Source: an uncultured Clostridium sp. (GTDB lineage Bacteria; Bacillota_I; Bacilli_A; RF39; UBA660). Taken from it: 35,131 nt of DNA. The notes under the pieces were generated by a model. The model was given only the letters and a program-made list of their open reading frames with translations, had not been told where the DNA came from and did not search any database. The DNA is taken from the NCBI GenBank assembly GCA_964652515.1, contig CAZZAK010000001.1, forward strand, positions 1 to 35,131, in the 5' to 3' direction. Every line of letters starts with the position of its first letter. The stretch's first letter is position 1. Shown piece after piece: positions 1 through 35,131 of the stretch. The position numbers and the translations under genes are program-made.

Positions 1-1310
1 ATGCGTCTATTCTTGATATAGAAAGAGGTATATTTGGATTTAAGGAAGAAGTTAAAGTAGTTGATGAAAATAATCTTTTAGAAGAAGATGATAGTCTATT
101 TGATTATGGATATAATGTTTTGGATATAGAATTACCAGATAATAGTATAAGTAATTATATTAAAAATACTTCTGGTACTAAGAAGAATAAGTATACAGGA
201 ATGTTTAATAATTATAATTTAATTTATATAGTAGCTGAGAGTTTTAGTGAATTAGCGGTATCTGAAAAATTAACTCCGACATTATATAAGCTTGTTAATA
301 ATGGATTTGTATTTGAGAATTTTTATAGTTCTAATAATGCTAGTACTATTGGAGGAGAATTTGGTGCTTTAACTGGATTATATGCTGATATGTCTATATT
401 ATCTAGATGGAGAAGTGGTAATAATTATTATCCATATGGAATTGGTAATGTATTTAAGAATTTAAATTATAGTACTTTTGCTTATCATAATAATAGTTAT
501 TTGTTTCAAGATAGAAATATTTACTTAAAGAGTCAAGGATTTGATAATTTTAAGGGTTGTTATAATGGTATGGAAAAATTAATCAATTGTAATATATGGC
601 CACAATCAGATGTAGAAATGATAGATGCCACGGTATCTGATTATATCAATAGGGATAGATTTATGGTTTATTATATGACAGTATCAGGACACTTCTATTA
701 TGGCTTTTCTGAAAATGCTATGGCTGTTAAGAATCGATCCTTGGTAAATGATTTACCGTATTCAGAAAATGTTAGAGGATATATAGCTACACAAATAGAA
801 TTAGATAAATCTTTAGAATTACTTCTTAAAAAGCTAGATGAAGCTAATAAACTAGATAATACAGTTATTGTATTGGTAGCTGATCATTATCCATATAATT
901 TAACGTTAAATGAGGTTAATGAAATGTCATCTTATCAGAGAGATAGTGTGGTGGGAGTTAATAAAAATAACTTAATTATCTATAATAGTAAGATGAAGAA
1001 AGTTAATGTTTCTAAGGTTGGTATGCCTACTGATATTATTCCAACAGTTTATAATTTATTTGGAATAGATTATGATTCTAGATTATTTATGGGAAGTGAT
1101 TTACTTAGTGATTCTTTAGGTCTAGCTTATTTTACTAATTCTTCTTGGGTTACTGATAAGGGTATTTATTATGCGTCAAGTGGAGAATTTAAGGGTGAAG
1201 ATGTTTCTTCAGATTATATAAGTAATATAAATTCTATAGTTAGTAATAAAAGATCTATTAGCAGACAGATAATAAATAATAATTATTATAATCAGATAAA
1301 ATTCAAATAA
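1..1310 (+). CDS. LtaS-like sulfatase-family (alkaline-phosphatase superfamily) extracytoplasmic enzyme, 5' end outside the window
   Basis: The frame is open from nt 3, so the TTG at 120 in the ORF track is an internal codon. Segments YYMTVSGHFYY and VLVADHYPY resemble the conserved His/Asp segments of LTA-synthase / phosphoglycerol-transferase sulfatase domains. Stop TAA at 1308-1310 is followed by a hairpin. Confidence 0.6.
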   Translation, partial: ASILDIERGIFGFKEEVKVVDENNLLEEDDSLFDYGYNVLDIELPDNSISNYIKNTSGTKKNKYTGMFNNYNLIYIVAESFSELAVSEKLTPTLYKLVNNGFVFENFYSSNNASTIGGEFGALTGLYADMSILSRWRSGNNYYPYGIGNVFKNLNYSTFAYHNNSYLFQDRNIYLKSQGFDNFKGCYNGMEKLINCNIWPQSDVEMIDATVSDYINRDRFMVYYMTVSGHFYYGFSENAMAVKNRSLVNDLPYSENVRGYIATQIELDKSLELLLKKLDEANKLDNTVIVLVADHYPYNLTLNEVNEMSSYQRDSVVGVNKNNLIIYNSKMKKVNVSKVGMPTDIIPTVYNLFGIDYDSRLFMGSDLLSDSLGLAYFTNSSWVTDKGIYYASSGEFKGEDVSSDYISNINSIVSNKRSISRQIINNNYYNQIKFK

Positions 1311-1334
1311 AAAAGATGCTTATGCATCTTTTTC
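1311..1334. terminator. Bidirectional rho-independent terminator between convergent genes
   Basis: AAAGATGC (1312-1319), loop TTAT, GCATCTTT (1324-1331). An A-run lies upstream and a T-run downstream. It overlaps the last codons of rpmB. Confidence 0.55.
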
Positions 1335-1505
1335 TTTTGCGTTCTTTTTTAGTGATCTAGCTTCTCTAGCACTTGTTTTAATTTTGATACCATTTTCTAA
1401 AGTTATAGTTTGCAAATTAACTTTTTGAGCTCTTTTTGTTATTTTTAAACAATTTGGTCTATTGTTAACTTTTCTAGTTTTTTTAGTAGTTACTTTAACT
1501 GCCAT
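1320..1505 (-). CDS. rpmB: 50S ribosomal protein L28
   Basis: MAVKVTTKKTRKVNNRPNCLKITKRAQKVNLQ...KTSAREARSLKK follows the L28 pattern (N-R...T-K-R...N-L-Q...S-A-R-A-x-x-S-x-K). The ATG at 1505-1503 is preceded at 5 nt by GAGGAGGG (rc of 1511-1518). The longer ORF-track start at 1526 has no RBS. Confidence 0.8.
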   Translation of the reverse strand: MAVKVTTKKTRKVNNRPNCLKITKRAQKVNLQTITLENGIKIKTSAREARSLKKNAKEKDA

Positions 1506-1560
1506 GTTATCCCTCCTCAAATTCAATGATTAGTTTACTATAAAAAAATGTTTATGTCAA

Positions 1561-2259
1561 TTATTTTATTTGTTTATTCTTTAAAAATTCTCTTAATATT
1601 TTAGTAGTAGCCCTTTTTTCTAATCTGGATACATAGCTTCTAGATATATGGAGTCTTTTAGCTATTTCTTTTTGTGTTTCTTCTTCACAGTTATCTAGTC
1701 CATATCTGGCATTTATTATTTCTCTTTCTCTATCTGTTAATACATTAAGATATTTCTTTAATAGTTCTATATTATCATTCTTGGTTATTTCTTCGACAAA
1801 GTCAGTATCTTTGGTTTTTAAGATATCTAAAATAGTTACTTTATTGCCTTCTTTATCAAATGATATCTCTTCATATAGGCTAACATTTTTACTATTCTTT
1901 TTATCTTGTCTAAAGTACATTAGTATTTCGTTTTCGGCACATTTTGCTGCATATGTAGCTAATTTTACTTTTTTGTTTGGCTTATATGTATCAATTCCTT
2001 TAATTAAGCCGATAGTTCCTATACCTATTAAATCATCTACATCATAGTTTGTTGTTTCAAACTTTTTTACGATATGGGCTACTAATCTTAGATTATGAAG
2101 TATAAGTTCACTTCTAGCATTTTTATCTCCTTCTAAATTTCTTTTTATATATTCATCTTCAATGTCTTTAGGTAATTGTTCTGGAAATACTTCGTTGGAA
2201 TAAGCCCCGGTAAAGAAAGTTAAGTTATTGGCTATGTAACTTAAGATATTTAATAACAT
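1561..2259 (-). CDS. sigK: Sporulation sigma factor, pro-sigma-K type (uninterrupted)
   Basis: HNLRLVAHIVKKFE, DDLIGIGTIGLIKGID, KLATYAAKCAENEILMYFR, DKEGN and TQKEIAKRLHISRSYVSRLEKRA are near-identical to B. subtilis SigK regions 2-4. The N-terminal hydrophobic pro-sequence ends in AYSNEVFPEQL (cf. YVKNNAFPQPL of pro-sigma-K). Confidence 0.85.
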   Translation of the reverse strand: MLLNILSYIANNLTFFTGAYSNEVFPEQLPKDIEDEYIKRNLEGDKNARSELILHNLRLVAHIVKKFETTNYDVDDLIGIGTIGLIKGIDTYKPNKKVKLATYAAKCAENEILMYFRQDKKNSKNVSLYEEISFDKEGNKVTILDILKTKDTDFVEEITKNDNIELLKKYLNVLTDREREIINARYGLDNCEEETQKEIAKRLHISRSYVSRLEKRATTKILREFLKNKQIK

Positions 2260-2299
2260 TTTATCACCTAATTAATTATATATATTTAATGATAAAAAA

Positions 2300-2329
2300 T
2301 TGACAAAATGTGTTTATAAAATATATAAT
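2300..2329 (+). promoter_or_regulatory. Candidate sigma-A promoter for 2348-3202
   Basis: TTGACA (2300-2305), 18-nt spacer, TATAAT (2324-2329). The leader would be very short, since RBS GGGTG lies at 2336-2340. Confidence 0.4.
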
Positions 2330-2347
2330 TGATATTGGGTGTTTTAG

Positions 2348-3202
2348 ATGATATTAAGTGAAGCTGATAAAGAGAAAGAAAGAAATCGTATTTATAATGA
2401 GTTAAGATTTAAATCTCCTTCTGATGAAAATTTTAGAAGAGTTAAAATTGACAAGGATATTTTAGAAGAATTATTGTTTTTAAAAATAGAATATGCTGAT
2501 GGTGAATTTTTGAAATTACCTGTATGGGGTGGCAAAATTTTGGAGAATATTGATTTATCTGAAATTCAGTTCGATGATGTTTCTTTTTCTTTATCATATG
2601 ATTTATGTAATGGTATTAAAAATGAAGAATTTAAAGATATTTATGATTTGATCTTACGGAAGATACCTATAAATAATCTTTATCATATGATATATTATGG
2701 TAATACCAATGCACATATTGATTTTAAAAAAACGTTTGAATTTAAAAAAACTGGTAAGGTTATAGTTCATGGTGTTAATTTAAGCAAAACTGATTTGTCT
2801 AATAATGATATTGATTGTGACTTTGATATTGTTCATGGATATTTTTGTGATACTAAAATGAGAATATCAAGGTTAGAAGGAAACTCAAGAGCTTTTTTCT
2901 GCGATTTTACTGGTATTGATTTGTCTATGCATACTATGGATATTAGTGATTATTTACTTAAAAAATTTCCTTTATATGGTTCTTCAATAAGATATACCGA
3001 TATTAACTTTATTGGTTTATCTAAAAAGATGGATAGTGAGCTTTTATCTGCATTTTTAGATGAATATAGTAGAGGTGAGTTTGATGGTTGTAATATTAAT
3101 GGTGTGTTAATTAAATCTGAATGCGATTTGAGAAATCAAAAATATGCTTTGAGAAAAAAATATTTTCCTATGGATGTGGTGTGGAAATATTATGAAGTAT
3201 AA
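2348..3202 (+). CDS. Hypothetical cytoplasmic protein, possibly pentapeptide-repeat-like
   Basis: RBS GGGTG 7 nt upstream of the ATG. There is no signal peptide. Loose A(D/N)LXX-like stretches occur (ENIDLSEIQFDDVSF, GVNLSKTDLSNNDID, FTGIDLSMHTMDIS). I recognise no family with confidence. Confidence 0.5.
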   Translation: MILSEADKEKERNRIYNELRFKSPSDENFRRVKIDKDILEELLFLKIEYADGEFLKLPVWGGKILENIDLSEIQFDDVSFSLSYDLCNGIKNEEFKDIYDLILRKIPINNLYHMIYYGNTNAHIDFKKTFEFKKTGKVIVHGVNLSKTDLSNNDIDCDFDIVHGYFCDTKMRISRLEGNSRAFFCDFTGIDLSMHTMDISDYLLKKFPLYGSSIRYTDINFIGLSKKMDSELLSAFLDEYSRGEFDGCNINGVLIKSECDLRNQKYALRKKYFPMDVVWKYYEV

Positions 3203-3272
3203 TGGGTAAAAATGCTTTTTTATTTTACAATATAGATAAAATACTATATAATTTATATGAGAGGTGATAATT

Positions 3273-4253
3273 GTGAAAACAATGTTAACTGGTTTAAAGC
3301 CTACTGGTCATTTGACTTTAGGTAATTATATTGGAGCTATATCTCAGATGGTTAAATATCAGGATATGTATGATAGTTATCTTTTTGTGGCTGATCTTCA
3401 TGCTATTACTGTTCCTAATGATAGTTTAGAATTACATAAAAATATAAGAGAATTTTTGGCTTTATATATAGCTTGTGGTATTGATCCCTCTAAGAATACT
3501 ATATATTTACAATCTGATATTGAATATCTTCCATGTATATCATGGATACTTGAATGTAATACGTATTATGGTGAATTATCTAGGATGATTCAATTTAAAG
3601 AAAAGAGCAAGGGAAAAGATAATTTTTCTTCAGGATTATTAACGTATCCAGTATTAATGGCTACAGATATTTTGGCGGTTGATTCTGATATAGTTCCGGT
3701 TGGTATAGATCAAAAGCAGCATGTTGAATTAACTCGTGATATTGCAATTAGATTTAATAATAAATATGGTAAAACTTTTAATATACCTGAGCCATTAACG
3801 GCCACTAATGGTACAAAGATTAATGATTTGGTTAATCCTTTAAAAAAAATGAGTAAGACGGAAGAGAATCCTCGCGGGGTTATAGGACTTTTAGATGATG
3901 AAACTACTGTTACTAAGAAGATTATGTCTGCTACTACTGATTCTGAATGTTTAGTTAAATATGATCCTGAGAATAAACCTGGTATATCTAATTTAATTAA
4001 TATATGTGTATCTTTAACTGATAAGTCTATCAGTGATATAGAAGAAATGTTTAAAAACAAGAATTATGGTGAATTCAAAAAATATGTAGCAAGCGTTGTT
4101 AATGATAATTTATCTAAGATACAGAAGAGATATTATGAATTATTGGATAGTGATGAAATAGATAGAATATTAGAGAATGGCGCTAAAAAAGTTAGAGAAA
4201 AGGCAAAAGCTAAATATATGGAATTAAGAGAGAAAATGGGGCTATATAAATAA
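3273..4253 (+). CDS. trpS: Tryptophan--tRNA ligase
   Basis: Class I aaRS motifs are present: GLKPTGHLTLGNYIGA (HIGH-type) and KKMSKT (KMSKS). Also FVADLHAIT and GIDQKQHVELTRDIA. GTG at 3273 sits 5 nt after GAGGTGA and gives the typical MKT..TG..PTG N-terminus. The ORF-track start 3264 lies inside the RBS. Confidence 0.9.
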   Translation: MKTMLTGLKPTGHLTLGNYIGAISQMVKYQDMYDSYLFVADLHAITVPNDSLELHKNIREFLALYIACGIDPSKNTIYLQSDIEYLPCISWILECNTYYGELSRMIQFKEKSKGKDNFSSGLLTYPVLMATDILAVDSDIVPVGIDQKQHVELTRDIAIRFNNKYGKTFNIPEPLTATNGTKINDLVNPLKKMSKTEENPRGVIGLLDDETTVTKKIMSATTDSECLVKYDPENKPGISNLINICVSLTDKSISDIEEMFKNKNYGEFKKYVASVVNDNLSKIQKRYYELLDSDEIDRILENGAKKVREKAKAKYMELREKMGLYK

Positions 4254-4780
4254 TGGATATAGATATGTTTATACCAGATATGTATCAAAAAAGTATTTAT
4301 CATATTAATTATGATAAATTATATGAGGATGGTATTAGGTGTTTATTATTTGATTTAGATAATACGATAGTTCCTTACGGAGAATTAGAGCCATCAAAGA
4401 AGCTTATTGATTTTATTGAAGACCTTAAAGATATGGGATTCAGAATTATTATATTTGATGATGCTAGTAAGAAAAGATTATTGCCTTTTAAAAAAGCTTT
4501 AAATGTTGATTGTGCATATAATGCTAAAAAACCTAGTATGGATAAGTTTAATAAAGTTATTAATGGTTTTAAATTAGATTTGCCTGAATTAGCTATTATT
4601 GGTGATGAACTTAGAAGTGATATTTTTGGTGGTAATAGAATAGGTATAAAGACTATATTAGTTAATCCGATATCTACCGGTGATTCTTTTAAGACTAAAT
4701 TTTATAGAAGATTTGAAAAGAAAATACTTGCTAAACTTAATAAAAGAGGAATATTAATTAAGGGTAAATATTATGAATAA
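4253..4780 (+). CDS. yqeG: YqeG-family HAD-IIIA phosphatase
   Basis: HAD motif I is LLFDLDNTIV and the C-terminal motif is IIGDELRSDIFGGNRIG. The conserved yqeG-yqeH gene order holds, and the ATG overlaps the trpS stop. Confidence 0.8.
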   Translation: MDIDMFIPDMYQKSIYHINYDKLYEDGIRCLLFDLDNTIVPYGELEPSKKLIDFIEDLKDMGFRIIIFDDASKKRLLPFKKALNVDCAYNAKKPSMDKFNKVINGFKLDLPELAIIGDELRSDIFGGNRIGIKTILVNPISTGDSFKTKFYRRFEKKILAKLNKRGILIKGKYYE

Positions 4781-5750
4781 AAAGTGTTTAGGGTGTGGAA
4801 TTGAATTACAAAATACTAATCCTGATAATGATGGCTATGTAGAAGATCTGGGGAAAAATATTTGTCGTAGATGTTTTCTTATTAAGAATTATAGTGAATA
4901 TACTATTACTGATAAGAATAATACCCAATATATGAAAATATTTGATAAGATTAATGATAATGATTTAGTTATCTATGTATCTAGTATTCTTACTTTGAAT
5001 TTAGATTATATTAATAAATTTAAGAATATATTGTTAGTTATTACTAAAAGGGATATTATGCCTAAATCAATAAAGGACGATAAAATTAAGAAATATGTTT
5101 TAGATAGGTATAAAAATATTTTGGATATAGAAATTATTAGTAGTTATAAGAATTATAATTTAGATAATTTGTATGATAAGATAAAGAAATATGGTAATAA
5201 TAAAAAAATATATTTTGTTGGAACTACTAACAGCGGTAAAAGTACTTTGATTAATACTTTACTTAAGGATTATAGTAATTCTAGTTTAGATATAACAACT
5301 AGTTTATATCCTTCAACAACATTGGATATTATTCCTATTAATTTTAATAATTTAGAATTATATGATACTCCTGGTATTTTAATAAATAATAGTATTATCA
5401 ATTATATAGATTCTAAGTTATTGAAGAAAGTTAATAATAGGAAAGAAATTAAGCCTAGAACTTATCAAGTTAGTGGTAAGGGTAGTTTGTTACTTGAAAA
5501 TATGATTAGAATAGATTATGAAGCGGTGGAGTCTAGCATGACAGTTTATGTTTCTAATAATATTCTTCTTAGACACAATAGTTTATCTAACAATATATTA
5601 TTAGATGGTTGTAAGTATGAATTCAATGATGTTAAAAATGAAGATATTGTTATTGAGGATCTTGGATTTATAAAAATAACTAACAATATTAATATAAAAA
5701 TATATTCTAAATGTGATGTTTGCTTATTTAAAAGAGACAATTTAATTTAA
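4773..5750 (+). CDS. yqeH: Ribosome-biogenesis GTPase YqeH (circularly permuted GTPase)
   Basis: N-terminal zinc knuckle CLGCG...CRRC. Permuted G-motif order: TKRD (G4), GTTNSGKST (G1), DTPG (G3). It overlaps the yqeG stop by 8 nt. Confidence 0.85.
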   Translation: MNKKCLGCGIELQNTNPDNDGYVEDLGKNICRRCFLIKNYSEYTITDKNNTQYMKIFDKINDNDLVIYVSSILTLNLDYINKFKNILLVITKRDIMPKSIKDDKIKKYVLDRYKNILDIEIISSYKNYNLDNLYDKIKKYGNNKKIYFVGTTNSGKSTLINTLLKDYSNSSLDITTSLYPSTTLDIIPINFNNLELYDTPGILINNSIINYIDSKLLKKVNNRKEIKPRTYQVSGKGSLLLENMIRIDYEAVESSMTVYVSNNILLRHNSLSNNILLDGCKYEFNDVKNEDIVIEDLGFIKITNNINIKIYSKCDVCLFKRDNLI

Positions 5751-5799
5751 AAACTGTATCTTTTGAATTGTAATTGTATATTGTTAAATTTATTTGTAT

Positions 5800-5833
5800 G
5801 ATATGAATAATAAGTTTTCATATCTTTTTTTTT
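5800..5833 (+). terminator. Rho-independent terminator after yqeH
   Basis: GATATGAA (5800-5807), 9-nt loop, TTCATATC (5817-5824), then a run of nine T. Confidence 0.6.
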
Positions 5834-5865
5834 AATAATGTGATATACTTTATTATGGTGATAGT

Positions 5866-6792
5866 ATGCAAAAAGATTTCAAAACTATTGACCAACAGAT
5901 AGATATATTAAAGAATAAAGGGTTAATAATTGATGATTATGACAAAGCTAGTGAAATACTTTTGAAGGAAAATTACTTTTTCATTAATGGTTATAGATAT
6001 TTGTTTATGAATTCAAATGATGATAGATCATTTATTAGGGGTACTACTTTTAATGAACTATATTCTTTGTTTTTATTTGATAGATATATTAGAAATATAT
6101 TGTTTAAGAATTTGCTTATATTTGAAAACAATTTTAAATCAGTTATTTCTTATCAATTGTCTAAGAAGTATGGTTATAAGGAAAAAGATTATTTGAATGT
6201 TAAAAACTTTACTGGGGATCCTTCTAAGAAGAGAAGAGTAAAAGATGTTATTGAAAAGATGAAAAGACAAATTAGAATTAATGTATCTAGACATTCTGCT
6301 ACATTACATTATTCTAGAAGTTATGGGTATATTCCGTTATGGATTTTGGTTAAAGTTCTGTCATTTGGCTTGATGTGTGAGTTATTTTCTATATTAAAAA
6401 ATCAAGATAAGGATGAAGTATCATCAGTATTCCATTTGACGATTGAAGAACTTGAAAATTTCTTACCAATATTATCTAATTATCGTAATTTATGTGCTCA
6501 TGAAGATATTGTTTTTGATCATAAAACTGAAAAATACATTGTTGATACAGAATATCACGAGAAACTTAAGATATTTAAAATGGATGATGAGTATATTTAT
6601 GGTAAGAATGATTTGTTTGCGGTTGTTATAATATTTAAGTATCTTCTTACAGATAGTGACTTTAGATTGTTTATGAAGGAATTTGAGTATGAGATTGAGG
6701 CTATGGATGGAAGAATAGAGGCTATTCCAAATAGTAAGATATTAGATCATATGGGATTTCCTAAAAATTATATGGATATTGTAGATTTATAG
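5866..6792 (+). CDS. Abi_2 family (AbiD/AbiF-like) abortive-infection protein
   Basis: The N-terminus KTIDQQIDILKNKGLIIDDYDKASEILLKENYFFINGYRYLF and the segment LSNYRNLCAHED are the hallmark segments of Abi-like (Abi_2) proteins. A possible extended -10, TGATATACT, lies at 5841-5849. Confidence 0.75.
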   Translation: MQKDFKTIDQQIDILKNKGLIIDDYDKASEILLKENYFFINGYRYLFMNSNDDRSFIRGTTFNELYSLFLFDRYIRNILFKNLLIFENNFKSVISYQLSKKYGYKEKDYLNVKNFTGDPSKKRRVKDVIEKMKRQIRINVSRHSATLHYSRSYGYIPLWILVKVLSFGLMCELFSILKNQDKDEVSSVFHLTIEELENFLPILSNYRNLCAHEDIVFDHKTEKYIVDTEYHEKLKIFKMDDEYIYGKNDLFAVVIIFKYLLTDSDFRLFMKEFEYEIEAMDGRIEAIPNSKILDHMGFPKNYMDIVDL

Positions 6793-6802
6793 AGGTGATA
6801 TT

Positions 6803-7897
6803 ATGAAAAATAAAAATAATTTGGGAGTGGTAATAATTGTTTCAATATTATTATCATTTGTTTGTGGGGTAATTGGTGCTTATTTGGTTGTTAATTCAAT
6901 GTCTACTAGCAACAAGGTTATAAAAAACATAACTACTTCTGAACTTGTAGAAAATAGTATAGCTAGTTCTGTGGATAATGTATACGGGGCTACTGTTGCT
7001 GTTATGTCTTATAATAATGATAATTTGAAGTCTACTGGTACGGGTTTTCTTTATAAGAAGGATTCAAATAAATACTATATTATGACAAATTATCATGTGA
7101 TTGATGGAGCTGATAAAGTTAAAGTATCTTTTAATGATAGTGATGAAAAAATAGATGCTACTATTTTAGGAGGGGAAGCTTATTCTGATATTGCTGTATT
7201 AACAATTAGTTCAAAAGATGATCATTTGGTTGTGGAAATTGGTGATAGTGAATCTATTAGACTTGGCGATACGATCTTTACTGTGGGTAATCCTATGGGT
7301 ATTGAATATAAGGGAACTGTTACTAAGGGGATACTATCAGGTAAGGAAAGATTAGTAGAAGTTAGTTTATCAGGTTCTGTATCTGACTATTATATGAAAG
7401 TATTGCAAATAGATGCGGCAGTTAATCCTGGCAATTCAGGTGGACCATTATGTGATGTTAGCGGTAAGGTTATTGGTATAATATCACTTAAGATTGTACA
7501 AGATTCTATTGAGGGAATGGGATTTGCTATTCCTATTGAAGATGCATTATCTTATGTTTCTAAAATAGAAAAAGGTGAAAAAATAGTTAGACCTTTTGTT
7601 GGCGTTAGTATGTTAGATTTATCTGATGAATATAATTTATGGAGATATCGTATAACATTACCAGATGATGTTAATGATGGCGTTGCTGTTTTAGAAGTTT
7701 CTTCTGATAGTCCTGCAGCAAAAGCTGGACTTAAGAAGGGTGATATAATTGTTAAAATCAATGATAATAAAGTTTCATCGATAGCTGAATTTAGATATGA
7801 ATTATATAAACATGAAGTAGGAGAAAAGATAGAATTAACAATATATCGTGATAATAAGAAACAAAAATTAACTGTTACTCTTGGTAAGAGTGAATAG
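6803..7897 (+). CDS. htrA: HtrA/DegP-family membrane-anchored serine protease with C-terminal PDZ domain
   Basis: N-terminal TM helix. Catalytic triad contexts are TNYHVI (His), SDIAVL (Asp) and GNSGGPL (Ser). PDZ-like segment: GVAVLEVSSDSPAAKAGLKKGDIIVKIN. Only 10 nt separate it from the abi gene, with RBS GAGGTGA. Confidence 0.9.
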   Translation: MKNKNNLGVVIIVSILLSFVCGVIGAYLVVNSMSTSNKVIKNITTSELVENSIASSVDNVYGATVAVMSYNNDNLKSTGTGFLYKKDSNKYYIMTNYHVIDGADKVKVSFNDSDEKIDATILGGEAYSDIAVLTISSKDDHLVVEIGDSESIRLGDTIFTVGNPMGIEYKGTVTKGILSGKERLVEVSLSGSVSDYYMKVLQIDAAVNPGNSGGPLCDVSGKVIGIISLKIVQDSIEGMGFAIPIEDALSYVSKIEKGEKIVRPFVGVSMLDLSDEYNLWRYRITLPDDVNDGVAVLEVSSDSPAAKAGLKKGDIIVKINDNKVSSIAEFRYELYKHEVGEKIELTIYRDNKKQKLTVTLGKSE

Positions 7898-7923
7898 CAC
7901 TAATTAAAATAGTGCTTTTTCTT
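7896..7923 (+). terminator. Rho-independent terminator after htrA
   Basis: AGCACTA (7896-7902), loop ATTAAAA, TAGTGCT (7910-7916), then a T-run. Confidence 0.6.
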
Positions 7924-8005
7924 TGAAAAAAATATAATAAATAACTTTCAAAAATTGACATATTATGATAAAATGATTATGTATATAGTAGAAGGAGAGA
8001 TGTAT

Positions 8006-8539
8006 ATGAAAAAAATTGGGAGTTTTATTTGGAATATAATTGTTATTGCTTGGCTTATAGTGGCGATTTTTGTCACAGTTTGTCTTCTTTCTTATAATGA
8101 TTATAGAGTTATTAAATTTGGTAATAGTTCTTTACTTATTATGGATAGTGATGAATTAGAACCAGATTTTCATGAAGGAGATTTATTAATTGTAAAGCGT
8201 AACAGTAATAAGATGATTAATGTTAATGATAAGGTATTTTATTATAATACTGCTAAAGATAGTAATACTTTAATATATACAGGTACTGTTAATGGTAAGA
8301 GGGAAATTACTAAATCAGAAACAACCTTTGATGTTGATGGACAAAAGGTGTCTTCTGAACATGTTATTGGTAAGTTTGATACTGCTAAAGTATTTCATAA
8401 TTTTGGTACTATTCTTGGAGTATTTACTTCTAAATGGGGATTTATGTTTTTAGTTATATTCCCTACATTGTTTGCTATTATTTATGAAATAATAGCTATA
8501 TTTGATGCTATAAAAGAATCAAAAAGAGAAAACGCTTAA
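8006..8539 (+). CDS. SipW-like signal peptidase paralog lacking all catalytic residues (pseudo-peptidase), two terminal TM helices
   Basis: The topology and the ELEPDFHEGDLLIVK segment align with SGSMEPxFxxGDxxxVK of SipW-type peptidases, but the nucleophile Ser is Glu. THR(I/V) is replaced by YTG, and the GDNN box is absent. The ATG at 8006 follows GAAGGAGAG. The longer ORF-track start at 7955 is the TTG of a TTGACA box. Confidence 0.6.
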   Translation: MKKIGSFIWNIIVIAWLIVAIFVTVCLLSYNDYRVIKFGNSSLLIMDSDELEPDFHEGDLLIVKRNSNKMINVNDKVFYYNTAKDSNTLIYTGTVNGKREITKSETTFDVDGQKVSSEHVIGKFDTAKVFHNFGTILGVFTSKWGFMFLVIFPTLFAIIYEIIAIFDAIKESKRENA

Positions 8540-8540
8540 T

Positions 8541-9095
8541 ATGAAGAAAAGATTAATTATAATATCTTTAATTATTTTGTTAGTTACATCAGTTGTTTTG
8601 ATGGATACATATGCGTTGTTTGAGACAAATGCTAATGCTACGAAGGAACTTACCAAAGGTAAGTGGATAATTGAAATTAATGGAGAAGATATTACAGAAA
8701 CTGAGACTATTACGCTAGATGATTTTGTATATGATAATTCAATTCATACACAAGATGGTTATTTTGCTCCAGGAAGTGATGTATATTTTGATATAGAAGT
8801 AGATACATCAGAGTCTGATGTTTCTGTTATATATGAAATAGATATTGATGATAGTGCTTTGGATGATCATCCTAATATATCTTTTAGTGTAGAGAATTTA
8901 AATACTTTAGAAGAAGTAGATGAATTTCCAATGACAGATACGATTCTTTTAAGTGACAATGATAGAACTATTACTTTAAGAATTCATTTGACATGGGAAG
9001 ATGATGAAGATTATGACCAGGATGATACTTTATTAATTGATGGAGAATTAGCGTTTACAATTACTGCTAATTTTAAGCAGTATTTAGGTTTATAA
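8541..9095 (+). CDS. Exported protein with SipW-cognate signal peptide, TasA/camelysin-superfamily-like (putative fibre/matrix subunit)
   Basis: MKKR + hydrophobic core + DTYALFETNANAT (cf. the GTxAxF motif of TasA/camelysin signals). C-terminal W-acidic loop (RIHLTWEDDEDYDQDD) and terminal strand FTITANFKQ. Confidence 0.6.
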   Translation: MKKRLIIISLIILLVTSVVLMDTYALFETNANATKELTKGKWIIEINGEDITETETITLDDFVYDNSIHTQDGYFAPGSDVYFDIEVDTSESDVSVIYEIDIDDSALDDHPNISFSVENLNTLEEVDEFPMTDTILLSDNDRTITLRIHLTWEDDEDYDQDDTLLIDGELAFTITANFKQYLGL

Positions 9096-9121
9096 AAAAG
9101 AATAAGAAGGGAAGGTGCATA

Positions 9122-9928
9122 GTGATAGCTTTTAAGAAAATTGCTAAGTGGATAATGAATGTTTTTACAATTATCTTGCTTATAATACTATCTTTAGTAA
9201 TTTATGGAAAAGCTACTACTGTTTCTAAGGGTAGTTATCCAAATTACTTTGGATATACTTTTTTTGAAGTAGCTAGTGGCTCTATGGAACCTACTCTTCA
9301 TATTAATGATGTTATATTGGTAAAAATAACAAAAGAAAATTTAAAAAAAGGTGACATTATTGCTTTTCATCAGGATGATGCTATTATTACTCATAGAATT
9401 GTTTATATTGATGGAGAAGTGTTAACAGTAAAAGGTGATAACAATAATACGATTGATAATCCTATAGTGGTCAATGATGTTATAGGTAAAATAGTTAAGA
9501 TATATCCTGAATTAGGAATATGGAAGAAAGTTTTGAAAGAACCTAAAATACTAGCTTTAATTTTTGTCACGATGTTACTTTTTGATTTTGCTTTATCATA
9601 TGATGGTAAGAAAGACAAGAAAGTAAAAGAAAAGAAAGAAGAAATAAAAGAAGTTGTTTCTTATGAAGTACCTAAGAAAAAGGAAAATCATGAGAGTGAA
9701 GAATTACTTTCTTTAACTAGAAAGATTGATGTTTCTGAAATTAATAAATTACTTGAGGAAAGTAATGATAAAGAAACTAAAAAAGAAGTAGAAAAAGTTA
9801 AGACTGAGATGGTTAAGGAGGAAAATATTTTTCCAGAAGAACCTAAGAAAAAGGAAAAAAATATAGATTATACTGTTCGTTTGGACTTAAATGAGATTCA
9901 TAAAAAGGTTGACGAACGAATGAGGTGA
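9122..9928 (+). CDS. sipW: Signal peptidase I, SipW (archaeal/ER) type, with a long Lys/Glu-rich C-terminal extension
   Basis: VASGSMEPTLHINDVILVK (Ser box), IITHRIV (His box), VKGDNN. A C-terminal TM helix is followed by about 100 aa of a KE-rich tail. GTG start after GGGAAGGTG. Confidence 0.8.
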   Translation: MIAFKKIAKWIMNVFTIILLIILSLVIYGKATTVSKGSYPNYFGYTFFEVASGSMEPTLHINDVILVKITKENLKKGDIIAFHQDDAIITHRIVYIDGEVLTVKGDNNNTIDNPIVVNDVIGKIVKIYPELGIWKKVLKEPKILALIFVTMLLFDFALSYDGKKDKKVKEKKEEIKEVVSYEVPKKKENHESEELLSLTRKIDVSEINKLLEESNDKETKKEVEKVKTEMVKEENIFPEEPKKKEKNIDYTVRLDLNEIHKKVDERMR

Positions 9929-9933
9929 AAATA

Positions 9934-10530
9934 ATGAAAGGAATTAGAAAGATATTTTTAAATATTAATTATAAAAAATTAACAAAATATTTGTTTCTTT
10001 CTTTCCTTTTGTTAATAACATTAATTTTATTTGGAACATTTGATTTTACTCAAGCTAGATATGAGAGTGAAGTAGAAGTATCAGGTGGTCCTACATTGGC
10101 TTTCTTTATTGTAGATGTTACCACTCAGAGTGGTCATATTAAGTTAGATGAAATGATACCTAGAACTGAACCTTATACTTATACTTTTAATGTGTCTAAT
10201 TTTAATAATCAAAAGAGAGCTAATGTTGATTTAACTTATACGATAGAAGTTATTACTACTACTAATATGCCATTAAATTTTCAAATATTTAAGGGTAATG
10301 ATATGAATACTATGCAAGTAGATCATGATACTACTACTACAGATGAAAATGGAGTATATTATAGACATTTAGTAATTGATGATGCTTCAATAATGACATA
10401 TAGTGCTAATCATACTGATACATATACTTTATGGGTTGAGTTTCCTTTGGAAAATAAGGATTATCCTGATAAATATGAAGGTATTATTGATTTAGTAGAT
10501 ATAAAAATAGTAGCTGAGCAGGTAGTTTAA
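9934..10530 (+). CDS. Exported protein with SipW-cognate-like signal peptide, TasA-superfamily-like
   Basis: The ATG at 9934 lies 5 nt after GAGGTGA (the GTG at 9925 lies within the RBS). Hydrophobic core + GTFDFTQARYESE. DTYTLWVEFPLENKDYPD, and terminal strand DIKIVAEQ. Confidence 0.55.
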   Translation: MKGIRKIFLNINYKKLTKYLFLSFLLLITLILFGTFDFTQARYESEVEVSGGPTLAFFIVDVTTQSGHIKLDEMIPRTEPYTYTFNVSNFNNQKRANVDLTYTIEVITTTNMPLNFQIFKGNDMNTMQVDHDTTTTDENGVYYRHLVIDDASIMTYSANHTDTYTLWVEFPLENKDYPDKYEGIIDLVDIKIVAEQVV

Positions 10531-10531
10531 T

Positions 10532-11452
10532 ATGAAAAAGAAAATAAAGTATAAAAAAATTATTATATTGATTATGGCAATATTATTCTTAATATTTGTT
10601 GGGCCTATTTTGGCTAAGTTTGTAACTGATACGTATCATAGTTACTATCTTAGTTCTAAACATTTTTATTTTACTAGTAATAGATTAAAAAAGAACAATC
10701 CTACTTATTTAGTTAATAATTGGTCTGGTGTTGGATCTTTTAATATTGATGTAGGACTTAGTTCTATGAAAAACAGTTTGGTTTATTCAGATTATGATAT
10801 TCCTTATACTATAAGATGTGTTTGCCCTACTGGTGTAACATGTAGTTTTGATAAGACAAGTAGTACTATCTATGGTGCTGATCCTAATCATGCTGATTCT
10901 GTGGTATTATCAGTTAATCCTGGTAGAACATATTCGGAAAACGAGAGGTTATCTATTTATATTGAAGCTTCTAGTACAGCTCCTTATGTGGAAACTATTG
11001 GTGCTTATTTTGAATATGTTGTTGGTAAGCAAGGTGTTACTTATGAGATAGAGGATGAAGCTAATAGGCCTTATTTGATATTAAAAATTACTAGTGCTAT
11101 AAATTTCTGTAAGGTTACTAGTGCTTTTCTAACTTATCAAGTAAATGATATAATTAGTAGTAATACTTATGTTACTTTGTCTCCGGAAAATAAATTGAAA
11201 TGCGCTAGTAAAAAAATTGATTTGAGTTTTAATCCTAGTGTTATATTGTTGGATACTACAAGTAATATTGTTGATGTGAGTACTTATACTACACAAACTA
11301 TATCTTCTGTTGATTATATTAATAGTCTTTCTTTTGGAATTGGTCCTGTTAGTACAATGGCTATTAAATTTTATAAGGTGAATGTTAGTAATAATTATAC
11401 TTATCCATACGAAAATAGCAGTAGTGTTGTTACAGTTAATGTTCATGATTAA
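10532..11452 (+). CDS. Exported or membrane-anchored protein of unknown function (6 Cys), part of the SipW/TasA-like operon
   Basis: MKKKIKYKK + hydrophobic core + ILAKFVTDTYHSYY. Starts 1 nt after the upstream stop. No recognisable enzymatic motif. Confidence 0.5.
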   Translation: MKKKIKYKKIIILIMAILFLIFVGPILAKFVTDTYHSYYLSSKHFYFTSNRLKKNNPTYLVNNWSGVGSFNIDVGLSSMKNSLVYSDYDIPYTIRCVCPTGVTCSFDKTSSTIYGADPNHADSVVLSVNPGRTYSENERLSIYIEASSTAPYVETIGAYFEYVVGKQGVTYEIEDEANRPYLILKITSAINFCKVTSAFLTYQVNDIISSNTYVTLSPENKLKCASKKIDLSFNPSVILLDTTSNIVDVSTYTTQTISSVDYINSLSFGIGPVSTMAIKFYKVNVSNNYTYPYENSSSVVTVNVHD

Positions 11453-11465
11453 TTGAGGTGATTTT

Positions 11466-12443
11466 ATGGACTACAATATTGTTGATAAATATATTAATTT
11501 TATTAGAGAATCTTATATGGATTTATGTAAGATAGTATTTAAAAGTAATTGTAAGAAGGAATTATGTTTAGCTTTTATAGAGAAATATATTACTGTTAGA
11601 TATTATAATGAAACTAATTATCCTGGGGAAAAAGATTTTATTAATAGAATTAATAAAGAATTATTAGATTTATTAGATAAATTGGTACTTGATGATAATT
11701 TAGATGATCTTAAAAATATTGTAGCTTTGTTTGGATATATATTCTATTTTGATGATGTTTGCGTTATGACTAGGGAGATGGAAGTTATAGATGCAATTAT
11801 TAATGATGGTATTATTAAAATATCTAATAGTGATAATATGCATGAGGAACTTAAGAGTTGGTATCTTAGTTATAATTTAAATAAAGAGAGATTTCATGAT
11901 GCAATTAATACTAAGAAATTTAATTTAGTAGAAGAAAAAATACATCATAGATTATATAGTTTAGTATTAGAACATAGTGTTAGAATATCTAATTTATATA
12001 GTGAATATGCTATTGATAAGGCTTATAATAGTGGAGTAGTTAATGAAGATAAGTTGTTTGTTACTTATATATTGGCTTCTAATACGGTTTTAAGTAATGC
12101 TATTAATTTAGATTTTTCTAAGTATTATCTTGTTTCTTTAGCTAGTACTTTATTTACTAAAGAGAAGAAGATTAGTAGATTACTTAATGTTATAGATAAT
12201 CCTTTATCTAAGAAGTTTATTCATATTAAGGTTACTTATACTGATTATAAGGAAAATAAAAATATGATAGATAAACTTATTAATTCTGGATATTCATTTA
12301 TTATGGAATTAGATTCTAAGTATTCAGGAGATAGCAATATGTTGTATTTATTTCCATATATAATGGTACAAAAGGATAGCCCTGAATATGAAATGTTAAT
12401 GAGAGATAAAGATTATCTTAAATCTAAGATTATTAAGTTTTAG
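11466..12443 (+). CDS. Cytoplasmic protein of unknown function; first gene of the McrB-like cassette
   Basis: RBS GAGGTGA. No TM helix or signal peptide. The C-terminal half (IHIKVTYTD...GYSFIMELDSKYSGDS...LFPYIMVQKD) could be read as a degenerate EAL-type barrel or as D...(D/E)xK. The ambiguity is unresolved. Confidence 0.5.
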   Translation: MDYNIVDKYINFIRESYMDLCKIVFKSNCKKELCLAFIEKYITVRYYNETNYPGEKDFINRINKELLDLLDKLVLDDNLDDLKNIVALFGYIFYFDDVCVMTREMEVIDAIINDGIIKISNSDNMHEELKSWYLSYNLNKERFHDAINTKKFNLVEEKIHHRLYSLVLEHSVRISNLYSEYAIDKAYNSGVVNEDKLFVTYILASNTVLSNAINLDFSKYYLVSLASTLFTKEKKISRLLNVIDNPLSKKFIHIKVTYTDYKENKNMIDKLINSGYSFIMELDSKYSGDSNMLYLFPYIMVQKDSPEYEMLMRDKDYLKSKIIKF

Positions 12444-12452
12444 GAGGTAAAA

Positions 12453-13976
12453 ATGGATACATTTTTAAGGTTTTTATATGAATTTTTATCACAATTTTTT
12501 AATGGTCTTAAATATATGGTATTAGGTATATTCAACGGTTTTAAAAGTATATTTAATTTACCTGAATATGTAAAAGTTATTAATGAATATAAAAATGATT
12601 TTTCTATTCCTGAATGGTTACTTGTAGCGGTGGTTATTTTAGTTACTTTGGCTTTACTTGCTTTGATTATATTTATGGTATATTTCTTAATTAGAAAGTA
12701 TATTAGAATAAGGAAGTCTTTAGTGGAACAAGAATCTTTGCTTGAAGAGGTTAGTACTTTAAATAACGAAGTAGCTAAATTAGTAAAAGAAAAAGAAACT
12801 ATTTTGGCTATGAAGGTATCTAAGCTAGGACTTAAGCCTGATGAATCTGATGTAGAAGAGGGCGGTGGGGAATCTGATAATGTAGATCCTAATACAGAAA
12901 TTAGATTTCCTAAATTATATGAAGTTGATAATAAATTTAAGGATTATAAGGTAGCTAATTATGGTAATACATTTGAATTACCTGAATTAGTAGAGTTATT
13001 TAGAAATTTTGCTGCTAGTCATTTAAGATTATATTATACTACAGATATGATTAGATTATTTATATCAGCATTAGCTTCAACAAAACTTGTAATTTTACAA
13101 GGTATATCTGGTACAGGTAAGACATCTTTGGCTTATGCTTGGGGAAAATTTTTGAAACATGACTCTTGTATTGCTTCAGTACAACCATCTTGGCGTGATA
13201 GAACAGAGTTATTTGGATATTTTAACGAATTTACTAAACGTTTTAATGAGACAGAAGTGTTAAAAGAAATGTATGTTGCTGGATATACTGATGATGTATA
13301 TACAGTAATACTAGATGAAATGAATATCTCTCGTGTGGAATATTATTTTGCAGAAATGTTATCTATACTAGAGATGCCTAATAAAGATGAATGGATAGTA
13401 GAAATAGTACCTAGTGCTTGGAAGAGTGACCCAGTTCATTTAATGGAAGGTAAATTAAAGATACCTCCTAATATGTGGTATATTGGTACGATCAATAATG
13501 ATGACTCAACGTTTATGGTTACTGATAAGGTTTATGACCGTGCTATGCCTATTGATATTAATGATAAAGGTCAAGTTTTTGAACCTGAAGATATTCCTGC
13601 ACAGGATATTAATTATTCATATTTGGATAAGAAGTTCCAAGATGCTATTAGTAATAATCCTATTCATGAAGATAATTTGAAAAAGATTGAAGCTATGGAT
13701 GATTATGTTATTCAACATTTTAGAATAGCTTTTGGTAACAGAATTGTTGCCCACATGAGAAAATTTGTTCCTGTATTTGTAGCATGTGGGGGAGATGAAA
13801 TTAGGGGTATTGATTACTTTATAGCTCGTAAGATATTAAGAAAATTTGAACAATTAAATATTGCTTATATAAGAGATGAAATTGATGGATTTGTTAAGTT
13901 CTTGAATGATAATTTTGGTGAAAACAAGATGAGTGAATGTATTGAATATCTATTGAGACTTAAGAAAATGGCGTAG
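12453..13976 (+). CDS. Membrane-anchored McrB-like AAA+ GTPase (N-terminal TM helix + coiled coil + McrB-type AAA+ core)
   Basis: RBS AGGAGGT. TM helix WLLVAVVILVTLALLALIIFMVYFLI followed by RKYIRIRK. Walker A LQGISGTGKTS. Walker B and following helix VILDEMNISRVEYYFAEMLSILE (McrB-type DExN...E). NMWYIGTINNDDST matches the McrB NxxD (MNTAD) segment. Confidence 0.7.
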   Translation: MDTFLRFLYEFLSQFFNGLKYMVLGIFNGFKSIFNLPEYVKVINEYKNDFSIPEWLLVAVVILVTLALLALIIFMVYFLIRKYIRIRKSLVEQESLLEEVSTLNNEVAKLVKEKETILAMKVSKLGLKPDESDVEEGGGESDNVDPNTEIRFPKLYEVDNKFKDYKVANYGNTFELPELVELFRNFAASHLRLYYTTDMIRLFISALASTKLVILQGISGTGKTSLAYAWGKFLKHDSCIASVQPSWRDRTELFGYFNEFTKRFNETEVLKEMYVAGYTDDVYTVILDEMNISRVEYYFAEMLSILEMPNKDEWIVEIVPSAWKSDPVHLMEGKLKIPPNMWYIGTINNDDSTFMVTDKVYDRAMPIDINDKGQVFEPEDIPAQDINYSYLDKKFQDAISNNPIHEDNLKKIEAMDDYVIQHFRIAFGNRIVAHMRKFVPVFVACGGDEIRGIDYFIARKILRKFEQLNIAYIRDEIDGFVKFLNDNFGENKMSECIEYLLRLKKMA

Positions 13977-13983
13977 GTGAGTT

Positions 13984-15093
13984 ATGGATAAATTAAAAGT
14001 GGTTGACTTATATGAGAAAGCTAATGAGACTAAGGGTGTAAAATTTAATAATAATATTCGTTCTAATTTAACTGTTAGTACAGATATGAAGAGAGTAGAA
14101 GTAGATTTTGAATGGTTAGATTTAATGGAGGATACTATTAAGTACTTAGATAATATTTTAAGAAATCCTAACAGATTTATTGTTAACGAAGAAGAGATTG
14201 TTAAGGTGGAACTTGCTAGAAGAATAACGGTAGAGAGTATTAGACATTTATCTAAGCATACTAACTATATTCAAAAGATAGAGGATAATGGTGATGTTAA
14301 ACCTTCTAAAATACTTAATATTCAAAAAGATGAGAGTTATGATACATATGAAAATAGGCTTATTTATACTTTAATTGAGAATATGCGTAATTTTTTAGAA
14401 TTAAAGAAAAAAAGTTTGGTTACTTCTGCTAGTTTAAAAGATGTTAAGAAAGCTAAATATAGTGCTAAAAGTATGGTTGGTAAAGAGCAAGTGTTTTTAG
14501 AAATGAATTATACTTCTAGTTTGATGGATAAAAAAGAACCTAAAGGTGAAATTCCTTTAGCTGATAGATTACAAAGACTTGATGATGATATTACAATGTT
14601 AACCAATACGGATGTATATAAGACATTAAAAAAATTACATGTTGCTAGAGTTATCCCTCCGATTAAGAAAACAAATGTAATTTTGAAAAATACAAACTTT
14701 CAGTATGCTATGAAGTTGTGGGATTATTTGCAGGAACATGTTGCTAATGATACAAAAGTTGTTAAGAGTAATCGTAAGTATGAAGAAAGTGGTGTATTGA
14801 AAGAGTATATGGATAATACTTTCTTATTAGATTTTTTGGCAATGGATACTTTATCAGAGGTTGATAGTAAAGAGAAAGAAATGGAAGTTATTGAAGAAAT
14901 TACTGATAACTTACTTCAAAGAATAGTGGAGCTTAATGTTGATATGCCGCTTACTACTTTGAAAGAAAAAATTGGAGATAAGATAGCTATTATTAAGTAT
15001 CGTAAGGAAGCTAGTTTGGCTGAGATACAAAATACTTTTTCTAAGGCTATTAAGGATTATTTAGAAGATATAGAAAATTTAAAATTAGGGTGA
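13984..15093 (+). CDS. McrC / DUF2357-like N-terminal domain protein without a recognisable PD-(D/E)xK nuclease
   Basis: RBS AGGTGA, 7 nt after the McrB-like stop. SYDTYENRLIYTLIENM resembles the conserved DTxxNRxIKxxL segment of the McrC N-terminal domain. The C-terminal half is acidic and helical and has no hydrophobic-strand D...(D/E)xK motif. Confidence 0.5.
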   Translation: MDKLKVVDLYEKANETKGVKFNNNIRSNLTVSTDMKRVEVDFEWLDLMEDTIKYLDNILRNPNRFIVNEEEIVKVELARRITVESIRHLSKHTNYIQKIEDNGDVKPSKILNIQKDESYDTYENRLIYTLIENMRNFLELKKKSLVTSASLKDVKKAKYSAKSMVGKEQVFLEMNYTSSLMDKKEPKGEIPLADRLQRLDDDITMLTNTDVYKTLKKLHVARVIPPIKKTNVILKNTNFQYAMKLWDYLQEHVANDTKVVKSNRKYEESGVLKEYMDNTFLLDFLAMDTLSEVDSKEKEMEVIEEITDNLLQRIVELNVDMPLTTLKEKIGDKIAIIKYRKEASLAEIQNTFSKAIKDYLEDIENLKLG

Positions 15094-15097
15094 TGAT

Positions 15098-15649
15098 ATG
15101 AAAATACTTTATAAGATTATTAAAGGGATTATTACTGTGTTTTTATTAATAGTATTATCTTTAGTTATATTTCAAAAAGTTACTAATAATAAAATAGTAG
15201 TTGGTAATGTATATGTTTTTCAGGTTGCTTCTGGGTCTATGAAGCCTTATTATAAAATAGGTGATATTGTAGTAGTTAAAAAAACAGATGCTTCTTCTTT
15301 AAAAGTTGGCGATGATGTTACTTACTTGGGGCGCGAGAGTAATTTAAATGGCCTTGTTATTACACATAGAATTATTTCTATTAGAGATGATAATGGTAAA
15401 CTTTATTTTACTACTAAAGGTACTGCTAATGATGTAGAAGATCCTGAAATTACTATTGATGATATATATGGTAAAGTTATGTATAAGACTATTTTATTTA
15501 GTTTTGTTGGTAGGCTTATGACTAATATTACTGTTTATTATTTATTGTTTGTATCAGTGGGAGTGGCTTTTGCTTATGAAGTCATTACAGCATTTTTTAT
15601 AAAGGATGATGATAGTGATGATAAAGAAAAGGAAGAAGATAAAGTTTAA
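15098..15649 (+). CDS. sipW: Signal peptidase I, SipW (archaeal/ER) type
   Basis: VASGSMKPYYKIGDIVVVKK (Ser box), VITHRII (His box), TKGTANDVED. N- and C-terminal TM helices and an acidic tail. Confidence 0.8.
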   Translation: MKILYKIIKGIITVFLLIVLSLVIFQKVTNNKIVVGNVYVFQVASGSMKPYYKIGDIVVVKKTDASSLKVGDDVTYLGRESNLNGLVITHRIISIRDDNGKLYFTTKGTANDVEDPEITIDDIYGKVMYKTILFSFVGRLMTNITVYYLLFVSVGVAFAYEVITAFFIKDDDSDDKEKEEDKV

Positions 15650-16247
15650 AATATCAAGAATAATTTTTTTGATAGTTTTAATTGCTTCGAATACTTTTGC
15701 GTGGTTTATATATGCCAGTAAGGTAGATAGTGATGTATCTGTTCATATTAGAGCTTGGAATGTTGTGTTTGAGGGTGGAGATACGCAGACTTCTAGTATG
15801 ATTAACTTTGATGTTGATAGTGTTTATCCTGGTATGGAGGATTATTCATCTGATATTACGGCTTATAACTATAGTGAAGTATCTGCTAGTATGACTTTTT
15901 ACTTATTGGAAGCAAGAATACTTGGCGATACTTATGTTACTGAAGAAGGTAGGGCAGAAAGGGGCGAAACTCCTTTAGCAACAGATTTAACTAGTGCTGA
16001 ATTAATAGAACAGTTAGAAGAAGACTATCCTTTTACAATATCTTTTAATACTTCTAGTGCTACTATTGACTCTGTTGATGGCGAGGAAACTTTCACTCTA
16101 TCAGTAGTGTGGCCTTATGAGAGTAATAATGATGAATTAGATACAGAATGGGGAATAGCTGCTAATACATATAAAGAAAGCAATCCTAATAGTTCTAGCA
16201 TTGCTTTAAAAGTTAAAATTACAATTATTCAAAATAATCCTAGCTAG
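15606..16247 (+). CDS. Exported protein with SipW-cognate signal peptide, TasA-superfamily-like
   Basis: KKRKKIKFK + hydrophobic core + SNTFAWFIYASKVDSD. FTLSVVWPYESNNDELD, and terminal strand KVKITIIQ. The start is ambiguous (ATG 15606/15609, GTG 15615, ATG 15618). Every option overlaps the sipW 3' end by at least 32 nt. Confidence 0.6.
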   Translation: MMIVMIKKRKKIKFKISRIIFLIVLIASNTFAWFIYASKVDSDVSVHIRAWNVVFEGGDTQTSSMINFDVDSVYPGMEDYSSDITAYNYSEVSASMTFYLLEARILGDTYVTEEGRAERGETPLATDLTSAELIEQLEEDYPFTISFNTSSATIDSVDGEETFTLSVVWPYESNNDELDTEWGIAANTYKESNPNSSSIALKVKITIIQNNPS

Positions 16248-16264
16248 CTTTGACTAGCTTTTTG
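16242..16264 (+). terminator. Candidate terminator hairpin at the convergent gene junction
   Basis: AGCTAG (16242-16247), loop CTTTGA, CTAGCT (16254-16259), TTTTG. It lies within the 3' coding end of the minus-strand gene. Confidence 0.4.
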
Positions 16265-16843
16265 AATGAAGTTAATATTGACATCTACGCTGGCTATACC
16301 GTTCGCACTAGCTTCAGTATCGTCAGCGTTATCTAATTCTTCTCCTGTTCCATCGAACCATTCAATGTAGATACGATATGTTTCTGTTCTGGTTTGTTCT
16401 TCTAAGAGATGTGTTGCTGTTATTACTGTATCATTTGTGAAGGAAACAATGGGATCATTGTTTTTTTTGTATCCAGTGAATTTTATATCGGATACAGTAT
16501 TATCATTACTTAGTGATAAGGTTATTGTTTCATCAAATGATACTCCTACATCAGAATAATCTATTGTAATATCAAAGTATCCTGTGCTTGTTGGAGCTAT
16601 TACGCCACTGGCTATATTAGTGTTTGTATCATATACGGGGGTAATAGTGGTAGAAAAATCGCTATCATCTAATACATCCTGAGTATTAACAAGAAATGCC
16701 CATCTAGCGATAGTGAGGTCGCTAGTAGCATCAGCACTAGATATATATTTAGCATAAGTATCTTCAATCATATCTATAAGCAATATTAGAGAAATAAAAG
16801 CAATTATTAATCTTAATTTTCTGTTAGCTAGCAGCTTATTCAC
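16244..16843 (-). CDS. Exported protein with SipW-cognate signal peptide, TasA-superfamily-like (convergent paralog)
   Basis: GTG start 5 nt after AAGGAGGG. Hydrophobic core + EDTYAKYISSADATSD. APTSTGYFDITIDYSDVGVSF parallels APGSDVYFDIEVDTSESDVSV of 8541-9095. YRIYIEWFDGTGEELDNADD, and terminal strand VNINFIQ. Confidence 0.6.
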   Translation of the reverse strand: MNKLLANRKLRLIIAFISLILLIDMIEDTYAKYISSADATSDLTIARWAFLVNTQDVLDDSDFSTTITPVYDTNTNIASGVIAPTSTGYFDITIDYSDVGVSFDETITLSLSNDNTVSDIKFTGYKKNNDPIVSFTNDTVITATHLLEEQTRTETYRIYIEWFDGTGEELDNADDTEASANGIASVDVNINFIQKASQS

Positions 16844-16923
16844 ACTATCCCTCCTTTACTATATATAATAATTTTATCAAAAAAAATATGATTGGTATTT
16901 AATTTGAATATTAAAAAAAATAT

Positions 16924-16941
16924 TTGACAAATAGTTGACAA
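16924..16941. promoter_or_regulatory. Tandem TTGACAA boxes spaced 11 bp apart (candidate regulator site)
   Basis: TTGACAAATAGTTGACAA. Neither box has a properly spaced -10 on the plus strand. The site lies in the divergent control region 16844-17056. Confidence 0.3.
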
Positions 16942-16970
16942 TCAAGGAAATATAAAAATTATTCAAAAAA

Positions 16971-17013
16971 TATATATTTTCGTATTGCAATTTTTGTCAA
17001 AATAAGTTATCAT
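16971..17013. promoter_or_regulatory. Back-to-back divergent sigma-A-type promoters
   Basis: Plus strand: TTGCAA (16985-16990), 17 nt, TATCAT (17008-17013), serving 17057. Minus strand: TTGACA (rc of 16995-17000), 18 nt, TATATA (rc of 16971-16976), serving 16843. Confidence 0.4.
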
Positions 17014-17056
17014 ATATTTATATGATAGGGTATCATATTTATTATGGTGATTGTTT

Positions 17057-17770
17057 ATGGCTAGAGAAGTTATTGTAACTGCTGATAAAGTAAAGAATCG
17101 TAAGAAGCGAAGTAAAATTGTAAGAAGAGCTTTATTGATATTATTATTCTTTTTGATAGTACTGTATATTATATTGGATATTATATATAGTGAAGGAAGG
17201 TTTACTGTTACTTTGGATTCTAATAGAACTTTGGAAAGTGGGTTGGCAATATTTGATAGTCTAAATAATAGCCATGGTAAAAGGAAACTTGAGGCTACTC
17301 CAATAAAGTTTATGGATAATATTTCTTATAAATGGATACCGGATGGTGTTGATAAGGAAGCAGACGGCCCACATAATGGACAAAATTACATTGCTTATAG
17401 TTTTTATGTAGAAAATCAAGGTGAGCGGGTTCTTAATTATCACTATGAGGTTATTGTGGATGATATTATTAAGAATGTTGATAATGCTATTAGGATAAGA
17501 ATTTATCGTAATGGAGAATATACTACATATGCTAAGCGTGATACTATGTTTGATACTATAGAAAAAAATACTGTTCCATTTAAGGAAATAAAAGAATCTG
17601 AAGGAACTATCATTTTGGAGAAAGTTGCTAATTTTAGACCTGATGACTTAGACAGATATACTGTGTTGGTATGGTTAGAAGGCGATGATCCTGATTGTAC
17701 TGATGCTTTATTAGGTGGCGAAATTAAAATGCATATGGTAATAACCGAAGAACATATTGAACAAGGTTAG
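17057..17770 (+). CDS. Single-pass membrane protein (N-in) with an extracytoplasmic domain sharing the W-x-E-G-x-D-x-D-C motif with the downstream gene
   Basis: ATG at 17057 after GGTGA. KNRKKRSKIVRR + TM helix ALLILLFFLIVLYIILDII. YTVLVWLEGDDPDCTDALLGGEIKMHMVI parallels MRIYMWIEGQDLDCENNASGTDITFKLELS of 17782-18903. Confidence 0.55.
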   Translation: MAREVIVTADKVKNRKKRSKIVRRALLILLFFLIVLYIILDIIYSEGRFTVTLDSNRTLESGLAIFDSLNNSHGKRKLEATPIKFMDNISYKWIPDGVDKEADGPHNGQNYIAYSFYVENQGERVLNYHYEVIVDDIIKNVDNAIRIRIYRNGEYTTYAKRDTMFDTIEKNTVPFKEIKESEGTIILEKVANFRPDDLDRYTVLVWLEGDDPDCTDALLGGEIKMHMVITEEHIEQG

Positions 17771-17781
17771 GAGTGAAATTA

Positions 17782-18903
17782 ATGAAAAATAAAAGGGAAG
17801 AAAAAAGAAATAAGAAAGTTAGAACGCTGATATTATTATTGTTTTTGACAATTATAATGTTTGGTACATCAACTTATGCATGGTTTACTGCCAATAGAGT
17901 AGTTACTATCGAAGCTATTGATGTAAGAGTTGAAACTAGTGATGGTTTGCAGATATCTACTAATGGTAGTACATGGAAATCTATTATTACAAAGGATGAA
18001 ATATTAGCTGGTTATACTGGTCATAATAATTTTGTACCTGATGTATTAGATGCTGTATCTACTAGTGGTAATGCTCCAATTGCTAGTGGTAAGAGACTTA
18101 TGGATATGTATGGCAGTACTATTGAATCTGAAGTTGGAGTTAATGATGGTAAATATACTATCTATACTACTAAGATTGATGAGACTGCTGCACAAAAGAA
18201 ATTTATTGCATTTGATATTTTCTTAAAAGTAAGTAGTAATAAGACTGTTTATATTAATAGTGATGCTGGTTCATATTCAGAAGTTATTAAAAGATCTGGT
18301 GATACTTATGCGGATCGTGGATTAAAGAATGCTGCTAGAATTGCTTTTGTTCCTACTGGTGAAGCTGCAGCTGAGGCTTCTATTGCTAATATTACTGGTG
18401 CTATATATACTACTGGTGATCCTGATAATCCTGTTCCTAGTGTTAAAATATGGGAACCTAATAATGATACTCACTCAACTGCTGTTGTAAATAGCGTTGC
18501 TACTGAATATGGTTATACTGGTGTTACTGCTACAGGAAGTACACCAATTCAATATTATGGTATTAAGGATGCTATCCCTTCTACCAATAAAACAGATTTA
18601 ATTAATACTGTAAAGGGTACTGTTACTTCATATAATGATGGTACTGATGATATTACTTTCTCAGAGGCTGTTACTACTGGTACTGTTACTGACTCTACTG
18701 ATTATTCTACAGCTGGTATATTGTTATCTACTCCTGCTACTTTAGCTAGTGGTAAGAATTATAAAGCTTTTGATTTAAAAGCTGGTATTACTAAGATGCG
18801 TATATATATGTGGATTGAAGGACAAGATCTTGACTGTGAAAATAATGCTTCTGGTACTGATATTACATTTAAACTTGAATTAAGTATTAGAGGAAATACG
18901 TAG
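17782..18903 (+). CDS. Thr/Gly/Ala-rich exported protein with SipW-cognate signal peptide; candidate major fibre subunit
   Basis: The ATG at 17782 lies 8 nt after AGGAG (the GTG at 17773 overlaps the RBS). KNKREEKRNKK + hydrophobic core + GTSTYAWFTANR. Composition and codon choice (gct/ggt/act/gtt) look like a highly expressed structural protein. A strong terminator follows directly. Confidence 0.6.
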   Translation: MKNKREEKRNKKVRTLILLLFLTIIMFGTSTYAWFTANRVVTIEAIDVRVETSDGLQISTNGSTWKSIITKDEILAGYTGHNNFVPDVLDAVSTSGNAPIASGKRLMDMYGSTIESEVGVNDGKYTIYTTKIDETAAQKKFIAFDIFLKVSSNKTVYINSDAGSYSEVIKRSGDTYADRGLKNAARIAFVPTGEAAAEASIANITGAIYTTGDPDNPVPSVKIWEPNNDTHSTAVVNSVATEYGYTGVTATGSTPIQYYGIKDAIPSTNKTDLINTVKGTVTSYNDGTDDITFSEAVTTGTVTDSTDYSTAGILLSTPATLASGKNYKAFDLKAGITKMRIYMWIEGQDLDCENNASGTDITFKLELSIRGNT

Positions 18904-18911
18904 GAATAATT

Positions 18912-18939
18912 AAGAAGATAAATATATCTTCTTTTTTTA
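18912..18939 (+). terminator. Rho-independent terminator
   Basis: AAGAAGATA (18912-18920), loop AATA, TATCTTCTT (18925-18933), then a T-run. Confidence 0.65.
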
Positions 18940-18968
18940 TTGCTTTACTTTATTTTTACGACAAAATA

Positions 18969-18977
18969 TGCTAAAAT
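18969..18977 (+). promoter_or_regulatory. Extended -10 promoter element for the giant gene
   Basis: TGCTAAAAT lies about 20 nt upstream of RBS GGAGAG and the ATG at 18999. No good -35 box is present. Confidence 0.4.
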
Positions 18978-18998
18978 TAATAATAGGAGAGTAGGATT

Positions 18999-21900
18999 AT
19001 GTTGCAGTTAAAAGAATGGATTTATAAACATAAAATAATTCTTATTTTAGCAGTTATACTTACTGTTCTTTTGTCATGGAATTTTATTCATTCTTTTAGT
19101 GAAACTGTATCTGATAATTCGTGGGATGGAGTAGTTGCTACTGAATTTTCTTCTGGTAATGGTACAAGAGATAATCCATATGTTATAACTAGTGCTTCTG
19201 AATATGGGTATTTTAAAGAATTACTTGAGGGTAGTGATGCTTCTTTATATTTAGATAAATATTATGTTATTACTGATAGTTTTAATTATGGTAACTATAG
19301 TATATCTATTAATAATATTCTACCTTTTACTGGTACTTTGGATGGTACTGGTCATAGTATATATGGTGCTACTTTAAATAATTCGTTATTTAATGAATTA
19401 GATGGTGCTACTATTAAAAATATTAAGTATAGTTTAAATATTACAAGTGATAAGACTTCTGGTATTTTATCTAATAGCATTAATGATACGAAATTATCTT
19501 ATTTTATCTTGGATGGTTCTATTAATGGGAATAATTCTGATATTACTGTATCTGGTATAGGTAATACTATTAGTAATTCAGAAATTGAAAACATTGTTAT
19601 AAATGTTGATGCTAATTCTTCTAATTATGTGTCTATTTCTAATAATATTAGTTCTACTACTATTAATAATGTGTTAGTAAGAACTGGTTATAATCATTTA
19701 TCTTTTGATAGTGAATATGAAGTGGATGAATTTTCTATTAATAATGGAAATGTTATTGTTTCTGGTTTAGATAAGTATGCTAGTGAAGATTATAAAATAG
19801 TTATTAATAATAATAGTTTTTATGTTTCTTCAAGTGAAATTGTTCTAGAACCTGAAAATGAATCGGGGTTATCTAAGAATTTAACTTCTCTAAAAGGATT
19901 AAGAAGTGCTTCGATAACAGTACATGATTCAGGGATTGTAACTGCTGATCATGCTATTTATATTAACGATCTAACAAGTGATTATAATTATTATATGGGT
20001 CTTAATTATACTAAAATTACTAATACTAATGGTACTATTCCTACAGGTACTAATCAAAATTTATATAGTAATTCTAATTTGGCTACTGTATATATTAGGT
20101 ATAGTAGTGCTGATATTAATGATTCTAGTATGTATGGATCTGTTAGTGTTTCAGAGGATATTAGGGATTATTATTACTATAAGAGATATCCTGTGGTAAA
20201 TGGTTATATTACTTTTGATTTGATTGATAGTCCTTGGGCAAATAGACCTACTGATATGGCATTTAATGGATGGGTAACTGATTATGATGGTGCTACTATT
20301 TCTTTGGATATGGACACTTATGTTAGAAGTGTTAAGATACCTGTATCTGATATAAGTAATCCTATTTCTATTACATTCTATTCTAGTTGGACTATAGCAT
20401 CTGTAGTTACTACAACTACTTTTACTAATTTGAAAAGTGTTGGTATGAATGCTCTTACACCTTCTTATGGTGATTTAACTATTTATTATGTAACAGCTAG
20501 AGTTAATAATAATAGTAATTATCCTAATAGTAATGATTTGTATGATTTAAATGGTAATCATATAACAAGTGGTAGTAGATGTAGAACGTCTGGTGGTTGT
20601 ACTTATTTAACTAGAAATACTAATAATACATATAATGCTAATACTAGTTATTATAGTGTTACTCCTAATGGTAATGGACCTGCTACTGTTACTAGAGTAT
20701 ATCCTCAGCAAAAACCAATTCCATATTATGATGGAGGTAGTGCTGCTGGATACTTTATTAGAGTTACTAGTGGTACTGAAAATATATATTCTTCTACTGG
20801 TGTTAAACAGGATAGTTGTAGTGGGACATGTTATAAATTGCTTCAATACAGTGATGGAAATATAACTAGTGGTACAACGTATTATTATTTAACGACTAGA
20901 GATACTAATATTTTTGCTCCTACTAGTACTAATAATATTACTGCAAATAATATATCTTCTACTAAACCTATGACAATTACTGGTATTCATAATGGAACTG
21001 ATAATAGTAATAGTCGTACTCTTAGAATGACTGATGATTGGGAAATAGCTGCTGATATTAGAATAGAATTTATTCGCTTTTATGTTAGTGATACTACTAC
21101 TAATGTTTCGGAATTTGATTCTGATGGCTATGAAATAATTGGTAATTTTAAAAATGTTAAATTAGGTAGAGGTTTAAAAAGAAATGGTAGTAATTTAACG
21201 GCTAATAGTTTTGTTGGCGGCTCATCAAGTTCTGCTACTACTCTTTCTAAGTATACGTTTATCGTAGAATCTGGCTTTTATCAAACTGGTAGTGCTGTTG
21301 GTTATGGTAGTGCTGTTACACACAGAGTACTTGCTAATGTAATTTTAGGTAGTGATTATGATAGAATAAGTAGTAATGGTAATAACAATTTAATTGTTTA
21401 TTATGCTTATGCTGGTTCTTGGGGTTCTAATTTATATAATAGTTCAAATAGTTCTAATTCTTATGATACTCCAGCAATTTATACTGTTGTCAAAAGTGGT
21501 TCTTTTGGGACAAATAAGGCTGATTATGCTGCTGGTATTTATGTTGGTGGACGTTCTAGAGGTACACACTATTCTTTACGTGAAGCTTTAGTCGAGGGTG
21601 GGTACATATATAATTTGATTGGTGGACCTTCTTCTGATGATGGCAGAGCTTCTAAAAATGATATTATTATTAATGTCAAAGGTGGAGAAATTGACTTAGT
21701 CTTTGGTGGTGCTGGTGCTTCTGATACTGTGGGTAATAAGATATTAAATATTACTGGTGGTACGATTAACTATAGTATTGTTGGTGGTTCTAATGCGGCA
21801 GAGTATAGCTCTAGTACAAGTAATCCAAATGGTAAGATTGATGGCGATACTTTACTATATGTAGGTGGTAATGTTACTGTTGGTACTAAAAATGATAAAT

Positions 21901-24900
21901 TATTTACTATATCATCTGGTGATGTTTATGGGGCTGGTAATGGACGTGTGAATGAACCTACTATTGGGGCTGTTAATAATTCTACAGTAATTATTGGACC
22001 TACTGCTACGATTCGTGGTAGTGTATACGGTGGGGGTAATAATGGTGCTGTGGGTGGCAATACAACTGGTAGTGCTACTGGTGGATCAGGTTCTACTGTT
22101 ACTAGTGGTGTATATGAAGACGAGACTACTGATAATAGTATTCGTTATTATGGTCCTAGTCCTGATAACTATATACAGTTTAATGGCGAACTTTATCGAA
22201 TAGTGGGATTATTTAATAATGTTAGTACTGCAAGTGGTTCTAAAAACTTAGTTCGTATTGTTAAGAATACTTCCTTGGGTAATCGTGCTTGGGGAGACGC
22301 TAATATGACTACTGTTGAGACTAATACATCAACGGAAACAACTAGTGGATACTTTGCTAATAATACTTATAATTATACTAATTATTATAAAAACTATTAT
22401 AATTTTTATGTTAAAAATGATAATACTACATCTAATATGTATAATTATTTGAATACTACTTATTATAATGGTTTAAATAGTACATATAAAAATTATATAG
22501 AAGAAGTTAATTGGAACTTAGGAGCAACAACTAATACTAATCAGAATACTAGTGCTTTCTATACGGCAGAGAGAAGTAATGGAGTTGTTAATTATTTAAC
22601 GGGAATAAATCAAACTGGTAATGGAAATTCTCTATATAGTTCTTCTTTTAAAGTTGGATTATTTTATCCATCAGATTATGGATATGCTAATAATGATAGT
22701 TCATGTCTTAGTAGTAGTTTGGGTTCTTATTCTGCAACTTGTCGTAATAATAACTGGATGAGTGGTATGACTAATGCTTGGACAATGACTTCTTCGACAG
22801 ATGTAACTAATGTTACTAGAACATATCAAGTTAGTCAGAGTGGTAACTGGTTTAATGGTTATACTTATACGATGAATAGATATTATCATGTAAGTAATCG
22901 TAATTTTGTTATTGGAACTGGTGGTCTTGAACTTAAAGATATTTATTATACTGGTAATGATAATGATGCTAATAACTACTATAACACTGGTGCTGTTTAT
23001 CCTTCTTTCTATTTAAAAGAGGATGTAACAATATCTGGAGGTAGTGGTAAAGCTAGTGATCCATATATTATTGGTTCATCTAATGATACACTTATTGATA
23101 TTATTGATGAAATTATGCATCCTTCTGAACCAACAGAACCACCTGTTATAACACATGATGAAAGTGAATATATGGCTAAGACTCGTATAGAGATTCTTGG
23201 TGGTAGTATTTCTGGATCAGTATATGGCGCTGGTAATAAAAATGGTGCTGGTAATGCCAATAATAATAGATTGGCTCTTGCTAAAGTAAATATTAATATG
23301 TCTGGTGGTAGTGTATCTGAGTCTATTTATGGGGGAGCTAATGCTGAGGGTACTGTATATGGTGATGTATTTATTAATGTGATTGATGGTACGGTATCTG
23401 GAAATGTTTATGGTGGTGGAAAAGGTGGACCTGATAGTGAATCAGATGGTACATATGTAACTGATAATGTTAATGTTACTATTGGTTCAAATGCTACTAA
23501 TAACTTACGTATTAATGGAAGTGTATATGGTGGTTCAGCTTTTGGTACTGTTAATGCAAGTTCTAATACTGCTACTGATTCAGATTATGCTACTAATGTT
23601 ACAGTTAATGCTGGCGTTATAACTGGTAGTGTTTTTGGTGGTGGAGAAGGTGATGCTAATCATACTCCGTATGTAATTGGTAATATTAATGTAACTATTA
23701 ATGGTGGAAATATTACTAATGTATTTGGTGGTAATGATCAAGCTGGTAGCCATACAAAACTAAATAAAGTGGAGTTAGCTGGTGGAACTATTGGTAGTGT
23801 ATATGGTGGTGGTAATAAATCTAGTGTTACAAATACTCATGTATATCTTGATGGGGCTACTGTTACAAATCTTTATGGTGGATCTAATACTTTAGGTAAT
23901 GTTAGTACTACGGATGTAAAAATTAGATCTGGAAGTGTTGGTAATGTTTATGGTGGCAATAATGAAGGTGGTACTTGTGGTGTTACAAATGTTTTAGTTG
24001 AAGGTAGTGCTACTGTTTCATCTAGTTTATATGGTGGAGGTAATCAAGTAAGTACTACTACTACAAATGTCTTATTAAATTCAGCTGGTTCTACTATTCC
24101 TAATGTATATGGTGGAGGTAATTCTGCTAGCGTAACTACGGCTAATGTTACAAAAGGTAATGTTAATGTTACGAACCTATTTGGTGGTTCTAATTCTAGT
24201 GGTACAGTTGGTGAGAGCCATATTACTTCTTCTTCGGGGACTGCTACTAATATATATGGAGGTAATAATGCTGGTGGTAGTACAATAGATACTTATATAA
24301 TATTTAATGGAGGTAGTGCTACTAATATATATGGTGGAGGTAATAATGCAAGTAGTGATGTATCTAACATAACCGTCAATAATGGTACTATTGGAACAAT
24401 ATTTGGTGGAGGTAATAATGCTGGTTTAACAACATCCAATATTCATATGGTTACTGGTAATGTTACTACTATATATGGTGGATCTAATAATACTGGTACT
24501 GTTACTACTACGAATGTTCAAATTGATAATACTGCTTCTACTGTTTCAAATGTATATGGTGGAGGTAATAGTGCGCCTGTTGGAACTACTAATGTAACTA
24601 TTACGGCTGGAACTTTTGGTAATATTTTTGGTGGAGGCAACTTGGCACAGGTTACGGGAAATACTACTTTAGATATTAATGGTGAAACTATTAATACAAA
24701 TATATATGGTGGAGGTAACTTTGGTGTTGTTAAAGGTTCTTCTACTGTAACCATTACAAATGCTACTATTTTAGGTAGTGCTTATGCTGGAGGTAATGGT
24801 TCTACAGCTACTTTGGAAGGTAATACTAGCATCACTATAGATGGTAATACAACAATTGGTAGCGTTAATTCAGTGGCACCAACTTCTGGATGTGTTTTTG

Positions 24901-27812
24901 GTGGAGGTAATCAGGCGGTTACAGGAACAGAGACTGACAATGATTCAATAAGTACTGTTAATATTGTAGGCGGCCATATTTATGGAAATGTATATGGTGG
25001 TGCTAATACATCAAAAATATATGGTAATACAGTTGTTAATATTGGACAAAGTGCATATACTTCTAATACGTTAACGAAGACTGATATTCATGTTCACGGC
25101 CATATCTTTGGTGGTGGTGAAGCGAATGCTAGTGGATCAGAGATATATGACTGGTCATATATTAGTGTTACTGAAGGTGTTAATATTACTATTGATGCTG
25201 ATACATATAATAATTTCTTAATAGATGGTTCATTCTATGGAGGAGGTAATGCTTCAAGTGCTTCAGGTGATAGTTATTTAATAATAAGAAATTATGGTGA
25301 GAGAGAAGATCCTAAAGATAATATTTCTATTCAACGTGTTACTTATGTTACGATAGATAATTCTAGCATTTTATTAAGAGGTGCTGTTGATAGAGCTAAT
25401 GAATATTCTAATGAATTGTTTGCTATTAGTAGAGTAGAAAATTTGAAACTTAAAAATAATTCAGAATTATATTTAGTTCGTGGAGGTAATTTATTAGAAG
25501 AATTTGAAAGTTTAGACTCTAATGGCAATATAGCATCTGTTACTATAGATACGGAAAATAATACGGTAACAAAGACGGTTGATAATCGTGTGTATATGTA
25601 TGAAGGACGTAATTTAAATATTGCACACGATCAGCAGGTAACTGATTATGGTGAAGTTCATGGAATGAGTTTTTTTGGAATATTTAATTTTGATAATAAT
25701 GGTCATGTTAATCCAGGTATTTATAGTAGTGATTATGATCCTGGTGATACTCTTCCTTGGGAAGGTACTTTTGGTAGAGGTAGTTATGTACTTGGTGCTC
25801 ATGTTACTAATCATAATATAAAAGTAGATGGATTTTATAGTCACTTTATGGATGAAGAAACACAGGAAAACAAAGTTGATTATATTGATCCAACTCCTAA
25901 GACTGGTCAATTCTATATGTGGTATATTGGAGAGAATGTTATTGAATATAATGTTAATTTAACAGCTTCTAAATATTCTACTCTTGGTGCATTAGAGGTT
26001 CCATTCTTGGATTTCTCTGCTCCAAATACGTCATTTCAGATAATTGGTTTTGATAGTTCAGAAATAGCATCAGGTATTAGTTTGGTTGATAAAAATACTA
26101 TTCCTAGAATAGCTCCTAATGTAAATGATGCTAATACAAAATTTGGTTTAGCAATGGAAGCTTCTAATACTGGTTGGTTAACTACTGGTAAGACGACATT
26201 CTATACAAGGGAGCCTGGTTATGAAGGTATAACCTATTATGAAGGTGAAAATTCTGATGTTGCTCCAACATTACTTTTCTATTTATATCATTCTAAGAAC
26301 ATATCAATAGCTCAGGATTTGGGTACGGTTAGAATTAGTGTAATGGCAATTACTAAAATTAATGCTTTATCTAATCAGGTTAGAAGATTAATTATAAATG
26401 TTAATATGTCAACATTATTGGCTACTACAATGGATTATGAAGGAGCAATGACACCAGGTGATAAATATGATTTATTCACATCAACTTCTAATAATATAAC
26501 TACTAAGAGTAAATTTAGTGTATATTATTCATTATATGCCGCTGGAACTAATGTATATCGTAATGGTTATCATAGAGCTTTATCATCATCTTATATATTA
26601 CCTGTTGGTACAAAGATCACGATGTTAGATTTTATTAATGGTGTTCCTGAATATTATTATCATGTTATAACAGCAGCTGATGTTAGTGCTGCTACGGCTG
26701 AATATCAACTTGAAAGTGAATGCTCATATAATTTATCTTTGTTTACTAAGATGGGTAGTAGGAGTAATAATAGTAATTATGATGATGCTTCTAAAAATGC
26801 TATTTATTATAATGGTACGGATAGTTATGAAGAATTTATTTTTATAGTAGATTTTTCTGATACAAATATTAATGGTAATCATCTTGGTAATTCATTATTA
26901 ATGGAAATGAGAGATGCTAATGATGAATCTATTATTTCTGTTCTAGGTCAGCAGCAAAGTCAACTGGTTTATAATTTATATGATGGGCTTGATTCAACAA
27001 TTTCTGTTTCAATAGATCCTAGTTTAGATCCATTGTATATTGGATATAATGATATATTAGAAATGTCAATTGATTATAGTGCTCAAACACTTTCTGGTGT
27101 GACTATTACGGATACACAATATTTTGATTCTAAATTGGGAGCACAAATATACTTGGTTGATAGTCATAATAATGTTGTATCTGGTACAAGTTTAACTGGT
27201 GCATATTTTGAATTAAATGGTGTTAGATATTATCCAGATATTGATGGATATACACATATTAAATTAGCTGATAAAGTTGGTAATACTAAAAAATGGGTAA
27301 TATTCAATACGGAAAATGCTAATATACCAACTGGAGAATATACTTTTATGTTTGAGTTTTTTGCTTCTCCAGATGGAATATACTATAGTAGTGGTAATCC
27401 TGTTTATTATGATCTCGATATTGAAATAATTAATACTACTTATGGATTAAATCCACAGATAAATGAAAATAGTATTATATTTAGCGCTAACAATGATAAA
27501 GATTTATCTATGACAATTGCTTATACTTCATTACTTAATAATCCTAATATTAGGTTAAGTATGTATCGTAGAAAATATGATACTGTTTATGATACGAATT
27601 ATGAGCAAGTAGATTTCTTAGATTATATAAATGGCACATTTAATGAAGGTAATTTGTATGAGTATATAATTTTAGGAAGTCCGCAGTCTACTAATACATT
27701 GCTTTTTGATATGAAAGATGAACTACTGACAGGTACTTATAGATTATCATTTAGATTATATGATGGTGATACACAAATTGGTGAAGTAATTCGATATATT
27801 ATAGTAAAGTGA
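18999..27812 (+). CDS. Giant (2937 aa) N-terminally anchored or secreted beta-solenoid surface protein / putative adhesin
   Basis: N-terminal hydrophobic anchor KIILILAVILTVLLSW. An adhesin-type entry motif follows (GNGTRDNPYVITSASEYGYF...FTGTLDGTGHSIYGATL). Two blocks of (Y/F)GG(G/S/N)N repeats are split by an inserted globular domain, and the roughly 850-aa C-terminal region has no recognisable family. No LPXTG or other C-terminal wall-sorting signal. Confidence 0.85.
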   Translation: MLQLKEWIYKHKIILILAVILTVLLSWNFIHSFSETVSDNSWDGVVATEFSSGNGTRDNPYVITSASEYGYFKELLEGSDASLYLDKYYVITDSFNYGNYSISINNILPFTGTLDGTGHSIYGATLNNSLFNELDGATIKNIKYSLNITSDKTSGILSNSINDTKLSYFILDGSINGNNSDITVSGIGNTISNSEIENIVINVDANSSNYVSISNNISSTTINNVLVRTGYNHLSFDSEYEVDEFSINNGNVIVSGLDKYASEDYKIVINNNSFYVSSSEIVLEPENESGLSKNLTSLKGLRSASITVHDSGIVTADHAIYINDLTSDYNYYMGLNYTKITNTNGTIPTGTNQNLYSNSNLATVYIRYSSADINDSSMYGSVSVSEDIRDYYYYKRYPVVNGYITFDLIDSPWANRPTDMAFNGWVTDYDGATISLDMDTYVRSVKIPVSDISNPISITFYSSWTIASVVTTTTFTNLKSVGMNALTPSYGDLTIYYVTARVNNNSNYPNSNDLYDLNGNHITSGSRCRTSGGCTYLTRNTNNTYNANTSYYSVTPNGNGPATVTRVYPQQKPIPYYDGGSAAGYFIRVTSGTENIYSSTGVKQDSCSGTCYKLLQYSDGNITSGTTYYYLTTRDTNIFAPTSTNNITANNISSTKPMTITGIHNGTDNSNSRTLRMTDDWEIAADIRIEFIRFYVSDTTTNVSEFDSDGYEIIGNFKNVKLGRGLKRNGSNLTANSFVGGSSSSATTLSKYTFIVESGFYQTGSAVGYGSAVTHRVLANVILGSDYDRISSNGNNNLIVYYAYAGSWGSNLYNSSNSSNSYDTPAIYTVVKSGSFGTNKADYAAGIYVGGRSRGTHYSLREALVEGGYIYNLIGGPSSDDGRASKNDIIINVKGGEIDLVFGGAGASDTVGNKILNITGGTINYSIVGGSNAAEYSSSTSNPNGKIDGDTLLYVGGNVTVGTKNDKLFTISSGDVYGAGNGRVNEPTIGAVNNSTVIIGPTATIRGSVYGGGNNGAVGGNTTGSATGGSGSTVTSGVYEDETTDNSIRYYGPSPDNYIQFNGELYRIVGLFNNVSTASGSKNLVRIVKNTSLGNRAWGDANMTTVETNTSTETTSGYFANNTYNYTNYYKNYYNFYVKNDNTTSNMYNYLNTTYYNGLNSTYKNYIEEVNWNLGATTNTNQNTSAFYTAERSNGVVNYLTGINQTGNGNSLYSSSFKVGLFYPSDYGYANNDSSCLSSSLGSYSATCRNNNWMSGMTNAWTMTSSTDVTNVTRTYQVSQSGNWFNGYTYTMNRYYHVSNRNFVIGTGGLELKDIYYTGNDNDANNYYNTGAVYPSFYLKEDVTISGGSGKASDPYIIGSSNDTLIDIIDEIMHPSEPTEPPVITHDESEYMAKTRIEILGGSISGSVYGAGNKNGAGNANNNRLALAKVNINMSGGSVSESIYGGANAEGTVYGDVFINVIDGTVSGNVYGGGKGGPDSESDGTYVTDNVNVTIGSNATNNLRINGSVYGGSAFGTVNASSNTATDSDYATNVTVNAGVITGSVFGGGEGDANHTPYVIGNINVTINGGNITNVFGGNDQAGSHTKLNKVELAGGTIGSVYGGGNKSSVTNTHVYLDGATVTNLYGGSNTLGNVSTTDVKIRSGSVGNVYGGNNEGGTCGVTNVLVEGSATVSSSLYGGGNQVSTTTTNVLLNSAGSTIPNVYGGGNSASVTTANVTKGNVNVTNLFGGSNSSGTVGESHITSSSGTATNIYGGNNAGGSTIDTYIIFNGGSATNIYGGGNNASSDVSNITVNNGTIGTIFGGGNNAGLTTSNIHMVTGNVTTIYGGSNNTGTVTTTNVQIDNTASTVSNVYGGGNSAPVGTTNVTITAGTFGNIFGGGNLAQVTGNTTLDINGETINTNIYGGGNFGVVKGSSTVTITNATILGSAYAGGNGSTATLEGNTSITIDGNTTIGSVNSVAPTSGCVFGGGNQAVTGTETDNDSISTVNIVGGHIYGNVYGGANTSKIYGNTVVNIGQSAYTSNTLTKTDIHVHGHIFGGGEANASGSEIYDWSYISVTEGVNITIDADTYNNFLIDGSFYGGGNASSASGDSYLIIRNYGEREDPKDNISIQRVTYVTIDNSSILLRGAVDRANEYSNELFAISRVENLKLKNNSELYLVRGGNLLEEFESLDSNGNIASVTIDTENNTVTKTVDNRVYMYEGRNLNIAHDQQVTDYGEVHGMSFFGIFNFDNNGHVNPGIYSSDYDPGDTLPWEGTFGRGSYVLGAHVTNHNIKVDGFYSHFMDEETQENKVDYIDPTPKTGQFYMWYIGENVIEYNVNLTASKYSTLGALEVPFLDFSAPNTSFQIIGFDSSEIASGISLVDKNTIPRIAPNVNDANTKFGLAMEASNTGWLTTGKTTFYTREPGYEGITYYEGENSDVAPTLLFYLYHSKNISIAQDLGTVRISVMAITKINALSNQVRRLIINVNMSTLLATTMDYEGAMTPGDKYDLFTSTSNNITTKSKFSVYYSLYAAGTNVYRNGYHRALSSSYILPVGTKITMLDFINGVPEYYYHVITAADVSAATAEYQLESECSYNLSLFTKMGSRSNNSNYDDASKNAIYYNGTDSYEEFIFIVDFSDTNINGNHLGNSLLMEMRDANDESIISVLGQQQSQLVYNLYDGLDSTISVSIDPSLDPLYIGYNDILEMSIDYSAQTLSGVTITDTQYFDSKLGAQIYLVDSHNNVVSGTSLTGAYFELNGVRYYPDIDGYTHIKLADKVGNTKKWVIFNTENANIPTGEYTFMFEFFASPDGIYYSSGNPVYYDLDIEIINTTYGLNPQINENSIIFSANNDKDLSMTIAYTSLLNNPNIRLSMYRRKYDTVYDTNYEQVDFLDYINGTFNEGNLYEYIILGSPQSTNTLLFDMKDELLTGTYRLSFRLYDGDTQIGEVIRYIIVK
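21595..22060 (+). repeat. First block of degenerate Gly-rich solenoid repeats within the giant gene
   Basis: LIGGPSSDDG, LVFGGAGASDTVG, SIVGGSNAAEY, LYVGGNVTVG, DVYGAGNGRVN, SVYGGGNNGAVGGN. Confidence 0.6.
23190..25275 (+). repeat. Main block of at least 24 (Y/F)GG(G/S/N)N coding repeats, unit about 20-27 aa
   Basis: By-eye count: SVYGAGNKNG, SIYGGANAEG, NVYGGGKGG, SVYGGSAFG, SVFGGGEGD, NVFGGNDQAG, SVYGGGNKSS, NLYGGSNTLG, NVYGGNNEGG, SLYGGGNQVS, NVYGGGNSAS, NLFGGSNSSG, NIYGGNNAGG, NIYGGGNNAS, TIFGGGNNAG, TIYGGSNNTG, NVYGGGNSAP, NIFGGGNLAQ, NIYGGGNFGV, SAYAGGNGST, CVFGGGNQAV, NVYGGANTSK, HIFGGGEANA, SFYGGGNASS. The DNA motif tatatggtggaggtaat recurs. Confidence 0.85.
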
Positions 27813-27819
27813 GGTAATT

Positions 27820-27942
27820 ATGGAAGGAAATATTAAAGAGGTTTCTAATCAAGAATTAATTGAACTATACAGGTTAATAGTTAGTCATCAAGAATACTTA
27901 AATAGTGAACTTGAAAAGGTTAAGGAAGAGGAAAAAGAATGA
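27820..27942 (+). CDS. Small 40-aa helical ORF, translationally coupled on both sides (not in the ORF track)
   Basis: The ATG at 27820 follows GTGAGGT, which overlaps the giant-gene stop. Product: MEGNIKEVSNQELIELYRLIVSHQEYLNSELEKVKEEEKE. Its TGA overlaps the next ATG (ATGA at 27939-27942). Confidence 0.45.
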   Translation: MEGNIKEVSNQELIELYRLIVSHQEYLNSELEKVKEEEKE

Positions 27943-29459
27943 TTGATGAAATTAATAGTAAGTATGAAAATTTTAAGAATGTATTAGATGTTTTACCTGT
28001 TAATACTAAGTTTAATCGTAAGAGAAAAAGAGAATATATTCTTGAAGAAATGGAAAATGATAATAAGAGATTAGAAACTATAAAAAAAGAAATTGAGTCT
28101 AGAATTAGTAAATTTGATAAATATAAGGAAAATGATAACATAACTAAATTAGAAAGTGATTTAGATAAATGTAATATATTGAATGAATGGAATAGTTATA
28201 ATAATAGCTATGAAAAAATGCATTTAGATTATTATTTATATCAATTACACAGATATTATAAGGAAGATTTAGTTAGTGTTAATACTTGTATTAAAACGAT
28301 TATAGATTCATTTAAGAAAGTAGAAATTAATTTAACTAGTAATGATTTTAACTTTAATAATTATGTATCTATTTATATGGATAAGGTACTTGGTGGAGCT
28401 AATGATTTAGAACTTAGAACTTTATTTGAGGATATATATTGGAAAAATCCAGAAATTATTCCTACTATAGAGATTAATTTTAAAAGTATATATCTAAAGT
28501 ATGAAAAGAAGATTGATAAATATTATGAAACTAGACATAATGAATTCTTGAAGAAACATACTGATAAAGAATTATGTGATAAAAGGATTAAAATAAGTAA
28601 TGATATTAATAGATTAAAGGGTATAGATACTTATTTGAATTTATCTAAATTTATTAATGGTGAATATGCTATAAATAGTTTTAAAGAATCAGAGATAGTT
28701 AAGAAAAGAGAAGTATATTTTAGTGAAGGTAATTATAGTTATGATAAATTAATTAATCTGTATCAAACTTTAATAGAATTTAATCATTTAATTAAATATA
28801 AATATTTATTTGATGATATGAAGGAAAAGTTAAATACTAAAGATACTTTAAAAGGTTCTAAAGCTAATATCTTAAAAGAAATTTCTAAGAATGAGAGTGC
28901 CTTAATTAAGTTGAATAATAAACAAAATAAGAAACCTCTATTTGGTAAGAAGAAAAAAGATGATAAGTTATTATTTGAATATAAAAAAGTATTAACTACT
29001 TTAATGGAAAGTTATGATAAATTAGATGAGGTATCTTTTAATGATTTGATTTTTAGGAAACTTAATGCTGATAGTACTATTTTAGATGTATTAAAATTAA
29101 TTACTTCTAATTACTTATATTTTGTATCTAAGACTATAGTTCAAATGGAAGGAACTCCTATTAGTACTATTACAGATATGTTTACTGAATTAAAAGATTA
29201 TGTTAATAATAATAACTTTATATTACTTAATAATATAGCTTTATTAGATGAAAAACAGATGAAACAATTAATCGTAGATAAATATAATTTAGATAGTGTT
29301 AAATTAACTGTGGATAATTTAATGGATAGTAATTTAGAAAATACTTTAAAAGATATTAAATTATTAATTGATTATGAAAATGTAATAGAATCTAAAATAG
29401 ATATTTTAGATTTAGAATTATATTTAGAATATAAGAAATTGTTAGAAAAAGATAAATAA
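27939..29459 (+). CDS. Cytoplasmic, predominantly helical / coiled-coil protein of unknown function (506 aa)
   Basis: Long uninterrupted ORF rich in Lys/Glu/Asn, with no TM helix or signal peptide. ATGA-coupled to the upstream small ORF and followed by a strong terminator. Confidence 0.6.
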   Translation: MIDEINSKYENFKNVLDVLPVNTKFNRKRKREYILEEMENDNKRLETIKKEIESRISKFDKYKENDNITKLESDLDKCNILNEWNSYNNSYEKMHLDYYLYQLHRYYKEDLVSVNTCIKTIIDSFKKVEINLTSNDFNFNNYVSIYMDKVLGGANDLELRTLFEDIYWKNPEIIPTIEINFKSIYLKYEKKIDKYYETRHNEFLKKHTDKELCDKRIKISNDINRLKGIDTYLNLSKFINGEYAINSFKESEIVKKREVYFSEGNYSYDKLINLYQTLIEFNHLIKYKYLFDDMKEKLNTKDTLKGSKANILKEISKNESALIKLNNKQNKKPLFGKKKKDDKLLFEYKKVLTTLMESYDKLDEVSFNDLIFRKLNADSTILDVLKLITSNYLYFVSKTIVQMEGTPISTITDMFTELKDYVNNNNFILLNNIALLDEKQMKQLIVDKYNLDSVKLTVDNLMDSNLENTLKDIKLLIDYENVIESKIDILDLELYLEYKKLLEKDK

Positions 29460-29462
29460 AAA

Positions 29463-29489
29463 AAGAAGTTCTATTTTGAACTTCTTTTT
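29463..29489. terminator. Bidirectional rho-independent terminator between convergent genes
   Basis: AAGAAGTTC (29463-29471), loop TATTTT, GAACTTCTT (29478-29486). Flanked by an A-run and a T-run. It overlaps the last codons of the minus-strand gene. Confidence 0.65.
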
Positions 29490-30853
29490 AATATATCTCT
29501 TGCAGCAATTAATCCTGTCGCAGCTGCTGCGACAATGTTACCAGCTTTACCAGCACCATCTCCGATGAAATAAATATTTTCATCTTTTATTTTCATATTA
29601 TTATCAGTTTCTATTTCGTTGGAGAAGAATTTTATTTCTGGTCCATATAATAATGTATCATCATTATTAATACCAGGCATTATTTTATCTAATGTTTCTA
29701 GTCCTTCTAAAATATTAGTTATTATTCTATATGGCATAACTAATGCTAAGTCTCCTGCTACACAGTCTTTTAGGGTGGGTTCTATAAATCCTTTATTAAT
29801 TCTATGCCATTCACTTCTTCTTCCTTGACGAAGATCTTTTAATGTTTGAATGATTGGTTTACCATCTCCTAGAACATTGGCTATTCTTGCAATAGATTCA
29901 CCATATAATCTAGTATCTGTTACAGGTTGGGTTAAGTTAACTTTTGATATAAAAGCAAAGTTACTATTATTAGATTTTTTATCTTTATTGGAATATCCAT
30001 TAACACAGATATATCCTTCATAATTTTCTTTTGCTACATATCCACCAGGATTAGTACAGAATGTTCTAATTTCATCACCATATGTTTTAGTTTTAATGAA
30101 TATTGTTGGTTCATAGAACTTACTACATATATCATCCATTATTTCTTTTCTAACTTCTACTCTGACTCCTATTTCAATACTTTGAGATACATACTGGATA
30201 TTATGCTTATCAGCATATTCTTGTACCCACTTAGCACCAGTTCTTCCAGGAGCAACGATAACATTCTTAGCTTTAAATTCTTTATTCTTAGATATTACTT
30301 TATAAGAATTTTTCTCATTAATAATATCTTCTATATCAATATTTTCAAATGTATCTACACCTTTATCTTTAAGGTAGTTAGTGAATTCTTCAATACATTT
30401 TGGTAAATAATCTGATCCAATATGTTTATTTTTAATAATTAATAATTTAGCTCCAGCTTTAGCTACTTCTTTTTTAAACTCTAATGCTTCATCCATGTTT
30501 TTAGGGAATGATGGAGCATCCATTTTAAACTTAGTAAATATTTCTTCACAATCATCAATTATCTGATAAGCATCAGATTCACTCATATATTTAAATAAAT
30601 CTGACTTACCAAGTTTAGGAATAAAGTTTAATTTACCATCAGAAAATGTTCCTGCTCCGCCATAACCAGATAATATATTACATGGTTTACAGTTAACACA
30701 CTTTCCTCCATTGACAGTCATTGGACATATTCTTTTATTAGCTAATTTACCCCTGTCAACAATAGCTATTTTTAATTCCTTATTCTTTTCTTTTAATTCA
30801 TAAGCTGCAAATAATCCCGCAGGACCAGCTCCAATTATAATAACATCGTACAT
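29471..30853 (-). CDS. FAD-dependent protein (COG2509-type uncharacterised NAD(FAD)-utilising dehydrogenase)
   Basis: N-terminal Rossmann motif MYDVIIIGAGPAGLFAAYEL. C-terminal FIGDGAGKAGNIVAAAATG. Length and layout are typical of the COG2509 family. Confidence 0.75.
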   Translation of the reverse strand: MYDVIIIGAGPAGLFAAYELKEKNKELKIAIVDRGKLANKRICPMTVNGGKCVNCKPCNILSGYGGAGTFSDGKLNFIPKLGKSDLFKYMSESDAYQIIDDCEEIFTKFKMDAPSFPKNMDEALEFKKEVAKAGAKLLIIKNKHIGSDYLPKCIEEFTNYLKDKGVDTFENIDIEDIINEKNSYKVISKNKEFKAKNVIVAPGRTGAKWVQEYADKHNIQYVSQSIEIGVRVEVRKEIMDDICSKFYEPTIFIKTKTYGDEIRTFCTNPGGYVAKENYEGYICVNGYSNKDKKSNNSNFAFISKVNLTQPVTDTRLYGESIARIANVLGDGKPIIQTLKDLRQGRRSEWHRINKGFIEPTLKDCVAGDLALVMPYRIITNILEGLETLDKIMPGINNDDTLLYGPEIKFFSNEIETDNNMKIKDENIYFIGDGAGKAGNIVAAAATGLIAARDILKRSSK

Positions 30854-30934
30854 ATATTTTACCTTCCTATATGTAAATTATAACTTACTTTTAATTTGAA
30901 TTCAAGATATGGTATAATTAATGTGGTGAATGAT

Positions 30935-31705
30935 ATGGAACTAATTAAAGCCACATTTGAAGTGTTTATTAAACTAATTACAAATAAGTATATAATTATA
31001 TCAGCAACTTTAGCAATTTTAGCAGATATTCTATATCCAAAATTTAGAGGATTTATGGGAGAATTTTGGGTAAGACAAGAATTAAAAAAACTGCCAAGAG
31101 ATAGATATAAAATATTAAATAATATAATAATAGAAGAGAATAACAATACACATCAAATTGATCATATAGTTGTTTCAAAATTTGGTATATTTGTAATTGA
31201 AATGAAAAATTATTATGGACTCATACTAGGGGATGAATATAAAAATAAATGGATTCAATATTTAGGTAAAAAGAAAAGTTATTTTCAGAATCCAATTCAT
31301 CAAAATTATGGCCATATAAAGGCGTTAGAGAAATTACTTAATCTAAATAACAATTTTTTTATTTCAATCGTTTGTTTTTCTAATCAGGCAAAATTAAAGG
31401 TAACTGTTAAAGATAATGTGGTTCATCTAGATTATTTGATTAAGACCATTAAAAACTATAGAGATATTATTGATGATTTTGATATAGATACAATATATGA
31501 TAAAATTATTAGTCTAAATATTACTGATAAATCAGAAAGAAAGAAACATGTTAAAAATATTAGAACTAAAATAAGTGAAGACAATAAAAAAATAGATAAT
31601 ATGATTTGTCCTAAATGTGGTGGTAATTTAGTTAGAAGAAATGGTAAATATGGAGAATTTATTGGATGTTCAAATTATCCAAAGTGTAAATTTATTAAAA
31701 AGTGA
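30935..31705 (+). CDS. NERD-domain protein with a C-terminal topoisomerase-type C4 zinc finger
   Basis: GEFWVRQEL...THQIDHIVVSKFGIFVIEMKNYYG (NERD core), and CPKCGGNLVRRNGKYGEFIGCSNYPKCKF (zf-C4_Topoisom-like). Extended -10 TGGTATAAT at 30910-30918. The start is uncertain (ATG 30935 versus the ORF-track TTG 30896). Confidence 0.7.
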   Translation: MELIKATFEVFIKLITNKYIIISATLAILADILYPKFRGFMGEFWVRQELKKLPRDRYKILNNIIIEENNNTHQIDHIVVSKFGIFVIEMKNYYGLILGDEYKNKWIQYLGKKKSYFQNPIHQNYGHIKALEKLLNLNNNFFISIVCFSNQAKLKVTVKDNVVHLDYLIKTIKNYRDIIDDFDIDTIYDKIISLNITDKSERKKHVKNIRTKISEDNKKIDNMICPKCGGNLVRRNGKYGEFIGCSNYPKCKFIKK

Positions 31706-31777
31706 GGTGGGTATTCAGGAAAATTATTATATTTTAGTTGTAAATTATTAAAAATAAATAGAATGGAGAAATAAAAA

Positions 31778-32152
31778 ATGGAAGAGATAAAAATTGTAGA
31801 TAACTATATGGATGATAGAGAATTTAGAAACTATATTAATACTATGTTCTATAAGCATGATTATTATCTTATCAGTATAGATGATGTTAGAATATCAGAT
31901 GGAATCAAGAAGAATGATAATGATTTAATTGTTACAAAGAATAATATCAAATATACAGTTCAGACATACTTAAATACTAATATAGGTGAAAAACAAATTA
32001 CGGAGACATTAAACGACATGAAAAAGGAAGAACTGTCTGCTGGAATAATAGTAACTAATTATTATGCAGATAGTGATATTAAGAATAAAGCACTAGAAAA
32101 TAATATTACTATTTTAGATAGAGCTGAATTTGAAAATGGAATTTATGATTAA
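31778..32152 (+). CDS. Small restriction-endonuclease-fold (Mrr-cat-like) protein with a non-canonical QxY in place of (E/Q)xK
   Basis: The layout EFRNYINTMF...NDNDLIVTKNNIKYTVQTYL...AGIIVTNYYADSDIKNKALENNITILDRAEF parallels the Mrr catalytic domain (D-hhh...hhQxK...GhhhTt..ft..A...a....i.liD). Confidence 0.45.
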   Translation: MEEIKIVDNYMDDREFRNYINTMFYKHDYYLISIDDVRISDGIKKNDNDLIVTKNNIKYTVQTYLNTNIGEKQITETLNDMKKEELSAGIIVTNYYADSDIKNKALENNITILDRAEFENGIYD

Positions 32153-32202
32153 TGCAATCAGCATTAATTAATTTAACCAAAAATAAAAACCAACCCCCTG
32201 AA

Positions 32203-32234
32203 GACGGAACGATTCAATGTTCCGTCATTTTTTT
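32203..32234 (+). terminator. Rho-independent terminator
   Basis: GACGGAAC (32203-32210), loop GATTCAAT, GTTCCGTC (32219-32226), then ATTTTTTT. Confidence 0.7.
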
Positions 32235-32281
32235 GCCTTTATTTTCAAGGCTTTTCATAATTTATAATATTTAAAAAAATG

Positions 32282-32322
32282 CTTTTACATTTACTTTTAC
32301 ATTTCCTAGTGGGAAATGTAAG
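32282..32322. repeat. Three copies of a CTTTTACATTT-type motif (two direct, one inverted) next to the integrase 3' end; candidate att / recombinase-binding region
   Basis: CTTTTACATTTA (32282-32293) and CTTTTACATTTC (32294-32305) are direct copies. The inverted copy GAAATGTAAGAG (32313-32324) forms a 10-bp stem (32297-32306 with 32312-32321). Confidence 0.4.
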
Positions 32323-32328
32323 AGTTTT

Positions 32329-33435
32329 TTAGTCTAATTTATTCATCGTTTGAACTATCTCATCCATCTTATTTTTAAATAGGTGAGAGTAGGTATTTAA
32401 TGTTTCATCAATTTTAGCATGACCTAGATATTTAGCAACAATCATGATACTTGCACCATTATTAATTAATACTGAAGCACAAGAGTGTCTAAAATCATGA
32501 ATTCTAATTCTTTTAACACCAGACAAATCACAAAACTTATTTTTAGTGTGTCTAAGTATACCATCACCAAGTGGTTCCTTATCACCAAAGACAAACCATT
32601 TTTGATTGAATCCGTATTGTTTCTTTTCTCTTAAATATAATTCATGAAGATCATTCATAACTCTTTCTGGAACAGGCAATGTTCTTGTACTTGTTCTAGT
32701 TTTAGGTGTCGTAATGATATATTCGCCAGTTGAGCCTTCCTGAACCACATTTTTAACTACGGATAACTCTTTATTAAAGAAATCAATATTATCCCAAGAA
32801 AGGCCTCTTAATTCACCCCTACGGAGGCCACAAAAGAATAATACTTCAAATAGTGTCTTCCATTTAATATCATCTATTACTGATATAAATTGTTTAAAAT
32901 CTTCCCAAGTATAGAATTGCATTTCTTTTGGTGGCTTATTTGGATCATTAAACTTTTCCATTTTGTTATAAATAGAAGTAAAGTTAAAATCATGCCATTT
33001 AGTTCCATAATTAAGAATAGTCTTTAATAACTTATAATATCCATTCTTAGTCTTATCAGCTAAATCTAGAGCACCAACTCTTTTTCTCCAAGCAATATAG
33101 TGTTCTAATCGAATATCCTTAATCTTTAACTCGTAGAATTCACTCAATTCTTTAATATTTACTCTATAAGATCTTAAAGTAGTTCTCTTAACTTTATCCT
33201 TCTTATATTCATAAAATTCTTCAAAGAGTTGTTTAAATGTCATTCCGGTAACATTTATTTCTTTAGTTTCATATCCAACTAAGAAATCTCTTTCAGCTTT
33301 TAAAGCCTCATTTCTAGTCATATAACTTCTTGACATATAAGGTTTAGTTCTTCCATCAACCTTTATCTTATCGTAAAAATACCATCTTCTACCATCTTTG
33401 GTAGCTTTTTCTTTTGGTAACTGTCGTACAGCCAT
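32329..33435 (-). CDS. int: Tyrosine-type site-specific recombinase / phage integrase
   Basis: Catalytic contexts: FFCGLRRGELRGLSW (Arg I), IHDFRHSCAS (His-x-x-Arg), KYLGHAKIDETLNTYSHL (His...Tyr). N-terminal SAM-like arm / core-binding region. RBS AAGGAGGT. Confidence 0.9.
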   Translation of the reverse strand: MAVRQLPKEKATKDGRRWYFYDKIKVDGRTKPYMSRSYMTRNEALKAERDFLVGYETKEINVTGMTFKQLFEEFYEYKKDKVKRTTLRSYRVNIKELSEFYELKIKDIRLEHYIAWRKRVGALDLADKTKNGYYKLLKTILNYGTKWHDFNFTSIYNKMEKFNDPNKPPKEMQFYTWEDFKQFISVIDDIKWKTLFEVLFFCGLRRGELRGLSWDNIDFFNKELSVVKNVVQEGSTGEYIITTPKTRTSTRTLPVPERVMNDLHELYLREKKQYGFNQKWFVFGDKEPLGDGILRHTKNKFCDLSGVKRIRIHDFRHSCASVLINNGASIMIVAKYLGHAKIDETLNTYSHLFKNKMDEIVQTMNKLD

Positions 33436-33514
33436 TTTATATACCTCCTTATCGTGCTATACTTCGAATTACCTCTTATACAACTCTAATATAGCACATT
33501 TTTATTTTTTTACA

Positions 33515-33546
33515 TAATAAAACCAGATATGTTTTTCATATCTGGT
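33515..33546 (-). terminator. Rho-independent terminator (minus strand) after the NERD paralog
   Basis: ACCAGATATG (33522-33531), loop TTTTT, CATATCTGGT (33537-33546). On the minus strand it is followed by TTTTATTATG. Confidence 0.6.
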
Positions 33547-33555
33547 CAGTTTTAA

Positions 33556-34305
33556 TTATTTTTTGGTATATTTACATCTAGGATAATTTGAACATCCTAT
33601 GAATGAACCATATTTTCCATTTCTTTCAACTAATTGGCTTCCACACCAAGGACATTTGCTGGGATCTTTATCTATAATATTTTCTCTAATGTTTTTTATA
33701 TGCTCTAATTTTATATTTTTATCTGTTATATTATTTTTATTAATAATTTCAATTATTTCATTTGGATTATCAATAATAATTTCTTTATATGATAATATTT
33801 TATTAACAATTGTATCATATCTAACAAGTTCACCATCATCTTTAATTTTTAATTTAGCTCTACTAGGAATACAAACAACATTAAATATTTTATTTTCATC
33901 AATGTCAAGTAGTTCTGATAATGCTTTAACATGACCATAATTTTGTCTAATTGGATTAGTGTAATATAATTTCTTTTTTCCTAAATGTCTTACCCAATTT
34001 TTATCATATTTATTACCTGTTATATAACCATTATATTGTTTAGTTTCAATAGAGAATATACCATATGGCGACACAATAACATGATCGATTTGATGTGTAG
34101 AATTATTAACTTTAATAAATACATCATTTATAATTGAATATTTATCTTTGGGAAGAGTATTTAGTGCTTCCTTAGTCCAATGTTCACCAAACCATCCAAT
34201 TATCTTAGCCCCAAATAGGTAATATATAATAATTATTACTAAACTAATAATAATCATTGTCAAATATAGTGGGCTTGTTAAAATTGCCTTATAAAAAGAT
34301 CCCAT
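33556..34305 (-). CDS. NERD-domain protein with a C-terminal topoisomerase-type C4 zinc finger (element-borne paralog)
   Basis: N-terminal TM helix. GEHWTKEAL...THQIDHVIVSPYGIFSIETKQYNG. CPWCGSQLVERNGKYGSFIGCSNYPRCKY. About half of the residues are identical by eye to 30935-31705. Confidence 0.7.
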   Translation of the reverse strand: MGSFYKAILTSPLYLTMIIISLVIIIIYYLFGAKIIGWFGEHWTKEALNTLPKDKYSIINDVFIKVNNSTHQIDHVIVSPYGIFSIETKQYNGYITGNKYDKNWVRHLGKKKLYYTNPIRQNYGHVKALSELLDIDENKIFNVVCIPSRAKLKIKDDGELVRYDTIVNKILSYKEIIIDNPNEIIEIINKNNITDKNIKLEHIKNIRENIIDKDPSKCPWCGSQLVERNGKYGSFIGCSNYPRCKYTKK

Positions 34306-34331
34306 TTAAATCACCTAAATATATTATAACA

Positions 34332-34568
34332 TTAATTATTTAATTTGATTATTCTTTCGAGTCTATCAATATCTATTTTTAAAACATCAACAACAGCCTG
34401 CATAGGTAAGTCATTACCAGGAATAAAATATCCTTCATTAATTAACTTATCTTTTATTTGCTTTTTAATATCCAATGCTTTATTTCTACCACAACCTAGT
34501 AATTTCATTAAATCAGTTAAATTACACCATTGTTTAGTTATTATTTTCATTGTTTCTTCAGCTCTCAT
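34332..34568 (-). CDS. Small DNA-binding protein, DUF3173-like (putative excisionase / recombination directionality factor)
   Basis: WCNLTDLMKLLGCGRNKALDIKKQIKDKLINEGYFIPGNDLPMQAVVDVLKID resembles DUF3173 proteins that accompany integrases in Firmicutes integrative elements. The ATG at 34568 lies 7 nt after GGGAGGT. Confidence 0.45.
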   Translation of the reverse strand: MRAEETMKIITKQWCNLTDLMKLLGCGRNKALDIKKQIKDKLINEGYFIPGNDLPMQAVVDVLKIDIDRLERIIKLNN

Positions 34569-34995
34569 TACTTAAACCTCCCGTTATTTCATTAATTATT
34601 TTTTGTATTTCTACTTGTTCTTCTGGCGAAGCTTCATCATTTGAAATCTTCTGTCCATTCCAATATCCATCACCATAGAGTGGTGGTTCTTTATTTACTT
34701 CAATTTCATTAATTTTTAAAATATGAATATAGTTTTGTCTATGACCATTTTTATCAACATAGCCCTTTGGTATACCTTCAACATAAACATCCTGTCCAAC
34801 TCGTAACTCTATTTTATGAGAATATTCAATATACATTCTGGCACTAAAAAAGGATAAGTTATTCTTATCCTCACCATTCTTATCTTTGTATAATTCTTTT
34901 TGGCATATATCAAACCAAATATAATCTTTATCAACTTTATCCCTTATACTAGTAATGTATCCATGATATTTTATATAGTCTACTAAATCTTTCAT
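34558..34995 (-). CDS. Hypothetical protein, possibly OB-fold / ssDNA-binding-like
   Basis: RBS AAGGAGGT upstream of the ATG at 34995. LSFFSARMYIEYSHKIELRVGQDVYVEGIPKGYVDKNGHRQNYIHIL loosely resembles the OB-fold strands of SSB-type proteins. The similarity is weak. Confidence 0.35.
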   Translation of the reverse strand: MKDLVDYIKYHGYITSIRDKVDKDYIWFDICQKELYKDKNGEDKNNLSFFSARMYIEYSHKIELRVGQDVYVEGIPKGYVDKNGHRQNYIHILKINEIEVNKEPPLYGDGYWNGQKISNDEASPEEQVEIQKIINEITGGLSNES

Positions 34996-35131
34996 ACCGA
35001 AACCTCCTTTACCTTTTACTAAGGCCTTTGTATACTATTATATTTATATATTATCTTTATTTATTCTGTTAGTATTTTATATCTATATTGTAAGAAATAA
35101 TATTCTATTATGTTAGAAATTTATTTCTAAT

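Follow-up and report, generated by a model that had tools for sequence, protein, structure and literature searches.

What does a locus make when it combines signal peptidases, short exported proteins and an NTPase? We addressed this question in a 35,131-nucleotide stretch of DNA from an uncultured Clostridium sp. (contig CAZZAK010000001.1; hereafter, the window), where a first-pass annotation had described positions 8006–18903 as a SipW/TasA-superfamily locus with three signal peptidases and six or seven paralogous exported subunits. This exported-protein and peptidase part belongs to a two-operon locus at 8006–27812, perhaps reaching 29459, whose genes lie on the plus strand unless stated otherwise.

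A conserved cluster in gut and rumen Bacilli

About 14 genes make up the locus, a cluster that is conserved among uncultured Bacilli of the gut and rumen. Its 13-gene order, S1-T1-S2-T2-E-F-G-H-S3-T3-T4(rev)-L-M(-N), is found unchanged in 14 species-level MAGs, and 80 metagenomic loci share a core made up of peptidases, M/L subunits, the GTPase and its partner, with a giant protein often coming next. The beginning of the first operon is marked by a terminator-like hairpin (7896–7916) that follows the htrA-like gene upstream, and another hairpin, terminator-like on both strands (16242–16259), separates the convergent T3 and T4; T4 is the only minus-strand gene, an orientation that is also conserved. 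A possible accessory gene follows at 27939–29459 (506 aa, no Pfam match), and its homolog sits between M and S1 in one rearranged locus (L014).

The system occurs in three architectures, the minimal one being (M) L M S G H M (M) S; L and M are the universal core families, and F is confined to the expanded architecture. Among the 29 metagenomic loci in which G is flanked by 5 kb or more on each side, H accompanies G in 28, M in 26 and L in 22, with at least one SipW-like gene beside G in all 29 and at least two in 22. Identity between species is highest for G (77–93%), then L (63–85%) and H (63–83%), with T1 at 43–59%; the window and the related locus L004 are 93% identical in G and 75% in TrpS. 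The first-pass inventory of 8006–18903 was incomplete here, leaving F, the McrB-like G and the McrC-like H (11466–15093) unmentioned and thereby overlooking the best-conserved gene of the locus together with its partner.

Two predicted peptidases and a pseudo-peptidase

The three annotated signal peptidases are indeed all homologs of the SipW/archaeal type, but one is catalytically dead. S2 (9122–9928; SGSMEP Ser, THR His) and S3 (15098–15649) are archaeal/ER-type signal peptidases I that retain the catalytic Ser and His, are predicted to be active and score 81.3 and 87.5 bits against TIGR02228, above its cut-off of 51.85 bits. S1 (8006–8539; 177 aa counted from the ATG at 8006, TM segments at both termini) falls below it at 29.6 bits, and its catalytic Ser (replaced by Glu, Ala and others) and His are gone in 15 of 15 orthologs, as well as in about 20 further metagenomic loci. 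Because both residues are missing from every ortholog, S1 is a conserved pseudo-peptidase, and the locus therefore encodes two enzymes and one pseudo-enzyme. S2 and S3 score 64–76 bits with the SipW equivalog model, against a cut-off of 190 bits, and are thus not SipW orthologs. In S2 the second TM is followed by a cytoplasmic, K/E-rich tail of about 100 aa.

Exported proteins and their signal junctions

The TasA-form junction T-aromatic-A↓x-(F/Y) (arrow, predicted cut) is conserved in T1 (8541–9095, 184 aa; DTYA↓LFET), whose C-terminal strand ends in FKQ and which also has an acidic loop; in T3 (15618–16247, 209 aa; NTFA↓WFIY); in T4 (16244–16843, minus strand, 199 aa; DTYA↓KYIS); in M (17782–18903, 373 aa; STYA↓WFTAN), which has a near-invariant hydrophobic region and often several copies per locus; and in E (10532–11452, 306 aa, no Pfam match). 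It is found in all aligned orthologs of T1 (15/15), T3 (12/12) and T4 (11/11), and residues T34 Y35 A36 W37 F38 of M are invariant in 47 sequences. Most of the 15 aligned E sequences carry T(L/F)A↓K(Y/F)(V/I), with variants, and the window copy reads ILAKFV.

All five N-terminal strings listed in the first-pass annotation (DTYALFET, GTFDFTQA, NTFAWFIY, DTYAKYIS and STYAWFTA) are present, as are its six late strings of strand plus acidic loop and its four C-terminal hxhxhxQ strands. As a list of SipW-type junctions it holds for T1, T3, T4 and M but omits E, and it fails for T2 (9934–10530, 198 aa, with an N-terminal hydrophobic segment and the ending IKIVAEQ), in whose orthologs FTQARYE is conserved instead of GTFDF. 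L (17057–17770, 237 aa) is a bitopic protein with a basic cytoplasmic N-tail and a TM; no junction motif was found in L sequences, and L looks like an N-in membrane anchor. That SipW-type peptidases adjoin several exported proteins with a TasA-form junction was borne out, the TasA end of the comparison (GTWA↓AFND, mature N-terminus AFND) agreeing with PDB 8AUR.

Kinship among these products is narrower than six or seven paralogs. T4 is a clear paralog of T1 (BLASTP 4e-15; hhalign 99%), but T3 and M are related only over the first 50 residues (95%), M and L have only a C-terminal module in common (E 5e-5; VWLEGDDPDC), and neither T2 nor E found a significant partner among the other families of the locus. 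TIGR04088 gives weak matches to 12 of 47 M-family members, and in the JGI annotation M orthologs are named SipW-signal proteins.

Comparison with TasA and camelysin

Some of this would suit a TasA-superfamily locus, in which paralogs cut by the SipW paralogs would self-assemble outside the cell by motor-free donor-strand complementation into one or more heteropolymeric fibres, with G, H and F as unrelated or merely regulatory passengers. The junction form equals that of TasA, and hhalign places the T1 family collinear with full-length TasA from end to end (P = 0.003); in this alignment the junctions coincide, as do the last strand, which ends in Q, and the one before it with its acidic loop. 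The AlphaFold model of T1 (pLDDT 77) shows a beta-sandwich, with disorder in the segment that follows the signal peptide, and among its weak Foldseek matches is the donor-strand pilin FimG (E 4.7e-3). Others have already noted operons that hold a signal peptidase together with several TasA/BsaA paralogs, and heteropolymer assembly from paralogs has already been proposed (PMC11580942).

Membership of the TasA/camelysin superfamily, as first annotated, nevertheless did not hold up. HMM searches with Peptidase_M73 and TIGR04088 matched no window product and none of 63 orthologs of F, E, L, T2 and T3, and the T1-family profile compared with mature TasA gave P = 0.6. Foldseek with the models of T1 and M (pLDDT 86, pTM 0.84) returned no match at E ≤ 1e-3, TasA was absent among the 50 matches listed for either, and the predicted TasA/camelysin jelly-roll was therefore not recovered for these two proteins. 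No significant similarity of any subunit to a known pilin, TasA, AbpA or Sulfolobus thread subunit was found by sequence, or by fold for T1 and M, nor did any window product resemble the NCBIfam models of SipW-associated exported proteins. G and H, moreover, are not passengers, because they are highly conserved and co-occur with the peptidases and with M/L. We consider a motor-free TasA-type locus unlikely.

Operon structure separates the systems further. The B. subtilis tapA-sipW-tasA and B. cereus sipW-tasA-calY operons likewise place an ER/archaeal-type signal peptidase gene next to exported substrates, but have one peptidase and no pseudo-peptidase, NTPase or giant protein. The C. perfringens sipW-bsaA-bsaB-bsaC operon comes closer, uniting SipW, several TasA-like paralogs and a large accessory protein, and efficient secretion of its matrix proteins reportedly needs an NTPase-driven machine, the type IV pilus genes (PMC7395162; PMC11580942); that machine, however, is a separate canonical type IV pilus system, whereas here a McrBC-type GTPase lies within the locus.

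A membrane-anchored McrB/McrC-type GTPase module

This module forms the centre of the locus. G (12453–13976) comprises a conserved N-terminal stretch of 54 aa, a single TM segment (about 55–82) followed by RKYIRIRK, a coiled-coil-like stretch (about 85–125) and a GTPase domain that aligns with E. coli McrB across Walker A (GISGTGKT), Walker B (ILDEMN) and the sensor region. Its N348-x-D350 signature, followed by D/E/Q, is invariant in relatives of 31–59% identity. H (13984–15093, 369 aa) is a McrC-like partner with the DUF2357 N-terminal domain (PF09823, 44 bits against a cut-off of 23.3), in which no nuclease domain, TM or obvious long coiled coil was detected. F (11466–12443), a cytoplasmic protein of 325 aa, has no detectable relatives of known function.

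McrBC ancestry raises the prospect of a conflict or defence system, in which a membrane-associated anti-phage sensor and effector related to CoCoNuTs would use the exported proteins as surface sensors or decoys. The G GTPase domain falls in the NxD clade common to CoCoNuTs and matches the PADLOC defence candidate PDC-M26A (1.4e-33), and an Abi_2 gene lies upstream of the locus, with NERD and integrase genes downstream. Yet no DNA- or RNA-binding domain was detected in G and no nuclease in H, neither F nor H has a PADLOC match, and, unlike in McrBC and CoCoNuTs, G is membrane-anchored and the genomic partners are secretory rather than nucleic-acid enzymes. Gene order fixed across 14 species and conservation of G above that of TrpS are likewise unlike fast-turnover defence islands, and two to three peptidases with five to seven secreted proteins are without precedent in defence systems. 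We regard a defence role as very improbable.

Since it is built around a membrane-anchored McrB/McrC-type GTPase module, the locus, judged by sequence, fits the CoCoPALM class rather than a tapA-sipW-tasA-type operon. Bell et al. (2024) named CoCoPALMs in one paragraph, with neither component list nor experiment, described the same association of GTPase and signal peptidase and proposed pilus assembly (PMC11090510). The window matches in its NxD McrB-like GTPase fused to an N-terminal TM and coiled coil, its adjacent McrC/DUF2357 homolog and its associated signal-peptidase-family genes, and differs in its H, which is short and shows no obvious long coiled coil. Our literature search found no experimental data on any CoCoPALM and no follow-up to that study.

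A giant adhesin-like protein downstream

The giant putative adhesin that had been placed next door is present and is part of the system. N (18999–27812, 2937 aa) has an N-terminal hydrophobic segment and YGGGN-type repeats. In all three architectures a giant ORF recurs, usually 11–120 bp after the last system gene; in architectures A and B it is a homolog of N. Of the 80 loci, 29 contain an ORF of 1000 aa or more, most cut by the contig end.

The whole locus might be read as an apparatus dedicated to exporting, anchoring or displaying N. On this view the small exported proteins would build a membrane platform, or a stalk or conduit that crosses the wall, and G/H, instead of polymerising a pilus, would energise or gate how the giant protein is handled. 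In keeping with this, several giant proteins carry the same junction class as the small exported proteins, and in L018/L019 a G relative (46% identity) with an H-like gene sits beside giant LRR proteins (a 2750-aa LRR_5 protein) without a peptidase, so the GTPase pair is not strictly tied to SipW-type processing. However, many loci long enough for a giant gene have none within 10 kb, no homology to any known secretion component was found, and the membrane-anchored L and the multiplicity of M paralogs are more suggestive of polymer subunits. An apparatus devoted to N is, in our view, quite unlikely.

A proposed route to a surface fibre

We favour NTPase-coupled assembly of a multi-subunit surface fibre as the function of the locus, with a probability of roughly 0.55. 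A fibre, the product already suggested by the first-pass annotation, is still the most plausible one, by analogy with known systems. Type IV pili, archaella and type II secretion systems, as functional analogues, also bring together, in one locus, a dedicated membrane peptidase, a cytoplasmic hexameric NTPase and several pilin-like paralogs whose N-terminal hydrophobic segments are conserved, although no component is homologous, the peptidases here are of the Ser/His S26B type rather than aspartic prepilin peptidases, and the junction here follows the hydrophobic segment instead of preceding it. Archaeal bundling pili (AbpA), cannulae (CanA) and Sulfolobus threads are extracellular fibres whose beta-rich subunits are linked through donor strands, in some cases with calcium sites, and a similar role could, by analogy, fall to the acidic loops of T1, T4, M and L; sequence similarity is absent, and Foldseek with M reached 7UEG and 7PNB only at E > 3.

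For such a fibre we infer cleavage, polymerisation, physical coupling of the parts and a role for GTP as follows. G, presumably a hexamer, would be tethered under the membrane by its TM helix and coiled coil, and the nuclease-less H would plug the G ring through its McrC N-terminal domain and stimulate it. S2 and S3 would cut precursors after the conserved T-aromatic-A junction, while the dead S1, without cutting them, would bind precursors or act as a scaffold for the complex; the peptidases may touch the G coiled coil with their charged cytoplasmic tails. Released subunits would then assemble on uncleaved, membrane-anchored L, with M as the universal subunit, T1/T4, T3 and E as lineage-specific accessory subunits and T2 possibly another, though its junction is not conserved. 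The resulting surface fibre would carry or display N, and GTP hydrolysis would drive or gate assembly. Several points count against this proposal: the subunits gave no significant match to known fibre proteins in the searches above; the G/H-like pair of L018/L019 occurs without a peptidase; H shows no obvious long coiled coil; to our knowledge, known SipW/TasA fibres need no NTPase; we know of no McrBC relative that acts on proteins; and the near-invariance of the hydrophobic region of M is unusual for a simply discarded signal peptide.

To the CoCoPALM class, this analysis adds the first description of M/L core subunits with a TasA-type junction, of a recurrent giant protein and of three architectures, together with the dead peptidase S1 and the accessory families T1/T4, T2, T3, E and F, which would equip these uncultured Bacilli with an NTPase-coupled surface fibre if our favoured reading is correct.

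Gene organization of the locus

Fourteen closely packed genes occupy positions 7955–27812 of the window, which has a G+C content of about 27%. Downstream of a terminator-like hairpin, the plus strand encodes the SipW-like signal-peptidase homolog S1 (8006–8539), the exported protein T1 (8541–9095), a second peptidase homolog, S2 (9122–9928), the exported proteins T2 (9934–10530) and E (10532–11452), F (11466–12443), the McrB-like GTPase G (12453–13976), its McrC-like partner H (13984–15093), the third peptidase homolog, S3 (15098–15649), and T3 (15618–16247). T4 (16244–16843) lies on the minus strand, forming with T3 a convergent pair separated by a two-way hairpin, and the plus strand continues with the membrane-anchored protein L (17057–17770), the exported protein M (17782–18903) and a giant protein of 2937 aa, N (18999–27812). 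Simple hydropathy analysis assigned one N-terminal and one C-terminal transmembrane (TM) segment to each of S1, S2 and S3, and a single N-terminal hydrophobic segment to each of T1–T4, E, L, M and N; in G it identified one TM segment, whereas F and H were without any.

N returned zero Pfam or NCBIfam matches across its 2937 residues; by eye, its central part contains many YGGGN/YGGSN-type repeats. Directly after N, positions 27939–29459 encode a 506-aa product without a Pfam match, which may belong to the system because its homolog sits between M and S1 in a rearranged locus (L014, 2861–4312). Immediately upstream of the system, between yqeH and an htrA-like gene, is an Abi_2 (abortive-infection-like) gene (5866–6792) that is 75% identical in the two closest species (L004 and L005); the flank synteny trpS-yqeG-yqeH-Abi_2-htrA is limited to these two species and therefore says little. 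A sigma-70-family factor with regions 2 and 4, also upstream (1561–2259, minus strand), resembles sporulation-type sigma factors by eye, and any ability of these small-genome Bacilli to sporulate would bear on the spore appendage proposed in the first-pass annotation. At the other end of the window, a tyrosine integrase (32329–33435, minus strand) is flanked by a gene for a product with NERD and Top1-type zinc-ribbon domains (30896–31705, plus strand) and by that product's apparent paralog, judged by eye from the translations (33556–34305, minus strand); these three genes probably make up a small element of mobile or defence type that has no connection with the locus.

A membrane-tethered GTPase module points to the CoCoPALM class

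In McrBC type IV restriction systems, McrB carries an N-terminal DNA-binding domain and McrC a PD-(D/E)xK nuclease. Judged from sequence searches, G and H appear to differ from this plan in both respects. In G, a conserved 54-residue N-terminus leads into a TM helix, after which come RKYIRIRK, a stretch resembling a coiled coil and a GTPase domain of McrB type, alignable to E. coli McrB across both Walker motifs (A, GISGTGKT; B, ILDEMN) and the sensor region. Its TM segment (KD window 48–87) is followed by a basic stretch and then by a heptad-rich segment matching designed coiled coils (E 6.7e-5); among FtsB-type families in Pfam, this TM/coiled-coil segment matched only FtsL_2, at E 0.07. Across 18 relatives (31–100% identity), G keeps N348 and D350 without exception, with D, E or Q at the next position, 351; this is the NxD signature that defines the CoCoNuT-related branch of McrB GTPases (Bell et al. 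2024, PMC11090510). G also matches the PADLOC candidate PDC-M26A. H, at 369 aa, carries the McrC N-terminal domain DUF2357 (PF09823, 44 bits against a cut-off of 23.3) and matches no coiled-coil family, and no nuclease was detected in it by Pfam, NCBIfam, PADLOC or PDB profile searches, a sequence-level result compatible with a divergent nuclease fold. H-like proteins of three other loci (L018, L020 and L021) are much longer, at 623–790 aa, and the Pfam coiled-coil families FBF1, Cor1 and PKK were each matched by one member of a mixed set that included long H-like proteins.

The CoCoPALM class is defined by a GTPase fused to an FtsB-like TM segment and coiled coil, with a McrC homolog that is usually also coiled-coil (Bell et al. 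2024, PMC11090510). Judged by its sequence, the locus combines the testable features of this class, namely an NxD GTPase with a TM segment and a putative coiled coil (G), an adjoining DUF2357 McrC homolog (H) and associated signal-peptidase-family genes, three in the window, and it appears to be an expanded variant of the class. Bell et al. (2024, PMC11090510) named CoCoPALM in one paragraph and deferred details to a future paper; a full-text literature search found no later work on it.

Two conserved signal peptidases and one pseudo-peptidase

The first-pass annotation had counted three signal peptidases. Three homologs are indeed present, of which two retain the catalytic apparatus and score above the curated cut-off (51.85 bits) of TIGR02228, the archaeal/ER-type (S26B, SipW-like) signal peptidase I model: S2 at 81.3 and S3 at 87.5 bits, with S1 below it at 29.6. 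None reached the 190-bit cut-off of the B. subtilis SipW equivalog NF046067 (S1 42, S2 76 and S3 64 bits), and all three are, by these scores, relatives rather than orthologs of B. subtilis SipW. In alignments from 15 genomes, the serine of SxSMxP and the histidine of THR are kept in all S2 and S3 orthologs, and both residues are also kept in 44 of 46 S2-type and 43 of 49 S3-type proteins from metagenomic loci. By their TIGR02228 scores, S2 and S3 are genuine archaeal/ER-type signal peptidases I. S1 is 45–66% identical between species; in the same 15 genomes it has Glu, Ala or another residue in place of the serine and lacks the histidine in every ortholog, and in about 20 further metagenomic loci the residues are likewise lost and the catalytic positions vary freely. 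Loss of both residues marks S1 as a conserved pseudo-peptidase.

S2 ends in a long K/E-rich tail after its C-terminal TM segment (residues 165–268; 9614–9925), predicted to be cytoplasmic; the C-terminal tail of S3 is shorter and acidic. Long K/E-rich tails are also found on peptidases of two other loci (L020, 2579–3490 and 7254–7907; L021, 5364–6113 and 10351–11157) and could dock onto the G coiled coil.

Probable TasA-type signals and limited paralogy among the exported proteins

Every peptide string quoted in the first-pass annotation is present in the sequence, including a signal junction in five products. Among orthologs, the form T-(Y/F/L)-A-x-(F/Y) is conserved for four of the five (T1, T3, T4 and M) and invariant in 47 M-family sequences; the GTFDF of T2 is unconserved, and L has no junction motif. 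E, which had been overlooked, has the junction in most of 15 aligned sequences. We relied on ortholog conservation here, as a strict regular-expression test of motif enrichment recovered only 2 genes and was too crude. The TasA sequence used for comparison is 100% identical to PDB 8AUR, in which the mature N-terminus is AFND; TasA is therefore cut between GTWA and AFND, the same junction form as in the locus proteins. TIGR04088, the SipW-cognate signal peptide model, matched zero window proteins and weakly matched 12 of 47 M-family members (best E 0.0044), and some M orthologs are labelled by JGI as bearing a SipW-like signal peptide. In M, the signal-peptide hydrophobic region (17782–17890) is near-invariant, with L19, L21, L23, I27 and M29 invariant in the 47 sequences and five further positions at least 90% conserved, against a mean column identity of 48%. 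Such conservation is unusual for a signal peptide that is merely discarded; perhaps the helix is kept, or the machine recognises it.

The proposal that these products are six or seven paralogous subunits of the TasA/camelysin superfamily was not supported as stated. BLASTP among locus products linked only T1 with T4 (31% identity, 4e-15) and the three peptidases with one another. Profile–profile comparison of ortholog alignments confirmed T1–T4 at 99%, linked T3 with M over the first 50 residues (95%) and tied L to M by a module at the C-terminus that includes W-x-E-G-x-D-x-(D/E)-C (E 5e-5), with no further significant link among the families; comparisons of mature-domain profiles left M–L as the sole link. 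The L and M modules (17700–17750 and 18810–18860) share W-x-E-G-(D/Q)-D-x-(D/E)-C, with an invariant cysteine and an acidic cluster; this motif might bind a metal (calcium) or mediate contact between subunits. PF12389 (Peptidase_M73, IPR022121) matched none of T1–T4, E, L and M at E <= 0.1 and none of 63 orthologs or relatives of F, E, L, T2 and T3 at E <= 0.05, and no other exported-protein model was matched by the locus products or these 63 sequences. No Pfam domain was found in 56 T1 homologs or among the 120 listed of at least 1901 M homologs, and Pfam, NCBIfam, PADLOC and PDB sequence and profile searches with T1, M, H and F were uninformative. A degenerate EAL domain, considered for F, was unsupported by the Pfam scan of the same 63 orthologs.

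Structure prediction for T1 and M likewise gave no match to the TasA jelly-roll. The AlphaFold model of T1 is a beta-sandwich (pLDDT 77) and that of M is confident (pLDDT 86, pTM 0.84), each with a low-confidence segment following the junction. Foldseek found no PDB match at E <= 1e-3 for either model: the best for T1, at 1.9e-3, was among generic sandwiches (CBMs, GOLD domains and FimG, 4.7e-3), and the best for M was at 0.29. TasA (5OF1/5OF2/8AUR) was absent among the 50 matches listed for each, AbpA and the Sulfolobus thread subunit matched only at E > 3, and the M model returned nothing from viral structures (BFVD). The T1 family gives a collinear, end-to-end alignment with full-length TasA (P = 0.003), in which the junctions, the acidic loops and the final, Q-ending strands coincide; when the signal peptides are removed, P = 0.6, which is non-significant. 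A TasA-type signal is therefore supported by sequence, and TasA-superfamily membership of the mature domains is not supported by sequence or by the T1 and M models. One rival reading of the locus is a TasA-like fibre without a motor. In TasA fibres, subunits join through donor-strand exchange, and the peptidase is SipW (PMC9674648). Operons combining multiple TasA/BsaA paralogs and signal peptidases have been described before (PMC11580942), and the C. perfringens sipW-bsaABC locus encodes several TasA-like paralogs whose secretion reportedly depends on type IV pilus genes (PMC7395162; PMC11580942).

Conservation, architectures and distribution

The whole gene order, including the inverted T4, is kept in 14 species-level metagenome-assembled genomes from rumen and gut, labelled by their submitters as Erysipelotrichaceae, Bacilli, Bacillales, Bacillota, Tenericutes, Clostridia or Clostridium. 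G is the most conserved product (77–93% identity, mean column identity 87%), followed by L (63–85%) and H (63–83%), with T1 at 43–59%; between the window and L004, G is 93% identical, TrpS 75% and HtrA 68%. McrBC homology raises the possibility of a defence system, which is unlikely because H has no detectable nuclease, synteny is fixed and G is extremely conserved. Insertion of G and H as a separate defence island was also rejected: their conservation is the highest in the locus, and in well-flanked loci they consistently accompany the peptidases.

Clustering at 90% identity divides the G family into more than 8000 groups; among representatives of 50% clusters, 8296 match at E <= 1e-3 and 757 at E <= 1e-30. 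A metagenome scan yielded 80 loci with G at 51–93% identity, which HMMs of the window's families resolved into three architectures: A, window-like; B, M T2 E S1 S2 G H S3 T3 T4; and C, minimal, (M) L M S G H M (M) S. Twenty-nine loci extend 5 kb or more to each side of G. Of these, 28 have an H-like gene after G, all 29 carry a SipW-like gene and 22 carry two or more; M is found in 26 and L in 22. Two more distant loci (G 44–50% identical) have M-like neighbours starting GTSTFAWFSMN, two active-type peptidases whose cytoplasmic tails are charged, and an H of greater length; one of these loci also has an L-like protein. Separately, GGDEF and EAL genes (L021, 485–3098 and 11446–14295) lie on either side of a system reduced to L, M, S, G, H and S, a setting that could point to regulation by c-di-GMP.

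A giant ORF usually lies 11–120 bp after the last system gene and is homologous to N in architectures A and B; several giant proteins start with the same junction class (PTLARYKN, SVSAWVET, KTYSWLYE). This association bears on a second rival reading, in which the system would be an export or display device for N. In L018/L019 (967–14806), a 46%-identical G relative and a 790-aa H-like partner lie between a 2750-aa LRR_5 surface protein and a 290-aa LRR_5 protein, with no signal peptidase or M/L gene nearby; a broader tie between the GTPase pair and giant surface proteins is possible.

A possible filament-assembly machine

The first-pass annotation is thus partly confirmed in its observations and partly supported in its interpretation: the system itself is real and widespread, uncharacterised beyond its name, and of mechanistic interest. 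From the homologies, residue states, topology and co-occurrence observed here, we infer a scheme of cleavage, polymerisation and energy coupling for a cell-surface fibre. S2 and S3 would cleave precursors at the T-aromatic-A junction, and S1 would bind precursors or scaffold the complex without cutting. L would form a membrane-anchored base on which M and the accessory families polymerise, carrying N, and the G6–H GTPase module, which its coiled coil would tether and which might touch the charged peptidase tails, would drive or gate assembly. In its fullest form, to which we assign roughly a 30% probability, CoCoPALM would be an unrecognised NTPase-driven surface-filament machine of monoderms, in which a membrane-tethered, McrBC-derived GTPase ring mechanically extracts and polymerises novel-fold, SipW-type-processed subunits, with L as base, the dead S1 as receptor for precursors and a giant adhesin as tip. 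Such a machine would be functionally like type IV pili, although all its parts are non-homologous to theirs.

If this holds, the motor of the McrBC restriction enzymes would have been co-opted for building or operating a structure on the cell surface, a new filament-assembly solution in bacteria without an outer membrane. The analysis yields a list of components that can be tested: G, H, two peptidases, M and L as the universal core, frequently with a giant protein, in three architectures, together with a conserved pseudo-peptidase and a confidently modelled subunit without a known fold. Such loci should not be annotated as a 'TasA/SipW biofilm operon' or a 'McrBC restriction system'. The system is abundant for one with so brief a literature, and its G family occurs in rumen, human-gut and sludge metagenomes. 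In gut and rumen ecology, it would suggest that uncultured Bacilli with small genomes carry a major adhesion or surface organelle.

Follow-up and report, generated by a model that had tools for sequence, protein, structure and literature searches.

The three genes at 11466-15093 are a fixed and highly conserved part of a SipW-dependent surface-fibre operon of uncultured gut Bacilli. On balance, we favour the view that they make up the cytoplasmic, inner-face module of a CoCoPALM-type, pilus-like system, which would use GTP to assemble or control the subunits that SipW processes. The window (the whole 35,131-nt stretch of DNA analysed) carries the following features:

7955..8539, + strand: sipW1, SipW-like putative pseudo-peptidase, first operon gene; true start probably ATG near 8006
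8541..9095, + strand: T1, secreted subunit with SipW-type N-terminus (…DTYALFET…), of the paralogue family T1/T2/T3/T4r
9122..9928, + strand: sipW2, active-type SipW (TIGR02228 and motifs)
9925..10530, + strand: T2, secreted subunit paralogue (hhalign)
10532..11452, + strand: X306, signal-anchored secreted protein, fixed in position
11466..12443, + strand: U325, predicted cytoplasmic accessory protein (AF2 model and Foldseek)
12453..13976, + strand: predicted TM-anchored McrB-like AAA+ GTPase of the NxD branch (PDB profile search, PADLOC, Pfam of homologues)
12615..12692, + strand: predicted transmembrane helix of the AAA+ protein, WLLVAVVILVTLALLALIIFMVYFLI (translation, Kyte-Doolittle peaks)
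12693-12716, + strand: RKYIRIRK of the AAA+ protein (translation)
12717-12827, + strand: helical heptad-like stretch, the putative stalk (translation)
13101..13127, + strand: Walker A, GISGTGKTS (residues invariant in homologues)
13305..13325, + strand: Walker B region, VILDEMN, continuing ISRVEYYF (invariant residues, McrB alignment)
13494..13505, + strand: sensor-1 signature N-N-D-D, an NxD variant with another acidic residue after it (family pattern)
13984..15093, + strand: McrC-N-like partner, DUF2357 (Pfam PF09823)
14341-14367, + strand: DTYENRLIY motif of the partner (translation)
15098..15649, + strand: sipW3, active-type SipW directly 3' of the partner gene (TIGR02228)
15606..16247, + strand: T3, secreted subunit, last operon gene
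16244..16843, - strand: T4r, convergent secreted subunit paralogue (hhalign to T1)
17051..18903, + strand: Y239 and Z376, secreted and signal-anchored, with the C-terminal motif W-[IL]-E-G-x-D-x-D-C in common
18999..27812, + strand: giant N-terminally anchored surface protein of the conserved cluster, 2937 aa

The three open reading frames of the initial annotation were verified (11466-12443, 325 aa; 12453-13976, 507 aa; 13984-15093, 369 aa), and the motifs it quoted, the flanking sipW genes, the intergenic gaps of 13, 9, 7 and 4 nt at the trio junctions and an RBS of the GGTGA/AGGAGG type ahead of each gene were all present. The three genes share a single, tightly spaced operon with three SipW paralogues and several secreted subunits that are paralogous to one another. 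Terminator-like hairpins flank 7955-16247, one at 7896-7916, just 5' of sipW1, and a bidirectional one at 16242-16259, at the T3 end; judged from these bracketing hairpins and the separate RBS of each gene, 7955-16247 is predicted to be one transcription unit.

The 507-aa protein is an NxD-branch McrB-type AAA+ NTPase with Walker A/B and sensor residues intact. E. coli McrB was its only AAA+ match in the PDB (E = 4.6e-6 in a profile search, 1.2e-3 with the single sequence), distant homologues matched Pfam AAA_5, and PADLOC matched the protein to the candidate defence model PDC-M26A (1.4e-33). Walker A residues G217, G220, G222 and K223 were invariant among 42 diverse homologues; D288, N291, R294 and E296 of the Walker B region were invariant in the homologue alignment, and this region aligned to DEINRA of E. 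coli McrB. The sensor-1 motif had been read as an NxxD box and is actually an NxD variant: the family pattern is G-T-[AI]-N-x-D-[DE]-S, and among 150 family representatives the Asn and the Asp two residues on were kept in essentially every readable sequence while the fourth position of the motif varied (D/E/Q/G/A), in agreement with the NxD branch described in PMC11090510. Kyte-Doolittle peaks were observed in all ~500-aa homologues, and the profile weakly matched subunit b of ATP synthase, which has a TM segment and a stalk (E = 0.004). The TM helix and helical stalk are predicted to tether the protein to the membrane; the proposed membrane-anchored McrB-branch AAA+ was upheld. We infer that it forms hexamers and is specific for GTP.

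The 369-aa protein is a homologue of the McrC N-domain (DUF2357) with neither room nor motif for a PD-(D/E)xK nuclease, much as first described. Pfam PF09823 (DUF2357) scored 44 bits (gathering score 23.3) and covered residues ~26-252, leaving a tail of ~117 aa; it was found in 120/120 of the partner homologues listed and exceeded its threshold in nine divergent partners as well. No nuclease family was found in the window partner or in these nine, and past residue 252 the homologues shared no invariant D…(D/E)xK. Because the structure model was poor (pLDDT 55), the partner's putative 'finger' and helical tail are of low confidence; the predicted secondary structure of residues 237-364 in this model was helical.

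Classical McrBC (E. coli K-12; PDB 6ut6, 6hz4, 7vsr) likewise pairs an AAA_5/McrB-type AAA+ protein, with Walker A/B and a sensor-1 Asn, with a separate DUF2357 partner gene immediately 3'. However, the window AAA+ protein is NxD rather than NxxD, has no N-terminal DNA-binding domain and is predicted to be membrane-tethered, its partner has no PD-(D/E)xK nuclease, and the genes lie in a core, non-island context. Homology to McrB and DUF2357 would also be expected of a standard McrBC-type restriction island that had landed by chance within an operon for surface proteins, but we give this explanation almost no credence. It is refuted by synteny, the same position being kept in ~160 loci overall from lineages of 25-57% GC; in addition, neither a DNA-binding domain nor a nuclease was found, and the base composition of the trio equals that of its surroundings.

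The order sipW1–X306–U325–AAA–DUF2357–sipW3–T3 was kept in ~80 species genomes, with differing flanks. Among the 80 species the AAA+ gene was the best conserved of the cluster (median identity 74%, against 31-50% for its neighbours); X306 lay directly 5' of the U325 gene in 76/80 loci, sipW3 followed the partner in 77/80, T3 was found in 76/80 and relatives of the giant protein in 59/80. The core sipW–AAA–DUF2357–sipW recurred in 79 divergent metagenome loci (25-57% GC), where the partner adjoined the AAA+ gene in 62/64, a SipW lay 3' of the partner in 49/53 with room for it, and a SipW lay immediately 5' in 51/67. These tabulated neighbours bear out the proposal that the genes lie embedded within a SipW operon. 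What is conserved from lineage to lineage is sipW–AAA–DUF2357–sipW and not the trio as originally drawn; the U325 gene is a lineage-specific accessory outside the shared core. Gene fusions of two kinds involve SipW, namely SipW::U325 (L125, L168) and DUF2357::SipW (L165). Among 2.9 million viral contigs a single relative was found; there was one phage record, and none of 72,556 plasmids gave a full-length match.

The trio as a lodged island was rejected, given the order kept in ~80 species genomes, the AAA+ gene as the best conserved and the near absence of phage or plasmid relatives. One of the two initial readings, a defence module lodged in the operon, likewise fits poorly with a trio that is core and vertically kept; the other, in which the genes were recruited by the fibre system, agrees with the strict, wide synteny and both kinds of SipW fusion.

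The arrangement, initially taken to be undescribed, had been named CoCoPALM by Bell, Makarova, Wolf & Koonin (bioRxiv 2023 / eLife 2024, PMC11090510), who gave it three sentences, deferred its analysis, treated it as a CoCoNuT-like clade and regarded its signal peptidases as likely pilus assembly factors. The window system matches this named but uncharacterised class: both have an NxD-branch McrB GTPase with an N-terminal TM and coiled-coil (FtsB-like) region, a DUF2357 partner and an associated gene of the signal-peptidase family. They differ in that the published account has no gene-level analysis, and the window lineage adds a separate EAL-fold gene (SipW-fused in sister lineages), a pseudo-peptidase SipW paralogue and the extra small-subunit family T1-T4; the window partner is also unusually short (369 aa, as compared to 480-990 aa elsewhere).

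The nearest soluble AAA+ relatives (700-870 aa, 35-42% identical over the AAA+ core) belong to CoCoNuT-type systems (CnuB/CnuC with helicase and nucleases) and adjoin helicases in island-like contexts. The N-terminal ~250 aa of the partner aligned to the first 260 aa of a CoCoNuT-type partner of 650 aa (E = 4e-17), and a third gene lies 5' of the GTPase in both systems. CoCoNuT GTPases are soluble, have long coiled coils and adjoin UPF1-like helicases, and HEPN or other nucleases always accompany CoCoNuTs, which are predicted defence systems (PMC11090510); the window system, in contrast, has a TM anchor, SipW neighbours and no nuclease.

Such kinship would accord with an immunity or conflict module guarding the fibre, in which a CoCoNuT-derived sensor would detect phage attack on the pilus or envelope damage and elicit a nuclease-free response (e.g. 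blocked subunit processing, fibre shedding or growth arrest). A pilus is a common phage receptor; moreover, both proteins are homologous to CoCoNuT/McrBC proteins from helicase-adjoining, island-like contexts, a candidate defence model was matched in PADLOC, and one relative (L084) adjoins phage holin/DUF859 genes. Defence genes, however, are normally patchy and fast-evolving, and this module is found almost universally in ~246 species genomes, at a fixed position, with vertical inheritance and at 70-93% identity. No effector domain was detectable in the proteins searched, phages and plasmids carry essentially no relatives, and the fusion partner is SipW, not an effector. Even with CoCoPALM placed as a CoCoNuT-like clade (PMC11090510), we consider fibre-guarding unlikely, and a defence role for the module the less likely one.

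If the module serves fibre assembly, the AAA+ protein would form a hexamer as in McrBC, and insertion of a finger of the DUF2357 partner into its pore would switch on GTP hydrolysis. The ring would spend its energy at the membrane, instead of on DNA translocation and cleavage, acting via the cytoplasmic tails of SipW and its own stalk and TM segment, and would power or gate three steps for the signal-anchored subunits, namely processing, extraction and polymerisation; AAA+, partner, U325 and SipW would contact one another. Synteny, SipW fusions, the transcription unit, non-mobility and PMC11090510 all fit this reading. Against it count the TasA/BsaA-type fibres, the closest known SipW-dependent ones, which reportedly form by extracellular donor-strand exchange and need no cytoplasmic NTPase of their own (PMC9674648, PMC11580942), as well as the predicted-defence CoCoNuT type of the nearest soluble AAA+ relatives, the PADLOC match and the weak TasA-likeness.

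The same contextual evidence would suit a membrane quality-control or secretion-stress module, a less likely alternative in which the tethered ring, without driving polymerisation, would extract jammed precursors, cleaved signal anchors and mis-assembled subunits around SipW, a need created by the large number of signal-anchored subunits and by the giant protein. Many AAA+ rings are protein extractors (FtsH, Cdc48, Msp1), and relatives without SipW adjoin giant LRR or other surface proteins. We know of no McrB-type ring, however, that threads polypeptides. In McrBC, McrC is reported to occupy the pore (Niu et al. 2020), so a ring of this type would have no obvious substrate channel. Further, the operon encodes no protease or degradation partner, and the HtrA-like gene at 6803-7897 was syntenic in the closest relatives only.

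The sipW half of the 'sipW + TasA-like' flanks first described held: against the NCBIfam archaeal/SipW-type signal peptidase I model TIGR02228 (cut-off 51.85), sipW2 scored 81.3 bits and sipW3 87.5. In SipW2, which keeps the SGSMEP and THR motifs, there is a second TM helix as well as a cytoplasmic tail rich in K and E. In sipW1, the NCBIfam SipW/TIGR02228 matches were under cut-off, SDELEP stands in place of SGSMEP and the THR motif is missing; by a crude regex, the Ser and His pair was missing in 60/61 orthologues. Its motifs point to an inactive pseudo-peptidase, and a chaperone-like rather than catalytic role is suggested because the peptidase fold signature comes without the catalytic Ser/His. 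A comparable case is SipA/LepA of Streptococcus pyogenes, described as signal-peptidase-like and essential for pilus polymerisation (PMC4049620); SipA works with sortases, whereas no sortase was found in the window locus.

The 'TasA-like' half was weakly supported: one of 42 relatives of the small secreted proteins matched TasA/Peptidase_M73, marginally, and the window subunits did not reach significance. These small proteins have a TYAWF-type N-terminus, and T1, T2, T3 and T4r are one paralogous family (hhalign probability 95-100; T1 vs T4r 100, E = 3e-73; T2 vs T1/T4r 95-96.5). No match was found for T1 in Pfam or PDB sequences, for X306 in any family, or for the giant protein in Pfam. Y239/Z376-type proteins adjoin TM-AAA+ genes in lineages of 25-57% GC and are the subunits accompanying the AAA+ protein in all lineages. 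The tapA-sipW-tasA (Bacillus subtilis) and sipW-bsaA-bsaB-bsaC (Clostridium perfringens) operons similarly have a dedicated archaeal-type signal peptidase and paralogous secreted subunits with an aromatic-rich motif after the N-terminal hydrophobic core, but they have no NTPase, whereas the window has three SipW paralogues and the 2937-aa protein.

U325 consists of an N-terminal helical domain (residues ~1-147) and what its AF2 model (pLDDT 88.9, pTM 0.85) indicates to be a degenerate EAL-like alpha/beta barrel (~150-325). The EAL guess made for it was supported at fold level: in one Foldseek search (TM about 0.4-0.5, ~12% identity), the best matches were almost all EAL domains, including Bd1971 (E = 5e-4) and FimX EAL (E = 1.2e-3, TM 0.52 over 205 columns), and Pfam EAL was found in 0/50 homologues. 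FimX is a degenerate EAL c-di-GMP receptor that acts, through PilZ, on PilB, the ATPase of the type IV pilus. The C-terminal domain of U325 matches the EAL folds of both FimX and YdiV, and all three are without a recognisable catalytic EAL sequence profile; U325 has no sequence similarity to the other two, and the window operon shows no GGDEF or PilZ partner. As in FimX, the gene adjoins that of the NTPase of a fibre system, and by analogy U325 might be a scaffold or nucleotide-sensing regulator, comparable to FimX on its pilus ATPase. In L125 and L168, U325 is fused to the SipW C-terminus (E = 6e-32 and 7e-28; hhalign probability 98.7).

Ten co-directional genes were located between 7955 and 16247, enclosed by a terminator-like hairpin at 7896-7916 and a bidirectional terminator-like hairpin at 16242-16259. 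In order they are sipW1, T1, sipW2, T2, X306, U325, AAA+, DUF2357, sipW3, and T3: three SipW-type signal peptidases, secreted or signal-anchored proteins (T1, T2, T3, and X306), and a central trio of a 325-aa protein (U325), a McrB-like AAA+ protein, and its DUF2357 partner. The open reading frames of the trio that the initial annotation had described (11466-12443, 325 aa; 12453-13976, 507 aa; 13984-15093, 369 aa) were all recovered, as was every motif quoted from them, at the position assigned. The junctions of 13, 9, 7, and 4 nt were confirmed, with a GGTGA/AGGAGG-type site ahead of every start codon. G+C content was about 27% across the whole window, with no compositional break at the AAA+, partner, or U325 genes. 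The ten genes form a single close-packed operon, and the initial observation as a whole is real and well above chance. As listed, the T3 reading frame begins MMIVMIKKRKK and shares 44 nt (15606-15649) with the end of sipW3; its true start may be an internal ATG.

The AAA+ protein is tethered to the membrane, with the bulk of its length on the basic (cytoplasmic) side of a transmembrane (TM) helix. The features located in this protein and its partner were:

12615-12692, TM helix of the AAA+ protein (residues 55-80), with RKYIRIRK directly after it
12717-12827, heptad-like helical stretch (stalk) of the AAA+ protein (residues 89-125)
13101-13127, Walker A motif GISGTGKTS of the AAA+ protein
13305-13325, VILDEMN of the AAA+ protein
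13494-13505, NNDD of the AAA+ protein
14341-14367, DTYENRLIY of the DUF2357 partner

The 507-aa sequence returned nothing above threshold from Pfam, but its best matches in the PDB were three E. coli McrB entries (E 1.2e-3), and a profile of 42 diverse homologues matched McrB as the sole AAA+ structure (E 4.6e-6), which upholds the proposed McrB-type assignment. MoxR or another generic AAA+ clade was ruled out, since the family profile scored no other AAA+ structure at E <= 0.01. More distant members of the family matched Pfam AAA_5, the family of McrB, and the PADLOC candidate model PDC-M26A matched the AAA+ protein at 1.4e-33. No DNA-binding family was detected on it in Pfam or NCBIfam; its N-terminus consists of the TM helix and the stalk. 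Weak matches of this N-terminal region were to FtsL_2 (E 0.07), TIGR04561 (E 0.0012), and ATP synthase b (E 0.004); Pfam, NCBIfam, and PDB profile searches did not bear out a specific relationship to FtsB.

In 42 diverse homologues, the Walker A residues, the Walker B aspartate (D288), the following N/R/E, the sensor-1 asparagine, and the arginines R363 and R430 were invariant, and E289 was kept in at least 90% of homologues. Since these catalytic-type residues do not vary, the protein is likely an active NTPase, as judged from its sequence. One motif had been misread: what was taken for an NxxD box varies at its fourth position (D, E, Q, G, or A) across 150 representatives, which instead share G-T-[AI]-N-x-D-[DE]-S. 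The asparagine and the aspartate two residues on were kept in essentially every one of these representatives with a readable motif; the window reads N-N-D-D. This NxD variant, in which E or a second D usually comes next, defines a major branch of McrB proteins (Bell et al., PMC11090510).

The partner scored 44 bits against Pfam DUF2357 (PF09823; gathering score 23.3), in agreement with the suggested relation to the N-terminal domain of McrC, and the same domain was found in all 120 partner homologues listed. Residues 27-252 aligned with the N-terminal portion of a partner of 650 aa encoded in a CoCoNuT-like locus (E 4e-17). The earlier failure to find a nuclease in this protein was repeated: Pfam and PADLOC returned no nuclease family, and a conserved D…(D/E)xK motif was absent after residue 252 in 49 partner homologues. 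Nine long partners (484-989 aa) of divergent lineages all carried DUF2357 and none a recognizable nuclease. The PDB held no match to the partner, whether searched by sequence or by profile. Its structure model was poor (pLDDT 54.9); in this low-confidence model the C-terminal ~117 aa are predicted to be all-helical. Foldseek matches to TolC, topoisomerase III, and MAT2A (prob <= 0.3, TM ~0.1) were discarded as meaningless given the quality of the model.

U325, with only ~200 detectable homologues, matched no family in Pfam, NCBIfam, or PADLOC, and sequence and profile searches of the PDB were also empty. Its model was of high confidence (pLDDT 88.9, pTM 0.85). The initial annotation had asked whether this protein would resemble a PD-(D/E)xK nuclease, an EAL domain, or nothing, and Foldseek answered with the EAL fold: the top PDB matches were almost exclusively EAL domains (Bd1971, FimX, BifA, MorA, YdiV), with a probability of 1.00, E values from 5e-4 to 1e-2, and TM scores reaching 0.52 across ~205 columns at ~12% identity. 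Neither the window protein nor a single one of 50 homologues matched the Pfam EAL profile at a cut-off as lax as E <= 1. By eye, its strands appear to carry YLVSL, HIKVTY, ELDSKYSG, and VQKD where EAL domains have metal-binding residues, and the motif set EAL, N, ExxE, DDFG, KxD, EGVE, and QG is not kept. With an EAL fold in the structural comparison and no match to the EAL profile, U325 is modeled as a helical N-domain followed by a sequence-degenerate EAL-like barrel. A GGDEF-like motif (RWGGEEF) was observed in a 366-aa ORF fragment at the cluster flank on the related contig L018; it hints that some carriers of the EAL-fold protein, at least, may have c-di-GMP signaling.

The three peptidases of the operon differ. 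Both sipW2 and sipW3 passed TIGR02228, the archaeal/SipW-type signal peptidase model, with SGSM(E/K)P and THR motifs, whereas sipW1 (7955-8539) fell below its cut-off, reads SDELEP where the catalytic SGSMEP box would stand, and has no THR histidine motif. The Ser and His pair was absent from 60 of 61 sipW1 orthologues by a crude regular expression. Lacking both motifs, sipW1 is pseudo-peptidase-like and is probably a catalytically dead signal-peptidase-like protein, recalling SipA/LepA, the pilus chaperone of S. pyogenes.

Gene fusions of two kinds provide a physical link between the module and SipW peptidases. The first joins SipW to U325 directly upstream of a TM-anchored AAA+ gene in two metagenome loci (L125:5095-6987 and L168:8051-9994; 631 and 648 aa): the SipW peptidase is N-terminal, a linker rich in K and E follows, and the C-terminal cytoplasmic region is homologous to U325 (E 6e-32 and 7e-28, respectively; hhalign prob 98.7). 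In the second (L165:11610-14576), the DUF2357 partner and a SipW-type Peptidase_S26 domain (residues 786-846) are encoded in one ORF of 989 aa; the two are separate genes in its sister loci, and this single example could be a real fusion or could reflect a lost stop codon or an assembly error. With default HMMER filters no U325-like gene was matched across the divergent lineages. The bias filters concealed the region in the two SipW-fused loci, and with filters off (--max) it was found only there and, weakly, in L084.

The AAA+ gene was present in 246 species-representative genomes, the best 80 of them 70-93% identical. All carriers were uncultured gut or rumen metagenome-assembled genomes labeled Bacilli, Erysipelotrichaceae, Tenericutes, or "Clostridium sp. 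CAG:…", which we take to be RF39-type small-genome Bacilli. Among 80 species loci the region from 7955 to ~27812 was syntenic and the outer flanks differed, and the sub-order sipW1–X306–U325–AAA–DUF2357–sipW3–T3 was essentially invariant. The AAA+ gene was by far the best conserved of the cluster (median identity 74%); the peptidases and subunits had medians of 31-44%. It is far more conserved than its obligate-looking partner (49%) or U325 (33%).

A second scan, seeded with distant TM-anchored homologues, yielded 79 usable metagenome loci of 25-57% G+C. In these divergent loci the DUF2357 partner adjoined the AAA+ gene in 62 of the 64 with room for it, a SipW gene followed next after the partner in 49 of 53, and another lay immediately upstream in 51 of 67. 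The tabulation of neighbors thus placed SipW genes on both sides of the pair in species genomes and divergent loci alike, and the core kept across lineages is sipW–AAA–DUF2357–sipW. The embedding in a SipW operon is not incidental; that the trio entered this operon by chance insertion we regard as extremely improbable.

The secreted proteins of the cluster fall into more than one group. T1, T2, T3, and T4r constitute one paralogous family (hhalign prob 95-100, with T2-T3 at 86), and their TYAWF-type N-terminus is common to Z376. Y239 (17051-17770) and Z376 (17773-18903) share a C-terminal W-[IL]-E-G-x-D-x-D-C motif (in the window, …VWLEGDDPDC… and …MWIEGQDLDCENNASG…). Neither belongs to a known family, yet it is the Y239 and Z376 families, not the small T proteins, that accompany the TM-anchored AAA+ in all divergent lineages, usually ahead of the block. 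The initial annotation had called the subunits TasA-like. The resemblance is plausible, but the window proteins had no significant match to TasA or camelysin in Pfam or NCBIfam, T3 and Z376 profiles found nothing in the PDB, and among 42 subunit relatives searched against Pfam and NCBIfam there was one marginal match each to TasA (E 7.7e-4) and Peptidase_M73 (E 1.1e-3). On these grounds we refrain from assigning them to the TasA family.

Further downstream, the conserved cluster includes a protein of 2937 aa (18999-27812) with a hydrophobic anchor at its N-terminus and numerous short repeats of the G-G-x-N/S type. It had relatives in 59 of the 80 species loci and no Pfam match, and it could be either an adhesin or the fiber itself in anchored form. 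The next gene (27939-29459) encodes a 506-aa, cytoplasmic-looking protein with a charged N-terminus and no family match. In 16-17 related genomes it is placed between the giant protein and sipW1, so that gene order in the cluster differs by circular permutation from genome to genome. Immediately ahead of the operon lie an abortive-infection-like Abi_2 gene (5866-6792) and an HtrA-type protease with Trypsin_2 and PDZ domains (6803-7897). Both were rejected as members of the system, to which they are probably unrelated, as their synteny extended to the three closest relatives only.

McrBC is the textbook DNA restriction motor. The window shares with it the McrB AAA+ core (Walker A/B and sensor-1 Asn, here with the shortened NxD) and the DUF2357 partner, and differs in having no DNA-binding domain, no PD-(D/E)xK nuclease, and no island context. 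The arrangement had been thought undescribed, which is wrong, since the class already has a name: CoCoPALM, whose GTPase carries a fused TM/coiled-coil domain resembling FtsB (Bell et al. 2024, PMC11090510). Several of its features were found in the window, namely the NxD GTPase, the TM helix with stalk, the linkage to signal peptidases (three SipW-type genes in the operon), and the DUF2357 partner. The coiled coils described for both homologues of CoCoPALM may correspond to the helical stalk of the AAA+ protein and, in the low-confidence model, to the predicted helical tail of the partner. Bell et al. deferred analysis of CoCoPALM to a future paper and their supplementary text gave no details of it; no follow-up was found in the literature searched. 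"McrB" in PMC11580942 denoted an E. coli strain genotype only. The class was named in 2023/24 and left unstudied, and the window is a clean core-genome example of it. As far as could be found, the EAL-fold accessory and its SipW fusion, the pseudo-peptidase, and the short nuclease-free partner are unreported.

Two readings had been offered initially: a defense or stress module lodged in the fiber operon, or a McrB-type ring recruited for export or assembly of the fiber. We favor recruitment into the fiber system. By analogy with McrBC, for which Niu et al. (2020) outline such an activation model, the AAA+ protein would form a hexamer switched on by insertion of the partner's finger. Energy would be spent at the membrane, driving or gating the handling by SipW of signal-anchored fiber subunits, and U325 would serve as a scaffold or nucleotide-sensing regulator, in a loose analogy to FimX and its action on PilB. 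We hold assembly or control of SipW-processed fiber subunits to be the probable role, by a modest measure: the SipW-dependent fibers already known (TasA, BsaA) do without an NTPase, confidence in the partner model is low, and the subunits are not yet tied to TasA. A variant in which the ring serves quality control or extraction appears unlikely.

The module has no nuclease or effector, its NTPase is strongly conserved, and it is absent from mobile elements. Full-length relatives were sought on plasmids, phages, and viral contigs and none were found: 2.9 million viral contigs gave one relative and phages one record, and plasmid matches were limited to the AAA+ core of soluble relatives at <= 39% identity. 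An immunity role linked to the fiber, which the kinship with McrBC would suit, is in our estimation distinctly unlikely. A single phage-adjacent case was seen (L084:4623-8264, 26.5% GC), where a weakly U325-like 384-aa gene, a 500-aa TM-anchored AAA+ gene, and a 324-aa partner lie immediately after phage-type DUF859 and Phage_holin_1 genes.

A broader proposal, which we hold to be less likely than not, is that CoCoPALM is a previously uncharacterized class of pilus or fiber machine, distinct from type IV, sortase, chaperone-usher, and plain TasA systems. In such a machine, the McrBC restriction GTPase would have been exapted as a membrane-tethered motor, with the McrC N-domain as activating rotor or plug, the paired SipW proteins (one catalytically dead) as a subunit-feeding platform, and the EAL-fold protein exerting second-messenger control. 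The abundant, uncultured small-genome Bacilli of the gut and rumen would carry it as a core trait, and it would also occur widely in other Bacillota. If so, a defense machine was turned to cell-surface biology through loss of DNA binding and nuclease, gain of a membrane anchor, and fixation within a surface-fiber operon, and some SipW-dependent fibers would require cytoplasmic energy, a need that the present TasA/BsaA model does not include. This ~20-kb cluster is among the conserved features of its highly abundant, small-genome carriers, and it therefore likely matters for attachment to hosts, particles, or other cells. Gene order, nuclease absence, SipW fusions, the EAL-fold accessory, the pseudo-peptidase, and the absence from mobile elements now make these hypotheses testable.

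The AAA+ core (residues ~145-505) has 8,296 representatives at E <= 1e-3. Three architectures were observed: proteins of ~500 aa with one or two N-terminal TM helices, as in the window; proteins of 560-700 aa with four or five; and soluble proteins of 700-870 aa. The soluble relatives occur in the order helicase, unknown, AAA+, and long partner (in metagenome locus L081 and on a Polaromonas plasmid), an arrangement matching the published layout of CoCoNuT. Some TM forms have no SipW gene and occur as tandem AAA+/partner pairs near giant LRR or other surface proteins, or near envelope genes. In two loci of 43-45% GC with no SipW in view (L085:6988-11503 and L087:6692-11482), 2-TM genes formed AAA+–partner–AAA+(–partner) arrays adjoining giant LRR_5 or other proteins of >2000 aa.
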